Origin: Rhynchobatus australiae
Lineage: Eukaryota
Length of the DNA stretch: 64,000 nucleotides
Assembly: GCA_034780895.1 (NCBI GenBank)
Contig: JAUZTB010000001.1
Span: forward strand, 116,885,934 to 116,949,933
Direction: 5' to 3'
Shown here: positions 1 to 64,000 of the stretch, piece by piece
How the letters are laid out: the number at the start of each line of letters is the position of its first letter
Numbering within the stretch: the stretch's first letter is position 1
Program-made: the position numbers and the translations under genes
Notes under the pieces: model-generated
Seen by the model: the letters and a program-made list of their open reading frames with translations, nothing else
Databases searched by the model: none
What the model was told of the DNA's origin: nothing

Positions 1-642
1 AGGTTTAATTTGTGTTCCTAGTGAATATTGTGTCTTTAATGCTATGTGCCTGTGATGCTGCTGCAAGTAAGTTTTTCATTGCACCTGCACATACATGTTC
101 TTGTGCTTATGATAATAAACTTGACTTTTGGGCATTTCATTACCACTTTGAAAGCAGTTAAAGATGAGCAATAAATGTAGATCTTTTCAGTGATGTCCTC
201 ATTCTGTTAATGAATAAACAAATACGTAGCAAAGGTACAAGTATTTCAATTAAAGAATAGATTAAAATCCCAGACAATAAATGAGAATTTGATTAGTGGC
301 TAAATGTTTGGTGACGCCAAGTGCTCTTGATTGAATGCCTTGGCTCTTTTCTGGTATGAGAAGTGTTCCATTGCTCTGGGATTATACTAGTATACCAATG
401 AGCTTTACATCATACCTTCAAAAATGATTGTTTAACAATGATTGTCGCACTGAACTAACATTGTAATGTTATTCCAGTGTAAAGTCATGTCATATGGTAA
501 TCACAGTCCAAATTCATAACCAGCATCTTCCTGATCAACCAGGAATATGGAAAGATTTACATGGAAGGTGGCATTAATCTATTTAAGTGTTGAAAATCAG
601 AAGCTAGTCCCTTAACTTTTCCTTCTATTCTGTAAATTTCAG

Positions 643-717
643 GAGCCAATGACGCCTCAGCAAACTACTCCTGCTGCTACATCTCCTATATTTGTACAGC
701 CTACTCCTTTGCCTAAG
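643..717 (+). CDS. CDC42BPB: CDC42BPB exon, linker before the C1 domain (EPMTPQQTTPAATSPIFVQPTPLPK)
   Basis: tttcag acceptor, AAG|gtaatg donor, 75 nt, phase 0/0; joins in frame to PKAHQ of the next exon, giving PK-PKAHQ as in MRCK-beta. Confidence 0.8.
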
Positions 718-759
718 GTAATGTTTTCTATACCTTAATAACTTGTATATTTCCTTACA

Positions 760-1085
760 ATACAGGACCGTTCAGCTTAGTGAATTTATGCTGGCTCTCA
801 GAGCAATCCCATTTACCCTTATTTTTCTGTAATCTATTCCCTCACACATTCCCATGAACACTGTTCTGATTCTCCTGCCACCCACATGCCCCAGGGAAAA
901 TTTGCGTTAGTTAACCTAACAACCAACAGTTTTTTTCTGGGATGTGGGAGGGAACCAGAGTATCGGAGGAAACCCACACGGTTACAGGGAAAAGGCGCAA
1001 ACTCCATACAACAACTCTGGAAGTCAGATTTGAACCCAGGTCACTGGAGGTTGCATTGTCTGCAGTGCCATTTTGCCACCGAAGT
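760..1085 (-). mobile_element. SINE (V-SINE/HE1-like), degenerate
   Basis: Reverse complement contains gggttcaaatctgac...cgtgtgggtttcctcc...ggtttcctcccacatccca, shared with the copies at 24530, 55270 and 57380. Confidence 0.7.
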
Positions 1086-1273
1086 TCAAGCCTCATTTAT
1101 TTCAGAATAATTTCTGTAAAATATTTCTAATGAAACTAGTGCAAAATGACAGGTTGAATGCCAACTGAATTCCAAACACTGAAAATTTTACTGAGTCCTG
1201 TTCAGTAGAGATGTTAATAGCTATATCAATTTACTATTTCTGATTTTGTACTACTATATTTTTAATTTCTCAG

Positions 1274-1379
1274 CCTAAAGCCCATCAGGTCAGCATCAGA
1301 AATTTCTCAAGCCCAACACAGTGTAGCCATTGTACATCCCTGATGGTGGGTTTAGTACGACAGGGATATGCCTGTGATG
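1274..1379 (+). CDS. CDC42BPB: CDC42BPB exon, C1 domain N-half ([35 protein letters not shown])
   Basis: ctcag acceptor, G|gtgagt donor; translation matches the MRCK C1 zinc finger. Confidence 0.96.
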
Positions 1380-1638
1380 GTGAGTGATACATTAGCATTA
1401 TCTGTACTAATACCTTTTGATATTCAGATTTAATGTTAGTTTTATAATATAAAACTTCTCAATTTGTAGAACTAATTTTGTACCTGTATTTTGTTTCAGT
1501 GCAGTATTAACACTGAGCAAATAATTGTGTAGTTACCGGGCAGTTTCCAAATTTCTGTACAGCAACTTCACTTTACTCATAATAAAATTCATTGCGTTTT
1601 ATTATAAAGTTAATAAAGGTTACTCATTTGTTCCATAG

Positions 1639-1775
1639 TTTGCTCATTTATTTGCCACGTATTGTGCAAAGATAGTGCCCCTCAAGTATGTCCTATTCCA
1701 TCTGAGCAAGCAAAGAGGCCACTTGGAATAGATGTCCAGAGGGGCATAGGAACTGCGTACAAAGGTTATGTCAAG
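1639..1775 (+). CDS. CDC42BPB: CDC42BPB exon, C1 C-half ([46 protein letters not shown])
   Basis: ccatag acceptor, AAG|gtatga donor, phase 1/0 consistent. Confidence 0.96.
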
Positions 1776-2443
1776 GTATGAATTTTTTTTCTCTGAATTT
1801 ATAGCAAAGATTACATAGGATTGTTCCACAGCATTTATTCAATATTGGACCATTCTGTTGTTTTGCATTTGTCACTGTATTTATTGTTGTATTTATTATT
1901 GCTAGGTATAGTCTTTACTCTGAGCTTGATGCAAGCAAAGAATTTCATTGCACCCTAGTGTATATGACAATAAACTAATCTAATCTAAATCACATTGGTA
2001 GGGTTAACACTACTGTGAAAGAATGGGAGTTCGTAGACTGACAGACAAAGCTGTCTCTTTGAAAAAATCCTGTTTAAATTTGTTAAGTTTTGAATGTTTA
2101 CAATGATGTTGTATATAACATAGGTGAAACAGAAGCATTGGGAGGCCATTAAAGTACCCTACCATCAACCTGAGTATCAATTGCAATAGGTGGCCAACTG
2201 CACCATAGTATTCATGTAGCTTTTCAGTTCTCATTGTACTTTTTAAAAACAGTGTACCTTTTTTGGAGATTTCATTTGTAAGGGATAATATCACCTAGTG
2301 CTTTTGTAACTGCAATAAATTAAAAGAGCAATAGTTGCCCAAATCTAAATAGTTGAGTAAAAAGGTATAAAAGTGGTGTAAAAGTAATTAGAGAAGACAG
2401 TTCACAACATAAAGGTTTAAAGGAATTTGTGCAGAGATTCTAA

Positions 2444-2686
<243 letters not shown>

Positions 2687-3049
2687 TAAAATGTGGATTA
2701 TTGATATTCTCTCCTTCAGACTAGAAAATATCAATGTATATTTACTTTAATTTGTGTGCTCTTAGAATGGAAAAATCATTCAATATTTGTGACTCTCTAT
2801 TTCTTCATGAATCCTAAACATTATTAATATTAGATTCACAACAATACTCTCTTGAGCTCTGCATCATTAAGCACTACTTAAATCGTTTACCATCCTTCAT
2901 TCTGTGACTTTCATGGCCTGACAATTAAAATCCCCATAGTATCAACTGGTTATTAAAATTGATGTGTGCTTTCTGCTTTTCGGGAAGGGAAACTGAAATC
3001 CAAAGCAATAAGGTTAATTGTAGATAAAGTGAAATAAGAGCAATAAATG

Positions 3050-3310
3050 TCAGAAATACTCAGCGGAACAGGGAAGATCTGTGGTGAGAAAGAAAAGACA
3101 AGTTAACATTTTGGGACCAGAGCCGTGGTTAACCACGGTAGGGGTGAAGCTCGATTTTCTGAGAAAGGAGGTCATCTCAGATGACCTGGGAAGAAGGCCT
3201 CATCTCAAGAACAGATGCGGCAGAGACAGAGAAACTGAGAGAAAGTCGGCCAGAAAGAATGACATCCTTACAAGAGACAGGGTGGGAAAAGGTGTAGTCT
3301 AGGTTGTTGT
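3050..3310 (-). mobile_element. Penelope-like retroelement relic (RT C-terminal region)
   Basis: - strand reads NLDYTFSHPVSCKDVI...SQFLCLCRICS.DEAFF, a typical Penelope segment. Confidence 0.65.
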
Positions 3311-3319
3311 GGGAATGGA

Positions 3320-5305
3320 TAAAGTTGGTCCTCAAGTTAAGGTCCTAAATTGGGGGAAGGCTGATTTCAATAGCGCAAGAGAAGACCTGGCAAAAATAAA
3401 TTGGGAGCAGATGCTTGTGGGTAAAACAACATTTGCCAACGAGGAGAATTTTAAAGGGGAATTAGCAAGAGTTCAGTGATGGCATGTTCCAGTAAGGGTG
3501 AAAGGAAAAGATGGCAGGTTTAGGGAACTTTGGATGATGAAGGTCATCGAAGGTTTGATCAAGAAAAAGAAGGAAGCATGCAACAGGTACAAGCAACTAC
3601 AATCAAGCAAGGAATATAGAGGGTGCAGGAGAGTACTTAAAAAAGGAAATTAGGAGGGCAAAATGAGGTCATGAAATATCCTTAGCAGGAAAGATTAAGG
3701 AAAAGTGGGTAGTATATTAGGAGCAAGAGGGTAGCTAGAGAAAAAGTGGGCCCCCTAGAGACCAAAGGGGTAATCTAAGATTGGAACCGGGGATGTAGGC
3801 AAGGTTCAAAAAGGAGTCTGCAGTCACCAAAGAGAAGGACATGGAGGATTGAGAGTTCACAGAAGAAGACATTGATTGTCTGGAGCACGTAGGTGTTTAT
3901 AAGGTGGAGGTATTAGATGCCTTGGAATGCATAAGAGTGGATAATTCGCCAGGGCCAGATGAGAGCTAGCCCAGAATGCTGGGGCCCTGATGGAAATTTT
4001 TGCATCTTCATTAGTCACTATCAAGGTACAAGAAAACAAAAGGATAGATAATGTTGCTCCTTTACTTAAGAATGGCAGCAGGGATAAGCCAGGTTTTTCC
4101 AGATAACATGAAAATTATTGGAGAAAATTCGAAGAGACAGGATTGATATACATTTGGAAATGCAAGGACTGATTAGGGATAGTCAGCATGGCTTTGTGAG
4201 GGGGAAATCCTGTCTCACTAATCTGGCTGAATTTTTTGAGGAGGTAACAAAGGGGATGGATGAAGGCAGAGCAGTGGATGTCATCTATATGTACTTTAGA
4301 AAGGCATTTAACAGATCTTGCATGNNNNNNNNNNNNNNNNNNNNNNNNNNNNNNNNNNNNNNNNNNNNNNNNNNNNNNNNNNNNNNNNNNNNNNNNNNNN
4401 NNNNNNNNNNNNNNNNNNNNNNNNGCATATGACTGGTATATGCAACTATAATCAAATGAGTCCCTTGAAGTGTAGGAGAATACTTAAGAAGAAAAATAAG
4501 AAGGTAAAAAGAGTGATGAAATAACTTTGGCAGGTAATATTACGGAGAATCATGTCATTCCTTAAATACATTAGAAGCAAGAGGGTAGCTAGAGAAAAAG
4601 TGGGTCCCCTTGGGGACCAAAGGAATAACCTTTAAGAATGATGTGATTTTTCTGGTGAGAATGCAGAGGAGGTTCACCAGGATGTTGCCTGGATTGGAGG
4701 ACTTTAGTTACGGGGAGAGATTGGATAGGCTGAGCTTGTTTTCTCTGGAGTGAAGGAGGCTAAGGCTGATAGACGTATGTAAGATTATGACAAGTATTGA
4801 TTGGGTAGATATTAAAACCTTTTTCCCATGGTAGAGGTAACAAAAACAAAAGGACATAGATTTAAGATGAGAGGTAAGAGATTTAAGAGGATCCTTGGGT
4901 AGGTTTTGTTTACACAGGGTGATTGAAATCTGGAATGCACTGTCAGAGGAGGTGGTGGAATCAGATACATTTACTTTGTTTAAGAGGTATTTAGATAGAC
5001 ACTTAAGTAGGCAAGGCATTAGAAGGATACAGTCTAAATGCAATTAGTGTTGATGGGGGAGAAAGGGTCAGCATGGACGCAGTGGGCCAAAGGACCTGTT
5101 TCTGTGCTCTACAGCTCTATGATTCTGAGTTATCCCACCACCAGGGTTAAACTGACTGGTCTAGTTACTGGATGTAACCTGGTCCAGATGAGATGCATCC
5201 CAGATTGCTAAGGGGAGGAAATTGCACGGGTCCTGGTCATAATTGTTCAAATGTAGATACAAAAGTGGTGCCTGAGGACTGGAAAATTGCAAATGATAAA
5301 CTCTT
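3320..5305 (+). mobile_element. CR1 LINE fragments (ORF2 RT region plus 3' end), several copies
   Basis: GLIRDSQHGFVRGKSCLTNLAEFFEEVTKGMDEGRAVDVIYM (ORF 4118); CR1 3' tail near 5080-5125. Confidence 0.9.
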
Positions 5306-5619
5306 NNNNNNNNNNNNNNNNNNNNNNNNNNNNNNNNNNNNNNNNNNNNNNNNNNNNNNNNNNNNNNNNNNNNNNNNNNNNNNNNNNNNNNNNNNNNNNN
5401 NNNNNNNNNNNNNNNNNNNNNNNNNNNNNNNNNNNNNNNNNNNNNNNNNNNNNNNNNNNNNNNNNNNNNNNNNNNNNNNNNNNNNNNNNNAAGGGAACAA
5501 GTTGATATAGTATAAATGGACTAAGTACTTAGTTAATACCTTAAGTGGATGTCCTAGTACTAACTTCTAGAGAACACTAGACCTCTCTCTGATCCGAAAA
5601 ATAACTTTTCGCTGTTCTC

Positions 5620-6830
5620 TTCGTAGGAAAGGGTTTTTTTGACCAGAGGGAAGTGTGCAATAGAGTTCCCCAGGTGTCACTACTAGGACCACAAGTTCAC
5701 TTAATGACTAGGACATTTTTAAAAATTCATTCAAGGGATGTAGACTTCGCAGGCTGAGCTCACATTTATTACCCATCCCTAATTGCTCTTGAAGGTGGTG
5801 GTGAGCTGCCTTCTTGAACTACTACAGTACTTGAGGTGTAGATGTACTCACAATGATGTCAGGAAGGGAGTTCTAGGATTTTGGCCTAGTGACAGTGAAG
5901 GAGTGACAATATGATGTGTGGCCTGGAGGGAACTTCCAAGTGGTGGTGTTCCATGCTTTTGCTGCCTTTGTGTTGAAAGTGCTACCTAAGGGGTTTTGAT
6001 GAGCTGCTGCTGTGCATCTTCTGGATGATGCAAACTGCTGTGCATCGATGGTGGAGTGAGTGAATATGTGGGGGTCCGTATCAAGCAGGCTGCTATGACT
6101 TGAGTGCAAGTGGCCAGATTTCCAGATGTGCAAATGACAGAAGCCTGGAGATGTAGTGAATTGTGAGGAGGATAGTAATAAACTTCAAAAAGGTATAGAC
6201 GGGTGGGTGGCTGATGAAATTTGATGTTGAGGAATGTTGACTGTGGTAGGAAGAATGAGAAGGAGCAATAGAAAATAGAGGGAACAATTCCTAAAAGGAG
6301 TAAATGAAAAGAGAGAGCTTGGATATACGTGCATAGTTTGTTGAAAATGCTAGTGCTATTTGAGAAAGTGTTTAAAACACACAGGGTGCTGGTCTTTATA
6401 AATAGAGACATAGAGTACAAAAGCAAGGANNNNNNNNNNNAACCTTTTATAAAAAAAAACTGGTTCAGTCACAACTGAAGTATTGTGTCCAGTTCTGGGT
6501 GACATGCTCCAGGAAGGATGTAAAGTTTTTATGGAGGGCACAGAAAAGATATGACGTCAAGGATGAGGGACTTCAGTTATGTGGATAGACCAGAAGATCT
6601 AGGGGTTTTTTTTCGGAACAAAGCAGGCTGCAAGGGGATCGGAAAGAACCTTTTCAAAATCAAGAAAGGTGTAGGCAGAGAAATTAGAGAAAAGCTGGTT
6701 CCTTTGGCAGTGGGGTCAATTACTGGACAACATAGAATGCAGGTGAGTGGCAAAAGAACATCTCTTATGCAACGAATGGTTAGGATCTGCAAAGCAACGT
6801 CAGAGGTGGCGTGGAGGCAGATGCTCCAGT
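5620..6830. mobile_element. Degenerate CR1 (+) with a second LINE-family fragment (-) at ~5730-6110
   Basis: CR1-type gaagtattgtgtccagttctgg at ~6478; 5760-6110 resembles 10490-10900 and 60400-60700. Confidence 0.65.
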
Positions 6831-7416
6831 AGTTTATCTTGATCTTTATTACATGTTCTTTGGATTTAATCCCTAATGTGTGGAATTCAAATTAATCCAA
6901 GCATCTCAGTGTAAATTACTTCAATTTCATTTTACAGCAAATAGTTGTGCCAAATTCAGTACAAATTACTTTACCCAGTGCATTCCTGTCCAAAGACTTA
7001 GCCTCAGTGGAATATTATTGGAAACCCCAAGTTACAGTGGGTGACGAGAGACGAAGCTCAGAATCATTTAATGAATCAGAAACAATTTTATTTAGAATTA
7101 TCTCGGGAGATGTTTTATAATTAGAAATAGTTGAGGTGGTATAGCTTCTGGTGATTATCCATAAATTTGTTCCAAAACACACCCCATCCACCATGTTTTT
7201 TTACATCTACTCACAATGTTGTCCAAGGACCAATAAATGGCTTAATGTCCATATGTTAGCCATAAGGTTTATTTGTAGAAGATGGGGAAACTGATATCGG
7301 GAGTGTGTTCCTTTTTTTAAGAAACTGTAGAAGTTCTTCTTACAACCTTCACGTTGTTAAGATGTCATCGAAATGTATATAATGTGTGATTAATGTTGTA
7401 AAATTTTAATTTGCAG

Positions 7417-7498
7417 AGATGAAGCTTTTTCAGTGAGTTCAGTATTTGCATCCGATGTAATTCATGCTACGCGGAAGGATATTCCTTGCATTTTCAAG
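7417..7498 (+). CDS. CDC42BPB: CDC42BPB exon, PH domain ([27 protein letters not shown])
   Basis: ttgcag acceptor, AAG|gttagc donor, phase 2/0. Confidence 0.96.
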
Positions 7499-8273
7499 GT
7501 TAGCATTAATCTCTCAAAATTAATCTTAATTATGCAGTTCTTATGATTCCTCCCTGGCATAACATCCAATAGAAATACATGAAATGAGTTTCAGTTCTGC
7601 ATGGATGCCCTTAATCCATATACTAGTTTCATACCATTAATGAATAACAGAATCTGTCTGAACTCCAACTTGAATAATTGGAATGAAAGTCGTCTTTGTC
7701 GGGCATCAGTAGGAAGCCTCCCGCCATCATCCACTCAACACCTCAACCCTGCTGATTTTCACTACTGAATTTTATTGGCCCCCATCCACGTGATCCACAC
7801 TTCCCTCCCCTTTCTCATGCATGGGCCCTCCAAATGTGGTCAACTCTTCAACTTCAATCCGAATGGATCCTTTTCATACGTACTATCCTTTCTCTGATCC
7901 AGCCTTTGAGTTCGTCTCCCCAACTCTCATTCTCTGCAATGGCAGGACATTGTGGAAGAGAGACCTATTCTGCACCATGCAATGTCATAGACACCATGAG
8001 TAGTATATTGGAGGCTGCCTTCAGCCATCCAGTCCAGGAGTAGGAGGTCCCATTGGAGGTGTTCATACTCAAATTCGTGATTTTGTTTTGTAGTTCTATG
8101 GCACATTCTGCATTACATCTTATGCTGAAGGACAAAGATATTTGCGTATAAAACTTGATTAGCAATTTTTTGTTCTTGTGGAAAAATCAAAACACATGCT
8201 GTTTACAGGAAGAAAGGTTGATTACGTAAATGCAATGTATTGATGAATATAACTCCATCACTTTGTTCTGTAG

Positions 8274-8490
8274 GTGACAACTATGCTCCTCTCCTCACCG
8301 TCAAGGACTTGTTCATTGCTTATTCTAACAGAAAGTGAAAGTGAGAAGAGGAAATGGGTTGGAATCCTGGAAGGGCTACNNNNNNNNNNNNNNNNNNNNN
8401 NNNNNNNNNNNNNNNNNNNNNNNNNNNNNNNNNNNNNNNNTGATAGTACACTGCCTTTTATTAAAACAAGTTTGTCTGCTGCTGTTATAG
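8274..8490 (+). CDS. CDC42BPB: CDC42BPB exon, PH end / CNH start ([35 protein letters not shown]...[16 protein letters not shown]); contains 61 N
   Basis: ctgtag acceptor, G|gtaagt donor; reading frame preserved across the N run. Confidence 0.93.
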
Positions 8491-8583
8491 GTAAGTTAAT
8501 TGGTATTTTTTTCTTGGATAACAAATATAATTTCTAATTAGAGTTTGTTTTTTCACATCAAACCTCATTTGTTTTTCTCCTAG

Positions 8584-8646
8584 ATCGTGAGCGTATAGCT
8601 CTAGGCACAGAGGAAGGACTTTATGCAGTAGAGCTAACACGAGATA
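8584..8646 (+). CDS. CDC42BPB: CDC42BPB exon, CNH domain (DRERIALGTEEGLYAVELTRD)
   Basis: ctcctag acceptor, A|gtaagc donor, phase 1/1. Confidence 0.95.
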
Positions 8647-8901
8647 GTAAGCTACTAAATAATCAATTTACTTCTTTAAGGTTTTCAGCAGTAATTGTAA
8701 TTGAACACTATTACTGATTTTAAAAATGTATATTCTAACAGGTTAAAATAAATTATAGAAATTAAGTTTTCTAAACAATTTACTAAATGTAGAAAGGTTT
8801 AAAGAGTCAGTAGATGATCAAAATGTAAAGTAATTGCATTATTATAAATTCTGAATGCAGGAAGTCTTGCATTGTACAAAATAAATCTTCTCTGATTGCA
8901 G

Positions 8902-9498
8902 TGATAATACGTGCAGCTGACTGTAAAAAAGTCCACCAGATTGAGCTTCTTCCCAAAGAAAATCTCATTGTCATTATTTGTGGCCGAAACCGACATGTTC
9001 ATTTTTATCCATGGGCTGCTTTTGATGGACCTGAGACCACCTTTGATGTTAAACTTGCTGAAACAAAAGGCTGCCAGACTATGGTAACTGGATCTTTGCG
9101 GCAGGGTATTGTGAGCTGTCTCTTTGTGGCAGTGAAACGGCAGGTCTTGTGCTATGAAACTAGCCGAACTAAACCTTATTATAAGAAATTCAATGAGATT
9201 CAGGCCCCAGGCAACGTGCAATGGATGATGGTCTTTGAAGAAAGGCTATGTATTGGCTACCCTTCTGGATTTTCACTGCTTAATGTCCAGGGAGATGGAC
9301 CTTCCATTAACCTTGTAAATGCAATGGACACTTCGCTTGCATTTCTTTCTCAACAACTTTTTGATGCGCTATGTGCTGTGCAGATTAGCAGTAAAGAGTA
9401 CTTGCTGTGCTTCAGCCACATTGGTGTATATGTGGATTTGCAAGGCAGAAGATCACGCATGCAAGAGTTAATGTGGCCTGCAGTTCCTGTGGCCTGCG
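8902..9498 (+). CDS. CDC42BPB: CDC42BPB large CNH-domain exon ([16 protein letters not shown]...[12 protein letters not shown])
   Basis: ttgcag acceptor, G|gtatgt donor; lies in ORF 8901..9611 and matches the MRCK-beta CNH domain. Confidence 0.98.
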
Positions 9499-10459
9499 GT
9501 ATGTATACTTTTGCTCATTATGTTGGTTGCTATTGTTTTTTTTTGCATTTTCTGTTTGGTCAGATTCTTTCTGGCTTTAGTATAAATTCGTCACCTATAG
9601 GGAGCCTTTGAATGCATTATCTCTGTAATATCCCAAGCCATTTCATATATAAGAAATCTAATAATTCTCCATTCAATTGAATGGAGAAATATTAAGGAAT
9701 TTGGGGTTCAAGAAGATTTTGTGTATTCTATACTTAGTATTTTTTAAACAATCCTCTTGTTAATAGATCAGGTAGTGAATGGATCAACGCACAAATAAAC
9801 TTGTTTGACCTGGTCCTCGCCAATCTCTCTGTTCCAGATGCATTTTATTTTATTCATTTTTCAGGGTGTGGACATTAAATTCAAAGCCAGCNNNNNNNNN
9901 NNNNNNNNNNNNNNNNNNNNNNNNNNNNNNNNNNNNNNNNNNNNNNNNNNNNNNNNNNNNNNNNNNNNNNNNNNNNNNNNNNNNNNNNNNNNNNNNNNNN
10001 NNNNNNNNNNNNNNNNNNNNNNNNNNNNNNNNNNNNNNNNNNNNNNNNNNNNNNNNNNNNNNNNNNNNNNNNNNNNNNNNNNNNNNNNNNNNNNNNNNNN
10101 NNNNNNNNNNNNNNNNNNNNNNNNNNNNNNNNNNNNNNNNNNNNNNNNNNNNNNNNNNNNNNNNNNNNNNNNNNNNNNNNNNNNNNNNNNNNNNNNNNNN
10201 NNNNNNNNNNNNNNNNNNNNNNNNNNNNNNNNNNNNNNNNNNNNNNNNNNNNNNNNNNNNNNNNNNNNNNNNNNNNNNNNNNNNNNNNNNNNNNNNNNNN
10301 NNNNNNNNNNNNNNNNNNNNNNNNNNNNNNNNNNNNNNNNNNNNNNNNNNNNNNNNNNNNNNNNNNNNNNNNNNNNNNNNNNNNNNNNNNNNNNNNNNNN
10401 NNNNNNNNNNNNNNNNNNNNNNNNNNNNNNNNNNNNNNNNNNNNNNNNNNNNNNNNNNN

Positions 10460-11800
10460 GGTGTGGACATTAAATTCAAAGCCAGCACTTAATGCCTATC
10501 CCTAATTGCCCTAGAAATGGTGGGAATGAGCCATCTTGTTGATCAATTGCACTCCTCATGAAGGTGCTTTCAGAGTGCTGTTGGGAGTTCTGGCAAGTAG
10601 ACCTATCAATGATGAAGAAATGGAAACGTATTTCTAGTCAGGAAGATGCGCAACTTGTGCAGATGGTGCCTGTTGCTGTTGTCCATGTTGTTAGTAAAGG
10701 CTGCAGAACTGGAAGGTGGTGGTGCTGGAGTAGTCTAGGATAGTAACTGCAGAGCATTTTGTAGCTAGCATACACTATAGCCACTGTGTGTTGGTGGTAG
10801 GGAAAGATATGATTAGGGTGATAGTTGAGGTGCTGGTCAAGTAGGTTTCTCACCACAGCTGGATGGTGTGATGTTTCCTAAGAGTTGTTGGCACTGCACT
10901 TACCCAGGCAAGTGAAGGCTATTCCATCACACTTCTATCTTGTGCATTTTAGGATGGTGGAAAATCTTTGAGATGTCAGGAAGTGGCTCATTTGTCATAG
11001 ACAACTTGATCTTTGGTGGGTGCAGTTAGGTTTCTGGTCAGTGGTGACCCCCACACCCCCAGGACAGCAATGATAATAGAATGTCATGTCAAGGATGTTT
11101 CAGGAGATGGAGACAAGCATTGCCTCACACTTTAGTAGCTCAACTGCTAATTGTCACCTCCTAGCCTGTACATAAGTGTCATCAAGGTCTTGTTGCGCGC
11201 AGGTATACGCTGGTTCAATTGTTGAGAAACTGCAAATTTAGTTGAATATTGTGCAGTTGTCAGCAAACATTCCCACTTCTGACCTTAAGGCAGAAGGAAG
11301 GTCATTGATGAACCAACCATGGTTGGTCTTTGGACAGTATGTTGAGGAGCTCTGGTAGTAATGTCCTGGGTCTGGGATAATTGACCTCCAACAACCACAA
11401 CTATCTTCCTCTGTGACTTATGACTCGAAACATTGGTATGCTTTACAAATCAACACTAGTTTTACCTGGGCTCATTGATGGCACACTCAATCAAGTGTTG
11501 CATTCATGACAAGGGCCAGCACTCTCACCTCACCTCAGAATTCAGTGCTTTGCTCCATGCTTGGACTGAGGCTTCAATGAATTCTTGAGCTGAGAGGTCC
11601 TGGCAAAACTCAAACTGAGCATCAGTGAGCAGGCTATGGGTAAGTACGTGCTGCTTAATGATACAGTGGATAATACCTTCCATCACTCTGCCACCTGAGT
11701 AATTTTCCATATGGTTGAGTAGATGCCAGTGTTGTAGCAGCAGGCGCAGCTGCTTCTATAGCTCAAATCTTCAGTTTTACATCTGGGACATTGTTTGGTT
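10460..11800 (-). mobile_element. CR1/L2-clade LINE fragment
   Basis: ORF 11525-11710 HSLLTDAQFEFCQDLSAQEFIEASVQAWSKALNSEVR is a degenerate RT QFGFR region. Confidence 0.8.
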
Positions 11801-13055
11801 CCCTAGCATTTTGTTCTACCCATTATTCCATGACCGTGTTGGTCAAAGTTACCATCACATAATTCTGCTGGATTAAAGTTCTGAATTCACACCCAGCTCA
11901 TCATCCATCCTATTGTGCTAATTAGGATAGACATGGATTGAACTGGCAGCTTAAAACTGGATATCCATGAGGCACCGATAAATATCAGCAGCAGCAGAAA
12001 TGTATTCTATCACAATCTGTAACCATAAATGAGATGCCACGATGCTGGACAATGTGCATGCTAAACAGGAAAATCTATCCTTGGACAATTAAGCAGCTAA
12101 TGGAATTGGGGGTCCGAGGACATTGCCATCCTCAGCTGTAAATACTCAGCAGGTCAGGTCACATCACATCTATGAGAAGAGAAACAGAGTTAACATTTTG
12201 TGTCAAAGACACTTCATTAGAACTGGGAATCCTCAACTGTATGTCCGCTTATCAAGACCTCTCAGGGTCTCTTATGTTTCATTTGTCCCCTCTCACTCTT
12301 CTAGACATCATTGGATACAAGCCTAGCCTCTTTAAACTATTCTCATAAGACAACCAGCCCTTTCTGTGTATTTCTCTGGTAAACTTCTCTGAAATGCTTC
12401 CAAAGCATTACCATCCTTCTTTAAATAAGAGGACCAAATAGAGTAGACAGTTCTCCAAATGTGATCTCACCAAGGCCTTGTAACTGAAACATAACTTGCA
12501 TCATCTAGAGTTCCTCTAGAAATAAATAAAGTTCTTTTAGCTTTCTTTATTTCGTACTGCATACTAGCTGTTTGTGAATCATGCACTAGGATACCCAAAT
12601 CTCTCTGCAGTCACTCATTTAGATAATGTGCTGCTGCTATTTATCTTGCCAAAAAAGCAAAATTATACCCCCATTTTCCCACTTATTTAACTTGCCTGTA
12701 TCCCTTTGCAGCCTCCTTGTCCTCTTCACAATTTAGTCTCAATCCAATTAATGTCAGATTCCCTACTGCATTGTTTGATTGTCAACTATGACTCTGTTGG
12801 TTGCACCATTGTTAGAAGACTGTGGGTTCAAGTATCATTCCAAGAATTCTAATGCAATACAAAGGGCATGCAATTCTATTTGGCGTGCCATCTTTCAGAT
12901 ATGATGTTGAACTGAGGCCCTATCTGCTATAATATCTTTTAAACCAATGCAAACAGTTACAGAAATCATACTTAGTGGATGTAACCTGAACCTGAAATTC
13001 TCATGCATGGGTTTAGCCAATTTTGGACAAATTTCACTGGAGATANNNNNNNNNN

Positions 13056-13152
13056 TTATGCTACTTCATATCTAACAATTTACAGTGAGTATGGTGTGGA
13101 TGTCTTCGATGTGAATACCATGGAATGGGTCCAAACAATTCCTCTTAGAAAG
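13056..13152 (+). CDS. CDC42BPB: CDC42BPB exon, CNH ([32 protein letters not shown]); acceptor hidden in the N run
   Basis: Translation matches MRCK; AAG|gtactg donor; 5' boundary lies in N 13046-13055. Confidence 0.93.
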
Positions 13153-13257
13153 GTACTGTTGGTGGTTGCAGTGTCTAAATACAAAGATCTGTTCTTACAA
13201 TGACATTACTCAGCTTCAGCTTTGCATTAATAAGATTTATTTGATTTCTGTAACTAG

Positions 13258-13342
13258 ATCCGACCAGTAAATGCTGATGGCACACTAAATCAGCTCAACT
13301 CGGAACCTCCAAGGTTAATATATTTCAAGAATAACTTTTCAG
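13258..13342 (+). CDS. CDC42BPB: CDC42BPB exon ([28 protein letters not shown])
   Basis: aactag acceptor, G|gtttgt donor, phase 0/1. Confidence 0.95.
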
Positions 13343-15049
13343 GTTTGTTTCATTAATTTCATATCGCTGTGTTGGAATGAATGCCTTTCCATGTGTATTA
13401 GAGAATTGGATCTTTTGTTTCAAAACAGTATTTCAGAATGTTGAATACTTGCCATTTTGTCTTTAATTTAAGTAACTTTTGTATTGTGCCCTACCCATTG
13501 AGATCATCATGTGACTTCACTTTCAAGAGGCAGTAGCACCTGGAAAATAAAAGATATTTGANNNNNNNNNNNNNNNNNNNNNNNNNNNNNNNNNNNNNNN
13601 NNNNNNNNNNNNNNNNNNNNNNNNNNNNNNNNNNNNNNNNNNNNNNNNNNNNNNNNAGTCTAAATTGAGAAAAATCTACAATTGAAGGAATGCTTAACAT
13701 TGTGTCTAATACAGTGTGTAGTTTTCAGTAATTCTTTTTAAAAGGTGAACAATCTCTTAAAGAAAACAAGGCGAATACATTCTCAATGCTCTATTTAACT
13801 TTGTACTACAAAAATGTTTCTGACTTGATTTTGATTTCTGCTGGTGATGGTGGAATACTAGTCATTATTTCTGGAATAGGAAGTAAAAACTAATAGAGCT
13901 ATCACTCTGACAACTAATCCCTGATGAGGGAAAAAATACACGAGAATACCTGAAATAATCTGGAAAACTATCCGTGTCATCTCTGCTACAGCTACCTGGC
14001 TGTTAAAGCAGCCAAGCTTTTGGAGTGCTTCTGAATGTCCCTGAGGTTTGAAAGCATTTTAATTATAAAAAAAAATTAGAATATTAAAAATTATGATAGC
14101 AGTTGTACTTCCTGCACGTGCTGACGTTGAGAGTTGCTGGCTAATCAAGACTGATATCACCCAATAAGTGTACTGCATGGTAGGGAAAATAAATAAGAAC
14201 AGAAGAGTACAGTATTAGGAAGCTAAGAAGCATCAGGAGTACACTGAGCACTGACCAGCAGCATCCAAAACCACACTCAGTAAATTCACTATGGCGTATT
14301 TTTGTCATTTGCCAGAGAGCTCTGATCTGGATCCTGCTTACTGGAGAAGGGTAAAATGTATGGAGATATTCCAGAAATGCCATTTACCAGAAATTACAAA
14401 TTATAAAATGCCAGATAAACAAGTTTGTATAGTATTTTGAAATTTACCATAAGAGGTCACCTAAACACTTAAAAATATTTTGAATAATTATTAATTATAC
14501 AGGACTTTTTAAAAAAAAGTCTCACAGCTGTAAAATTTCCAAATGAGCTGCTGCACCAGATCTAATCTGCTGAAGAATCTCTGCAGCTGTTGCTGTGAGA
14601 TTTACCAGCTACAACCTGTTGGCAAGTTTGGGACTGCTACATTTTTGTTCATGCACTATGGTTCTAAACCTGCCTGCACTTTAAAAGGTCCATGTCTCAA
14701 TAGTTCACATGGAACTGCCATTTTACAGGTAGCTTTGGTCCATTATTTGGTTTCCTGATGCTTATTCATTCAATTGAAAAGCTTTCTTGTACCAAAGGTT
14801 GATGGTTTCTTTTTCTCAAAGACTGTTACACTCAGCTCCTCACTTTTGGAAATATAACTTTTGTCGGATTAGCACATAGTCCCACAAGCATTCTAATATG
14901 GTGAGACTGTTTTGAATAATTCACTTAAACCCTTCAGTATCTTGGATCATTAAACTGAAGTTATGGAGGCCCTATGTCTTAATTGTCTGATAATTGATTG
15001 GCTTTGTGATGGGNNNNNNNNNNNNNNNNNNNNNNNNNNNNNNNNNNNN

Positions 15050-15146
15050 ACACATCAGACAACAGCAGAAAGCAGATGCTCAGGACACGCAGCAAAAAGA
15101 GATTTGCTTTCAGGATACCAGAAGAGGAACGGTTACAACAGAGGCG
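15050..15146 (+). CDS. CDC42BPB: CDC42BPB exon (..[33 protein letters not shown]); 5' part in the N gap
   Basis: Translation matches MRCK-beta; CG|gtagga donor, phase 2. Confidence 0.93.
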
Positions 15147-15250
15147 GTAGGATGTTGTTCTCGAATAGCTTAACAATCTATGTAATTTAAGTTATTGAGC
15201 CATTTTGTTACCAATTTCAGAATCTGATTTGCTTGTATTATGCAAAACAG

Positions 15251-15368
15251 TGAGATGCTGAGAGATCCTGAGATGCGGTCAAAGCTGATATCCAATCCAA
15301 CAAACTTCAACCACGTGGCTCACATGGGACCAGGAGATGGCATGCAAGTACTTATGGATCTTCCACTG
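15251..15368 (+). CDS. CDC42BPB: CDC42BPB CRIB/PBD exon ([39 protein letters not shown])
   Basis: CRIB motif ISxPxxFxHxxHxG; aacag acceptor, CTG|gtaaat donor. Confidence 0.98.
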
Positions 15369-16536
15369 GTAAATACAAAAAATTGTGAACAGCAAAATTT
15401 TTCTCCAACTGTTTATTTACCATTTGGTTAGACTGTAAACTTAGCATGAGGAATTATTGGCAAGTATTACATCTAGATCTCTTAAATTTAGCTAAGCATT
15501 TTCATTATCTGAAAGTTGCATTCTGCGGTGTTAAAATATGTCCCACAAACAAAATTAAAAAGGTATCTGAAAAAGTGTTCAAGTTCTACCATAAGTATTG
15601 CAAATTTTAAACTCTTTATTCTACGCTATTCTTGAGTTCATCAATATTTTTACTATTTCTTTCTTTATAGCCTGGCGTGCCTTCATTGCTTTTTATGAGA
15701 GAGTATCTCTCTAATTTAAGCCTAATGTAACTTGCTAAGTCCTGAAGGTCACAGTAGCAGCAGCTCGGTTGTTTGGTACTGTTGTTTCTGAGTCAGAAGG
15801 CTGCAGTTTCAAGTCCCATTTGAGATATCTGAGCTCAAAAATGTAGGCTTAACATTTCAGGACAGTACTGAGAGCTGTTCGAGAGGTAGAAAAATGTCAG
15901 TTATGAATTTGTATAAAACACAAGAATTATGCTAACAGATCTAGTGAAGATTCTGATATAGTTTAAATTCAATATTTTTAAAAGTTATTTTGTAGTATTG
16001 TAGCAGCATTTCTGGTGTTTAATATAGAAACAAATCTTAGAATTTCAAAAGTTATACAATGAAGCAAACTCTCATCATTGCTTTCAAATGTTAATCACTC
16101 CAAAATAAGTACAATGAAAATTGGTTATTTATTTATATTGGTTAAATATTTAGTGCACTGTATTTATTGATATTCTGATTTTTAATTACTAAAATTTAAA
16201 CCCATGTTTTAATTGTAGGAATTACAGAATATCTGCTTTTTGTAAAGTTTTGCTTAAATAGTCTGTTTCCTGTCGTTGACTTAGCACAGAATGAGTTTCC
16301 TTCCCAATCATCCTCAACGTCATGTCCTCGTATTTCTTCCAACCAACTTTGAGCACATCTGTCCCATGACTCCACTCTGCTCTCTTCCTCTTCCTGAGCC
16401 CTGGAATGCTATTCCATCTTGCAGCTGGCTGTTCCCCCAAATCAACATTATCATAAAGCACAGTATTTAACAAGGTGTTGAGCACTTCTCAATAAAGGAA
16501 ATTAAATTTATTTTAATCTTTTACTTGTTGCTGCAG

Positions 16537-16645
16537 AGTGTGTCACCGGTATCACAGGATGAGCAGATAAAAGAAAAGCGCGTTTCCCATTCCAATCTTT
16601 CAAGGCAGCAGCGTAGCAAACAGCACATTACACGTACAGCTTCAG
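16537..16645 (+). CDS. CDC42BPB: CDC42BPB exon (SVSPVSQDEQIKEKRVSHSNLSRQQRSKQHITRTAS)
   Basis: ctgcag acceptor, G|gtaatg donor, phase 0/1; resembles the MRCK-beta post-CRIB segment. Confidence 0.88.
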
Positions 16646-17419
16646 GTAATGACATTTCATTGATCCTGCATATTAAGCACCTTGGCTTGTTACTGAGTGC
16701 TGATAACCTCAGGATTGAGAAACAAAGACATTTTTTTAAAAATTCTGGATCACCTCAAGTGCAGAAATGTTTGCTACTAATAAGGACAGCTGGAGATGGA
16801 AATCTTATTTTGCCAATATCATTTAATATAACACTGATTATTTCTAGTGGTAAATTGAAGTAGAATAACTTTTCCTTGTTTAAAAATGTCTGTTTCCCAG
16901 CTCCATCTCCTGGGCATGTATTTGTGTGGGGAAGACATTTTCATGAAAATTATTATTCATTAAAATACAGGAGGAGGAAAAAAAACAGAAGTGTCACTTT
17001 CTTCCTGAACCATAGTTTTAGGCAAAATAATTAGACAAGAACCAATATAGGAGAACCTCTTATTTGCCAGGAACGATACTCAGTATTCATAAATCTCTGT
17101 TCCACAGATGCAAGAGACCTATTAAGTAGCAAGATTGAACTTGAAGCTAGTGGAAGTTGCAAATTTTCCAGAACATTCCTTTCTAGCACCATAGATGCAG
17201 GGGAGCTCATCTGAATTTAGATCTATAATGTTTTTAAAATTAAAACTGTAAATGCTTGAAAAGCTCAACAGGCCAGGCAGCATCTATGGAAAGAGAAACT
17301 CAATATTCTGGGTCTAGATCTGAGGAAGGGAAGTTTTTCCACCATTTTCTGTTTTGATTCAGATTACTAGCATCTTTTTTTTAAATTCAATTTTTGGTAG
17401 TTTATTAATTTTTCAGGCT

Positions 17420-18330
17420 GAGGACATTTTTGACAAGGCCATGTTTTATTGTCTATCTCTAATTAGCATTGAATGTGGCAGTGAGCCATCTTGAACTGCT
17501 GGAATGAAGGCACTCCCACAGGGCTGTTCGACAGGGAGTTCCAGAATTTAGAGCTAGGTCCATTGATGATGTATTTACAAGTCATGATGGCGCTTCTATG
17601 CACCTCCAATGCTTATCCTCCTCAATGGTAGAGGTCACTAGTTTACAAGGTGTGTTAGAGTAGCCTAGGTGAATAACCACAGTGCATATCATCCACTTTG
17701 TACTTGTGGTGGAAAGGGTGGTGATTTGTCCTGGATGGGGTTGAACTGCTTGAGCATTGTTCAAGCTGCACTCTTCAAGGCAAGTGGAAACCCTCTGGGG
17801 TCGCAGCCTTTGCCTGCTCTGGTAACCACATTATTTATGTGATGGGTTCAGTTGAGTTTCTGGTCAATGAACCCTCCCAGGATGTTGATGATGGGACACT
17901 CTCTGTGATGGTAAAGGTATTAAATGTCAAGAATGGGTAGATTCTTCCTTGTTGGAGTTAATGTTACTTCCCACTTATCAGCCCATGTATGCACATTGAC
18001 TAGGACTAGCTACCTGCCGGTAAGGGCTTCTCCATTTGCTGGGTACCTGCAAAAGGAACTAAACATTTGTGCAATCATCAGTGGGCCTTTTCTAACCTAG
18101 TGGAAGGAAGGTCATTGATGCAGCAACGAAAGATGACCGCTACTAGGATACTGCCCTGGCAAATGCCTGAAGTGATTTCCTGGAGCAAAGATAATTGACT
18201 TCCAATAAACTACAACCATCATATTTTGTGCAAGGTATGACTCTACTCTTTGGTGTGATTCCCACTGGCGTCACTGTTACTGATTCTCCTTGATGTCAAG
18301 GGCAGTCACTCACCCGTGCTCTGGAATGCA
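17420..18330 (-). mobile_element. CR1/L2-clade LINE fragment, same family as 10460-11800
   Basis: Shares blocks such as gaaggaaggtcattgatg, ataattgac(c/t)tccaa and agtttctggtca with the 10.5-11.8 kb copy. Confidence 0.75.
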
Positions 18331-18676
18331 GCCTCTTTCACATTGTTGATCCCTTGCTTCCTTTTAGTCAGTTACTAACAGACACCCTTGTCTTGTGCTC
18401 ACTCCCCATTGATTTTAGTTTGAGTTAACATTTTTTGAACTCTAGACAGACCAGATCATAATTTTCCTGCCAGTTCAGGATATCACTTCAGCAAAAAAAT
18501 CTGAGATTGATTCCAAAGATATGCTGGTCATCATTTATTAGGTTAGTTACTTTTGGATATTCTTCACTGCTTATTGATTACTAGTCCTGAGCTTTGTATG
18601 GTATCTATAAATAGTTGTGCTACTCATTAAATATGTCAAGATGCTTTCATTTGATGTACTGATTTCTTATACTTAG

Positions 18677-18738
18677 GTGGGGAGGCTGTTATGATGTCGC
18701 GTAATATTTCTGATCCTGACCAAGATTTTGAGAGAGAG
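18677..18738 (+). CDS. CDC42BPB: CDC42BPB penultimate exon (GGEAVMMSRNISDPDQDFERE)
   Basis: acttag acceptor, GAG|gtaagt donor; SDPDQDF motif of MRCK-beta. Confidence 0.93.
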
Positions 18739-18873
18739 GTAAGTACTTAGGTGTAAATGTTCAATCTCAGTTCACTTCCAATTATAATGAAAATATTAGT
18801 CAGTATTTAATTATGTTTTCTTGAAGATTAGTGCAAACATAAACTGATGTGCATACCTTTTACTTCTCTTCAG

Positions 18874-19002
18874 GACTCTGATTCAACAAGGCATTCAACA
18901 CCTTCAAACAGCTCAAATCCAAGTAGTCCACCAAGCCCAAACTCTCCTCACAGGAACCAAATTACACTGGATGGTTTGGACCACTCTACATGTGATGCAT
19001 GA
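18874..19002 (+). CDS. CDC42BPB: CDC42BPB last coding exon ([42 protein letters not shown])
   Basis: cttcag acceptor; matches the MRCK-beta C-terminus; TGA at 19000-19002. Confidence 0.96.
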
Positions 19003-20485
19003 TGATCAACTTCGGTAACACTTTATGATGTTTAAAGCCACAAACCAATAGGATTTTCCATTTTTATTCAATCTAGAAAAATTAAATTTTTTTGAATTGC
19101 TACAAGAAAGTGCCAAGAATGAAGAATAATTTCTTCTTTTAATTCTTGCTGATTGCACATTAAATTATGTATTCATGCTCCTTTATGAACAATTCTAGCT
19201 TATTTTGACTGTCAGCCTGATAAAATGACTAGGTATCATGCATATTCTTTGGTGATTACAGTTCTGTGCAGTGTTGATAAATTGCAACCTTTTTAACAGC
19301 CAAATAAATTTGGGATTGTGAGGCTTACATATTCTTTTACACCAAACTTTCCTTCCAAATTTCTAATAGTTGGTAAATGGTGAAATAAAGTTGTCCTTGT
19401 TTGTGCATCTTAGTTTATAAATATAAATAAAAAATGTTTTCTTCAGGGTATACATGACACCAGTAAATAATACTGTGAATACGAATTTTAGTTGCCTTTT
19501 GTATTACTGTTTTTAATCTCTGAAGTAGATGTACTTTCTTTGTGCTAGCATTGTAGTGAAAGACCACATCTGTCAATTATGCGCCCAATGCAGAAACATT
19601 AATGCTGGGAAATGCCAGACATGGACCTGCTGCATCTTAAAATATACAATTACTGTAAAAGATATTAAAAGTGTGATTGTTCTATTGCTGATTGAGGTAG
19701 CATAGATATTTCAAGCATTGGTGGTCTCTGGGATATAAGGAAGCCACATTAATTTGATCCTTTTCAAAAACAGTCATTGCATGAATATACATTCCTACAA
19801 AAATGTTGTATTGTTATGTTATTGTAAAAACAAACTTCATGGCAGTCTTGTACATTTTGATATGCACCCAGATGATATGCTCCTGAATGGAGTTAGTGTG
19901 CGTATGTCAGTGTATATATAACTCATGTTCAGTGTATGATAAACATTAATACTCAGAATTTTGTCCAAATTGCATTAAAGGCTTGTACACACAGCCAGTA
20001 TATCTGTTTTATCATCACACCTGTGTGCCTTCTGTGCCGTATTTGACAATTTACTGTTCATACAGATGCAGTATGATTTCCCTACTCAAGATCACTGTAN
20101 NNNNNNNNNNNNNNNNNNNNNNNNNNNNNNNNNNNNNNNNNNNNNNNNNNNNNNNNNNNNNNNNNNNNNNNNNNNNNNNNNNNNNNNNNNNNNNNNNNNC
20201 ACTGTAAAGAGATTGCATGTTTTAGTCAACCAGATCCCCGTCTGAGTGGATGGTAATTGTGACGTGCCACATTAAGCAACTAATCAAACTACTTATCTCT
20301 CATTTACTTAAAAGGGCTCACTGTGGAGCCTAACACTACTGGTGAAACAGTTTGATTTTTTTTGTTAATTTGTGAAAGTGGGTAGTCTTAAAATCAGCTA
20401 ACCACTCTTTGTAATTATGGAATTGTGCTTTGATAAAGTACTGAAAATTGAACCGTCAATAAAGCATAAAAGGAAGGTACCAAAC
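19003..20485 (+). other. Probable CDC42BPB 3' UTR with candidate poly(A) signals
   Basis: AT-rich, no recognisable repeats after the stop; AATAAA at 19384, 19426 and 20458; TE relics resume after ~20550. Confidence 0.55.
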
Positions 20486-20679
20486 TGCTTACTGGCCTGT
20501 GAACAAATAACTGTTTGGGATTGGGGGGGGGGGGGGGGGGTTGTTGGTGTGANNNNNNNNNNGGTGTGAAGGGAGCAGGGAAGATGTGACTTGCAGAGGG
20601 ATCATGTTAGAAATTGAGGGTGAAGGTGAATATGAAGGCTGTAAACTATCATATTATCTCCTCTCCCTGTGTTGGATTT

Positions 20680-20940
20680 TGCAGGGACTGCTCTTCCGTC
20701 CCCACCCATCACAACCCAAGGAGCTGCAATTGTCCTTTCACCTCTTCCCTTCTCACCATCCAGGTGCCCAAACAATCATTTCCAGTTAAGCAATTCACTT
20801 ACCTACTCCCACTGCATTTGCTGTTCACAATGTACCCTCCTCTGTACTGAAGAAATCAAATGCAGATTAGATGATCACTTCACAGACCCCCCCACTGGTC
20901 AGGCTGCAGGGCTGATCCTGAATTTGCTGCCATTTTAATG
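20680..20940 (+). mobile_element. Penelope-like GIY-YIG endonuclease relic
   Basis: PKQSF.VKQFT and CICCSQCTLLCTEEIKCRLDDHF resemble the Penelope YCI.C..CGLLYIGET.R.L..RF motif; frameshifted. Confidence 0.7.
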
Positions 20941-21994
20941 CTAGTGTCCTTATTTTCTCCTCATAATACTCGTGCTCCTTATCAACTGCTCTGCTTAACA
21001 TACTTCCATGTGTTTGTTTCTCCTCCCAGTTCTGCTTTAAACTGTAAACCCTTCACCTCAGGTTTGAGGAAGGGTTCCAGACCCAAAACATTAACAGATC
21101 GCACAGGTGGGGTTGAGTTCTAGCATTTGTTATGGAAAGAATGCCTGATATTTAAATTCAGTTATTGCTGCCCCTGCACCTTGTCATTGCAGGGTGTGCA
21201 ATATCCCATAATAGATACTGTATTGTCAGCTTATACCAGAAAGAAGCCTGTTGGTCTCACAAGGAAGATGTGGCTGAGCTGTGTTCACTCCTGGATTCAT
21301 GAAGAGGTACAAGCTGTTTAATGCCCACATCCAGTTAGCAAAGATCATCACAATGACAAGTAAAACACATCTAGAAGTATGTGGAATTAAGTGCCACCTA
21401 TCTATTCAAGGACATCACTCTTCTCACCAACTTGAGGTACACCCTATCCTTCAGTCTGCACCCTCTCACATTCATCCCACAGTCAGCATTGACATTCCAC
21501 TGCAACTTTCTGCACCAGCATATCCATTTGCCAGAGTAACCATTAACAAGTGTTCTCCAATGCATGGAATTACTGTCATTTGCATCGCTTTCCTTCACAA
21601 GCAAGCACAAACTGTCAGGAAAGTGCAAAGAACCAAATATCACCTGCAGGGAGGGCAAGTCCAATGATGATACCAGGGCCAAGCACCACCACCAGAGACA
21701 GCAAGATGGTCAGAATGTGGATTGACATACCCTACAGGAATCAGAATGAACAAATGCGATCAGACATACTTTATCCAATTGCTTTGAAAGTGAAATGATT
21801 GATTGGCCCATCAAGTTCTCCTTACAGTAAAGCAAAATAGAAAACCAAGCTAGTGAACAACTTGAATGTTGCTGCCTAACCATATCATCTCTCACTGTGT
21901 GGGGAAGCATTGCCCTGCCTTAAAATATTGCACAAGTAAAAAGATTGTGAGATAGCACAGTTACTGCATTCAACTTTAAATATACACAGAAGTA

Positions 21995-22694
21995 TCATAG
22001 AACATTACTGTACAGACCCTTCAGCCCATGATGCTGTGCCGACATTTTATCCTGTTCCAAGATCTATCTAACCTTTCCCTCCCACATGGCCAAATGAAAG
22101 CTAGAGGGCTATCTAAGAGCCTCTTAAATGTCCCTAATGTATCTGCCCAAACAACCTCTGCTGGCAGTGTGTTGCATGCACCCACCTCTATCTGTGCAAA
22201 AAACTTACCTCTGACATCACCCCCTCTCTTGCCCCCCCCCCAATACCTTCTTCCAATCACCTTAAAATTATGCCCCCTTGTGTTAGCCATTTTCACCATG
22301 GGGAAAAAGTCTCTTCACTGTCCACTCAATCTATGCCTCTTATCATCTTGTACACCTCTACTAAGTCACCTCTCTCCTCTCCAAAGAGAAAAGCCCTAGC
22401 TCGCTCAACATATCCTCATAAAACATGCTCTCCAATCCAGGCAGTATCCAGGTAAATCTCCTCTGCACCCTCTCTAAAGCTTCCACATCTTTCCTATAAT
22501 GAGGTGACCAGAACTGAACACAATACTCCAAGTGTNNNNNNNNNNNNNNNNNNNNNNNNNNNNNNNNNNNNNNNNNNNNNNNNNNNNNNNNNNNNNNNNN
22601 NNNNNNNNNNNNNNNNNNNNNNNNNNNNNNNNNNNTCTTTCCTATAATGAGGTGACCAGAACTGAACACAATACTTCAAGTGTGGTCTAACCAT
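21995..22694 (-). mobile_element. CR1 LINE 3' fragment
   Basis: [33 protein letters not shown] and TRGHNFKV motifs. Confidence 0.93.
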
Positions 22695-22799
22695 TTAAAT
22701 TACTTTATATTTGCACTTCAGTTGACAACTACTGTTGGTTTTGAACATTTTTGTATTGCCATCATTAGAAATTACAGTGGATGCCAGAAATAAAACCTA

Positions 22800-23068
22800 T
22801 TAAGAACTGCACCAGACTATGCTATTAAAGTCCAAAATAAGGTGCACTTCAGTGACTTGCAAAAGTTTCAGATGACCTTGATGTTTATAGTATTCTACAT
22901 ATAGTGAGGCTTTTTCTTTTAAAAAACACAAGACTGCACTCTGCCCAGACATGAAATACAAGTCTGCAATTAAATGTTTCACAGGCCTGAGAGAGTAAAA
23001 GGCACATTGTCCTTCAATGTATCTGTTCATTATTTGACAGGTTTTCAGTCTGATTAGTGGATAAAAAT
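22800..23068 (-). CDS. Candidate terminal exon of the same gene (NFYPLIRLKTCQIMNRYIEGQCAF...DFNSIVWCSS*)
   Basis: ttcattttag acceptor; only the phase-1 frame stays open (88 codons); no recognisable homology. Confidence 0.25.
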
Positions 23069-23469
23069 CTAAAATGAACAGTTCAACCAGTTTTTTTTTG
23101 CTGCATATTATGGGTCCATGTGCCACCAAATTTACAACAGCCCATACAACAAGATTGAGGGGAACTTGCTTGTTGCTGCCAATCAGATATTTAAAATAGT
23201 TCTTTGAAACTCATTTAGTTACTTTATTTGTACACCACATTATTGTTAAAAGCTCATGGTTATTATGTTTCCCAATATTTAGATGGAATTCTCCAAAGTC
23301 TTGTTGCTTCTCCCCGCCACCCCACCCCCCAACAGTCCAAGAAGAAGNNNNNNNNNNNNNNNNNNNNNNNNNNNNNNNNNNNNNNNNNNNNNNNNNNNNN
23401 NNNNNNNNNNNNNNNNNNNNNNNNNNNNNNNNNNNNNNNNNNNNNNNAAAGCCCTTTCAGTAACTCATG

Positions 23470-23720
23470 CAGTGACATCTGGGCTGACACTATGGAACAG
23501 TGCTGAGAGGTTGCACCACTGGAGGTGCTGTCTGCAGGAAATGTTAAGGCGAGGCCCTGTCTGCTCTACTTTGAGGAAGAACAGGGATTCTCTTCAGTGT
23601 CCCAGCCAATATTTATCCCTTAACTAACAACACAAAGAGAATCATCATCATTTTGCTCTTTGTGGCAGATTGCTATGTACAAATTGCTTCCCCCTTTACA
23701 CACTTCAGTGCTTCAGTAAT
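23470..23720 (+). mobile_element. Deu-domain SINE (SacSINE1/AmnSINE-like), degenerate
   Basis: gcaccactggaggtgctgtct...gttaaggcgaggccctgtctgc core; related copies at ~12800, 15780, 41120 and 58480. Confidence 0.6.
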
Positions 23721-23882
23721 TCTTTGCCTATTCAATGTGCAGTCATGGCAGAGATTACCCTCCTCCCTCACCGCCTGCAGCTTCCTCTCTCCCCCCAACC
23801 TCCCAACCCATCGCCCCACTCCATTGCTTCCAACAGCAAATTCACAACTGTTTAAAGCTAATCATTTACTCCTGAGACTTAC

Positions 23883-23909
23883 TAATCTGTCCTTTGGCAT
23901 GAAAAGCAC
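23883..23909 (-). CDS. Candidate 27-nt micro-exon of the same gene (GAFHAKGQI)
   Basis: ctttcatgttttattttccag acceptor and A|gtaagt donor, phase 1/1; supplies an A-K-G cleavage-like site. Confidence 0.45.
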
Positions 23910-24104
23910 CTGGAAAATAAAACATGAAAGATATACGATTAATTATCCGATTAACACAAATATTTTAAACACAAAATGCAACAAAGCAGATTCTCAGGAG
24001 GTGGTTGGAGAATTCAAGCGACAGATATTCTTTGCATTTGTTTGAAATGTTACATTAGAGGGTAATACCAGATCCAGAGCTCAGGACACAGCATGCACAC
24101 TTAC

Positions 24105-24150
24105 ACCCACACACACCTCCCCCCCCCACACACACAAGCATGCATGCGCG

Positions 24151-24212
<62 letters not shown>

Positions 24213-24290
24213 TCCACATACACTCACACTGCATCTGAACTCACAACTGCATACACAAACACTCACACACTTTTCCCCCACACACTCTCT
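24105..24290. repeat. (CA)n microsatellite with degenerate flanks
   Basis: Pure CA run at ~24156-24207. Confidence 0.97.
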
Positions 24291-24529
24291 ACTGTGTGGC
24301 TCCTCTACCTTATGACTGTTTACCACAGCCCACCACAGACAGATGGCCCCATCCCTAGCATGATCAATGTTCACCTGATTGTGTTCCCGTACCTCAAAGC
24401 TCTGCCCTGAAACTGTGCCCTGTCCTCGCCACCTCCAGGTCTGACCTTACCAGTGGGCTTTCCTCAAACAACTCCACCCCTGACAATCTTTCCCCTACTT
24501 TGTCGATGAAAGGGCTTTGTGGACAGAGC

Positions 24530-25025
24530 CAGAGAACTGGGTTCAATCCTGATCTTGGATGCTGTCTGTGTGGAGTTTGTACGTTCTCCCTGTGACCATG
24601 TGGGTTGCCTCTGGGTGTTCTGGTTTCCTCCCACATCCCAAATATGTGCTTGTTTTTAGGTTAACTGACTACTGCAGTGAGTGCGTATGAGTGTGTGAGG
24701 GAAAGTGTAAAAGTGAGAGTGTGAGTGAGTGACATGCATGTGAGTGACTGAGAGTATGTGAGAGTGTGAGTGAGTGAGTGTGTGTGTGAGAATGAGAATG
24801 TGTGTGAGTGAGTGAGTATGTGAGTGACTGAGTGTGAGTGTGAGTGAGTGTGTTGTGTCCTGAGCACTGTATCTGTTACTACCCTATCATGAATGTGGGA
24901 GAATCATTTGGGTATGGAGACAGAATAGGTCACAAGAAAATAAATGGGGGAATGGGATTGTTCTGAGAGCTGGGATAAACTTGATGGGCTGAATGGCCTC
25001 CTTTCATATCATAAGAGAGTATGAA
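24530..25025 (+). mobile_element. V-SINE/HE1-like SINE with an internal (TG/GAGT)n low-complexity tract at 24675-24855
   Basis: gggttcaatcctg...gtgtggagtttgtacgttctccctgtgaccatgtggg...ctggtttcctcccacatccc; tail gatgggctgaatggcctcct at ~24985. Confidence 0.75.
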
Positions 25026-25171
25026 GTGTAAAAAGTATGAGGAATGTATCACACTCCCAGAGAGACCCAGCCCCTGAGCACAGGAGAAATTGTAGGCCGA
25101 GCTGTGGCAGTGGGTCCAGTCTGTCCTCAGTGACATCAGAACAAGTGAGGGAGACTCGTGTTCATACTCAC

Positions 25172-25226
25172 CCCCAGAAACAAGAACAGCCAGCAGCAGC
25201 CCCAGGCAGGAGGGAGCAGCCATCAT
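25172..25226 (-). CDS. Candidate signal-peptide exon of an unidentified gene (MMAAPSCLGLLLAVLVSG)
   Basis: ATGATGG start context, hydrophobic core, consensus G|gtgagt phase-1 donor, 55 nt. Confidence 0.45.
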
Positions 25227-28200
25227 CCAGGGCTCCGGGGACACCAGTGAGTTGTGCTAGTAAGTCCCAGCTCCCACTGCTTCTCCAACACAACAGCGTT
25301 ACCAGGTGTAACAACACAAAACAAAGCTGTGCTAGCTAACGCCAGCCGTCACAACACCTTACCCTGCACTCATCAATCAGCGTCCAACTTCACTCTAACC
25401 CTCTGCCATGCCTCTCTCCCATTTCACCTCAAACAATTGTCTAAGCCTCCTTCCACTGGAAGAACCAAGCGTGTCTCCACTACACAACAGCACAGAAAGC
25501 ACAACAAACCACAAGGCTGTCCATTCCACACCGACAGGCTAAAGTTTGTACACGCTGCAGGATGCAATAAATCAAAAACAAACCAGGAACCAGAAGGAAC
25601 CCTCCTGCTTTCAGGTTGCCATGTTACCTTATGACACAATAGGAGGCCATTTGGTCTACTAAGTCCAGGCTGGCTCATAGAATGTCCCTGTCAGTCCATT
25701 TCCCCACATTTCACTGTGACATGGCAAGAAACTCCCCCTGACCTTCCCACCTGCACCAGGGGAAGCTTACAGCAGCCAATTAACCTGCAACTAAAGCTAG
25801 GATTCACCCTTAAGGAATACTTTCCACAACACTGCATGAATGATAGAAAAATAGGGGGCTATGTGGGAGGGAAGGGTTAGATAGATCTGAGAGCAGGATA
25901 AAATGTCAGCACAACATTGTGGGCCGAAGGGCCTGTACTGTAATGTTCTACATTTTATACAACCTGCAAAACTGTTGGAGAACGAAGGATTAAAGACCAA
26001 CTTGTACAAAAAAGATCAGGAGGAGCAGTTGATTTATTGTTAATATTTTACGTTCCCAATTTAAGCGCCCTGTGAAATGGGAAAGCAATTTGATTTCAGC
26101 AGCCAACACAATAGTCAGTGCCGCACTGCTGCAGTAGAGGCAAGTTAACTGCAACAAGGGCACAAGTGCTATGCAAGTTAGCACAGCTGTTCTTTAGAAG
26201 CAAATCCTTGTTTGTTTCTCCTCCCCCACTCGCCTGCACACACCAACCCCACCCCCTGCACTCCGCGTTGTTGAGGAAACGAGGCTGGGAGTTGTGCTGT
26301 CAGGGCACACAGGTGAATCAGGCACCACCAACTGAGCAATGAAGTTCCACTTCCCACAGGCAGCTGTTCAACTGTAAACCCAGGCCCCATTGTTGACCCG
26401 CCTTCCCACCCCGCCTCACGCAAACCCTTCCTTCATTTCACACTTCACGGGTCACCCAAAGGGTTGGACCAAAACAAAACTTAAAGTACCTGTTACTGTG
26501 ACAACATTTATCTGCACCCTGCCACTGATGTTTGTGTTCTCTTTACTCCTCCATTTCAGTAGCTCGTTTTTGAATTTTCCAGTTCTGATCCAAGGTTATT
26601 GACCCAAAGCACCGAGTCTCTCTCACCACAGGCGATACCTGACCTACAGAGTATTTCCAGCATTGTGTCTGTTGTGGGACACAGCACAGGCTGGGAAACT
26701 GTGGAAAGCTGCAGGCACTTGGGGAAAGTGACCCTTTGTCATCACAAACCATTTCCAGCTTTTTATCATCTTAAATTATGACTGCTCGTTTTTTTTTCCT
26801 AGTTAGTTGATTTCCAGTCCTGCATTGGATCCAAAAGCACCAACACCTGAAATATAACATTAAATCCACTTACCTCAACCTGCGATCTCCGTCATCTGGA
26901 GACTAAGGTTTTCGAAGTCAGCAGTAACAGGAAGCGGTGACATTCTGCTGGCAAACTACAGTCACATGCTCAGTAATGGCAGTAATCATCATTCCGAGCT
27001 TTCTAGCCTCTGGTTCATTGCAGGTGGTGGTAGCCGATCTGAGCTGCACAAAGCCTGCATTGGGGAGGTTACTGCTGCTCTCTACACAAAGAAAGAAGAC
27101 TGGGTGGGCATGCAGATTTGCAAGGGTGCAGATGGGATGCAATTCTGACACCTATCAGGCATCTCTCTTTTGCCCGATCATAGGCAACTGCATCTCCAGC
27201 CACCACATTAAAATTCAGCATTACAGAAATAGACTTCAGCCCATCGAGGCCATGCCAACCATCAGCCACCCATTTACACTAACTCTATATTAATTTTCAT
27301 CTCAGACTTTTCCAGCTCCTAGCTTCCTTTTTTCCTCTGCATTTAATACTGTGGAACATTTTTCATCCTTTGTGTTGACCTAATATCTTTTCTACAGTTG
27401 GACATTGCACTGTTATTCAGAGGGGTCAGGATTTCTCCTGATGGCTTGTGCAACATTCGTAGACAACTAAAAATAGCTTAACTAACAGTTATCTCATTGT
27501 TGTCCATTTGTTTGCATCTTGTGAAAGCAACATTTTCCATCATTATAATAGTGGCTGCATTTTAAATTAATTATTTGTGGAAAAAACGGATGCATTTCCA
27601 AGAAACGTAGTAAACCAGCAAAGGGGGAATGTTATTAATTTCTCTGTTGACTTTCCTGCAAAGAACTCCCTTTCTCCGAATAATTACATGAGAGTTTGCA
27701 TCCTTAGATTCCCGACTTTGGATTGATACTAACTGCATTGTACAGAGTTTGTTACCACGCCTTGGGTAATAGCAGCATGGGATAGGCACCGCAATACGAC
27801 GTTCTGGTAAATAGGTCTTCTCTATTTCAAAATGTATTTACAAAAGTAGTGCAGTAGCTCCACCTAGTAACTGTTCTGCGCTGATCCTTGCAATTCACAC
27901 AGAACAAATGACAGACTTACAGCTGATGTACAGACTGACAAAGGTCTACCTGTTCCTGGATCATCCCTTCGAGTGTAGGATCGGGAGTGTTCCACTGAAC
28001 AGAGGCATTCCGCAAAGCAGTGCACTAGATTTTATCAAAGGTTGTCTTACCCTAAGAAGTTCACTTCCCGTTCTAGATATTTTGCTTCCTAAGCTATATA
28101 GCCGAAGAAAAGGGTTTGACAGAAATAAAATATCTTAAAATTTTCTACAAGAATTACGCAGCATTAGTTAATCAGTCGCATCAACCTTACCGTGCAATTC

Positions 28201-29622
28201 ATCTTTCTATAATTCATCGATTGAACAAGGCTGCTCTGCTCCGCTTCTCCCTCTGCTGGTGAAACTAAGATTAACCTTTTCAACCAAAAACTGCAAAATA
28301 TTTGCTTAAAAGTAAATAGTTGGCATTTACCGAAAGGCTTGGGTTGTTATTTTAAGGAATCACTTAAATAAAAGGAACGCGTTTATTTCTGTGGCTACTA
28401 GCTCATGATCTTTATGGCTTATTTAAATCCCTTTATCACTGTCTGAAAGGATAAGATGGGGAGGATTTTGTTGACAACAATTAAACTTCCCAAATGCACA
28501 GAAATGCAATCTGTGTTACATTTTTCTATTTCAATCTTTTTTTCTATCAACAATGTTTGAAAACTGAATAAAAACTTTTCAGAAATTGCTAAGAAATAAT
28601 TTTATTTTACCAAATGCCTAAAAATATTAGTTTGACATAATGTTTGCCATACAGAGGGACAGAATAAACAAAGACAAGCATTACAAAGATTGGTTTGATT
28701 ACCTACGAATATCTCTGTATTTTGATTATTGCCTGAATATTGTTTAATTATGATTGATCCACTTACCCGTCTTGATGAAGCTGCCTTCATTTGATAAAAG
28801 TTTATGCAAATTAATCACATATACCTAAGGCAATGATAATTTACCTGTTCACAGTTCAACATAAAACTTGTCAGCCTGCATCAGAACCTGACAATTCTGC
28901 TATGATTAAAATTCCTCCTCCTGGCCTTCTACATGGAAAGGAGCCCTGTGTTAGGCTCACAACTTAATCACATCAGGACTGAATATGTCACAAGGGTGAC
29001 TAGCGCAAGAGTAATAACCTTACAGCTATCTCTCACTACTTATAAGTTAGTTTCAAACTAGGAGGATTCACCATAACAATTCTATGATAGTGAAGAGTAA
29101 CCCTGTTACTTTGGCTCAGTTCTCTCCCAAAGTATTACTGTCATTTTTAAAAAATCTTTTCAATTTTCCATTTCATTGTACCATCATTGTTCCCTTGATT
29201 CACACTAGGATCTTCTTAATCCAAAATTCAAAATTCAATTATATTCATTGATGAGTAAGACTGACATAAAATATTTAGTGTCAGACAAAAAGGAAACAAT
29301 ACATTGTGGATTCAATAGTTTTCTAACAGAAAACTCAGTTCATCTGTTCAGCTGCACCAACATTTACAGATTGAAGGGGAAGAACATATTTTATCATATA
29401 TTAAAACTTCACCAGAGANNNNNNNNNNNNNNCAACAATTTCCAACTGTATTCACTACCAAGTGAGAATAGCTTCAATTGAGACGGGTCTGAAAATGAAG
29501 TTAACAGTGACTGCCATTCTACCACACTTTTGGTTTACATGGATACACTAGTCTGCAAATGACTCCTAGACTGAATCATTTTTTTAGAACATTAAAAATT
29601 ACTGCATGCATGGCACAAAATT

Positions 29623-29739
29623 TTAACACTCTTGCTCTCCAAAATCATGCCCATCAAATGGTGGAGTAATAATCCTTGTCCCTGCTTGACGTGGGATGAT
29701 GTTTATTGCATGTTCTCCAGGGTAATGACTGCATGAATC
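29623..29739 (-). CDS. AMN: Probable amnionless last exon (DSCSHYPGEHAINIIPRQAGTRIITPPFDGHDFGEQEC*)
   Basis: Strong tttttttgtag acceptor; phase 0 frame open to TAA; length similar to the human tail, but sequence similarity is weak. Confidence 0.65.
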   Translation of the reverse strand, partial: DSCSHYPGEHAINIIPRQAGTRIITPPFDGHDFGEQEC

Positions 29740-30319
29740 CTACAAAAAAAAATTATCTGAATCAAAATATATAACAATCTATCAGGAGATCTGATTGAAT
29801 TTGGATGTGTGCCTGAATCACAGTGTTGTAACATGTATATCAGGTGATTAGAGTCGGCACCCCTGATCTAGTTCGCAGTTTCAGTACTGGGTTTACATTC
29901 CACTCACCTCATTTCAGTCAGATCCTCTGATAACGCTCTACGTGCACCATTCAACATTAGCAAGATGAAAAACACAGTGGAATTATCTAATTCTAATGCG
30001 GGTTAATCATACCAGTGGAAATTACACAAACACAAACTGTGCTACTGTCCTAATTTTACACTCGGAAGAGTTCAGCTGCAGCATTCCAGCATTTTGAATT
30101 CACTTCATAACATGGTGATCACAGAAATTGGACACTGGTACAGAAGCCAACCTTACTTTGGGTGCAAAAAAATATTTGCAGTACGAAAAGGCAGCTATAA
30201 TCTCCATATTAAGCATCAAACTGCATACCTTAGAATGGCCCATATTTATCTTTGGGAATAATGTACATCACAACTCCATGCATCCACTAATGAAGGTGGA
30301 GACTTCATACTGAAGCTTT

Positions 30320-31625
30320 GGTCAAGCTCCCTCTTGGTAGGCTAATCCAGAAGATTAAGGATCATGTGATCAAAATTGGTTTGGCCATAGAAGATGGAGA
30401 ATAATGGTGGAGACGTGACTGTGACTGGAGGTCCGTGATCAGTGGCGTTCCATAAGGATAAGTGCTGGGACCTCTTCTTTCTGATATGGTAAGTTTGCAG
30501 ATGACATGGAAATTGTTGATTTTTTTGTGGATAGTGAGGAAGGTTGTCAAAGGATCCAGCAGGAAATACGAGCAGGGAAATGGCAGATGGAATTTAATCC
30601 AGACAAGTGTGAGGTGTTACACTTTGGGAGGTCAAATGCAAGAGCATTAAGAGTATGCAGTAAATGGCAGGACCCATAGGAACACTGATGTACAGAGAGA
30701 TCTTGGGATGCAAGTCCACAGCTCCCTGAAAGTGGCAATGCAAGCAAATAGGATGGTAAAGCAGATGTACGGCATACTTGCCTTCATCAGTCGGGGTGCT
30801 GAGTGCAAAAGCAGGGAAGTCATGTTGCAGCTGTCTAAAACTTTAGATAGGCCACATTTGGAGTATTGTGTGCAGTTCTGGTCACCGCATTAAAGGAAAG
30901 ATGTGCAGGCTTTGGAGAGGGTGCAGAAGAGGTTCACCAGGGTATCGCCTGGAATAGCCATAAAAGGAGAAGTTGGACACACTTGGATTGTTTTCTCCGG
31001 AGCATCAGAGGCTGAGTGGTGACCTGATAGAAGTGTATAAATTATGAGGGGTATAACTAGGGTAGATGGTCAGAGTCTTTATCCCACGGCGGAAATATCT
31101 TTAAGGTGAGAGGGGAAAGCTGAAAGGAGATTTACAAGGCAAGTTCTTCACGGAGAGTGGCTTGCACCTAGAACATGCTGCCAGGGGAAGTGATGGAAGC
31201 AGATACGACAGCAACATTCAAGAGGCATTTAGACAGGCACATTAACAGACAGGGGAATGGAAGAATATAGACCATGNNNNNNNNNNNNNNNNNNNNNNNN
31301 NNNNNNNNNNNNNNNNNNNNNNNNNNNNNNNNNNNNNNNNNNNNNNNNNNNNNNNNNNNNNNNNNNNNNNNNNNNNNNNNNNNNNNNNNNNNNNNNNNNN
31401 NNNNNNNNNNNNNNNNNNNNNNNNNNNNNNNNNNNNNNNNNNNNNNNNNNNNNNNNNNNNNNNNNNNNNNNNNNNNNNNNNNNNNNNNNNNNNNNNNNNN
31501 NNNNNNNNNNNNNNNNNNNNNNNNNNNNNNNNNNNNNNNNCAGGCATATGTGCAGTTTAAATCGGCATTATGGTCAGCATAGACGTTGTGGACCGAAGGG
31601 CCTGTTCCTGTGCTGTACTGTTCTA
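30320..31625 (+). mobile_element. CR1 LINE, 5'-truncated
   Basis: [14 protein letters not shown] (ORF 30708), kfaddm-like RT motif, 3' tail gaagggcctgttcctgtgctgtactgttcta. Confidence 0.93.
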
Positions 31626-32229
31626 GGAGCCCATGAAATATTTCAAGTGCACACTAATGAACTCGGTCCCCAGTGGTGCCCCTTCTTTTAACTCAAGATG
31701 AATTATTGGGGGAGCAGCCGTACCATGCAGTTTTGCTGAGACAAATTCATTCAGGTCTGCAGCAAACATCTACTGGGATGGTGGGGGGAGGGGTGGGGGT
31801 GGATGGGAGGTGGAAAGAAGAACTGGACTGCTCACTGAACTCCGCAAGGAAACCTGGGGCATATCCTACCCCTTCCCCAAACCACATTCCACTTACTGAA
31901 CATCCCACCCTGATCCATTCACCTGTTGGCCAAGGGCATTAGGGCCTCCTGCTTCTGTCTGGTAGGCCACCTTCCCCTGGCATAGGACCCAGGCCTGGCA
32001 ATGTTAAAATGAGGCCTGGGGGAAAATGCCCCAACCATTCACATCAATGAACCTGGAATTTGAAGGACATTAACCATCTTAAAAAGCAGCCTGAAAGAAA
32101 TATATACATAAAGACTGCCTTCATCTAAGCAGACTTAAGAGTTCATCTTTTTAGTGTGTGGAACGTCATACAAAAAACCCTTCATTATTTCCTGATCTGT
32201 AAAGGGAAGGAGCAGGTTTTAATACTTAC

Positions 32230-32359
32230 AGGTGATAGGTTTACTTGTGGATCATACGCTGGATTGCTAAATCCCTTATCAACAGTTTCTGCAATGTCAC
32301 AGTTAAAATAATTCTTGAAATTGATGAGGGGTAATGGAATTTTGACTCTGCAAAACCAT
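32230..32359 (-). CDS. AMN: Amnionless exon 11, cytoplasmic tail (WFCRVKIPLPLINFKNYFNCDIAETVDKGFSNPAYDPQVNLSP)
   Basis: tcacag acceptor, CCT|gtaagt donor, phase 2/0; GFSNPAYD corresponds to human GFRNPVFD. Confidence 0.9.
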
Positions 32360-33589
32360 CTGTGAAAAGAGATTATTAATTATTTTTTAAAGATATTATA
32401 TGCCATAAATCTTTTTTGCTACTAATTCCCAGTCAATGCAATTTACATAATTCCCGACAGCTACCAACAAAATTTGATTTTTAATGAGTTTTCTCCAAAT
32501 ACACCTGACATTCCTGAGGTCAGCAAGTGTCCTCGTCTGGAGGTCATATGCTATCCCTTGACTGGTGAAATGACAGGGACATATAGTTATTACAAGGGTA
32601 CAAGAGCTGCATTGCACTTGGTGCCTGCTCATTACCCAAACATGTTGCAGCCAGAAACCAATACTTGGACCCAATAAGGATGGTCTCCTGAGAAACAACT
32701 ACAATATAGAAGCAACTATCAGTGTCCAAATGGAAAGGACAGTTCTTCAAAGAGACAATTAAGAGCTACAGTCTACCACAACTGAGATAGTAACAGAAGA
32801 ATTTTCCTCGACTTCTCAGCTTTGCAATTTAAGGATTGTGGAGTAGAATTAAACAAATCACTAATAAGGGACATGAAAGACCTTTGTGGCAGAAATGATT
32901 GCATCAGATTGACTGCCACCAGATTGAAATTCTATCAAATAGAGATTTAGTTTCTAAGTATCTATCCTGGACTGATCAGCGAGCTTTTCAAAACATTTTA
33001 ACATAAATCTGGTATTTTTAAATTATTGTTTAAAGAATGTATAAAATGATATTATAAACAGCAAGCAGGATTTACTATATAAACCACAAAACAATTACAT
33101 ATCTAACAACAGGGACAAATTCATTACCTATGAGACCCAAGTGTTTCCAATTCCACCCCCCCCCACCCCCCAATTCATAACACATTAAGTTTTGGTTTGC
33201 ATACAGCTTCTAAATTAAACTGCTTTACAAAGAGACAGAAACACCAAGCAGAATCCTACTTATTCCTGAAACAAATCATTATCAAAACACACAGTCCTAA
33301 AAGGTTGGAATTGTTCTATATTTTACTGTCCTTGGTGTCAAATTTAGTAACATCAATGGTCTGGGCTGAATTGGCTAATCCAGCTCAGAAGATCATGGAA
33401 TCTAATCAGTATTGTCAGGCAAATTGACAGAACAGAATGACAGAACTGAGAAGCCAGAAGGGAACTATCACACAGCTGGGAGCGTTTTGTGAAGAGGGAA
33501 AGAGAGGAGGAAGTCTGCAGGGAAATTACAGAGAGGTGCAACAACTGTAGAACTTCATTCCCTTGGTATTCATTGGAATATAAGTGTCA

Positions 33590-35060
33590 AGGGCAACAAA
33601 CAGGAGAAATTTCTGAAATGTGTTTAAGAGATCTCCCTTGATCAGTATGTTTTCAACCCAACAAAGGAGGTGACATTGTGGGATCTGGTGCTGGGGAATG
33701 AGATGTGCAAACTGGATCCAAGGTCAGTGATAATTACATCATAAGATTTAGATTAGCAATGGAGTAGGGCAAAGAGGAAAGTAAGGTTGACCTTGTTAGT
33801 TGGAGTAGACCTAGCTTCAATGGAATACAGCAAAGTAAAGATGAAACCAAATATGAACAGTAACAGGCAATGGAGATGAGATATTTTGAATAAAGGCTAG
33901 GGACATTTCCACAAGGGCGGAAAGGTTGGTGACTGAAGCCAGAGCTCTCCAAGTCACAAAGGACACGGAGAAGAAAATGGGTGTGCAACAGTCTAGAGGG
34001 GATCTGAAGAGAGAATGACAGTTAAAACAAAAGGGGAGGGCTGTTAATTTTCCCTTGATACTGGGAAGTGCATGAGGACTGGGGAATGGCAAATGTGACG
34101 CAAAAAGGTGTTGAAGGACAGTTTACCATGATTGTCAAGAACCTTCAGCGATAATCGGGGGAAAATTTGGTAAGTGTTAAAAAAGGAAAGCCAGCACAGA
34201 TTTGTGAAAGATAAATTACATTTGGCTAACCTAAATTACTTTTTTCATGAGATAACAGACAAAATTGACAAAGGAAATGCACTGGATGTCACCCACATGG
34301 AACTACAGAGGCCCGTGGAATAAAATAGCAGTGACAGCTTGGGTAAAACATCAGTTCAGTAGAGGGTTGTGGTAAATGGCTGTTGTTCAGATTTCAGGGT
34401 AGATTGCACGATAGACTCAGGGCTCTCCAGGCTAGGACCTTCCCTGGCATTCATTCATGACTTACATATGGATATGCAGAGTAACATTCAAAATTTGCAG
34501 ATGACACCAACATGGCAGCAAGAGGACATGGACAAGCTGGCAGCATGAGCAGACAAGCAGCAAATGGAACTTAATACAGAGAAGTGATATATTTCTAATG
34601 AGGAGAGTTGATACAATCCACAGTTCTAAAGGCAGTACAGTAACCTGGGGACATCTGTGGATAACAGCAGCAAATGTTGACAGAGCAATTCATAAAGCAC
34701 ATGGAATCCTGTTTTTCGTGAGTTTTGAATAAAGGCTAGGGACATTCCACTTTAAAGGAATAGAGTGGGAAAAAAAACAGCTGAATCTTTATAAAATGTA
34801 GGCGTGGCCTCGAGTGGAGCATTGTGTTCTGGTCAGCACACTTTAGGAGAAATGTGAAGGTTCTAGAATGGTTCCAAGGGTAAGGGATTTCAGCTGCGAA
34901 GTTTGACCGGAGAAGGTGGATCATTCTCTTTGGAGCCAGAGGTCAAGAGGAAACATGACTAAAGGTTCTCAAGACCACGGCAGGAAAGATGGGATAGAAA
35001 TAAACTGCTGTCATCAGCAGATGGTTCGAGATCAGGGGACAGAGGTCCAAAACAGGGGAG
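33590..35060 (+). mobile_element. Old degenerate CR1 LINE
   Basis: aaatttgcagatgacaccaa (KFADDTK) at ~34490; gagcattgtgttctggtcagcacactttagg at ~34817. Confidence 0.75.
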
Positions 35061-35382
35061 CANNNNNNNNNNNNNNNNNNNNNNNNNNNNNNNNNNNNNN
35101 NNNNNNNNNNNNNNNNNNNNNNNNNNNNNNNNNNNNNNNNNNNNNNNNNNNNNNNNNNNNNNNNNNNNNNNNNNNNNNNNNNNNNNNNNNNNNNNNNNNN
35201 NNNNNNNNNNNNNNNNNNNNNNNNNNNNNNNNNNNNNNNNNNNNNNNNNNNNNNNNNNNNNNNNNNNNNNNNNNNNNNNNNNNNAAACTCACTGATTGCA
35301 AGGGCAAGACCAGACTATTGCCTTTCTGGTTTCAAGCTGTGTTTCAGAAAAGCGCCTGTATTCCATAAGTATATACATTCAC

Positions 35383-35551
35383 CTGATTCTTCCTGAAATG
35401 AAGAAGAATGTCAGGCTTCCAGTTAACAAGGCAGCAATGAGAACACCAACCACAATCCCCGTGATCTTTCCAGCACTCATGTTTCTTCCCTCCTGTTCTT
35501 CAATGTTGGTGCTTTTTTTCAGTTCAGCACTGACAATGCCAAATGCATCAC
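35383..35551 (-). CDS. AMN: Amnionless exon 10 with the transmembrane helix (GDAFGIVSAELKKS...ITGIVVGVLIAALLTGSLTFFFISGRIR)
   Basis: ctgcag acceptor, AG|gtgaat donor, phase 1/2; ~23-aa hydrophobic stretch. Confidence 0.93.
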
Positions 35552-35749
35552 CTGCAGTAATAAAGAACAGGAATAGGCTGTTAGCAAGTCATTAGTACAG
35601 ACCAACTTTTTATTTAAAAGACTGCATTTGTCCTTTGTTAAATGGTTACTAATTTCACCAAAGTGTTAAACAAATTTTAAATGCAAGTTTACTTAAAGAT
35701 AAAACACTGGGCTGATGCTCGGAAGCTTCAGTTCAGGATTTTATAGTTT

Positions 35750-36325
35750 TTCCACACGTTACAGCTGTATGAGATGTCAGTGAGACTGAACTTGGAGTAT
35801 TGTGTGCCATTCTGGTAGCCATACTAAAGGAAGGATGTCATTAAACTGTAAATTATGCAGAAAAGATTCACAAAGATGTTACAAGGACCAGAGGACTTGA
35901 ATTACAGAGATTAGATAGGCTGGGGCTGTTTTCCTGGAGCAAAGGAGGCTGCGGGGTGACCTTATAGAGGTATATAAAATAATGAAGGGCATAGATAAGG
36001 TCACAGTCTTTTTCCCAGGGTTGGGAAGACTAAAACTAGAGGGCATAGTTTTAAGATGAAAGGGGAAAGATTTAAAGGGATGAGAGGGGCAAGTTTTTCC
36101 AACACAGAGGGTAGTAGGTATATGGAATGAGCTGTCAGAGGAAGTGGTAGAGGCAGTATAATTACGATGTTTAAAAGATATTTAGAAAGTACATGGAAAG
36201 GAAAGATTTGGAGGGATATAGGGCAAATTCAGCCAAATATGACTAGCTCAGGTNNNNNNNNNNNNNNNNNNNNNNNNNNNNNNAGGATGGGCTGAAGGGC
36301 CTGTTTCTGTGCTGTATGATTCACA
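35750..36325 (+). mobile_element. CR1 LINE 3' fragment
   Basis: cttggagtattgtgtgccattctgg and actagagggcatag; 3' tail gaagggcctgtttctgtgctgtatgattc. Confidence 0.9.
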
Positions 36326-37386
36326 AGAAAAATGCAGTGTTGAATACTTAAAGGCATAAGGTATTAATAAGGTGCAATGATGTTACATCTTCATAGATAA
36401 ATAAAAAGCAACTTGTGGGACTGGCTTAGCTCCTGGATCCCTTTCTTGGCTATGAACAGTTGGAAATCTGACATAGGCTGGGTCACAGGCCGGCTGAAAG
36501 ACTTTAGTGAAACCAGGAGACTGTGAAGACAGCCAGGTTTGGTTAAAAGGAGACCATGAGCATTTTTGCTACAAATACAGAAAGATATTTACAAGTCAGG
36601 AGGGAAAGTTTTTATGGCTTCTTACCCAATAGAATAACTGAGGACTGGCAAAACGGGAAACAAGAACCCACAAAGCACAGGGATGGAAACGGACCATTTA
36701 GTCTTTTAACTACATTCCACCATTCGATGAGATGCAGCTGATCTAAACCTTAACTTTATCCCCAGCCTGCAAAAAGTGTGTATGGGAACCTTACTGGTCA
36801 AAATTAGTTAGTAACCCAAAAGCTAAAAAAAACTATGCAATTTTGTGGAGCTAGGATTAGCAGCAGTACTGCTCTGGGCACCACAGAAATAATCCAGATT
36901 ACTTCTGACGATAGACCTCCACCTTTCACTTTCCAGGCCATTGCTACATTGTGGCTGCACTGCCGCAGTGTTTTGGAGGCCACAGAGGAAAGCAGTCATT
37001 TTCCACCTATATTCTGCTGGGCCTAAGTTAACGAGACTCAGCCTTCAAACCAGACTGTTTACCTTCCTTATCTTCTTTAAGTTCAGTGTCATGGTCCATT
37101 AGTGTGTGGTGATGCATTCCAGTTCTTATCGCTGCATATTTTTTTGAGAAGGTAACTGAAGACCACCGTTCTATATCTTATTGTGAAAGATAGCTAAGAT
37201 TTGCATTGAGCCTTTTCTGATAGAACAATTGCACAGTAAAAGAGAGAAAGAAAGAAATTGTACAAACATCCAGTCCACGTCATTAACAGCCAATCATAAC
37301 TTTCATTTCCTTTTCAACGAAACATGCAACACATTGCCCAGACACACAATGTTTCAATCAAATGTATCAAGCTTAACGGTAAGTAC

Positions 37387-37573
37387 CTCGAGAGATGATG
37401 TCTGCCATAATTTCTTCTGCCAGTTGAGCGGCAAATGTTCCTGCTGTTAATTTGGTCGCGTTATCAATTAGCACAATCTGGATATGCGGAACTGCATCAT
37501 TGGGGATAGTTTGCTTGGAAAAATGTTCCTTGTAAATTTTTGTCACAGATATCTGCACACCTTTGTTGTCACC
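37387..37573 (-). CDS. AMN: Amnionless exon 9 (GDNKGVQISVTKIYKEHFSKQTIPNDAVPHIQIVLIDNATKLTAGTFAAQLAEEIMADIISR)
   Basis: gcttag acceptor, G|gtactt donor, phase 0/1; aligns with human GLQVAVSKV...IQVVLVEN...LA..LLADV. Confidence 0.93.
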
Positions 37574-38773
37574 CTAAGCAAATGAAAGGCAACAACTTGT
37601 TTATCTATAATGTCTTCAATGTGTCATAGAGTCTTCCAAGCTGCTTTGCACAAAGGCTATTAAACTAAATAAACATTAAAAGATGAGAGATAATATTTTG
37701 GGAGGACTATTGGGGCTAGGATATACACAATGATTAGCAGGACCCTTGAAAGCACCAAGGAACAGAGGGATATTGATGCACATGCCCAAGAATCACTGAA
37801 GACAATAGAATAGGTAGGGAGGTAAATTGGTTTGTTATTGTCGCATGTACTGAGCTACAGTGAAAAACTGTGTTATGTGTGCCATCCATACAGATCATTT
37901 CATTATATTGAGGCAGTACAAGGGAAAGCAATGACAGAACGCAGAATAAAATGTTACAGATACAGAGAAAGTGCAATCCAGGCAGATAATAAGGTGCAAG
38001 GCCATAACAAGGTAGATTGTGAAGGCAAGAGTCCATCTTATCATACTAAAGCAATTAAGATACTATTAAGATGCCCCAGCCAATGAAGGGACACAGATAG
38101 GGAAGCTTGCAGGAAACATTTCCTCCTTATCACTGGTGACTATAACCAGAGGGAAGGTTTTAAGACAAAGTAAAGGAGATTCAGAGGGCACTTGAGGAAG
38201 AATTTTGAGCAAACATCATAGCTCCTTAGGGGCTAATTCCATTGCCTGGCATGGTATTGACCTACAATGAAAGGAACATCCAGGTTTGATCTCTGGTTTG
38301 TATTGCATTAGAATTGTTTCAGATTAGCTTAGCTAAGAGCATTACTGGCAAAGCTAACAGTAAGCTGAGCACCCTGGTCCATGGAAGGGAAGATCTGTTG
38401 CAATTTCTGTTCCTATTATACCATTCCACATTGAACATCGAGTGACTGTGTAATCACACTTCACTCACATTTCTCCCATGAATGAAACCCAACAACATTC
38501 ACCATTAATGTCCAGGAAATTCTGCCTCAGGAGAGGCAGGGAGAAAGCTACCTGTGTTAGAAAGAGAGTTGGGATTCATTGACTGCTTGCTGGAAATCTG
38601 CAATTTTTGAATATTAAAGCAAACTGAAGACTATGAAACAAAATAACCAATGTGCAAATCACTGCATAAAGTCAAAAACATAGAAGAACAAAAGAAAAGC
38701 AAAACATGGCAAATTATTTGGTTGTTAATACTTTATTCAATATAGGAAACACTGAGTTTTAGAGACAACATAC

Positions 38774-38856
38774 CAAGCCAAAGAACGAATCGATGAGTTG
38801 CTCTTTGTATAATTCCAGATCAAATTGATCATCATATGTTAAATAAATAATGGCAC
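38774..38856 (-). CDS. AMN: Amnionless exon 8 (GAIIYLTYDDQFDLELYKEQLIDSFFGL)
   Basis: atgcag acceptor, TTG|gtatgt donor, 83 nt; FDLE.Y motif. Confidence 0.95.
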
Positions 38857-40962
38857 CTGCATTCAATGTGACAGCATTATTTTCTGATTTTTCCAGCATT
38901 TTGAAAAAAATAGATAATGAAGTAATTTCATTATTTTATAGTAATATGTATTAGTCATTTACAATTCATTTTGCAAACATGACATAGAAATGTCTTGGCT
39001 GCCTGTGATTACCTACCAGCTTCCCTACTAATTTACAGTTGTACAGGATATAGTCCTTGACTGACTCCTCAACAGCTCCTTAACAATTCATCTGAGGAAC
39101 ATGTCAAATATTGACTCCCTTACTGGCTCCAAGTGAATGGAGAATGAGGGGCTTTGTTGGGAAGGACCACAGTCTAGAGTCCTGCTGCCATACTGAGGGA
39201 CTGGGTCCCGTGTAACAGTCTCTCAAACACTTCATAGGTGCACTGTCCATGAGAAAACACGAGTATCATCGATATATATATACACACACACACATACACA
39301 CTCACGCACATACATGCACACTTAATACAATTAGTGCTATGTATATTTTATGAATAAAGTGTAGTTTTCAAATTTAAAAAAAGACACCTTCCAATTAGGG
39401 AATTTGAAAGTGTGGGTTGTGTGCCAACATACATGTTTGCATTTAGTTGATACATTATCTTGTTGGCTCGGATCTCTTTGCCAATGGACCAAGACCTGGT
39501 TCTATCAAAGTAATGTGCTAACTACCAATATGCTAGAGCCTGGGTGTGAAAATAATTCACACAAAGGCATCTTCCAATCCTCAGAACAGGAGAGAAACAA
39601 GTCATACTTGATCCCAAGGGACAACAATAACTCCAAGATTTGAACACAAAATCTGCTCTTGAATCTAGTGCAGCCTGAGAGATTGCTTCATATGAATGAG
39701 ATATCATCCTGGTGCCTGCACTCTCTGCTTGCCCCACAGCAATATTCACCACAAAGCAGAGGAGTTCTAATGTCTTTGGCAACATTTATCCCTCAGTCAA
39801 TGTAAATAAAGCAACTGGTTTGGCCATTTGCCTCCTTTGTGTTTGTGGGCCTTGCTATATGGAAAATGGCTGCTGGAGTCCCCAGAGTTTTAATTTCAGA
39901 AATTCTTATCTAGCTGTGAATTGCTTTGGGGCATCTTGAACCCTTGGAAGACCCAATAAAAATGCAATTCATTTTGTTTACTTTGAANNNNNNNNNNNNN
40001 NNNNNNNNNNNNNNNNNNNNNNNNNNNNNNNNNNNNNNNNNNNNNNNNNNNNNNNNNNNNNNNNNNNNNNNNNNNNNNNNNNNNNNNGGGCATCTTGAAC
40101 CCTTGGAAGACCCAATAAAAATGCAATTCATTTTGTTTACTTTGAAATGATCATAATCCAGGCTTTATTTATGCATTATTCATATGTCTAGTCATGCACT
40201 TACTGGACTAACACATTAAATGCTGAAAACATGCATGCCCTTAGACCAATAGGAGAACAAGTATTAAATAAATATGGAAGGCATTAAAACTAGTTATGAT
40301 CATCCACAAAGCCACAAGTCAGATGAGAGAATGGACTAATTTTAACCTTCAGGTTGATTGGAAAAGAATCCATTAACTTCCATTCCTCCACTACCCCACT
40401 CTTAGTCATTTAAAATTGACCTGGATTTGGTTTTTTTTTTGCTTTTTTTTCCCCTCCCTCTCCAGATCACATGACTTTGGATGGATGTTGAGTGCACAAA
40501 TCATGATACTCAAGGTATCACAAGTGAGAGACAGGATGTTTGGATAGGTCATTATCTATCCTTATGGTTACCATTAAAACATAGCCAAGTATGATTCTTA
40601 CTTATTTGACTGTGATAGGTTCTAGATCATCTCCTGATTGATAAATATCATATTTGCACTAAATTTCTGATCCAACTACATTGCTTATTATGTGTAGATC
40701 AGTCCCACTTGTGCTCAAATTGATAATCCTGCTCTGCAAAACACTGTTTGTAATTAGACAGAAGGAGCTTTATTCTGCTTTGGATCATCATTATTCTAAT
40801 TCAGGAGAAGAGGATATCAGAAACAGAAAATGTTCCATTTTCATGATATCGATACCCTGTGTGTTGAGAAATACACAATTTATATGAAATTGTTCAAAGT
40901 AAATAAAATGGGTCTTCACAATCTATAAAATGGGAGTGGATATAAATTGAACCTAAACTTAC

Positions 40963-41071
40963 CACAAATCTCACAGCAGTGCCCTTGAGGCTTTAAGGGG
41001 TTTGTACAATCAAGTTCTATACAATGGCTTCCGAATTCTTGTTGCAAATTAGAACAAATCCTCCTGTGGTT
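40963..41071 (-). CDS. AMN: Amnionless exon 7, cysteine-rich vWC-like (NHRRICSNLQQEFGSHCIELDCTNPLKPQGHCCEIC)
   Basis: ttacag acceptor, G|gtaagt donor, 109 nt; PQG.CC..CG motif. Confidence 0.96.
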
Positions 41072-41109
41072 CTGTAAATGAAAATATGATTTCCAGTAGA
41101 TTTCACAGT

Positions 41110-41500
41110 GTCAGCAGTGGTCCAGATGCCTCTGTATCAGAAGGCTGTGGGTTCAGGCTACAGCTGCAGAAACATTTAGGCTAACTGAAGAGTACAGTAT
41201 CGATGGAGCACTGCAGCGCTAGAGGTACCGTCTTTTGGACGGAGACAGTAAACCAAAGGTCCATCTGCAGTTTCAGGTGGATTTTAAAGGGGCCATGGCA
41301 TTATTTCCAGGAAGAGCAGGGAAAATCTCCCTGGTTATCTTGGTTGATATTTATTCCTCAACAAAAAGGTTTCTAATAACATTATCTGATTGTTATTAAA
41401 CAGCTTTCTGTGATCTTGTTGTGGCTTCCATTTCCTAAATTGTAACTGTATTTAAAAATTCAGCATTACCTCATTGGTGGTAGAGTGCTACTAAAAGTTC
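41110..41500 (+). mobile_element. Deu-domain SINE
   Basis: cagaaggctgtgggttca...gcactgcagcgctagaggtaccgtcttttggacggagacagtaaacc. Confidence 0.6.
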
Positions 41501-41559
41501 TGAGAATGTGGAGATTTTCTGTTGCCAGAGGCTGGAGATACTTATGTCATTAAACCATT

Positions 41560-42345
41560 AGAAGCAGGAGCAGGCAATTTAGCTCTTTCAGCCAGCTCTG
41601 TCATTCAACAAGATCATGGCTGATCCAGTCTTGCCTTAACATCAGCCTCCTGCTCTCTTCCTGCAGCCCTGAACTCCCTTGTAGTTTAAAAGCCTTTCAA
41701 TCTTTGCCTGGAATATATTCAATGATTTCACCTTCACAACTCTTCTGTATAGAGAATTCCAGAGATTCACAACTCTCAGAAGAAATTCTTCCTCATCTCA
41801 GCCTTTTAATGGATGATCCATTATTCTAAAGCCATGCCCCCTAGCTCTGGTTACCCCTGCTAGGGAAATACTTTCTCTCAGCACCCACCCTATCAAGCCC
41901 TCTCATTAGCCTTCCTAATTAGTTGCTGTATCTACATGTTACCTTTTTGAGTTTCATATACTGGGACCCTTTGTAGTCCTACTTCACTGAAATTACAATT
42001 TGCTTTTTCATTCTTCCTTCCAAAGTTGACAACCACAGAGTTTCCAGTACTACATTTGATTTGTCTGCTTATCTATATTCTTTTGCCGGCTCTGCATATC
42101 CTCCTCAAACTTGCTAAACCACTCATCTTTTTTTTTAAAGTCACCTACAAATTTGGCTGTTGTTCCCCTCAGTCCCTTCACCCAAGTCAATGCATTGTAA
42201 CCAGATACTCTGATGGCAAAACTCCAGTAAAATCGGCACCATCCTTTTTGTTCTCTAATCTCTGGAGCAGCTCTCTCCAGTGCTTGGCAATAATTATATG
42301 GAGAACTTGTTTGGAGATGTAAACCACATGTTTCGCGCTCCACCC
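41560..42345 (-). mobile_element. Degenerate CR1 LINE
   Basis: KFVGD..KFEED RT-like segment (ORF 42050) and reverse-complemented 3' tail aagatcatggctgatc. Confidence 0.65.
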
Positions 42346-44591
42346 TGTGTAAATTTGTCTGTGTACTAAGCCACCCTAATCTAACGTCTGTATTTTTGTG
42401 CTGGTAATAACTTTTCATCAGCAGTCAGGAGTAGTTTGACTTTGTCCCATGCAGTCCATGTTAGGAACAGGAAAGCTGATGCTTCAGGTATGGCCCCTTC
42501 TGTCAAAATTTTTTTGGCTCCTGCAATGGCTGCTGAGTGTCACTGGTATTTCATTTGGTCCAAAATTTTTGGGGCTTGTGTTTTGCTTTTTTAAAATCTT
42601 CTGTTAATATTTATGATGGAGTGACTAATCACATGAAATTTGTATTACAACATTTCGGAGTATTTTCTAGGTGTGGCTAAAGTGTATTGTGACACGAAAC
42701 CAGCTCTGCAGTGAATCCAGCCAAATACTATTGCCATGAGGTAAGGTGCCCTTGATATGTTAATATACATTGAAGGGCAAAGCAGATGGTACTGATCTCA
42801 TGACAAATGCTGCCTATTAGCCAGTTGCTTAGTTACCTTTCTATTGAATCAGATTGATTGGCAGCTTGTCCCTCTAGGTCAGTAGAGACAAGCTGTTGAG
42901 GAAGAGTGTTTGGTTTCCTCGGACATTTGCAAAAGCCACTGATTCCAAAACACGAGTGGAATAACTTTCCCGTGTTTCCCAGATGGAACTGGCCCACTGA
43001 AGTTCTGTGAGAAAATGTCATCACTTTCTTGTGGCTTGTTATCATGAAGTGAACTAACAAGAAGTGTTGCACCTTTTGTTATATTAGCAGTTGGAGGTTT
43101 GTGGGAAATTCCTCCATTTCAGGTTCATTACATGTGAGGGGTAAGCAGCAGTATAAAGTCCAGAAAAATAATAAACATGATATGTCATTTACAACTGAGT
43201 TACATGGTCCAAAGAAACATTCATTCATTTTCTATCTTAAGGCTATGAAACAGTGACTAGTCACTTGAAATTTCTGTTGCAGTATTCTCTTAATGATGAT
43301 AAACCACGAGGAATTGATTTCCTCTGATCCTCAGAGTCATATGCTTCTCCCACCAGCCTCTGTGCAGTAACTTAGAATAATCATCTATTGAATAGAAGAA
43401 TTTGGGTAGTAAACTGGTTACGTAACAAGAAACTGATACATGAAAGGCAGATTTTTGAAAGTGAACTGTGCAGTTCCCCAGGAGGCAGGTGGGTATCAGT
43501 TTAACAGGATATGTACAGTGCAGAGCTCACTCAGTAAAGTACTGCAGTGTCAGCCCAGGATGTGGAGTGGCTGCTGAATAAAGGGTGCTACAAAATTGAG
43601 CCAAGCTGATTTTCAACCGTGACGTACAATCTCACACTGTAGTTAATAAAGAACAACTCTCACCAAGGAAGGTGCTCTTTGGCAGTCAGATTGAGTAAAA
43701 TGAAGGTTAAAAATAAAAAAAATCTGAGGGAACTATTTTTGAAATATTGTTCACTGTTTTGCCAACAGATAAATGAAACTCAAAAGGTTGCACATTGGAT
43801 ATTACTCAGGAAGATTTCTTTTGAGGGTCCTGGACTTCACTGACAATACCAGCATTTGTTGCCCATCCTTAATTGCCCTATAGCTGAGGAGAGGGTGAAG
43901 AGTTAATCATGTCAGTGGATCAGGGGTCACACATGGTATTGTGGTACAGCAGCTAACATGCACTAAGCTCTAGCAACCCATGTTCAATTCTGTCCAGAGG
44001 TGCTGTTGGTGTCAAATTTGCAACTTTTCCATTTGGCTTTGTGGCTTCCCCTTGGGGCATTAGCTTCCTCCTGCATTCCAAAAGTGTGCTGGTTAGTAGG
44101 TTAATTGACTCCTGGAAACTGCCACGAGCATAGGCAAGAGGCAGGAAAATGGAGAGATATTGATGATCATGGAAATAAATAGGGAATGGGACTGATGGGA
44201 TTGTTTTGAGAGTAGCAGAGATTCAACAAACCAGATGGCATTGTTTATAGTTATGAGAAATAGGCCAGACCAGGAGAGGATGGTAGATTTCATTTTGACA
44301 ACAATCTAACAGTTTCATGATCACCATTGCTGAAATGAGTCTATTTCAGATTCATTTGATTACTTGAACTTCATTTCCCCAGCTGCCATGTTGGGATTTA
44401 AACTCATACCTCTGGATCAATGGCTCAGGAATCAGATTCCTAGACAATTAGCTTAACAGTTATGCTGCCCTACTTTCTTGACCTTGGAAAAAGCTTATGC
44501 ATTGCCAGAGTCTGAATCAAAACTCCTTCACAGAAATCCAGAACATGCTTGCTGCATAAATCCTAGATCAGCACAGTAATTTGATACTTAC

Positions 44592-44729
44592 ATCAGAGTT
44601 GCCGCAGTCACAGCCAGATTTATCTTCACACTTGGTGTTTGTCACAGAGATGGAGGCATTTCCATGGAACTGCAGTTTTCCAGTGTTGGACTGCTTGTAA
44701 TGATCAAAATCTTCGCTGCTGGCAAACTT
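44592..44729 (-). CDS. AMN: Amnionless exon 6 (KFASSEDFDHYKQSNTGKLQFHGNASISVTNTKCEDKSGCDCGNSD)
   Basis: ttgtag acceptor, GAT|gtaagt donor, 138 nt; G.L.FHG and C.D.SGC.CGN motifs. Confidence 0.96.
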
Positions 44730-44849
44730 CTACAATGTAAAACAAAATATTCAACTTCATGTTATTTAAATGAGTAAGAGCAAATTGAGATGCAATCTTT
44801 CACCTTCAGCCACAGAAATTCATTTAAACTGGTTTTCAAGCACGAAGAA

Positions 44850-45410
44850 TCATACAGCAAGAAGCAGAGCTTTTGGCCCACAAGGTCCATTCTGACCATT
44901 GTACTTATCCATACTACTCCCATTTACTGCATTTGGTCCATACCCTTCTGTACCTTGGCAATTCAAGTGCTTATCTAGATCCTTATTAAATGTTGTGAAA
45001 GTACTTGCCTCCACCACATCCTCAGGCAACCTGTTCCAGAATCCAAACACCATCTAAACCTTCTACCTCCCACCTGATACTTATGCCTTCTTGTACAGTC
45101 TTGATGGGAAAAAGATTCTTACCATCGATCCTATCTACCTCCCTCATAATCTTGTATACCTCTATCAGCTTATCCCTCAGCCTCCTTCACTCCAGGGAAA
45201 ACAAACCCAGCCTATCCAATCTCTCCTTATAACTGAAATGCTCCAATCCAGGCAATATCCCAGGGAACCTCCTCTGCTACTCTGTCCAACACAATTGCAT
45301 CCTTTTTATAGTGTGCCAACCAGAAATGTACACAATAATTCAGGTGTAGCCTGACCAATGTTCCATAAAATTGTAACATGGAATCCCTACTCTGATATCC
45401 CATACCATGA
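44850..45410 (-). mobile_element. CR1 LINE 3' fragment
   Basis: TLVRLHLNYCVHFWLAHYKKD and WNRLPEDVVEASTFTTF. Confidence 0.9.
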
Positions 45411-45836
45411 CAAGCATGCCACATGAACTGGCAGGTCATTCCTTGCTGGCAAACCCTAAGGGTGAGGAGGACAGTGGACAGGATTCCAGCCGGCAGGAAC
45501 GTGGTGCAGTCAACATTTGCTTCTTCGGTGGGACCCACTGGCTTGGTCACACATTTAGAATACCTGCTGCCTGCCCTATTCAGGGCTGTCCACGTTCTGA
45601 AAGCTCGTTGACTTGAAACACTATTTCTTGTCTTAGATGCAGCCTAACCTACTGTATATTTCCAACATTTTCTGTTTTATCCCACAGCCTTACTACCCCT
45701 GGCAAATGACCTGAACAAAATTTATAATTTTCCCTTCATACACCTGTTCTCAAAGCATGGACTTCATACTCTAAATTGAGAGGGGCAGATTATATTGGAA
45801 GAGGTTAGTTAGCATTCAAAGAAGTGAAGCACTCAC

Positions 45837-46072
45837 CATATTCATTAAAGAAATAGTTTTAACATTAATATTTTGTGCATCGCTGCCCAAATCCACACGG
45901 AAAGATGTTCCAGGTTGAAAAACAACATCATCATATTGGCAAGGGATACTTTCTTCATCCAGAGTGAAAATGTATTTGTATTTTTCCAGCTCACTCATTG
46001 ATAAAGTTGTCTGCCAATATTTGGGATCGTACCATTTATACTGATCAGGATCTTTGAAAGTGATATCTTCAC
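45837..46072 (-). CDS. AMN: Amnionless exon 5 (GEDITFKDPDQYKWYDPKYW...IPCQYDDVVFQPGTSFRVDLGSDAQNINVKTISLMNM)
   Basis: ctgcag acceptor, ATG|gtgagt donor; WxDPxxW and PCxxDDVxF...SFRV motifs. Confidence 0.96.
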
Positions 46073-47303
46073 CTGCAGTTGAAAAAGTGTGGCACTTTTA
46101 GCACTTCAGAACAGGTATCTTTACTGAATCTCTTTGTTATCTGTTGGGCTCATTCTAATGAGAGTAATTCATTTAAGAAAATTAAATAATTCTGATTTTG
46201 TGGAGATGGGATCAGTACTAAACTCTCCAAATACAAGCATAAAAGGACTCAAACAAGACTTGTAATGGGAAGTTATGTGGCATGCTCACTATTACATCAA
46301 GGTCAGATTATTCCATGTCTCACAACAGCATGCTTCATAGCTTCTTTGACAAACAACAGAGAGGACAGTTTGTATCAGTGTGCCATTGGGTATTCAGGGC
46401 TTGATTAAAACTGCAATTGTCTCAAGACCCTCTGAGGTGGATTGCCACAGGTCCAAATAAGAAACTTGGAGAAGTCAAAATTGAAGGATACAAAGGAAAG
46501 AAAAAGCTGAAGGGTGCAAGAAACCATACAATGTTGATATTTAGGGGGAGCAGGAGGGGCAACACTTGAACTGTGATTTTAATTCTAACCATACTCAAAG
46601 ACAAGGAGGCATGGCCTGCAGAATGCTGCATTTGCCTCTTCGTATAAATACAGTGGGAAATTCTCTTATGTTGTTATTTAAGAGGTGATATCTATTGGAT
46701 GGTCTGGCTGAAAATTCAATCATTTTTAAAGAATTTGAAGTAACAGCCTTGTTTCCTTGCTGAAGGGTGCTGAAGAATTCAAGAGGTAGACATTACAGTG
46801 CAAGTAGAGTGATGGCTGCCTATATAGGAGCTGGCAATCAGAAAGAACTTGGTAAATGTAGAGTGTGATGGTGAAAGGCATTCGCCCCTTGGGCTCAACA
46901 TGATGCACAAAAGGAGTGGGGTAAAAAAAACAGATCCAAAAGGAGAGACCTAAACCTTGGAGCACAAGTCAGGGAGTCTTAAACAATCATTACTCAGCAA
47001 AAAATTGAATGATATAAAGAAAAATGTAATGTAGGATCACAGATTATTTTTAGTGCAAGATGCAGACCTGATTTTAGAAGCTATGGCAAGTTAAATACAA
47101 GTTTCTTTTCCATGAATTAAATCAGTGCTCTGGGTCAGGTATCTTATTTTCCCTGCTTACAGTGGCTGCTTGAGGGTAATAAGTAGCTTGATAAAAACTG
47201 AAAGGTGTCAGAGGCTGGTAAACACTATAAAACGTATTTATGCTGGAAGCAGTTAAGTACTTGAAAAACCATTGAAAAGTCCTTATAAAAAAATGTGAGT
47301 CAC

Positions 47304-47391
47304 CTCTTTCACATCCTGGTTCACTCTGACCATCACTTGCAGCAAATCCAGCACCGTGACTAAGAATGAACTCCCCATCAAGAGGCACANN
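47304..47391 (-). CDS. AMN: Amnionless exon 4 (xVPLDGEFILSHGAGFAASDGQSEPGCER); acceptor in the N gap
   Basis: PLDGE.IL..GAGF motif; G|gtgact donor; visible to 47389, last 2 nt inferred from phase. Confidence 0.92.
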
Positions 47392-48009
47392 NNNNNNNNN
47401 NNNNNNNNNNNNNNNNNNNNNNNNNNNNNNNNNNNNNNNNNNNNNNNNNNNNNNNNNNNNNNNNNNNNNNNNNNNNNNNNNGATGTTTTATTCAGCCAAC
47501 TCACTGACAGAGTTTTATTTATTTGTTACATGGAATGCAATATTTTCATCAGCAATTTAAGGGTTATACAATCTTACGAATTCCTGGAAGAATAGAACAA
47601 TTATTTTATTGTTTTAACATTCTAATTAGTCACAGCCTTAGGAAAACATCACTATCACATAGATGAGGTTGTATCAGATCCCACATCAGCCATCTCAGGG
47701 CTTCTGAAACCCAGTACAACTTAGTGTCACAACTACAGCTATGTTATGGACAGTTTATTTCAGACTGGTACAAGCAAATACTCTTCACTCTGTAAAAGTC
47801 CTATCTCGCACTGTTTCATTCAATCCCTATCCTTTTCCTACCTGACCTACATTGTAAAGGTTCTATCAGAAACGAGTTTGATAAGCTCCTCTCAGATTCT
47901 AATAGGCTTGAGTGCAAAAACTACCCACTGTTCCGTATTTTGTTGCAACACCATTAACTTGCATTTATATAGGTTTTCAATGTAGTAAAAGGAGTTGTTT
48001 GATTCAACT

Positions 48010-49490
48010 ATTGGTTGAGATTTTCCCAAAACTCATTAAATTCTAGGAGGGTACCAGAAGATTGGAAAACAACCAATGTTCAAAAGGGAGGAAGGCACAG
48101 GCGGGGAACTGTTGGCCAGATAGTTTAACATCTACTGTTGGTAAGATGCCAGAGTCAATAATCAAAGAGGAAATAACTAATCATTTAGGAAAGATGACGA
48201 TAATCAAACCTAGTCAACATGCAAGGATGTGATAGAGACCGTCGACAGAGTTTATTTAGATTTATTTATTTTTATATATATAGTGTATTTATATATAGAT
48301 ATAAGATAGGGTGTATTTAGATTTGCAAAAGGCATTGAAAAGTGCCACATAAGAGGCTGGTGCATAAATTAAGAACCCAAGATATTGGAGGAAGTGTGTT
48401 AGTATAGATTGAAAATTGGCTGTCATGTGGAAACATAAAGAGTTGAAATAAATGGGTCCTTTTCAGGCTAAAGGGATATAACTAATAGAATATCCCAGGG
48501 ATCAATTCCTGGTCCTCAGTTGTTGACTATTTACATCAGACCCTGGGAGAGGGAACAAAATGTAATGTTTCCAAATTTGTTAATGATACAAAATTAGGTG
48601 NNNNGGTTGAGGTGATGGGACCTTCTGATTCTACAATGGGATATAGATTGAGTGACTGAGCAAAAATTTGGCATGCAGAGTTGAATGTAGGAAAGTGCGA
48701 GGTCATGCACTTTGATAAGAGGAATCCAAAGACAGATTATTATCTAAATGTAGAGAGACAGCAAATGTATGAAGTAAAGAGGGACCTAGGTGTTCTAGTG
48801 CATGAATCACAAAAAGTTAACAAACAGGTTCAACAAGTAGTGAAGGTGGCAAGCGGCAAATGGCATTTTAGCCTTAAATGCAAACAGCCTGGAATTTTAA
48901 AATAGGGAGGCTTTGTTACAATTGTACAGGGCATTTGTGAGGCCATACCTGAAACACTGTGCACAGCTCTGGACCCTTGAACTAAAAAAATATACAGTTG
49001 CATTGGAGATTCAGCAGGCTAGTTCCTGGGATAAGAGGATTGTCTTATCAAGAGAAGCCAAAGAGTTTGGATCTGTATTGCTTGGAGTTTGGAAGAATGA
49101 AGCGTGACCTCATTCAAACATCTGAGATCCTAAGGGGATCTCAGGATTGACAGGATAATGTTGAGATGTTTTTACCAGTGGGAAAGTCTCGATTAAGGGG
49201 ACATATTTACAAGATAACTTAAGCTGGTCATTTGAAACTGAGGTGTGTAGAAATTTCTTCTCTCAGAGGGAAGTCAGTCTCTGGAATTCTGTTCTCAAGA
49301 GTGGTGGAGGCCAGATCACTGGAAGTATTTATGGAAGAGATAAGTAAATATTTGAGAAATGAGGACTATGGGAAACTGGCACAAAAGAGGAGTCAAGGCC
49401 AGCATAGGTCAGCCATGATCATATTGAATGGTGGGGGGGCAGGCTTGAGGGGCTTGGTGGCCTATTCCTTCTCCTGTTTTCTTGTGTTCT
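48010..49490 (+). mobile_element. CR1 LINE (RT to 3' end), degenerate
   Basis: NVGKCEVMHF...RDLGVLVHESQKV and LYRAFVRPYLKHCAQLW. Confidence 0.9.
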
Positions 49491-51499
49491 TGTCTTCTTC
49501 TAAAATAGGCTAGCTCAGTTCTAAGGCAATAATCAGACAGAAAAATCCACACTAAAGAAATACATGATCAAACACGTGGTCAATGTGGGTTTCAAAAAGA
49601 CAGTTAAAGCAGGAAAGGGGATTAGAGAAATGGAAGGGTTTGAGTGGGGGAATTTCAGAGTATAGGACCAGGATGAGTGGCAGGATCAGGATTGGGGTGG
49701 GGGGGGGGTGTGGTATGTGTTGGGGCAGTTGCTCTGGAAGGGAATGAATTGAGTGAGGGATGCAGTTGATTTCAGTGTTTAAAGCATGCACATTACATAA
49801 GTGTGTCGAACTGGAGGAAGAACAGAGATTGCGCAGGGCAAGGTTTTGAAGCTATTCACATACAAGGGTAAGTATTTTAAACTTTCAGTTTCTATGGACT
49901 GGAGTCAGTGTAACTCAGGAAGAACAAGCACGATGGCAGAGGAAGACCTGGTTCAGAATAGGACAAAGGCAGCAGTGCTTTACAGAGCTGAAATTTACAG
50001 AGCCAGAAGGATAGGAGGCCAGCCATGGAAAACTTGGAACCGTTGAGCCTGAAGGTAATGAAGGCATGGATCAGAGTAGTGAGATAAGGGTAGCTACAGT
50101 TATACAAAGTCCTGGTTAAACCACACCTCAAGTAGTGTGAGCTGATCTGCATACCACACTTTAGGAAAAACAAATGGCTTTGAACAAGGTTTAACCAGGG
50201 CGATACCTGGATTTCACTGTGAGGAGAGATGGCAGAAACCAAGGTAGTAGCTTAGAATTTAGAAAGTTAGAAGGTGAGCAGAGTTATGTTTTCAGGAATA
50301 TTAAGGGGAATTGATAGGGTCAAAGGAGAGAGACAGTGTCTGGTGATTGGACAAATAGGATAAGGCAGTACAGCCTAAAAAATACAGTTAGGCGTGAAGT
50401 TAGCAAACACTTCCATACATTGAAGCGGATAGAAGTCTGGAACATATTTCCACAAGGAACAATTGATGCTGTGTCAGCTGTTAATGTTATAAGAATTCAA
50501 TGGACCTATGTCATTGGGATGTGTGGGGAGAAGGTGAGTCTAGGGAGTCCATGATTTGATTGGATGGTGGAAGAAGTTCAAGGGGCCAAATTATCCACTC
50601 CTGCTTCTAGGTGGAGTAGGTGGTCTTTGTGATAGAGTAGGACATGAAGTCAGGGTCGGAAAGTATGCCGAGGTTGCAAATAGTCTGGTTCAGCCTGAGG
50701 CAATTGGTGAGACGGAGGATTGAATTACTAGCATGATTCACGAGAAGCATAAAAAGTCAGTGTCTCAAAGAAACTAATTATGGATAGATGAATACAAAAC
50801 TATAATCTGATTGACTGCTGAATAGTCATTAGTTATCTTGCCTGTACAAGTTCTGAATTCAATCTTGCATGCCTACAGATCCTGCCCATAAAGCTGTAAT
50901 GAGCATCATGTTGTAACATAGACCTTGGACTGAGCTGTTTTCCTGGCTTTCCATTCTGTAATTCAGCTAGAATATGCTAACCTGCTCATAAGAGATTTCG
51001 TCATTTCAGGATCCATTGGGGGAAAAAAGGTGTGAGCAATTCAATTCAATCTTAGAATATCTCATTAAAATCTGATGGAAATGTTTCTCCCTTTTTTAAA
51101 CTTAACTATAAACTGATCTACCAGCAAAAGTCCAAAGTTTTCCTTACGTATTTCCACATCACAAAGCCCCCCCCCAGTAATCATCCTGCTCATCACATGT
51201 GCTTTATCCATGGTCATGTACTGGGTAGGAGGAGGAAAAGTACTGGATTTTAAATACATATCTGCAAGCATGAGTAAACCAACCAGCATTAGAGCCAGAC
51301 TTAAAACACTTAAGAAGGCAATAAACAATTGTAGTAAACATCATAAATTGCCAATGCCACCTACAGCAGATATTCAGTACCTCAAGTGTAGCACAAAAAC
51401 AGCAGGACCAATTGCAGGTTTTTGGGTACAGAGCCCCTCAAGCCTGCTCCATTATTCCTTGCACATTAATCACAGTTTTGAAATATATTCAATCACTGA

Positions 51500-52650
51500 G
51501 AAACCAAAATCCTCTGAGACGGAGGAATCTAAAGAGTTACAACCCTTTGCATTGAGAAATTTCTCCTCACCAAAATTATCAATGTGTTCTCCAGAATCTA
51601 GACTGTCAAGCTACACAGCCACCCACCATCTAGTCCATCAATCCCTCTTAGAATTTTAAATCAATGAGATCATCTCTCGCCTTTCTAAATTACATTGACT
51701 ATAGACCAATCTTAACTAATCCCTCCTCAAAGGACAATTATCTCATCCCAGGAATTTAATAAATATACCTTGCACTCTCCAAGTAAATTTTATAGGCACG
51801 GATACTAAATGAGTTGTCAGCTTAGCCCTATATAATCTTAGGAAGACCTTGTTGCTTTTTTATTTCAATCCCATTGCAATAAAAAGTAAAAGGTAACATT
51901 CCTTTTCAATTCTTTAAACAAATTGCACAACTTCACATTTTTCCAAGTAATATCCTTCTGTCACTTTCTTGCCCACTTACTTAACTTCTCCCTATGACTT
52001 TGCAGACCTTTTGTATCTTCCTCACAACTTGCTTTTCCATCCTGCTCTGCAACATTAGCAAACTTTGATATGCCACCACTAAATCTTTTTTTTCCAGTCT
52101 TTAATATAGCTGAAGACCCTGGTCTGGCTTTATGGCATCCCATTAGTATTAGTCCGCCAACCTGAAAATGATGCATTTATTCCTACTGTTTTCTGATCTT
52201 CAGCAAATTCTATCAGTACTAATGCCCAACTCCAAATCTCGCTCAACCCTGTGGACTCTTATTACTAATAACCTTTCAGCATGGTCCCTTATCAAAGTTC
52301 TTTTTTGGAAATCCAGTTATGTCATATACATTGGTGTCCCCTATCTACCTTGTAAGTTATATTCAGAAAAAGCTCCATTGGATTAGTCTGACATTACTTT
52401 TCTTTGATAAAACAATACTAACTCTGCCTAATCAAATTATTACTCAAGTGATCTTTTAAGCAATCCTAATGATGGATTCCAACATTTTACCAACAACAAA
52501 TGTCAGGCTGACCTCTCTTCCGTTCCCTATTCTGTCTGTCTGTCTGTCCTTTCTTAAATACTTACAATTGCTAGTTTCTAATAATGCTGGCATTATTTCA
52601 GAAATTTTGCAAGATCAACAGTGGTGTATGTGTGAGGTCTGCAGCCACCT
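51500..52650 (-). mobile_element. Degenerate CR1 LINE
   Basis: ISKFANV...CEEDTKGLQ...LSKWA (ORF 51961). Confidence 0.75.
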
Positions 52651-53809
52651 CTTAGATTGCTGTGCAGAATGGCATCAGANNNNNNNNNNNNNNNNNNNNN
52701 NNNNNNNNNNNNNNNNNNNNNNNNNNNNNNNNNNNNNNNNNNNNNNNNNNNNNNNNNNNNNNNNNNNNNNNNNNNNNNNGATCTGATTTATCTGGTTTTA
52801 TACCACTTAATATCTGTTGTATTTTACCTTGAGTGATATTAATTCTTTTATCTTCCTTAGGCACCATGTTCATCTTTATTGTGCCTTTTGCAGTGAGGAT
52901 AGATACAAAATATTTAATTTTCCAGCTATCTTTTACACCCATTATAATTTTTTAACAACTGTTATTTTCTCTGTGGGACACACATTTTTGGCTACTCTCT
53001 TATTTTTATATGTATATAATATATACGTACACACACAGGGCTTCAGAGATTCTTACAATTTGTTTTTAAAACATTTCTTGTTAACTTAATCTTCTATTTT
53101 CTCCCTCCTTACAATGTTTGTTGAAACTCAGTTCTCAGGATTAATTCTCTAACCAACTTATTCTGGATAAATGTAGGCGAGCCATTTGAAAAATGGTAAG
53201 AATCCACAGCATGCAATTGTTCAACATCTGACATTTAACAGACTACTCTTCCAGAGCTCATACTCAGTTGATATTTGGCCTCCACTGTACTTTAGCCAGT
53301 GACCCGGTTTCAATTCCGGCCACTGTCTGTAAGGAGTTTGTACATTGTCCCGCAGGTTTCCTCCGGTTTCCTCCCACATTCCAAAGGCTTATGGGTTAGG
53401 AAGCTGTGGGCATGCTATGTTGGCGCTGGAAGCGTGGTGACACTTGTGGGCTGCCCCCAGAACACTCTACACAAAAGATGCTTTTCACTGTGTNNNNNNN
53501 NNNNNNNNNNNNNNNNNNNNNNNNNNNNNNNNNNNNNNNNNNNNNNNNNNNNNNNNNNNNNNNNNNNNNNNNNNNNNNATTTTATGGCAACATTTGATCC
53601 AAATGTGTTCATTTTTCCTTCTGACATAGAAGGAACTCATTTGGCTCAATGAGTCATTGCTGCCTTTCAGAGAGCAAACCCGCCAATCCCTTTTATTTTG
53701 ATATGATAGTGATAATATGATGACCAAACTTTAAGCAATAAAAAGGAATACAAATAAGAAAACAGATATGATTTAGCTATTGGGAAAAGATTCTTAGTAA
53801 TGCATTTTG

Positions 53810-54592
53810 CAAGATAATGCAAAAGAAGATGCATTTTGGAAAGTCAAACCAGTGTAGGACTTATATTATGAATGGTAGGGCACTAGAAAGTGTAATGGAA
53901 CAGGGGGACCTAGGAGTACAAGTGTATGATTCATTGAAAGCAGCAGCACAGGTAGACAGGGTGTTTAAAAAGGTGTTCAGCATGCTGGCCTTCGTCAGTC
54001 AGGGCATTGAGGTTAGGAGTTGGGACATCATGTTGCAGTTGTACGAGTCGTTGGTGCGATTACACTTGAAGTATTGTGTACAGTTTTGCTCACCCTATCA
54101 CGGAAAAGACTTGATTAAACTGGAAAGAGTGCAGAGAAGATTTATGAGGATGTTGCCAGGACAAAGAAGGTCTAAGGTATAGAGAGAGGTTGGCCAGGCC
54201 AGGTCTTTATTGCTTAGAATGTAGGACCATCAGGGGCGACTTTATAGAAGTGTTTAAAATTATGAGAGGCATAGATAAAGTGGATGGTAACAGTCTTTTC
54301 CGCAGGGTAAGGAAGTCCAAAATTAGGGGGCATAAGTTTAGGGTGAGAGGGGAAAGATTTAAAAGGGACCTGAGGGGCAACTTTTTCACGCAGAAAGTAG
54401 TGAGTAAATGAGACCAGCTACCAGATTAAGACGTTGAGGCAGGTATAATAGTATCATTTAAGAAGCACTTCGATAGAGGGGAGGTGCTTAGAGGGATATG
54501 GGCCAAGTACAGGAAACTGGGACTAGTTGGATGGGCACCATAGCCAGCATGGACTCGTTGGGCTAAAGGACCTGTATTGCTCTATGACTCTC
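53810..54592 (+). mobile_element. CR1 LINE 3' fragment
   Basis: [37 protein letters not shown] and RGHKFRVRGERFKRDLRGNFFTQ. Confidence 0.93.
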
Positions 54593-54952
54593 ATGTATTT
54601 TCTTTCTTCATGAACCACATGCTTTATAAAGCTAGCCATTTGCTTTTCGCAGTTTCAGGCTATGCAAGATCATTCATTGACATACTGATGGAATAATCTT
54701 GAGAGTTTCATTGAGGTTCTCACAATAGGCCATATTAACTTCATCAGAAATTGGATGGAATCCTCTCCTTCTCAGAGTTATCTATACAAATACACAGCTT
54801 AAGCACATACGTAGGTATAGGGTTAAAATAGCTTACTCTAGATAACACATTAAAGCATTAAAACTGTTGGTGATTCAGTCAGTGATAAAACACACTTTTA
54901 AATTCAATTTGTCCCTTTACAAAATTCTCTTACAAAACAGAACTATTCTTAC

Positions 54953-54997
54953 CATCTCCATCAAATCAAGCGGTGTTTGCACAAAAACTGACAACTG
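54953..54997 (-). CDS. AMN: Amnionless exon 3 (QLSVFVQTPLDLMEM)
   Basis: ttttttttgcag acceptor, ATG|gtaaga donor, 45 nt; cf. human MVSVLVQEGHAVSDM. Confidence 0.92.
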
Positions 54998-55084
54998 CTG
55001 CAAAAAAAAGTATAATACAAGTTTATTCAATACTTTCTGAATATAAAATAGAAAAATAAATAAGACGATTATATTTTTACGTAC

Positions 55085-55203
55085 CTTATCTCTAGGAAAT
55101 AGGATTCTGTCATTTTTACAAGGTATTTTCCCCTTGTCCCAGTTGGAGGCATTGTTGAAATTGGTGTCGGGAATCCATTGTCTGTACAAGGCACCTGAAA
55201 CAT
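55085..55203 (-). CDS. AMN: Amnionless exon 2 (xVSGALYRQWIPDTNFNNASNWDKGKIPCKNDRILFPRDK)
   Basis: Matches the AMN WxPxTxFxxAxNW...PC...FP.DK pattern; 119 nt; an alternative in-frame acceptor would start the exon at 55194. Confidence 0.93.
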
Positions 55204-55269
55204 CTTTTATGGGAAAATTAGGAGATAATTGAAAAAAAAGCTACAGAAACTAAGATTCACTAATCAAGT

Positions 55270-55620
55270 TTAGCAGTGATGCAGCTGGTAAAGTTGTTGC
55301 CTCGTGGCTCCAGCACCCAGGGTAAATCCTGACCTCCAATGCTACTTGTCTGGAGATACACACTCTCCCTGTAGCTGCATGAATTTCGTCCAGATGCTCC
55401 ATCTTCCTCCCACCTCCCTAAGACATGCAAATTGGTGTGCTATTTGGCCACTGTAAATTGCCCCTGGTATGTAGGCAAGGGGTGGCACCTGAAGGGAGTT
55501 GATGGGGATGGGGGGAAAGAATAAAAAGGGGTTAGTGTAGGATTAGTGTAAATGGGTGCTAGGTGGTCCATGCAGACTCATTGGGCCAAAGGGCCTGTTT
55601 CATTACTGTTTGACTCTAGG
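55270..55620 (+). mobile_element. V-SINE/HE1-like SINE with a CR1-like tail
   Basis: tcttcctcccacctcccta..., ggccactgtaaattgccc, tail gggccaaagggcctgtttc. Confidence 0.75.
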
Positions 55621-56549
55621 ACATCAGGTAAAGTCAGAGCAGGTGCTTGCTGCTGTTCATGATTGGTGCATTAGTAGAATTTAATGAAAGTGAAGGAGGG
55701 TATCCAACCCATTGAATTCCTCCATGTATAGAAAAGAATATTTTGTCAATCACAGAACTCGGAAGATCATGCCAGGCATTATTTTTTTTTCGTGGAATTG
55801 GTTCCCAAGGTGATTCCTGAATTTGTCTTTGTGACCAGGTTATGCACATGTCCCCTTGTCTCCAGACATGGCTTAATCCAATAATCCTCAAGTTAAATTT
55901 CCATTTCACCTCATGGACATGAATTTCCACACTTATGCTGTACTGAAATGACACTGACATTCAAATGTAGAAAACAAAATGCTACCCCCCTCTGAACTCC
56001 TCCACTAGAAATGGTAGAGGAAGTAGAAATAAAAGCTATTTTCAAAAGGGCATTGGATAATTTTTCTTCTAATGGTAAATGATCTGGGAGATAGACAGTT
56101 GTATAGCTATGCTAAATACAGTGGGTTTTATCTCATGTATGAGTTTTATAAACTACTGCTTATACAGAGAACAAAACTCAAGATTTTGCGAGGAGAGAAG
56201 TTTTAAATGGTTTTTGGAACTGACGTTCTAGAAGTGAATGAAGTTTTGCAGTTACCATTTACTTTTAATGTGACTTTGATCTTCTAGGTTCCTTCGCCGT
56301 CCATTGTAAAAAAGCTGCTTGCTAGCAGTAGTTGCACGGTTAATTTGACGACTAACAAGAACTGACTGCTGGGTATTTACAGGCAACAGGGACTTACTTC
56401 AGTCCTTGAATTTTCAATTAGTTCTAAACACATTAGCCAACATACAGAGTCCAGTTCTATAAGGTACTACTTCTACAGAGAACATGTTTTTTTGTGAGCA
56501 GCAGAATCCGATGGAACGGGAAAGAGGTACTGTTCTGAATTTAACCACT

Positions 56550-57110
56550 TATTCTTGACATTTAATGGCATTACACTTAACAAGCCCATCACCATCAACT
56601 GATCAGTGGAAGTCACCACTAACCAGAAACTCAACTGTACTGGTCACTTAAATATTGTGGCTACAAGAGAAGGTCAGAAGCTGGGTATCCTGTGGCAAGG
56701 TGACTCAGCCCCTAACACCCCAAAGTCTTTCCACACCATCTAACAAGGCAAAAGTTTGGAGCATGATGGAATTATCTTTACTTGCCTGGATGGTACAATT
56801 CCAATAACACTCAAGAAACTTGATTCCATCCAGGAACAACATAGCCCATTTGATTGGTAATCCATTCACCACCCTAAACATTCATTTCCTCCACCAACAG
56901 GGCACAATGACTGTAGTGTATCCTTTGCAAAATACACTGCAGTTCCTTGACAGTTTACTCTATCACCTCCTGAACCTCTATCACCATGACTACGGCTTCA
57001 GGTACATGGGGAACACCAGCATTGGTAGGTTACCCTCCAAGTCACAGGCCATCCTCACTTGGAAACTTAACACCAGTACCTCATTGATACTGCGTCTAAA
57101 TTCTGGAACT
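56550..57110 (+). mobile_element. CR1/L2-clade LINE 3' fragment (family of 10460-11800, opposite orientation)
   Basis: accagaaactcaactg, aggtcagaagctgggtatcctg and gatggaattatcttttacttgcctggatg. Confidence 0.7.
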
Positions 57111-57184
57111 GAGCATAGATTTTAAAAAAGCAGAAAATCGGAACTGGAAATGTAAGATAGAAGACTGGATTTCAGTTTCTATGA

Positions 57185-58200
57185 CTGAAGGACTCGTGCC
57201 CGAGGATTGGAAGTGTGTTAATGTTGTTTTGTTGCTTAAAATGTGGAAGGAATAAATGAAGTCATTCCAGGTTAATTAGCTTAAATTACTGAGATCAATT
57301 CATAGGGACAGTATAAATCATTTTGAAAGGCATAGATAAATAAGGATTAGTCAGCATGAACTTAAGGAGAGGTCAGTACAGTAGGCTGTACAATGGTAGT
57401 GCTGTTGCCTCACAGTTCCAGCAACCTGGGTTCAATCCTGCCCTCCACAGCTGTCAGCATGGAGTCTGCATGTTCTCCCTGCAACCACGTGGGTTTTCCT
57501 TGGCTATTCTGGTTTGTAAAGAAATGCGGTTGGTTAATTTGTTACTGTAAATTATCCCTTGTGTAGATGGGTGGCAAGAGATGGGCACTTGAGAGAGAAT
57601 AGGTTGTAGGGAAATAAATGGGCAAATGGGATTGATGGATACTGGCATAAACTCAATGGGATGAATGGCCTCTTTATATTTTGCAAAAGGTATGAAATAA
57701 TATGAAGTATGAATTGAAGGTCCTGTGTCATTAATTCAATTGAATCTTTTGAAGAGATAACAAGTTCAATGAGGGTGGTGCACTTGATGTGGTCCATATG
57801 GATTTAAGCAAGGCTTTTCACAAAACCCCATGTAGCAGGCTGGACAGAAAGGTAGAAAACCATGGTAACCAATGGAGAGTGAGAAACTGGATCCAAAATT
57901 AATTTGGAGGCAGGAAGCACAGGATAATGTTTGATGGAAGTTTCTGTGATTGGAAGCATGTTTTCAGTGGGGCTCCACAGAGCTCATTACTTTATCCCTT
58001 TTTGTCACACATATTAACGATTTAGACTTTAATGGGGCTACAATAAAGGAATTTGTGGATGATACATAAAAATGACTATATCGTTGGCAGTGAGGAAGAA
58101 AGCTTCAGTCTAGTCAGTTGGGTAGAAAAGTGGCAAATGGAATTTAATCTCAAGAAGTGTGAGATTTCTGCATTTGGGGAGAAGCAACAAGGCAAGGGAA
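57185..58200 (+). mobile_element. CR1 LINE fragment interrupted by a V-SINE-like SINE (~57375-57715)
   Basis: SQH...RS before the SINE and C.INSIESFEEI after it; KWQMEFNLKKCE at ~58130. Confidence 0.8.
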
Positions 58201-59340
58201 TATGCAATAAACAGGGCTCTGGACCTACAGCTAAGGTGGGATTAATGTGGCTAGCTCTTCTTTAGCCAGCACCAACGTCTTTAGATATTGCAAATTTTCC
58301 ACAATTCTATGACAGAGGGGTGACTAAGTGAATAATTCCTTCAGAGATCCAACAGATGCAACATAGCCTGACAATGCTGGATAATTCTTTGTGGCTCAAA
58401 AACTGTCAGCACAATAACACTCCCCTAACTAATCCTAATTTCTTCTCTTGTTTCAGTTAGTTAGATGTCAGACCTGGTTAATGGTAGCACCCTTTCCTTT
58501 GAGCTAAAAGGCTGAGGGCATAATATTCTTGCCGGAGACTCGAGCACAGCATCTGGGTCAACTAATTTACCTGCACTGATGCAGTGCTACACTGCTGGAG
58601 CTGCTATTTTTCAGATGAATCGGAGTCCCATCTAACCTGATGGATCTGAAATGCCTCAAGGCCCAATTCCAAAGAGGAGTATGAAAGTTTTGCCCCCAGT
58701 TGCTTGGCTAAACTTTATTCCTCAACCACCATCTTCAAAATAGAACATTCTGTCATTTACCTCATTGTTGTTTGTGGGATATTGCTGTGCACAGATTGGT
58801 TACTGCAAATTCTCTGATGCAATACCAGAGAAGTGTTNNNNNNNNNNNNNNNNNNNNNNNNNNNNNNNNNNNNNNNNNNNNNNNNNNNNNNNNNNNNNNN
58901 NNNNNNNNNNNNNNNNNNNNNNNNNNNNNNNNNNNNNNNNNNNNNNNNNNNNNNNNNNNNNNNNNNNNNNNNNNNNNNNNNNNNNNNNNNNNNNNNNNNN
59001 NNNNNNNNNNNNNNNNNNNNNNNNNNNNNNNNNNNNNNNNNNNNNNNNNNNNNNNNNNNNNNNNNNNNNNNNNNNNNNNNNNNNNNNNNNNNNNNNNNNN
59101 NNNNNNNNNNNNNNNNNNNNNNNNNNNNNNNNNNNNNNNNNNNNNNNNNNNNNNNNNNNNNNNNNNNNNNNNNNNNNNNNNNNNNNNNNNNNNNNNNNNN
59201 NNNNNNNNNNNNNNNNNNNNNNNNNNNNNNNNNNNNNNNNNNNNNNNNNNNNNNNNNNNNNNNNNNNNNNNNNNNNNNNNNNNNNNNNNNNNNNNNNNNN
59301 NNNNNNNNNNNNNNNNNNNNNNNNNNNNNNNNNNNNNNNN

Positions 59341-59790
59341 GGCATAATATTGGCAAGATCAGGAGTAAATTTAAGTTATTCCTCTACATGCAGAATGAGA
59401 GAGAATTTGGATCTCTCTTTTGCTAATGGCGATTTATAGCAAATCAATTGCTGATTGAAAGATTTTTGTTAATTACCATACCATAAAAAAAACAGATCAG
59501 TTATCCTTTGCAAAGAGAATTCCAATCTTGTGAATTGGCACACCCGCCCCAATCAAGGATTTTTTTCTCATTTTGGCATGCAATTCAATTACTTTCTCCT
59601 GTACTACTCGTTCAAATACTAGAGTTACCATAGAAGGCATGACTTACGGAATAGCAGACTGAAGATAAAGTTTGCTGACCACATGTTGCTTTACCAACAA
59701 GAATGTTCCCTCGGTTGTTTTGCAATTTTCATTTGCAGTTTACAGTAAACTTTGAACTGCCTGTGGTGGAAATATCACGTGAAGTAATTG
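59341..59790 (-). promoter_or_regulatory. Candidate AMN core/proximal promoter and start codon
   Basis: - strand TATAAA at 59438-59433, GC box 59543-59550, CCAAT motifs at 59522, 59534 and 59549, DR1-like AGTTCAAAGTTTA 59758-59746; ATG at 59345 reading into the N gap. Confidence 0.5.
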
Positions 59791-61499
59791 CAGCAGTTAA
59801 CCAGTAATGAAGCACAGTGCCTAGTAACATGTTAATCTTTTCTTAAGTTTCTCTTTCATCTGCCTCTTCTGACGGTCTCAAATCAGACAGAAATACAGTT
59901 CAGAGGTGCAGCCACCCAGTGCATGAGACCCTCAGTCAGCCAGGTATTCCGTGACTTCAAAATTCTGACGGGAGATAACGTTAACTCTCATTTTCTTTCT
60001 GCACTGGTTCCACCTCATCTGCTGAGCATTTCCAGCTTTTCCTGTTTAATATTTTTTAGATCACTGCTGATCAGAGTGATTAGCAAAAGAACATTTGCCA
60101 TTTCAGATGGCCAATGTTTTCAGATAGCTGCNNNNNNNNNNNNNNNNNNNNNNNNNNNNNNNNNNNNNNNNNNNNNNNNNNNNNNNNCCTCATGAATTCA
60201 CCAACTACTGCTCGGTTTCCATTTCTTCGAACTCCAGCCTCTGGCTCCTCCGAGTGTAATTCACAATTCAGTGGCCAGTTGGTTTAGGGTTGAGTACATG
60301 TGAGAATATCCAACCTCATTTTAAAGAGGATCATTGTTGCCGGCAAGTGGAGATTTAAAAAAAATTCATTCTTCCTGGTGCAGGTACTGCTGGCAAGTCG
60401 CTATTTATTGCTTAGCCTAATTTCCCTCAAGATGACTGTGGCAAGCTTCCTTCTGGAATCAGTACAGTCCCTCTGTAATAAGGTACCTCACTGTGCTGTT
60501 AGGTAGGGAGTTCCAGGACTAAATCCAACAACAATGAAGAAACAGGACAGTGTGTGACTTGGAGGGAAACCTGCAGGTGCTGGTGTTTCCCTGCACCTCC
60601 TGTTCTTGTCCTTCTTGGTGGTGGAGAGGTTTGGGAGGTGATGCCAGAGTAGCCCAGGTGAGTAACTGCAGTGCATTCTTACCTCCGTAGCACTATCCAA
60701 CTCTGCATATTTCCTATTGAAACCCTCAGCCATGCTATTATTACTCTTGACCAGAGTTGATTTCCAACCTTATACTCTGCTCAAATTTGAAATTTATCAT
60801 TAATCTTATCAGAGTGTATGCTGCATTAATTCTAGTACATAAATAACGTGGATCTGCTGCCCCTNNNNNNNNNNCTGTTTGCCCATCACCCTCTATACAT
60901 GGCAACATATCCTGGCTCCCATGTAAGCAACAACTTTATTAAGTTTTCTTCTTCATTTTCAAACCCTGCTGCTGCTTTGCCCCTCCTTTATACTGTTATC
61001 ACTTCCAGCCCAAGAGATATCAGTGTTTTGCTAATTCTGGCCTCGAGTATCCCCAATTTTAGTTACTCCACGACTTATAGCTGAAGGTTTAAAGCTCAAG
61101 TTCAACTATAATCCTTACTGCTATCCACCATTCTCAACCTTTAAGACACTGTTTAAAACTTCTCTATTTGCCCTAATATTTCAAACATGTTACATATAGT
61201 TCCTGCATGGTACATTTTACCACATTAAAAGCAATTTTTAAATGCAAGTCGGTGATAATCTGATATAGTAGAGAAGGAAGTTAGTTGTACTTGTGTCAGT
61301 TACTTCCTCTTAGCTATCTAAGTATTGTTTCATTAAGTTGTCTTTCATGCATGTGATACAAGTGATACAAAGGCACGAAAGGAAGAGTGAATAAGATATA
61401 GAATGGTCTTCATCGCAAAATCTGCAGAGGCATTCAAAAGACGGTGGTGGGTTCCCTTCGGTCTTTATGGAAGGGTGAGCCAGTTGGGTTGAATGGATC

Positions 61500-63925
61500 C
61501 TCTCATCTGATCATAAATGACAATGGGTAGTGGTGGTGGAGTGTTTTTTCTGACTGAAAGTCTGGGACCAGTTGTTGTGCTAGGACCTCCTGTTTGTAAT
61601 ATATTGGTAACTAGTTTATTAATCACATGTATGAAGATAAAGTGAAAAGCTTTGCATGCCATCCAGACAGATCCTTCCTTTCACAAGTACAGAGAGCTAG
61701 TACAGAGGGAAAAGCAATAACAGAATGCAGAATATAGTGTAACAGTTACAGAGAAACTGCAGTGCTAGTCGTCAAATAAGGTGCAAGGGCCATGATGAGA
61801 TAGATTGAGAGATCAGGAGTTCTTTGTTGTGTCCATTCAAGAGTCTTACAACAGTGGTATAGAAGCTGTCCTTGAGCCAGATGGTACATGTTCTTAAGAT
61901 TTTGTATCTTCTGCCTGATGGAAGGGGGGAGGAGAGAGAATGACTGAGGTAGGAAGGGCCTTTGATTATGTTGGCTGCTTTCCCATGCCAGCAGGAAGTA
62001 CAGAGTCAATGGAGCGAAGGCTGGCTTTCGTGATAGACTGGGTTGCGTTCACAATTTTCTGCAATTTTTTTGCGGTCTTGGCAGAGCAGTTGCCATACCA
62101 AGCTGTGATGCATGAAAATGTAGGTTGGAAATCAGCTGGAAATTTCAGCAGTGAAATGGCAGATGGAGTTTAGTCTGAGGTGATGCAGTTTGGGAGGTCA
62201 ATTGCAAGAGGAAGTCCACAGTATATGGCAGGATCCTTTGGACTAGAGTCATAGTGTTATATATGGCATGGAAACAGGCCCTTCAGCCCAACAGGTCCAT
62301 ACCGAACAAGATGCTGCCTNNNNNNNNNNNNNNNNNNNNNNNNNNNNNNNNNNNNNNNNNNNNNNNNNNNNNNNNNNNNNNNNNNNNNNNNNNNNNNNNN
62401 NNNNNNNNNNNNNNNNNNNNNNNNNNNNNNNNNNNNNNNNNNNNNNNNNNNNNNNNNNNNNNNNAAGTTGCCTCTCAGGTTGCTATTAAATCTCTAGCCT
62501 CTCATCCTAAACCTATGTCCTCTAGTTCTTGATTCCCCAACTCTGGGAAAAAGACTGGGTGCACTCAAACGTCATGATTTTATACACCTCTATAAGATCA
62601 CCTCTCAGTCTCCTACACTTTGAGGAATAAAGTCCTAGCCTGTCCGATCTCTCCCTGTAACTCACCACTTCCCCCAAGTGCTGGCAGCATCCTTGTACAT
62701 CTTTTCTGCACTCTTTCCAGTTTAATAACATCTTTCCCTATAGCAGGGTGACCAAAGTTGAACACGATACTCCAAGTGTGGCCTCACCAGCGTCCTGTAC
62801 ATCTGCATCATAACCTCTCAAGTTTTATACTCAATGCCCTGACTTAAGACCAATGTGCCAAAAACCTTCTTCACCACCCTGTCTACCTGTGGGTCCACTT
62901 TCAGCGAATCATGTACTGTTCTCCAAGGTCCCTCTGTTCTACAATACTCCCCAGGATACTGCCCTTCACTGTGAAAGTCCTACCTGGATTTGACTTTCCA
63001 AAATGTAACAGCTCGCACTTATCTGAATTAAACTCCATTTGCCATTCCTCGGCCCACTTACTCAGCCGATCAAGATCCTCCTGTAGTTTTTGATAACCTT
63101 CTTCACTGTTGATGATAACACCCATTTTAGTGTCATCTACAAACTTACTATGCCCTGTATTTCTTATCCAAATCGTTGTTATAGATGGCAAACAATGGGC
63201 CCAGCACCAATCCCCGAGGCACAGCATTAGTCATAGGCCTCTAATATGAGAGACATTTCACCGTCACCCTCTGCTTTCTACCATCAAGCCAATTATGAGT
63301 TCAATTAGCCAGTTATTCCTGGATTCCATGCCATCCAGCCTTCCAGAGCAGCCTACCATGTGGAATTTTATCAAAGGCCTTAATGAAGTCCATATAAACC
63401 ACGTCTACCACCTTGCCCTCATCAACTTTCTCAGTCACATCGTCAAAAAATTCAATCACGTTTGTAAGACATGATTTCCCATGCACAAAGCCATACTGAC
63501 TACCCCTAATCAACCCATCTTTCTAGATGTACATACATCTTATCCCTCAGAATCCTCTCCAGTAACTTACCTACCACAGATGTTGGACTTAAGACACAAG
63601 ATCATTAATGTACAGGCAGTGCAAGTGCATAGCTTCCTGAAAGTGACAACACAAGTGGATAGAGTGGTAAAGAAGGCACGTGGCATGCTGGCCTTCACCA
63701 GTCAGGGAACTGAGTAAAGAAGTTGGGAAATAATGTTGTTGCTGCATAAAATTTTGGTTACATCACATTTGGAGTATTATGTGCAGTTCTGGTTGCCCCA
63801 TTATAGGAAAGATGTGGAAGCTTTGGAAAGGGTACAAAACCAGTTCATCAGTATGTTGCCTGGATTGGAGTATATTAGCCATGAGGGTTTGTTCGTACCT
63901 GGATTGTTTTCTCTGGAGCAGAGAT
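61500..63925. mobile_element. Nested LINE cluster: + strand CR1 interrupted by two - strand LINE insertions
   Basis: - strand SQYGFVHGKSCLTNVIEFFDDVTEKVDEG and SKFVDDTK (62480-63540); + strand [24 protein letters not shown] (63733-63927). Confidence 0.88.
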
Positions 63926-64000
63926 AATTAAAATAGTTTACAGATATCAACATTGGACTGGAATGGAAGGACATTTATGATATTTTACAACTACACAAAA

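Follow-up and report, generated by a model that had tools for sequence, protein, structure and literature searches.

The window analysed here is a 64,000-nucleotide stretch of the Rhynchobatus australiae genome, in which two genes converge on an interval of their own. AMN (amnionless) occupies positions 29624–59684 of the minus strand with 12 coding exons, which were mapped using the AMN protein of Pristis, and is identified by Pfam PF14828. The gene is complete, beginning with its own phase-1 leader exon at 59684–59648 (-), and an AMN exon of the window was 93% identical to AMN of Pristis, a batoid. On the plus strand, the 3' part of a kinase with a CNH domain (E 2.6e-50) was traced by exon frames from 642 to 19002; we take this gene to be CDC42BPB (MRCK-beta) based on synteny, together with skate gene order. 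The identities of both neighbours agree with an earlier, sequence-only reading of the window, and the 3' ends of the two genes lie ~9 kb apart. Between them, a stretch at 27501–28500 has retained CpG (o/e 0.54–0.67) and contains the one exact match in the window to what we take to be a CTCF-like consensus (it starts at 28259 on the minus strand; six other matches carry one mismatch). Judging from these sequence features, the stretch is likely a boundary or regulatory element between the convergent genes.

Searches of the interval for known families returned little. Rfam gave 0 matches, six-frame Pfam scans covering 21 and 30 frames, in which stops were translated as X, turned up no meaningful family, and the six frames of 13000–30000 lacked protease, Ig-core and adaptor motifs except for chance tyrosine pairs. 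Our literature search found nothing on AMN and CDC42BPB synteny, and among the matches listed for papers naming CDC42BPB, TRAF3 and AMN together, sharks were unmentioned.

Within this interval, the sequence-only reading had joined three minus-strand segments into a gene for a secreted protein. The segments do lie where they were placed (25226–25172, 23909–23883 and 23068–22800), and they join in frame (55 + 27 + 269 = 351 nt) to encode 116 amino acids and a stop. The four cysteines attributed to the mature part are present after the leader; counted over the whole product there are five, one of them in the leader itself. Segment 1 (25172–25226, minus strand; 55 nt) has two ATGs, 18 codons and a phase-1 GTGAGT donor (score 5.8), and its N-terminal hydrophobic core (best 10-residue hydropathy 3.13) is of the kind expected of a signal peptide. 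It was the only such phase-1 segment in the window at the thresholds first applied. Its codon score of -0.206 is non-coding-like and below that of 20 of 21 true exons, albeit weak evidence because leader exons have an odd composition. The segment also sits on the margin of the non-microsatellite DNA with the strongest plus-strand A+C skew in the window, the A+C content of that strand being 0.60–0.68 over 25101–25700. Segment 2 (23883–23909, minus strand) is a 27-nt, phase-1/1 micro-exon candidate, for which both the pyrimidine-rich AG acceptor and the GTAAGT donor were confirmed. The acceptor score (7.5) was the highest among the micro-exon candidates of the window, a list that also recovered the true 45-nt AMN exon at 54997–54953, and the donor scored 1.0. 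An alternative 40-nt form of segment 2 was rejected (donor score -1.5). Also rejected was a plus-strand gene of which segment 1 would be the antisense shadow: the 54-codon frame at +25096–25257 has no usable acceptor, found no usable match in the Atlas (recognition 1259) and had only one Pfam hit, at noise level (E 0.081).

We asked how often such a leader and micro-exon would be expected together. The best leader and the best micro-exon of the window share a strand, follow each other in the correct order at a distance of 1.26 kb and fall in intergenic DNA, a pairing that is uncommon. A leader exon at the observed thresholds occurred 0 times in each of two 3-Mb Markov simulations (of two orders) and at 0 to 0.0013 per kb when local composition was simulated; looser leader and micro-exon pairs occurred at 0.07–0.13 per 100 kb in Markov sequence, and about 0.02 leader exons per window are expected from the real donor density. 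However, the real window contains 15 ATG-led hydrophobic runs and, at relaxed donor scores, three other phase-1 leader-like segments, so the Markov simulation understates chance. These look-alikes are found at 10646–10715 (plus strand, inside a CDC42BPB intron), at 24117–24219 (minus strand, in a microsatellite) and at 21644–21728 (minus strand), the last being an ATG-to-GT segment of 28 codons with a hydropathy of 3.11 and a donor score of 2.99. A near-identical leader was absent from proteins longer than 70 amino acids when segment 1 was searched with intron read-through (78 candidates, none at E 10), a search that detects 0–2 substitutions only, and the same query had no match in the PDB.

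The proposed third exon is most likely an ordinary non-coding open reading frame. Segment 3 (22800–23068, minus strand; 269 nt) follows a weak AG with 88 open codons, and these are open in the required frame only, as had been claimed. Its codon score (-0.148) falls at the 30th percentile of 206 non-coding ORFs and below 20 of 21 true exons (means of -0.103 and +0.022, respectively), based on a codon model trained on only 3189 nt, for which segment 2 is too short to judge. The length of the frame is not above chance: 88 open codons in the needed phase behind an AG at least as good arose 98 times in 400 simulations of a 4.4-kb stretch and 21 times in 400 of a 0.9-kb stretch, increasing to 226 and 74 of 400, respectively, when any AG was allowed. 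The acceptor has no pyrimidine tract and scored -1.5 compared with 7.5 for segment 2, although this score alone does not rule out the segment because true acceptors in the window reach about -1.8 on the same crude matrix.

No protein relative of segment 3 was recovered. It matched no Pfam family, a word-indexed search of proteins of 48–154 amino acids yielded no homologue, and a full phmmer search against 1.84 billion representatives gave 0 matches at E 0.001. Simulated relatives were recovered by phmmer in 20 of 20 cases at 50% identity and 14 of 20 at 40%. The phmmer run had no control of its own; in a separate search, an AMN exon of the window retrieved 15 proteins, 14 of them from elasmobranchs. 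The protein collection includes RefSeq proteins of a very close ray relative (Pristis). Recognition of segment 3 in the Atlas was 1202 versus 2300, with no usable match, and three short peptide motifs of the candidate were absent from the literature searched. Structure prediction and a fold search, which the sequence-only reading had put forward as checks, gave no significant structural match: two single-sequence models were all-beta and of low confidence (pLDDT 42 for segment 3 and 34 for the second), Foldseek with the pLDDT-42 model returned nothing at E 0.001, and the best hit in a fold search with that model was a designed barrel (Z 5.7, rmsd 3.8, 76 aligned), with none at Z ≥8.

With non-coding codon statistics, a chance-level length, no homologue and no confident fold, segment 3 does not bear out a 116-residue secreted protein with a four-cysteine mature part, and the caution originally attached to that model, which placed more trust in segments 1 and 2 than in segment 3, proved sound. 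A lineage-specific protein of this kind, arising de novo or diverged past recognition, is highly improbable. Its phases agree, its frame is open and its weak third acceptor scores no lower than the poorest true acceptors of the window; de novo genes, moreover, often lack homologues and use codons much as non-coding DNA does. However, besides the codon use, length, searches and fold described above, a far stronger acceptor (score 8.3) lies at 22986, 82 nt downstream of the proposed one and in the wrong phase, and the RefSeq annotation of a close relative provides no such protein of 48–154 amino acids.

Our main reading, to which we give a probability of about 0.5, is that the three-segment model is a coincidence and that no intact protein-coding gene lies between AMN and CDC42BPB, where the non-coding DNA contains repeats and a CTCF-like boundary; a decayed immune-receptor gene is less likely. 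Three phase-consistent segments would in that case have been drawn from non-coding DNA. Segment 1 may read as hydrophobic because its strand is rich in G and T and includes a short CTG run, so that Leu, Val and Gly codons and GT dinucleotides arise together; segment 2 may be a good cryptic acceptor that happens to be followed by a weak donor; and segment 3 would be one of many stop-free frames in AT-rich DNA, picked because its frame fitted the required phase. The analysis established the ORF statistics of segment 3, the strand skew, the look-alike leaders and the empty protein searches; that segments 1 and 2 are likewise products of chance is our inference. If so, the locus is a caution that leader-bearing, phase-consistent models of three exons can come from non-coding DNA.

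One similarity bears on whether the segments are instead the remains of a receptor gene. The best PDB match of segment 3 was the Ig V domain of VSIG4 (2pnd, 5imm), aligned without gaps with 14 of 67 residues identical (E 0.21–0.29, 15.1–15.7 bits), and the two PDB sequences listed at E up to 10 were both VSIG4, with no other V domain among them. This weak and possibly spurious likeness extends over 22698–23018 (minus strand), with adjacent stops at codons 89–90. Cys21 of the stretch faces the first, B-strand cysteine of VSIG4, and the position of the C-strand Trp is taken by Leu (TTG); TTG and a CAT codon, which face a VSIG4 Trp and Arg, are each one base away from a Trp or Arg codon. The F-strand Y-x-C is absent from the open frame, there being no Cys at codons 91–94. 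A Y-F-W triplet occurs in a shifted frame at the expected Y-x-C position and D-G-N occurs in the main frame at codons 102–104, positions that presumably correspond to the C-terminal half of VSIG4. No phase-1/1 exon of about 330–370 nt was found at the stretch: the best donors that would close a V-sized exon score only 0.5 (365 nt) and 0.1 (377 nt) and are in phase 0, and among the donors listed phase 1 is represented by a single one, at 192 nt (-0.8). Neither the plain ORF nor three frames read through with X matched a Pfam V-set or other Ig profile (0 families), and the VSIG4 score did not improve when the stops were read through (15.2 versus 15.7 bits). Other non-coding queries from the window gave best PDB E-values of 0.071, 0.55, 0.86 and 1.3 in four of seven cases and no match in three, and a likeness at E 0.21–0.29 thus lies within noise.

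A gene relic, which the sequence-only reading had offered as an option, retains a small share of the probability. It would be the decayed unitary pseudogene of a type I surface receptor of the Ig superfamily, VSIG4- or CTX-like, an unlikely but conceivable history in which segment 1 supplied the leader and segment 2 a short spacer exon, with 23068 to ~22700 as the V exon and 21728–21644 possibly as the membrane anchor. By analogy with VSIG4, the ancestral protein may have been a myeloid adhesion or complement receptor, now dead through the loss of its conserved Trp and a pair of stops that break the frame. The ungapped alignment including the first Cys, the Trp- and Arg-facing codons one base from the expected ones, and the Y-F-W and D-G-N motifs are consistent with this, as is the fact that the best PDB match is an Ig V domain, the type of exon predicted by the leader and micro-exon layout; a leader, a phase-1 micro-exon and a V exon are a common arrangement in immune receptors. 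On the other side stand the E-values comparable to those of the control queries, the absence of a Pfam V-set match and of a score gain through the stops, the missing phase-1 donor, and fold searches that returned no Ig sandwich (from a low-confidence model). The AG that precedes the putative anchor at 21644–21728 is in phase 0 instead of phase 1; the segment has no basic tail, and its best PDB match was an irrelevant photosystem helix (E 0.071); it could be either a membrane-anchor remnant or a chance look-alike of segment 1. Moreover, shark VSIG4 sequences exist (PMC13572128), and yet phmmer found neither these nor any other protein. Also against the relic, the little skate Vsig4-2 model (LE13505) is about 720 gene numbers away from Cdc42bpb (LE12783) in the available part of PMC10115646. 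The functional analogy draws on VSIG4 expression in nurse shark myeloid clusters (PMC10529500).

A live but unannotated gene is a rather less probable alternative, in which segments 1 and 2 are the first exons and the rest lies in an assembly gap, where the sequence-only reading had suggested that the true third exon could be, or in which they encode a secreted peptide of ≤70 amino acids. The gap in question (23348–23447; 100 N, a nominal length) separates segments 2 and 3, and its ends do not overlap, whereas ends overlap at three of the six 100-N gaps in the window (by 7, 48 and 59 nt), which therefore hide no sequence. An AATAAA lies 120 nt past the gap (23228, minus strand), albeit as one of five on that strand of the interval. 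A comparison did not show the gap to begin within a SINE, as the best score (42) equalled the best of 12 shuffles. Transcription would start in the upstream stretch that has retained CpG and may include untranslated exons, 27081–26874 being one candidate, and the strong acceptor and donor at 27081/26873 (5.4 and 7.8), together with the rarity of the leader and micro-exon pair, favour a gene of this kind. However, no near-identical leader is visible in longer proteins (within 0–2 substitutions), and on inspection the other phase-1 acceptors from 23883 to 13000 and from 13000 to 1 open no protein-like frame. In the available part of the little skate data, LE12784–LE12786 lie between Cdc42bpb (LE12783) and Traf3-1 (PMC10115646), a gene order derived from gene numbers, so that one of the three may be spare after Amn; the only one identified there, LE12784, is a Myb-like DNA-binding gene and not secreted. 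CDC42BPB, AMN and TRAF3 were not mentioned in the available portion of PMC9392472. The same splice sites might also serve a lncRNA or AMN read-through transcript running antisense towards the CDC42BPB 3' end, with the leader incidental, which we regard as improbable. Good minus-strand sites without long coding frames (donors at 28190, 26873 and 25171; acceptors at 27081, 26069 and 23909) and the CpG-retaining region upstream would suit such a transcript, but the plus strand and the introns also contain sites of similar strength, and Rfam offered no match.

Coincidence remains our main reading. There is a small probability that the AMN–CDC42BPB interval of batoids contains an unannotated VSIG4-related receptor gene of the Ig superfamily (leader, micro-exon, V domain and anchor) that is absent there in mammals, dying in the sawfish and guitarfish lineage and perhaps intact in other sharks or rays, or that it survives as a short secreted peptide of segments 1 and 2 plus an exon in the gap. 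Either would indicate that cartilaginous fish have an immune-type receptor or a secreted peptide missing from present catalogues, and the locus would be a precise syntenic address at which to seek an intact copy. How sharks capture immune complexes has yet to be settled, and the rapid evolution of their receptors makes these difficult to recognise (PMC10529500, PMC13572128).

The candidate can be set beside several known systems. Like AMN, it is on the minus strand with a phase-1 leader exon first. However, tblastn hints of a partial AMN duplicate at +25090–25233 (E 0.5–3.7) fell to E 12 with a profile of 14 AMN proteins, on the plus strand of the candidate region, and the candidate is therefore not a partial AMN duplicate. 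The Harbinger-derived, Myb-like LE12784 of little skate ('Zscan29', PF13837) is numbered beside Cdc42bpb on its Traf3 side in the available part of PMC10115646; a Harbinger Myb remnant was rejected here, as neither PF13837 (Myb_DNA-bind_4) nor transposase was present in 21 and 30 read-through frames. The stretch shares with VSIG4/CRIg (2pnd, 5imm) 67 residues without gaps, with the first Cys and K-x-x-G-x-L-K in register, and differs from it in the Leu at the Trp position, the two stops, the lack of an in-frame second Cys and the lack of a closing phase-1 donor. VSIG4 has a phase-1 leader exon before the V exon, and in mammals no micro-exon is known to follow the leader of VSIG4. A leader followed by a phase-1/1 micro-exon is found in CD3G, the S1/S2 exons of FcR and FCRL genes, TYROBP, FXYD, osteocalcin/MGP and PRSS27-type proteases. 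A DAP12/DAP10-like or protease-like third exon was rejected, the motif being absent, and the ray candidate differs from these genes in having no family-defining downstream exon, motif or Pfam family; what it has in common with them is the order of its first two parts, a 55-nt phase-1 leader and then a 27-nt phase-1/1 exon.

Chance is our best reading of the three minus-strand segments proposed as a gene in the roughly 9-kb interval between the convergent 3′ ends of AMN and a CNH-domain kinase, with a probability of about one half. AMN is complete in the window on the minus strand (PF14828; 12 coding exons, 59684 to 29624), and the plus strand carries the 3′ part of the kinase (Pfam E 2.6e-50; stop near 19002). 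We take this kinase to be CDC42BPB from synteny, besides skate gene order. Searching with an AMN exon returned 15 proteins, of which 14 were elasmobranch (best Pristis pectinata, 93%), which places the DNA in a batoid near the sawfishes and shows that annotated proteins of close relatives are present in the searched collection. DNA upstream of the AMN start (59757-59710, minus) matched the N-terminal extension of the Chiloscyllium plagiosum AMN model (56% over 16 residues, stop inside, E 0.11), which suggests that this model has taken conserved 5′ untranslated or promoter DNA for coding sequence. The AMN models of Cetorhinus, Carcharodon and Hemitrygon carry unrelated N-terminal sequence where the leader is expected, probably exons of repeat origin mis-joined by annotation.

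The sequence-only reading had joined a leader (segment 1, 25226-25172), a 27-nt micro-exon (segment 2, 23909-23883) and a terminal segment (segment 3, 23068-22800) into a 116-aa secreted protein. Its coordinates and phases are correct: spliced together, the segments encode 116 residues before a stop, four Cys follow the leader, and segment 3 has a single open frame. Scored with a crude matrix, the splice sites (donor 25171, 5.8; acceptor 23909, 7.5; donor 23882, 1.0; acceptor 23068, -1.5) fell within the range of the window's true sites (donors about 0.1 to 7.8, acceptors -1.8 to 8.9), so none is excluded and two only are strong.

The codon score of segment 3, a measure of coding-likeness, was -0.148, compared with means of +0.022 for the 21 true exons (leave-one-out; 20 scored above segment 3) and -0.103 for 206 non-coding ORFs. 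Among 400 simulated 4.4-kb stretches, 98 contained an AG of equal or better score leading into 88 codons open in the required phase, as did 21 of 400 stretches of 0.9 kb. Segment 3 had no match in Pfam, the Atlas protein collection or an indexed protein search, nor by phmmer against 1.84 billion representatives, where the cut-off used recovered 20/20 simulated relatives at 50% identity, 14/20 at 40% and 3/20 at 30%. Single-sequence structure models were unreliable (pLDDT 42 and 34), and the fold searches that had been suggested, run with the first, low-confidence model (pLDDT 42), returned nothing above background. Codon use, a chance-level frame, empty searches and poor models thus leave the 116-aa product unsupported, and we regard a real secreted protein of this form as very improbable.

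Segments 1 and 2 were the one leader-like phase-1 exon and the one phase-1 micro-exon found in a first scan of both strands. At the observed thresholds, which were chosen with the candidate already in view, 3 Mb of simulated DNA (order-2 or order-5 Markov) contained 0 leaders, and under local composition the simulated frequency lay between 0 and 0.0013 per kb (at most 0.009 per kb at medium thresholds). Looser leader and micro-exon pairs occurred at 0.07-0.13 per 100 kb of Markov DNA, and medium-strength leaders of any phase at ~0.7 per 100 kb. Relaxing the donor threshold added three phase-1 look-alikes (in a CDC42BPB intron, at 21728-21644 and in a microsatellite). The intronic one, a leader-like ATG-to-GT segment (10646-10715, plus strand), exemplifies a chance signal peptide. 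The window contains 15 hydrophobic runs that start with ATG, one being the true AMN membrane helix. From the density of donors, 0.02 such runs are expected to have a donor scoring at least 5.8, and 0.14 a donor of at least 3; two other runs have donors of about 3 or more, so this expectation is too low. Segment 1 has a non-coding-like codon score and sits at the margin of the window's most strand-skewed non-microsatellite DNA. On the plus strand, 25050-25700 is strongly A+C-skewed and poor in stops, and yields frames of 54, 104 and 127 codons that overlap and are rich in Ser, Pro, Thr and Gln. The leader matched no protein longer than 70 aa, in a search whose simulated sensitivity was 29/30, 25/30, 11/30, 4/30 and 0/30 at 0, 1, 2, 3 and 4 substitutions. 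We estimate that far fewer than 1 window in 100 would carry such a pair by chance; as thousands of windows are read per genome scan, this rarity is insufficient alone.

After chance, the next reading is a relic of a VSIG4-like Ig receptor gene, which we consider unlikely and do not assign to that family. An Ig V exon is expected from the leader and micro-exon layout, and a PDB sequence search aligned segment 3 ungapped to VSIG4 (67 residues, 14 identities, E 0.21-0.29), with the first Cys of VSIG4 in register and the codons opposite its Trp and an Arg one base off Trp/Arg codons. Two stops come next (codons 89-90), and Y-F-W in a shifted frame and D-G-N further on in the main frame presumably also fit VSIG4 positions. 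However, four of seven other non-coding queries also drew PDB matches (E 0.071-1.3, including one photosystem helix), VSIG4 was the sole V domain among the matches listed for segment 3, there was no Pfam V-set match, including when stops were replaced by X, read-through of the stops did not raise the VSIG4 score, and a V-sized exon would lack a closing phase-1 donor. The phmmer search was empty although shark VSIG4 proteins exist (PMC13572128; PMC10529500), and the skate Vsig4-2 model carries a gene number distant from that of Cdc42bpb.

Somewhat less likely again is a live gene with a different third exon. The gap at 23348-23447 has flanks without end overlap, compared with overlap in three of six 100-N gaps, and an AATAAA, one of five on the minus strand of the interval, lies past it at 23228. 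The gaps at 22536-22635, 39988-40087 and 20100-20199 (100 N; flank overlaps of 48, 59 and 7 nt) probably conceal no sequence, while those at 47390-47481, 15014-15049 and 13046-13055 span the starts of true AMN and CDC42BPB coding exons, so gaps of this assembly can conceal exon sequence. Against this reading, a convincing frame was opened by none of the phase-1 acceptors between 23883 and 13000 (score at least 0) or between 13000 and 1 (score at least 3), and six-frame Pfam scans of the interval gave noise only. In the single-copy stretch 21100-21800, several long frames overlap one another on the two strands, alongside a hydrophobic segment that begins with ATG and, at 21643, a strong acceptor (7.9); family matches of this stretch were noise-level only. 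Less favoured still, and doubtful, is that the splice sites belong to a non-coding transcript. Upstream of the three segments, a CpG-retaining stretch (27501-28500), immediately beyond the probable poly(A) signal of AMN (28606), encloses the window's only exact match to a CTCF-like consensus (28259-28247, minus). A 208-nt minus-strand segment (27081-26874; acceptor 5.4, donor 7.8, the latter among the interval's two best minus-strand donors) has no coding frame across it and is a possible untranslated exon; other good minus-strand sites are donor 28190 and acceptor 26069. For this stretch and segment, a boundary element, a promoter and a non-coding transcript fit equally well.

In the little skate annotation, which is a basis for the kinase name, LE12782-LE12788 are numbered in a row as a LIM-domain model, Cdc42bpb (LE12783), an expressed Myb-like model (LE12784), two further numbers, Traf3-1 (LE12787) and a KASH-domain model (PMC10115646). 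A spare skate gene model near Amn may be among LE12785-LE12786.
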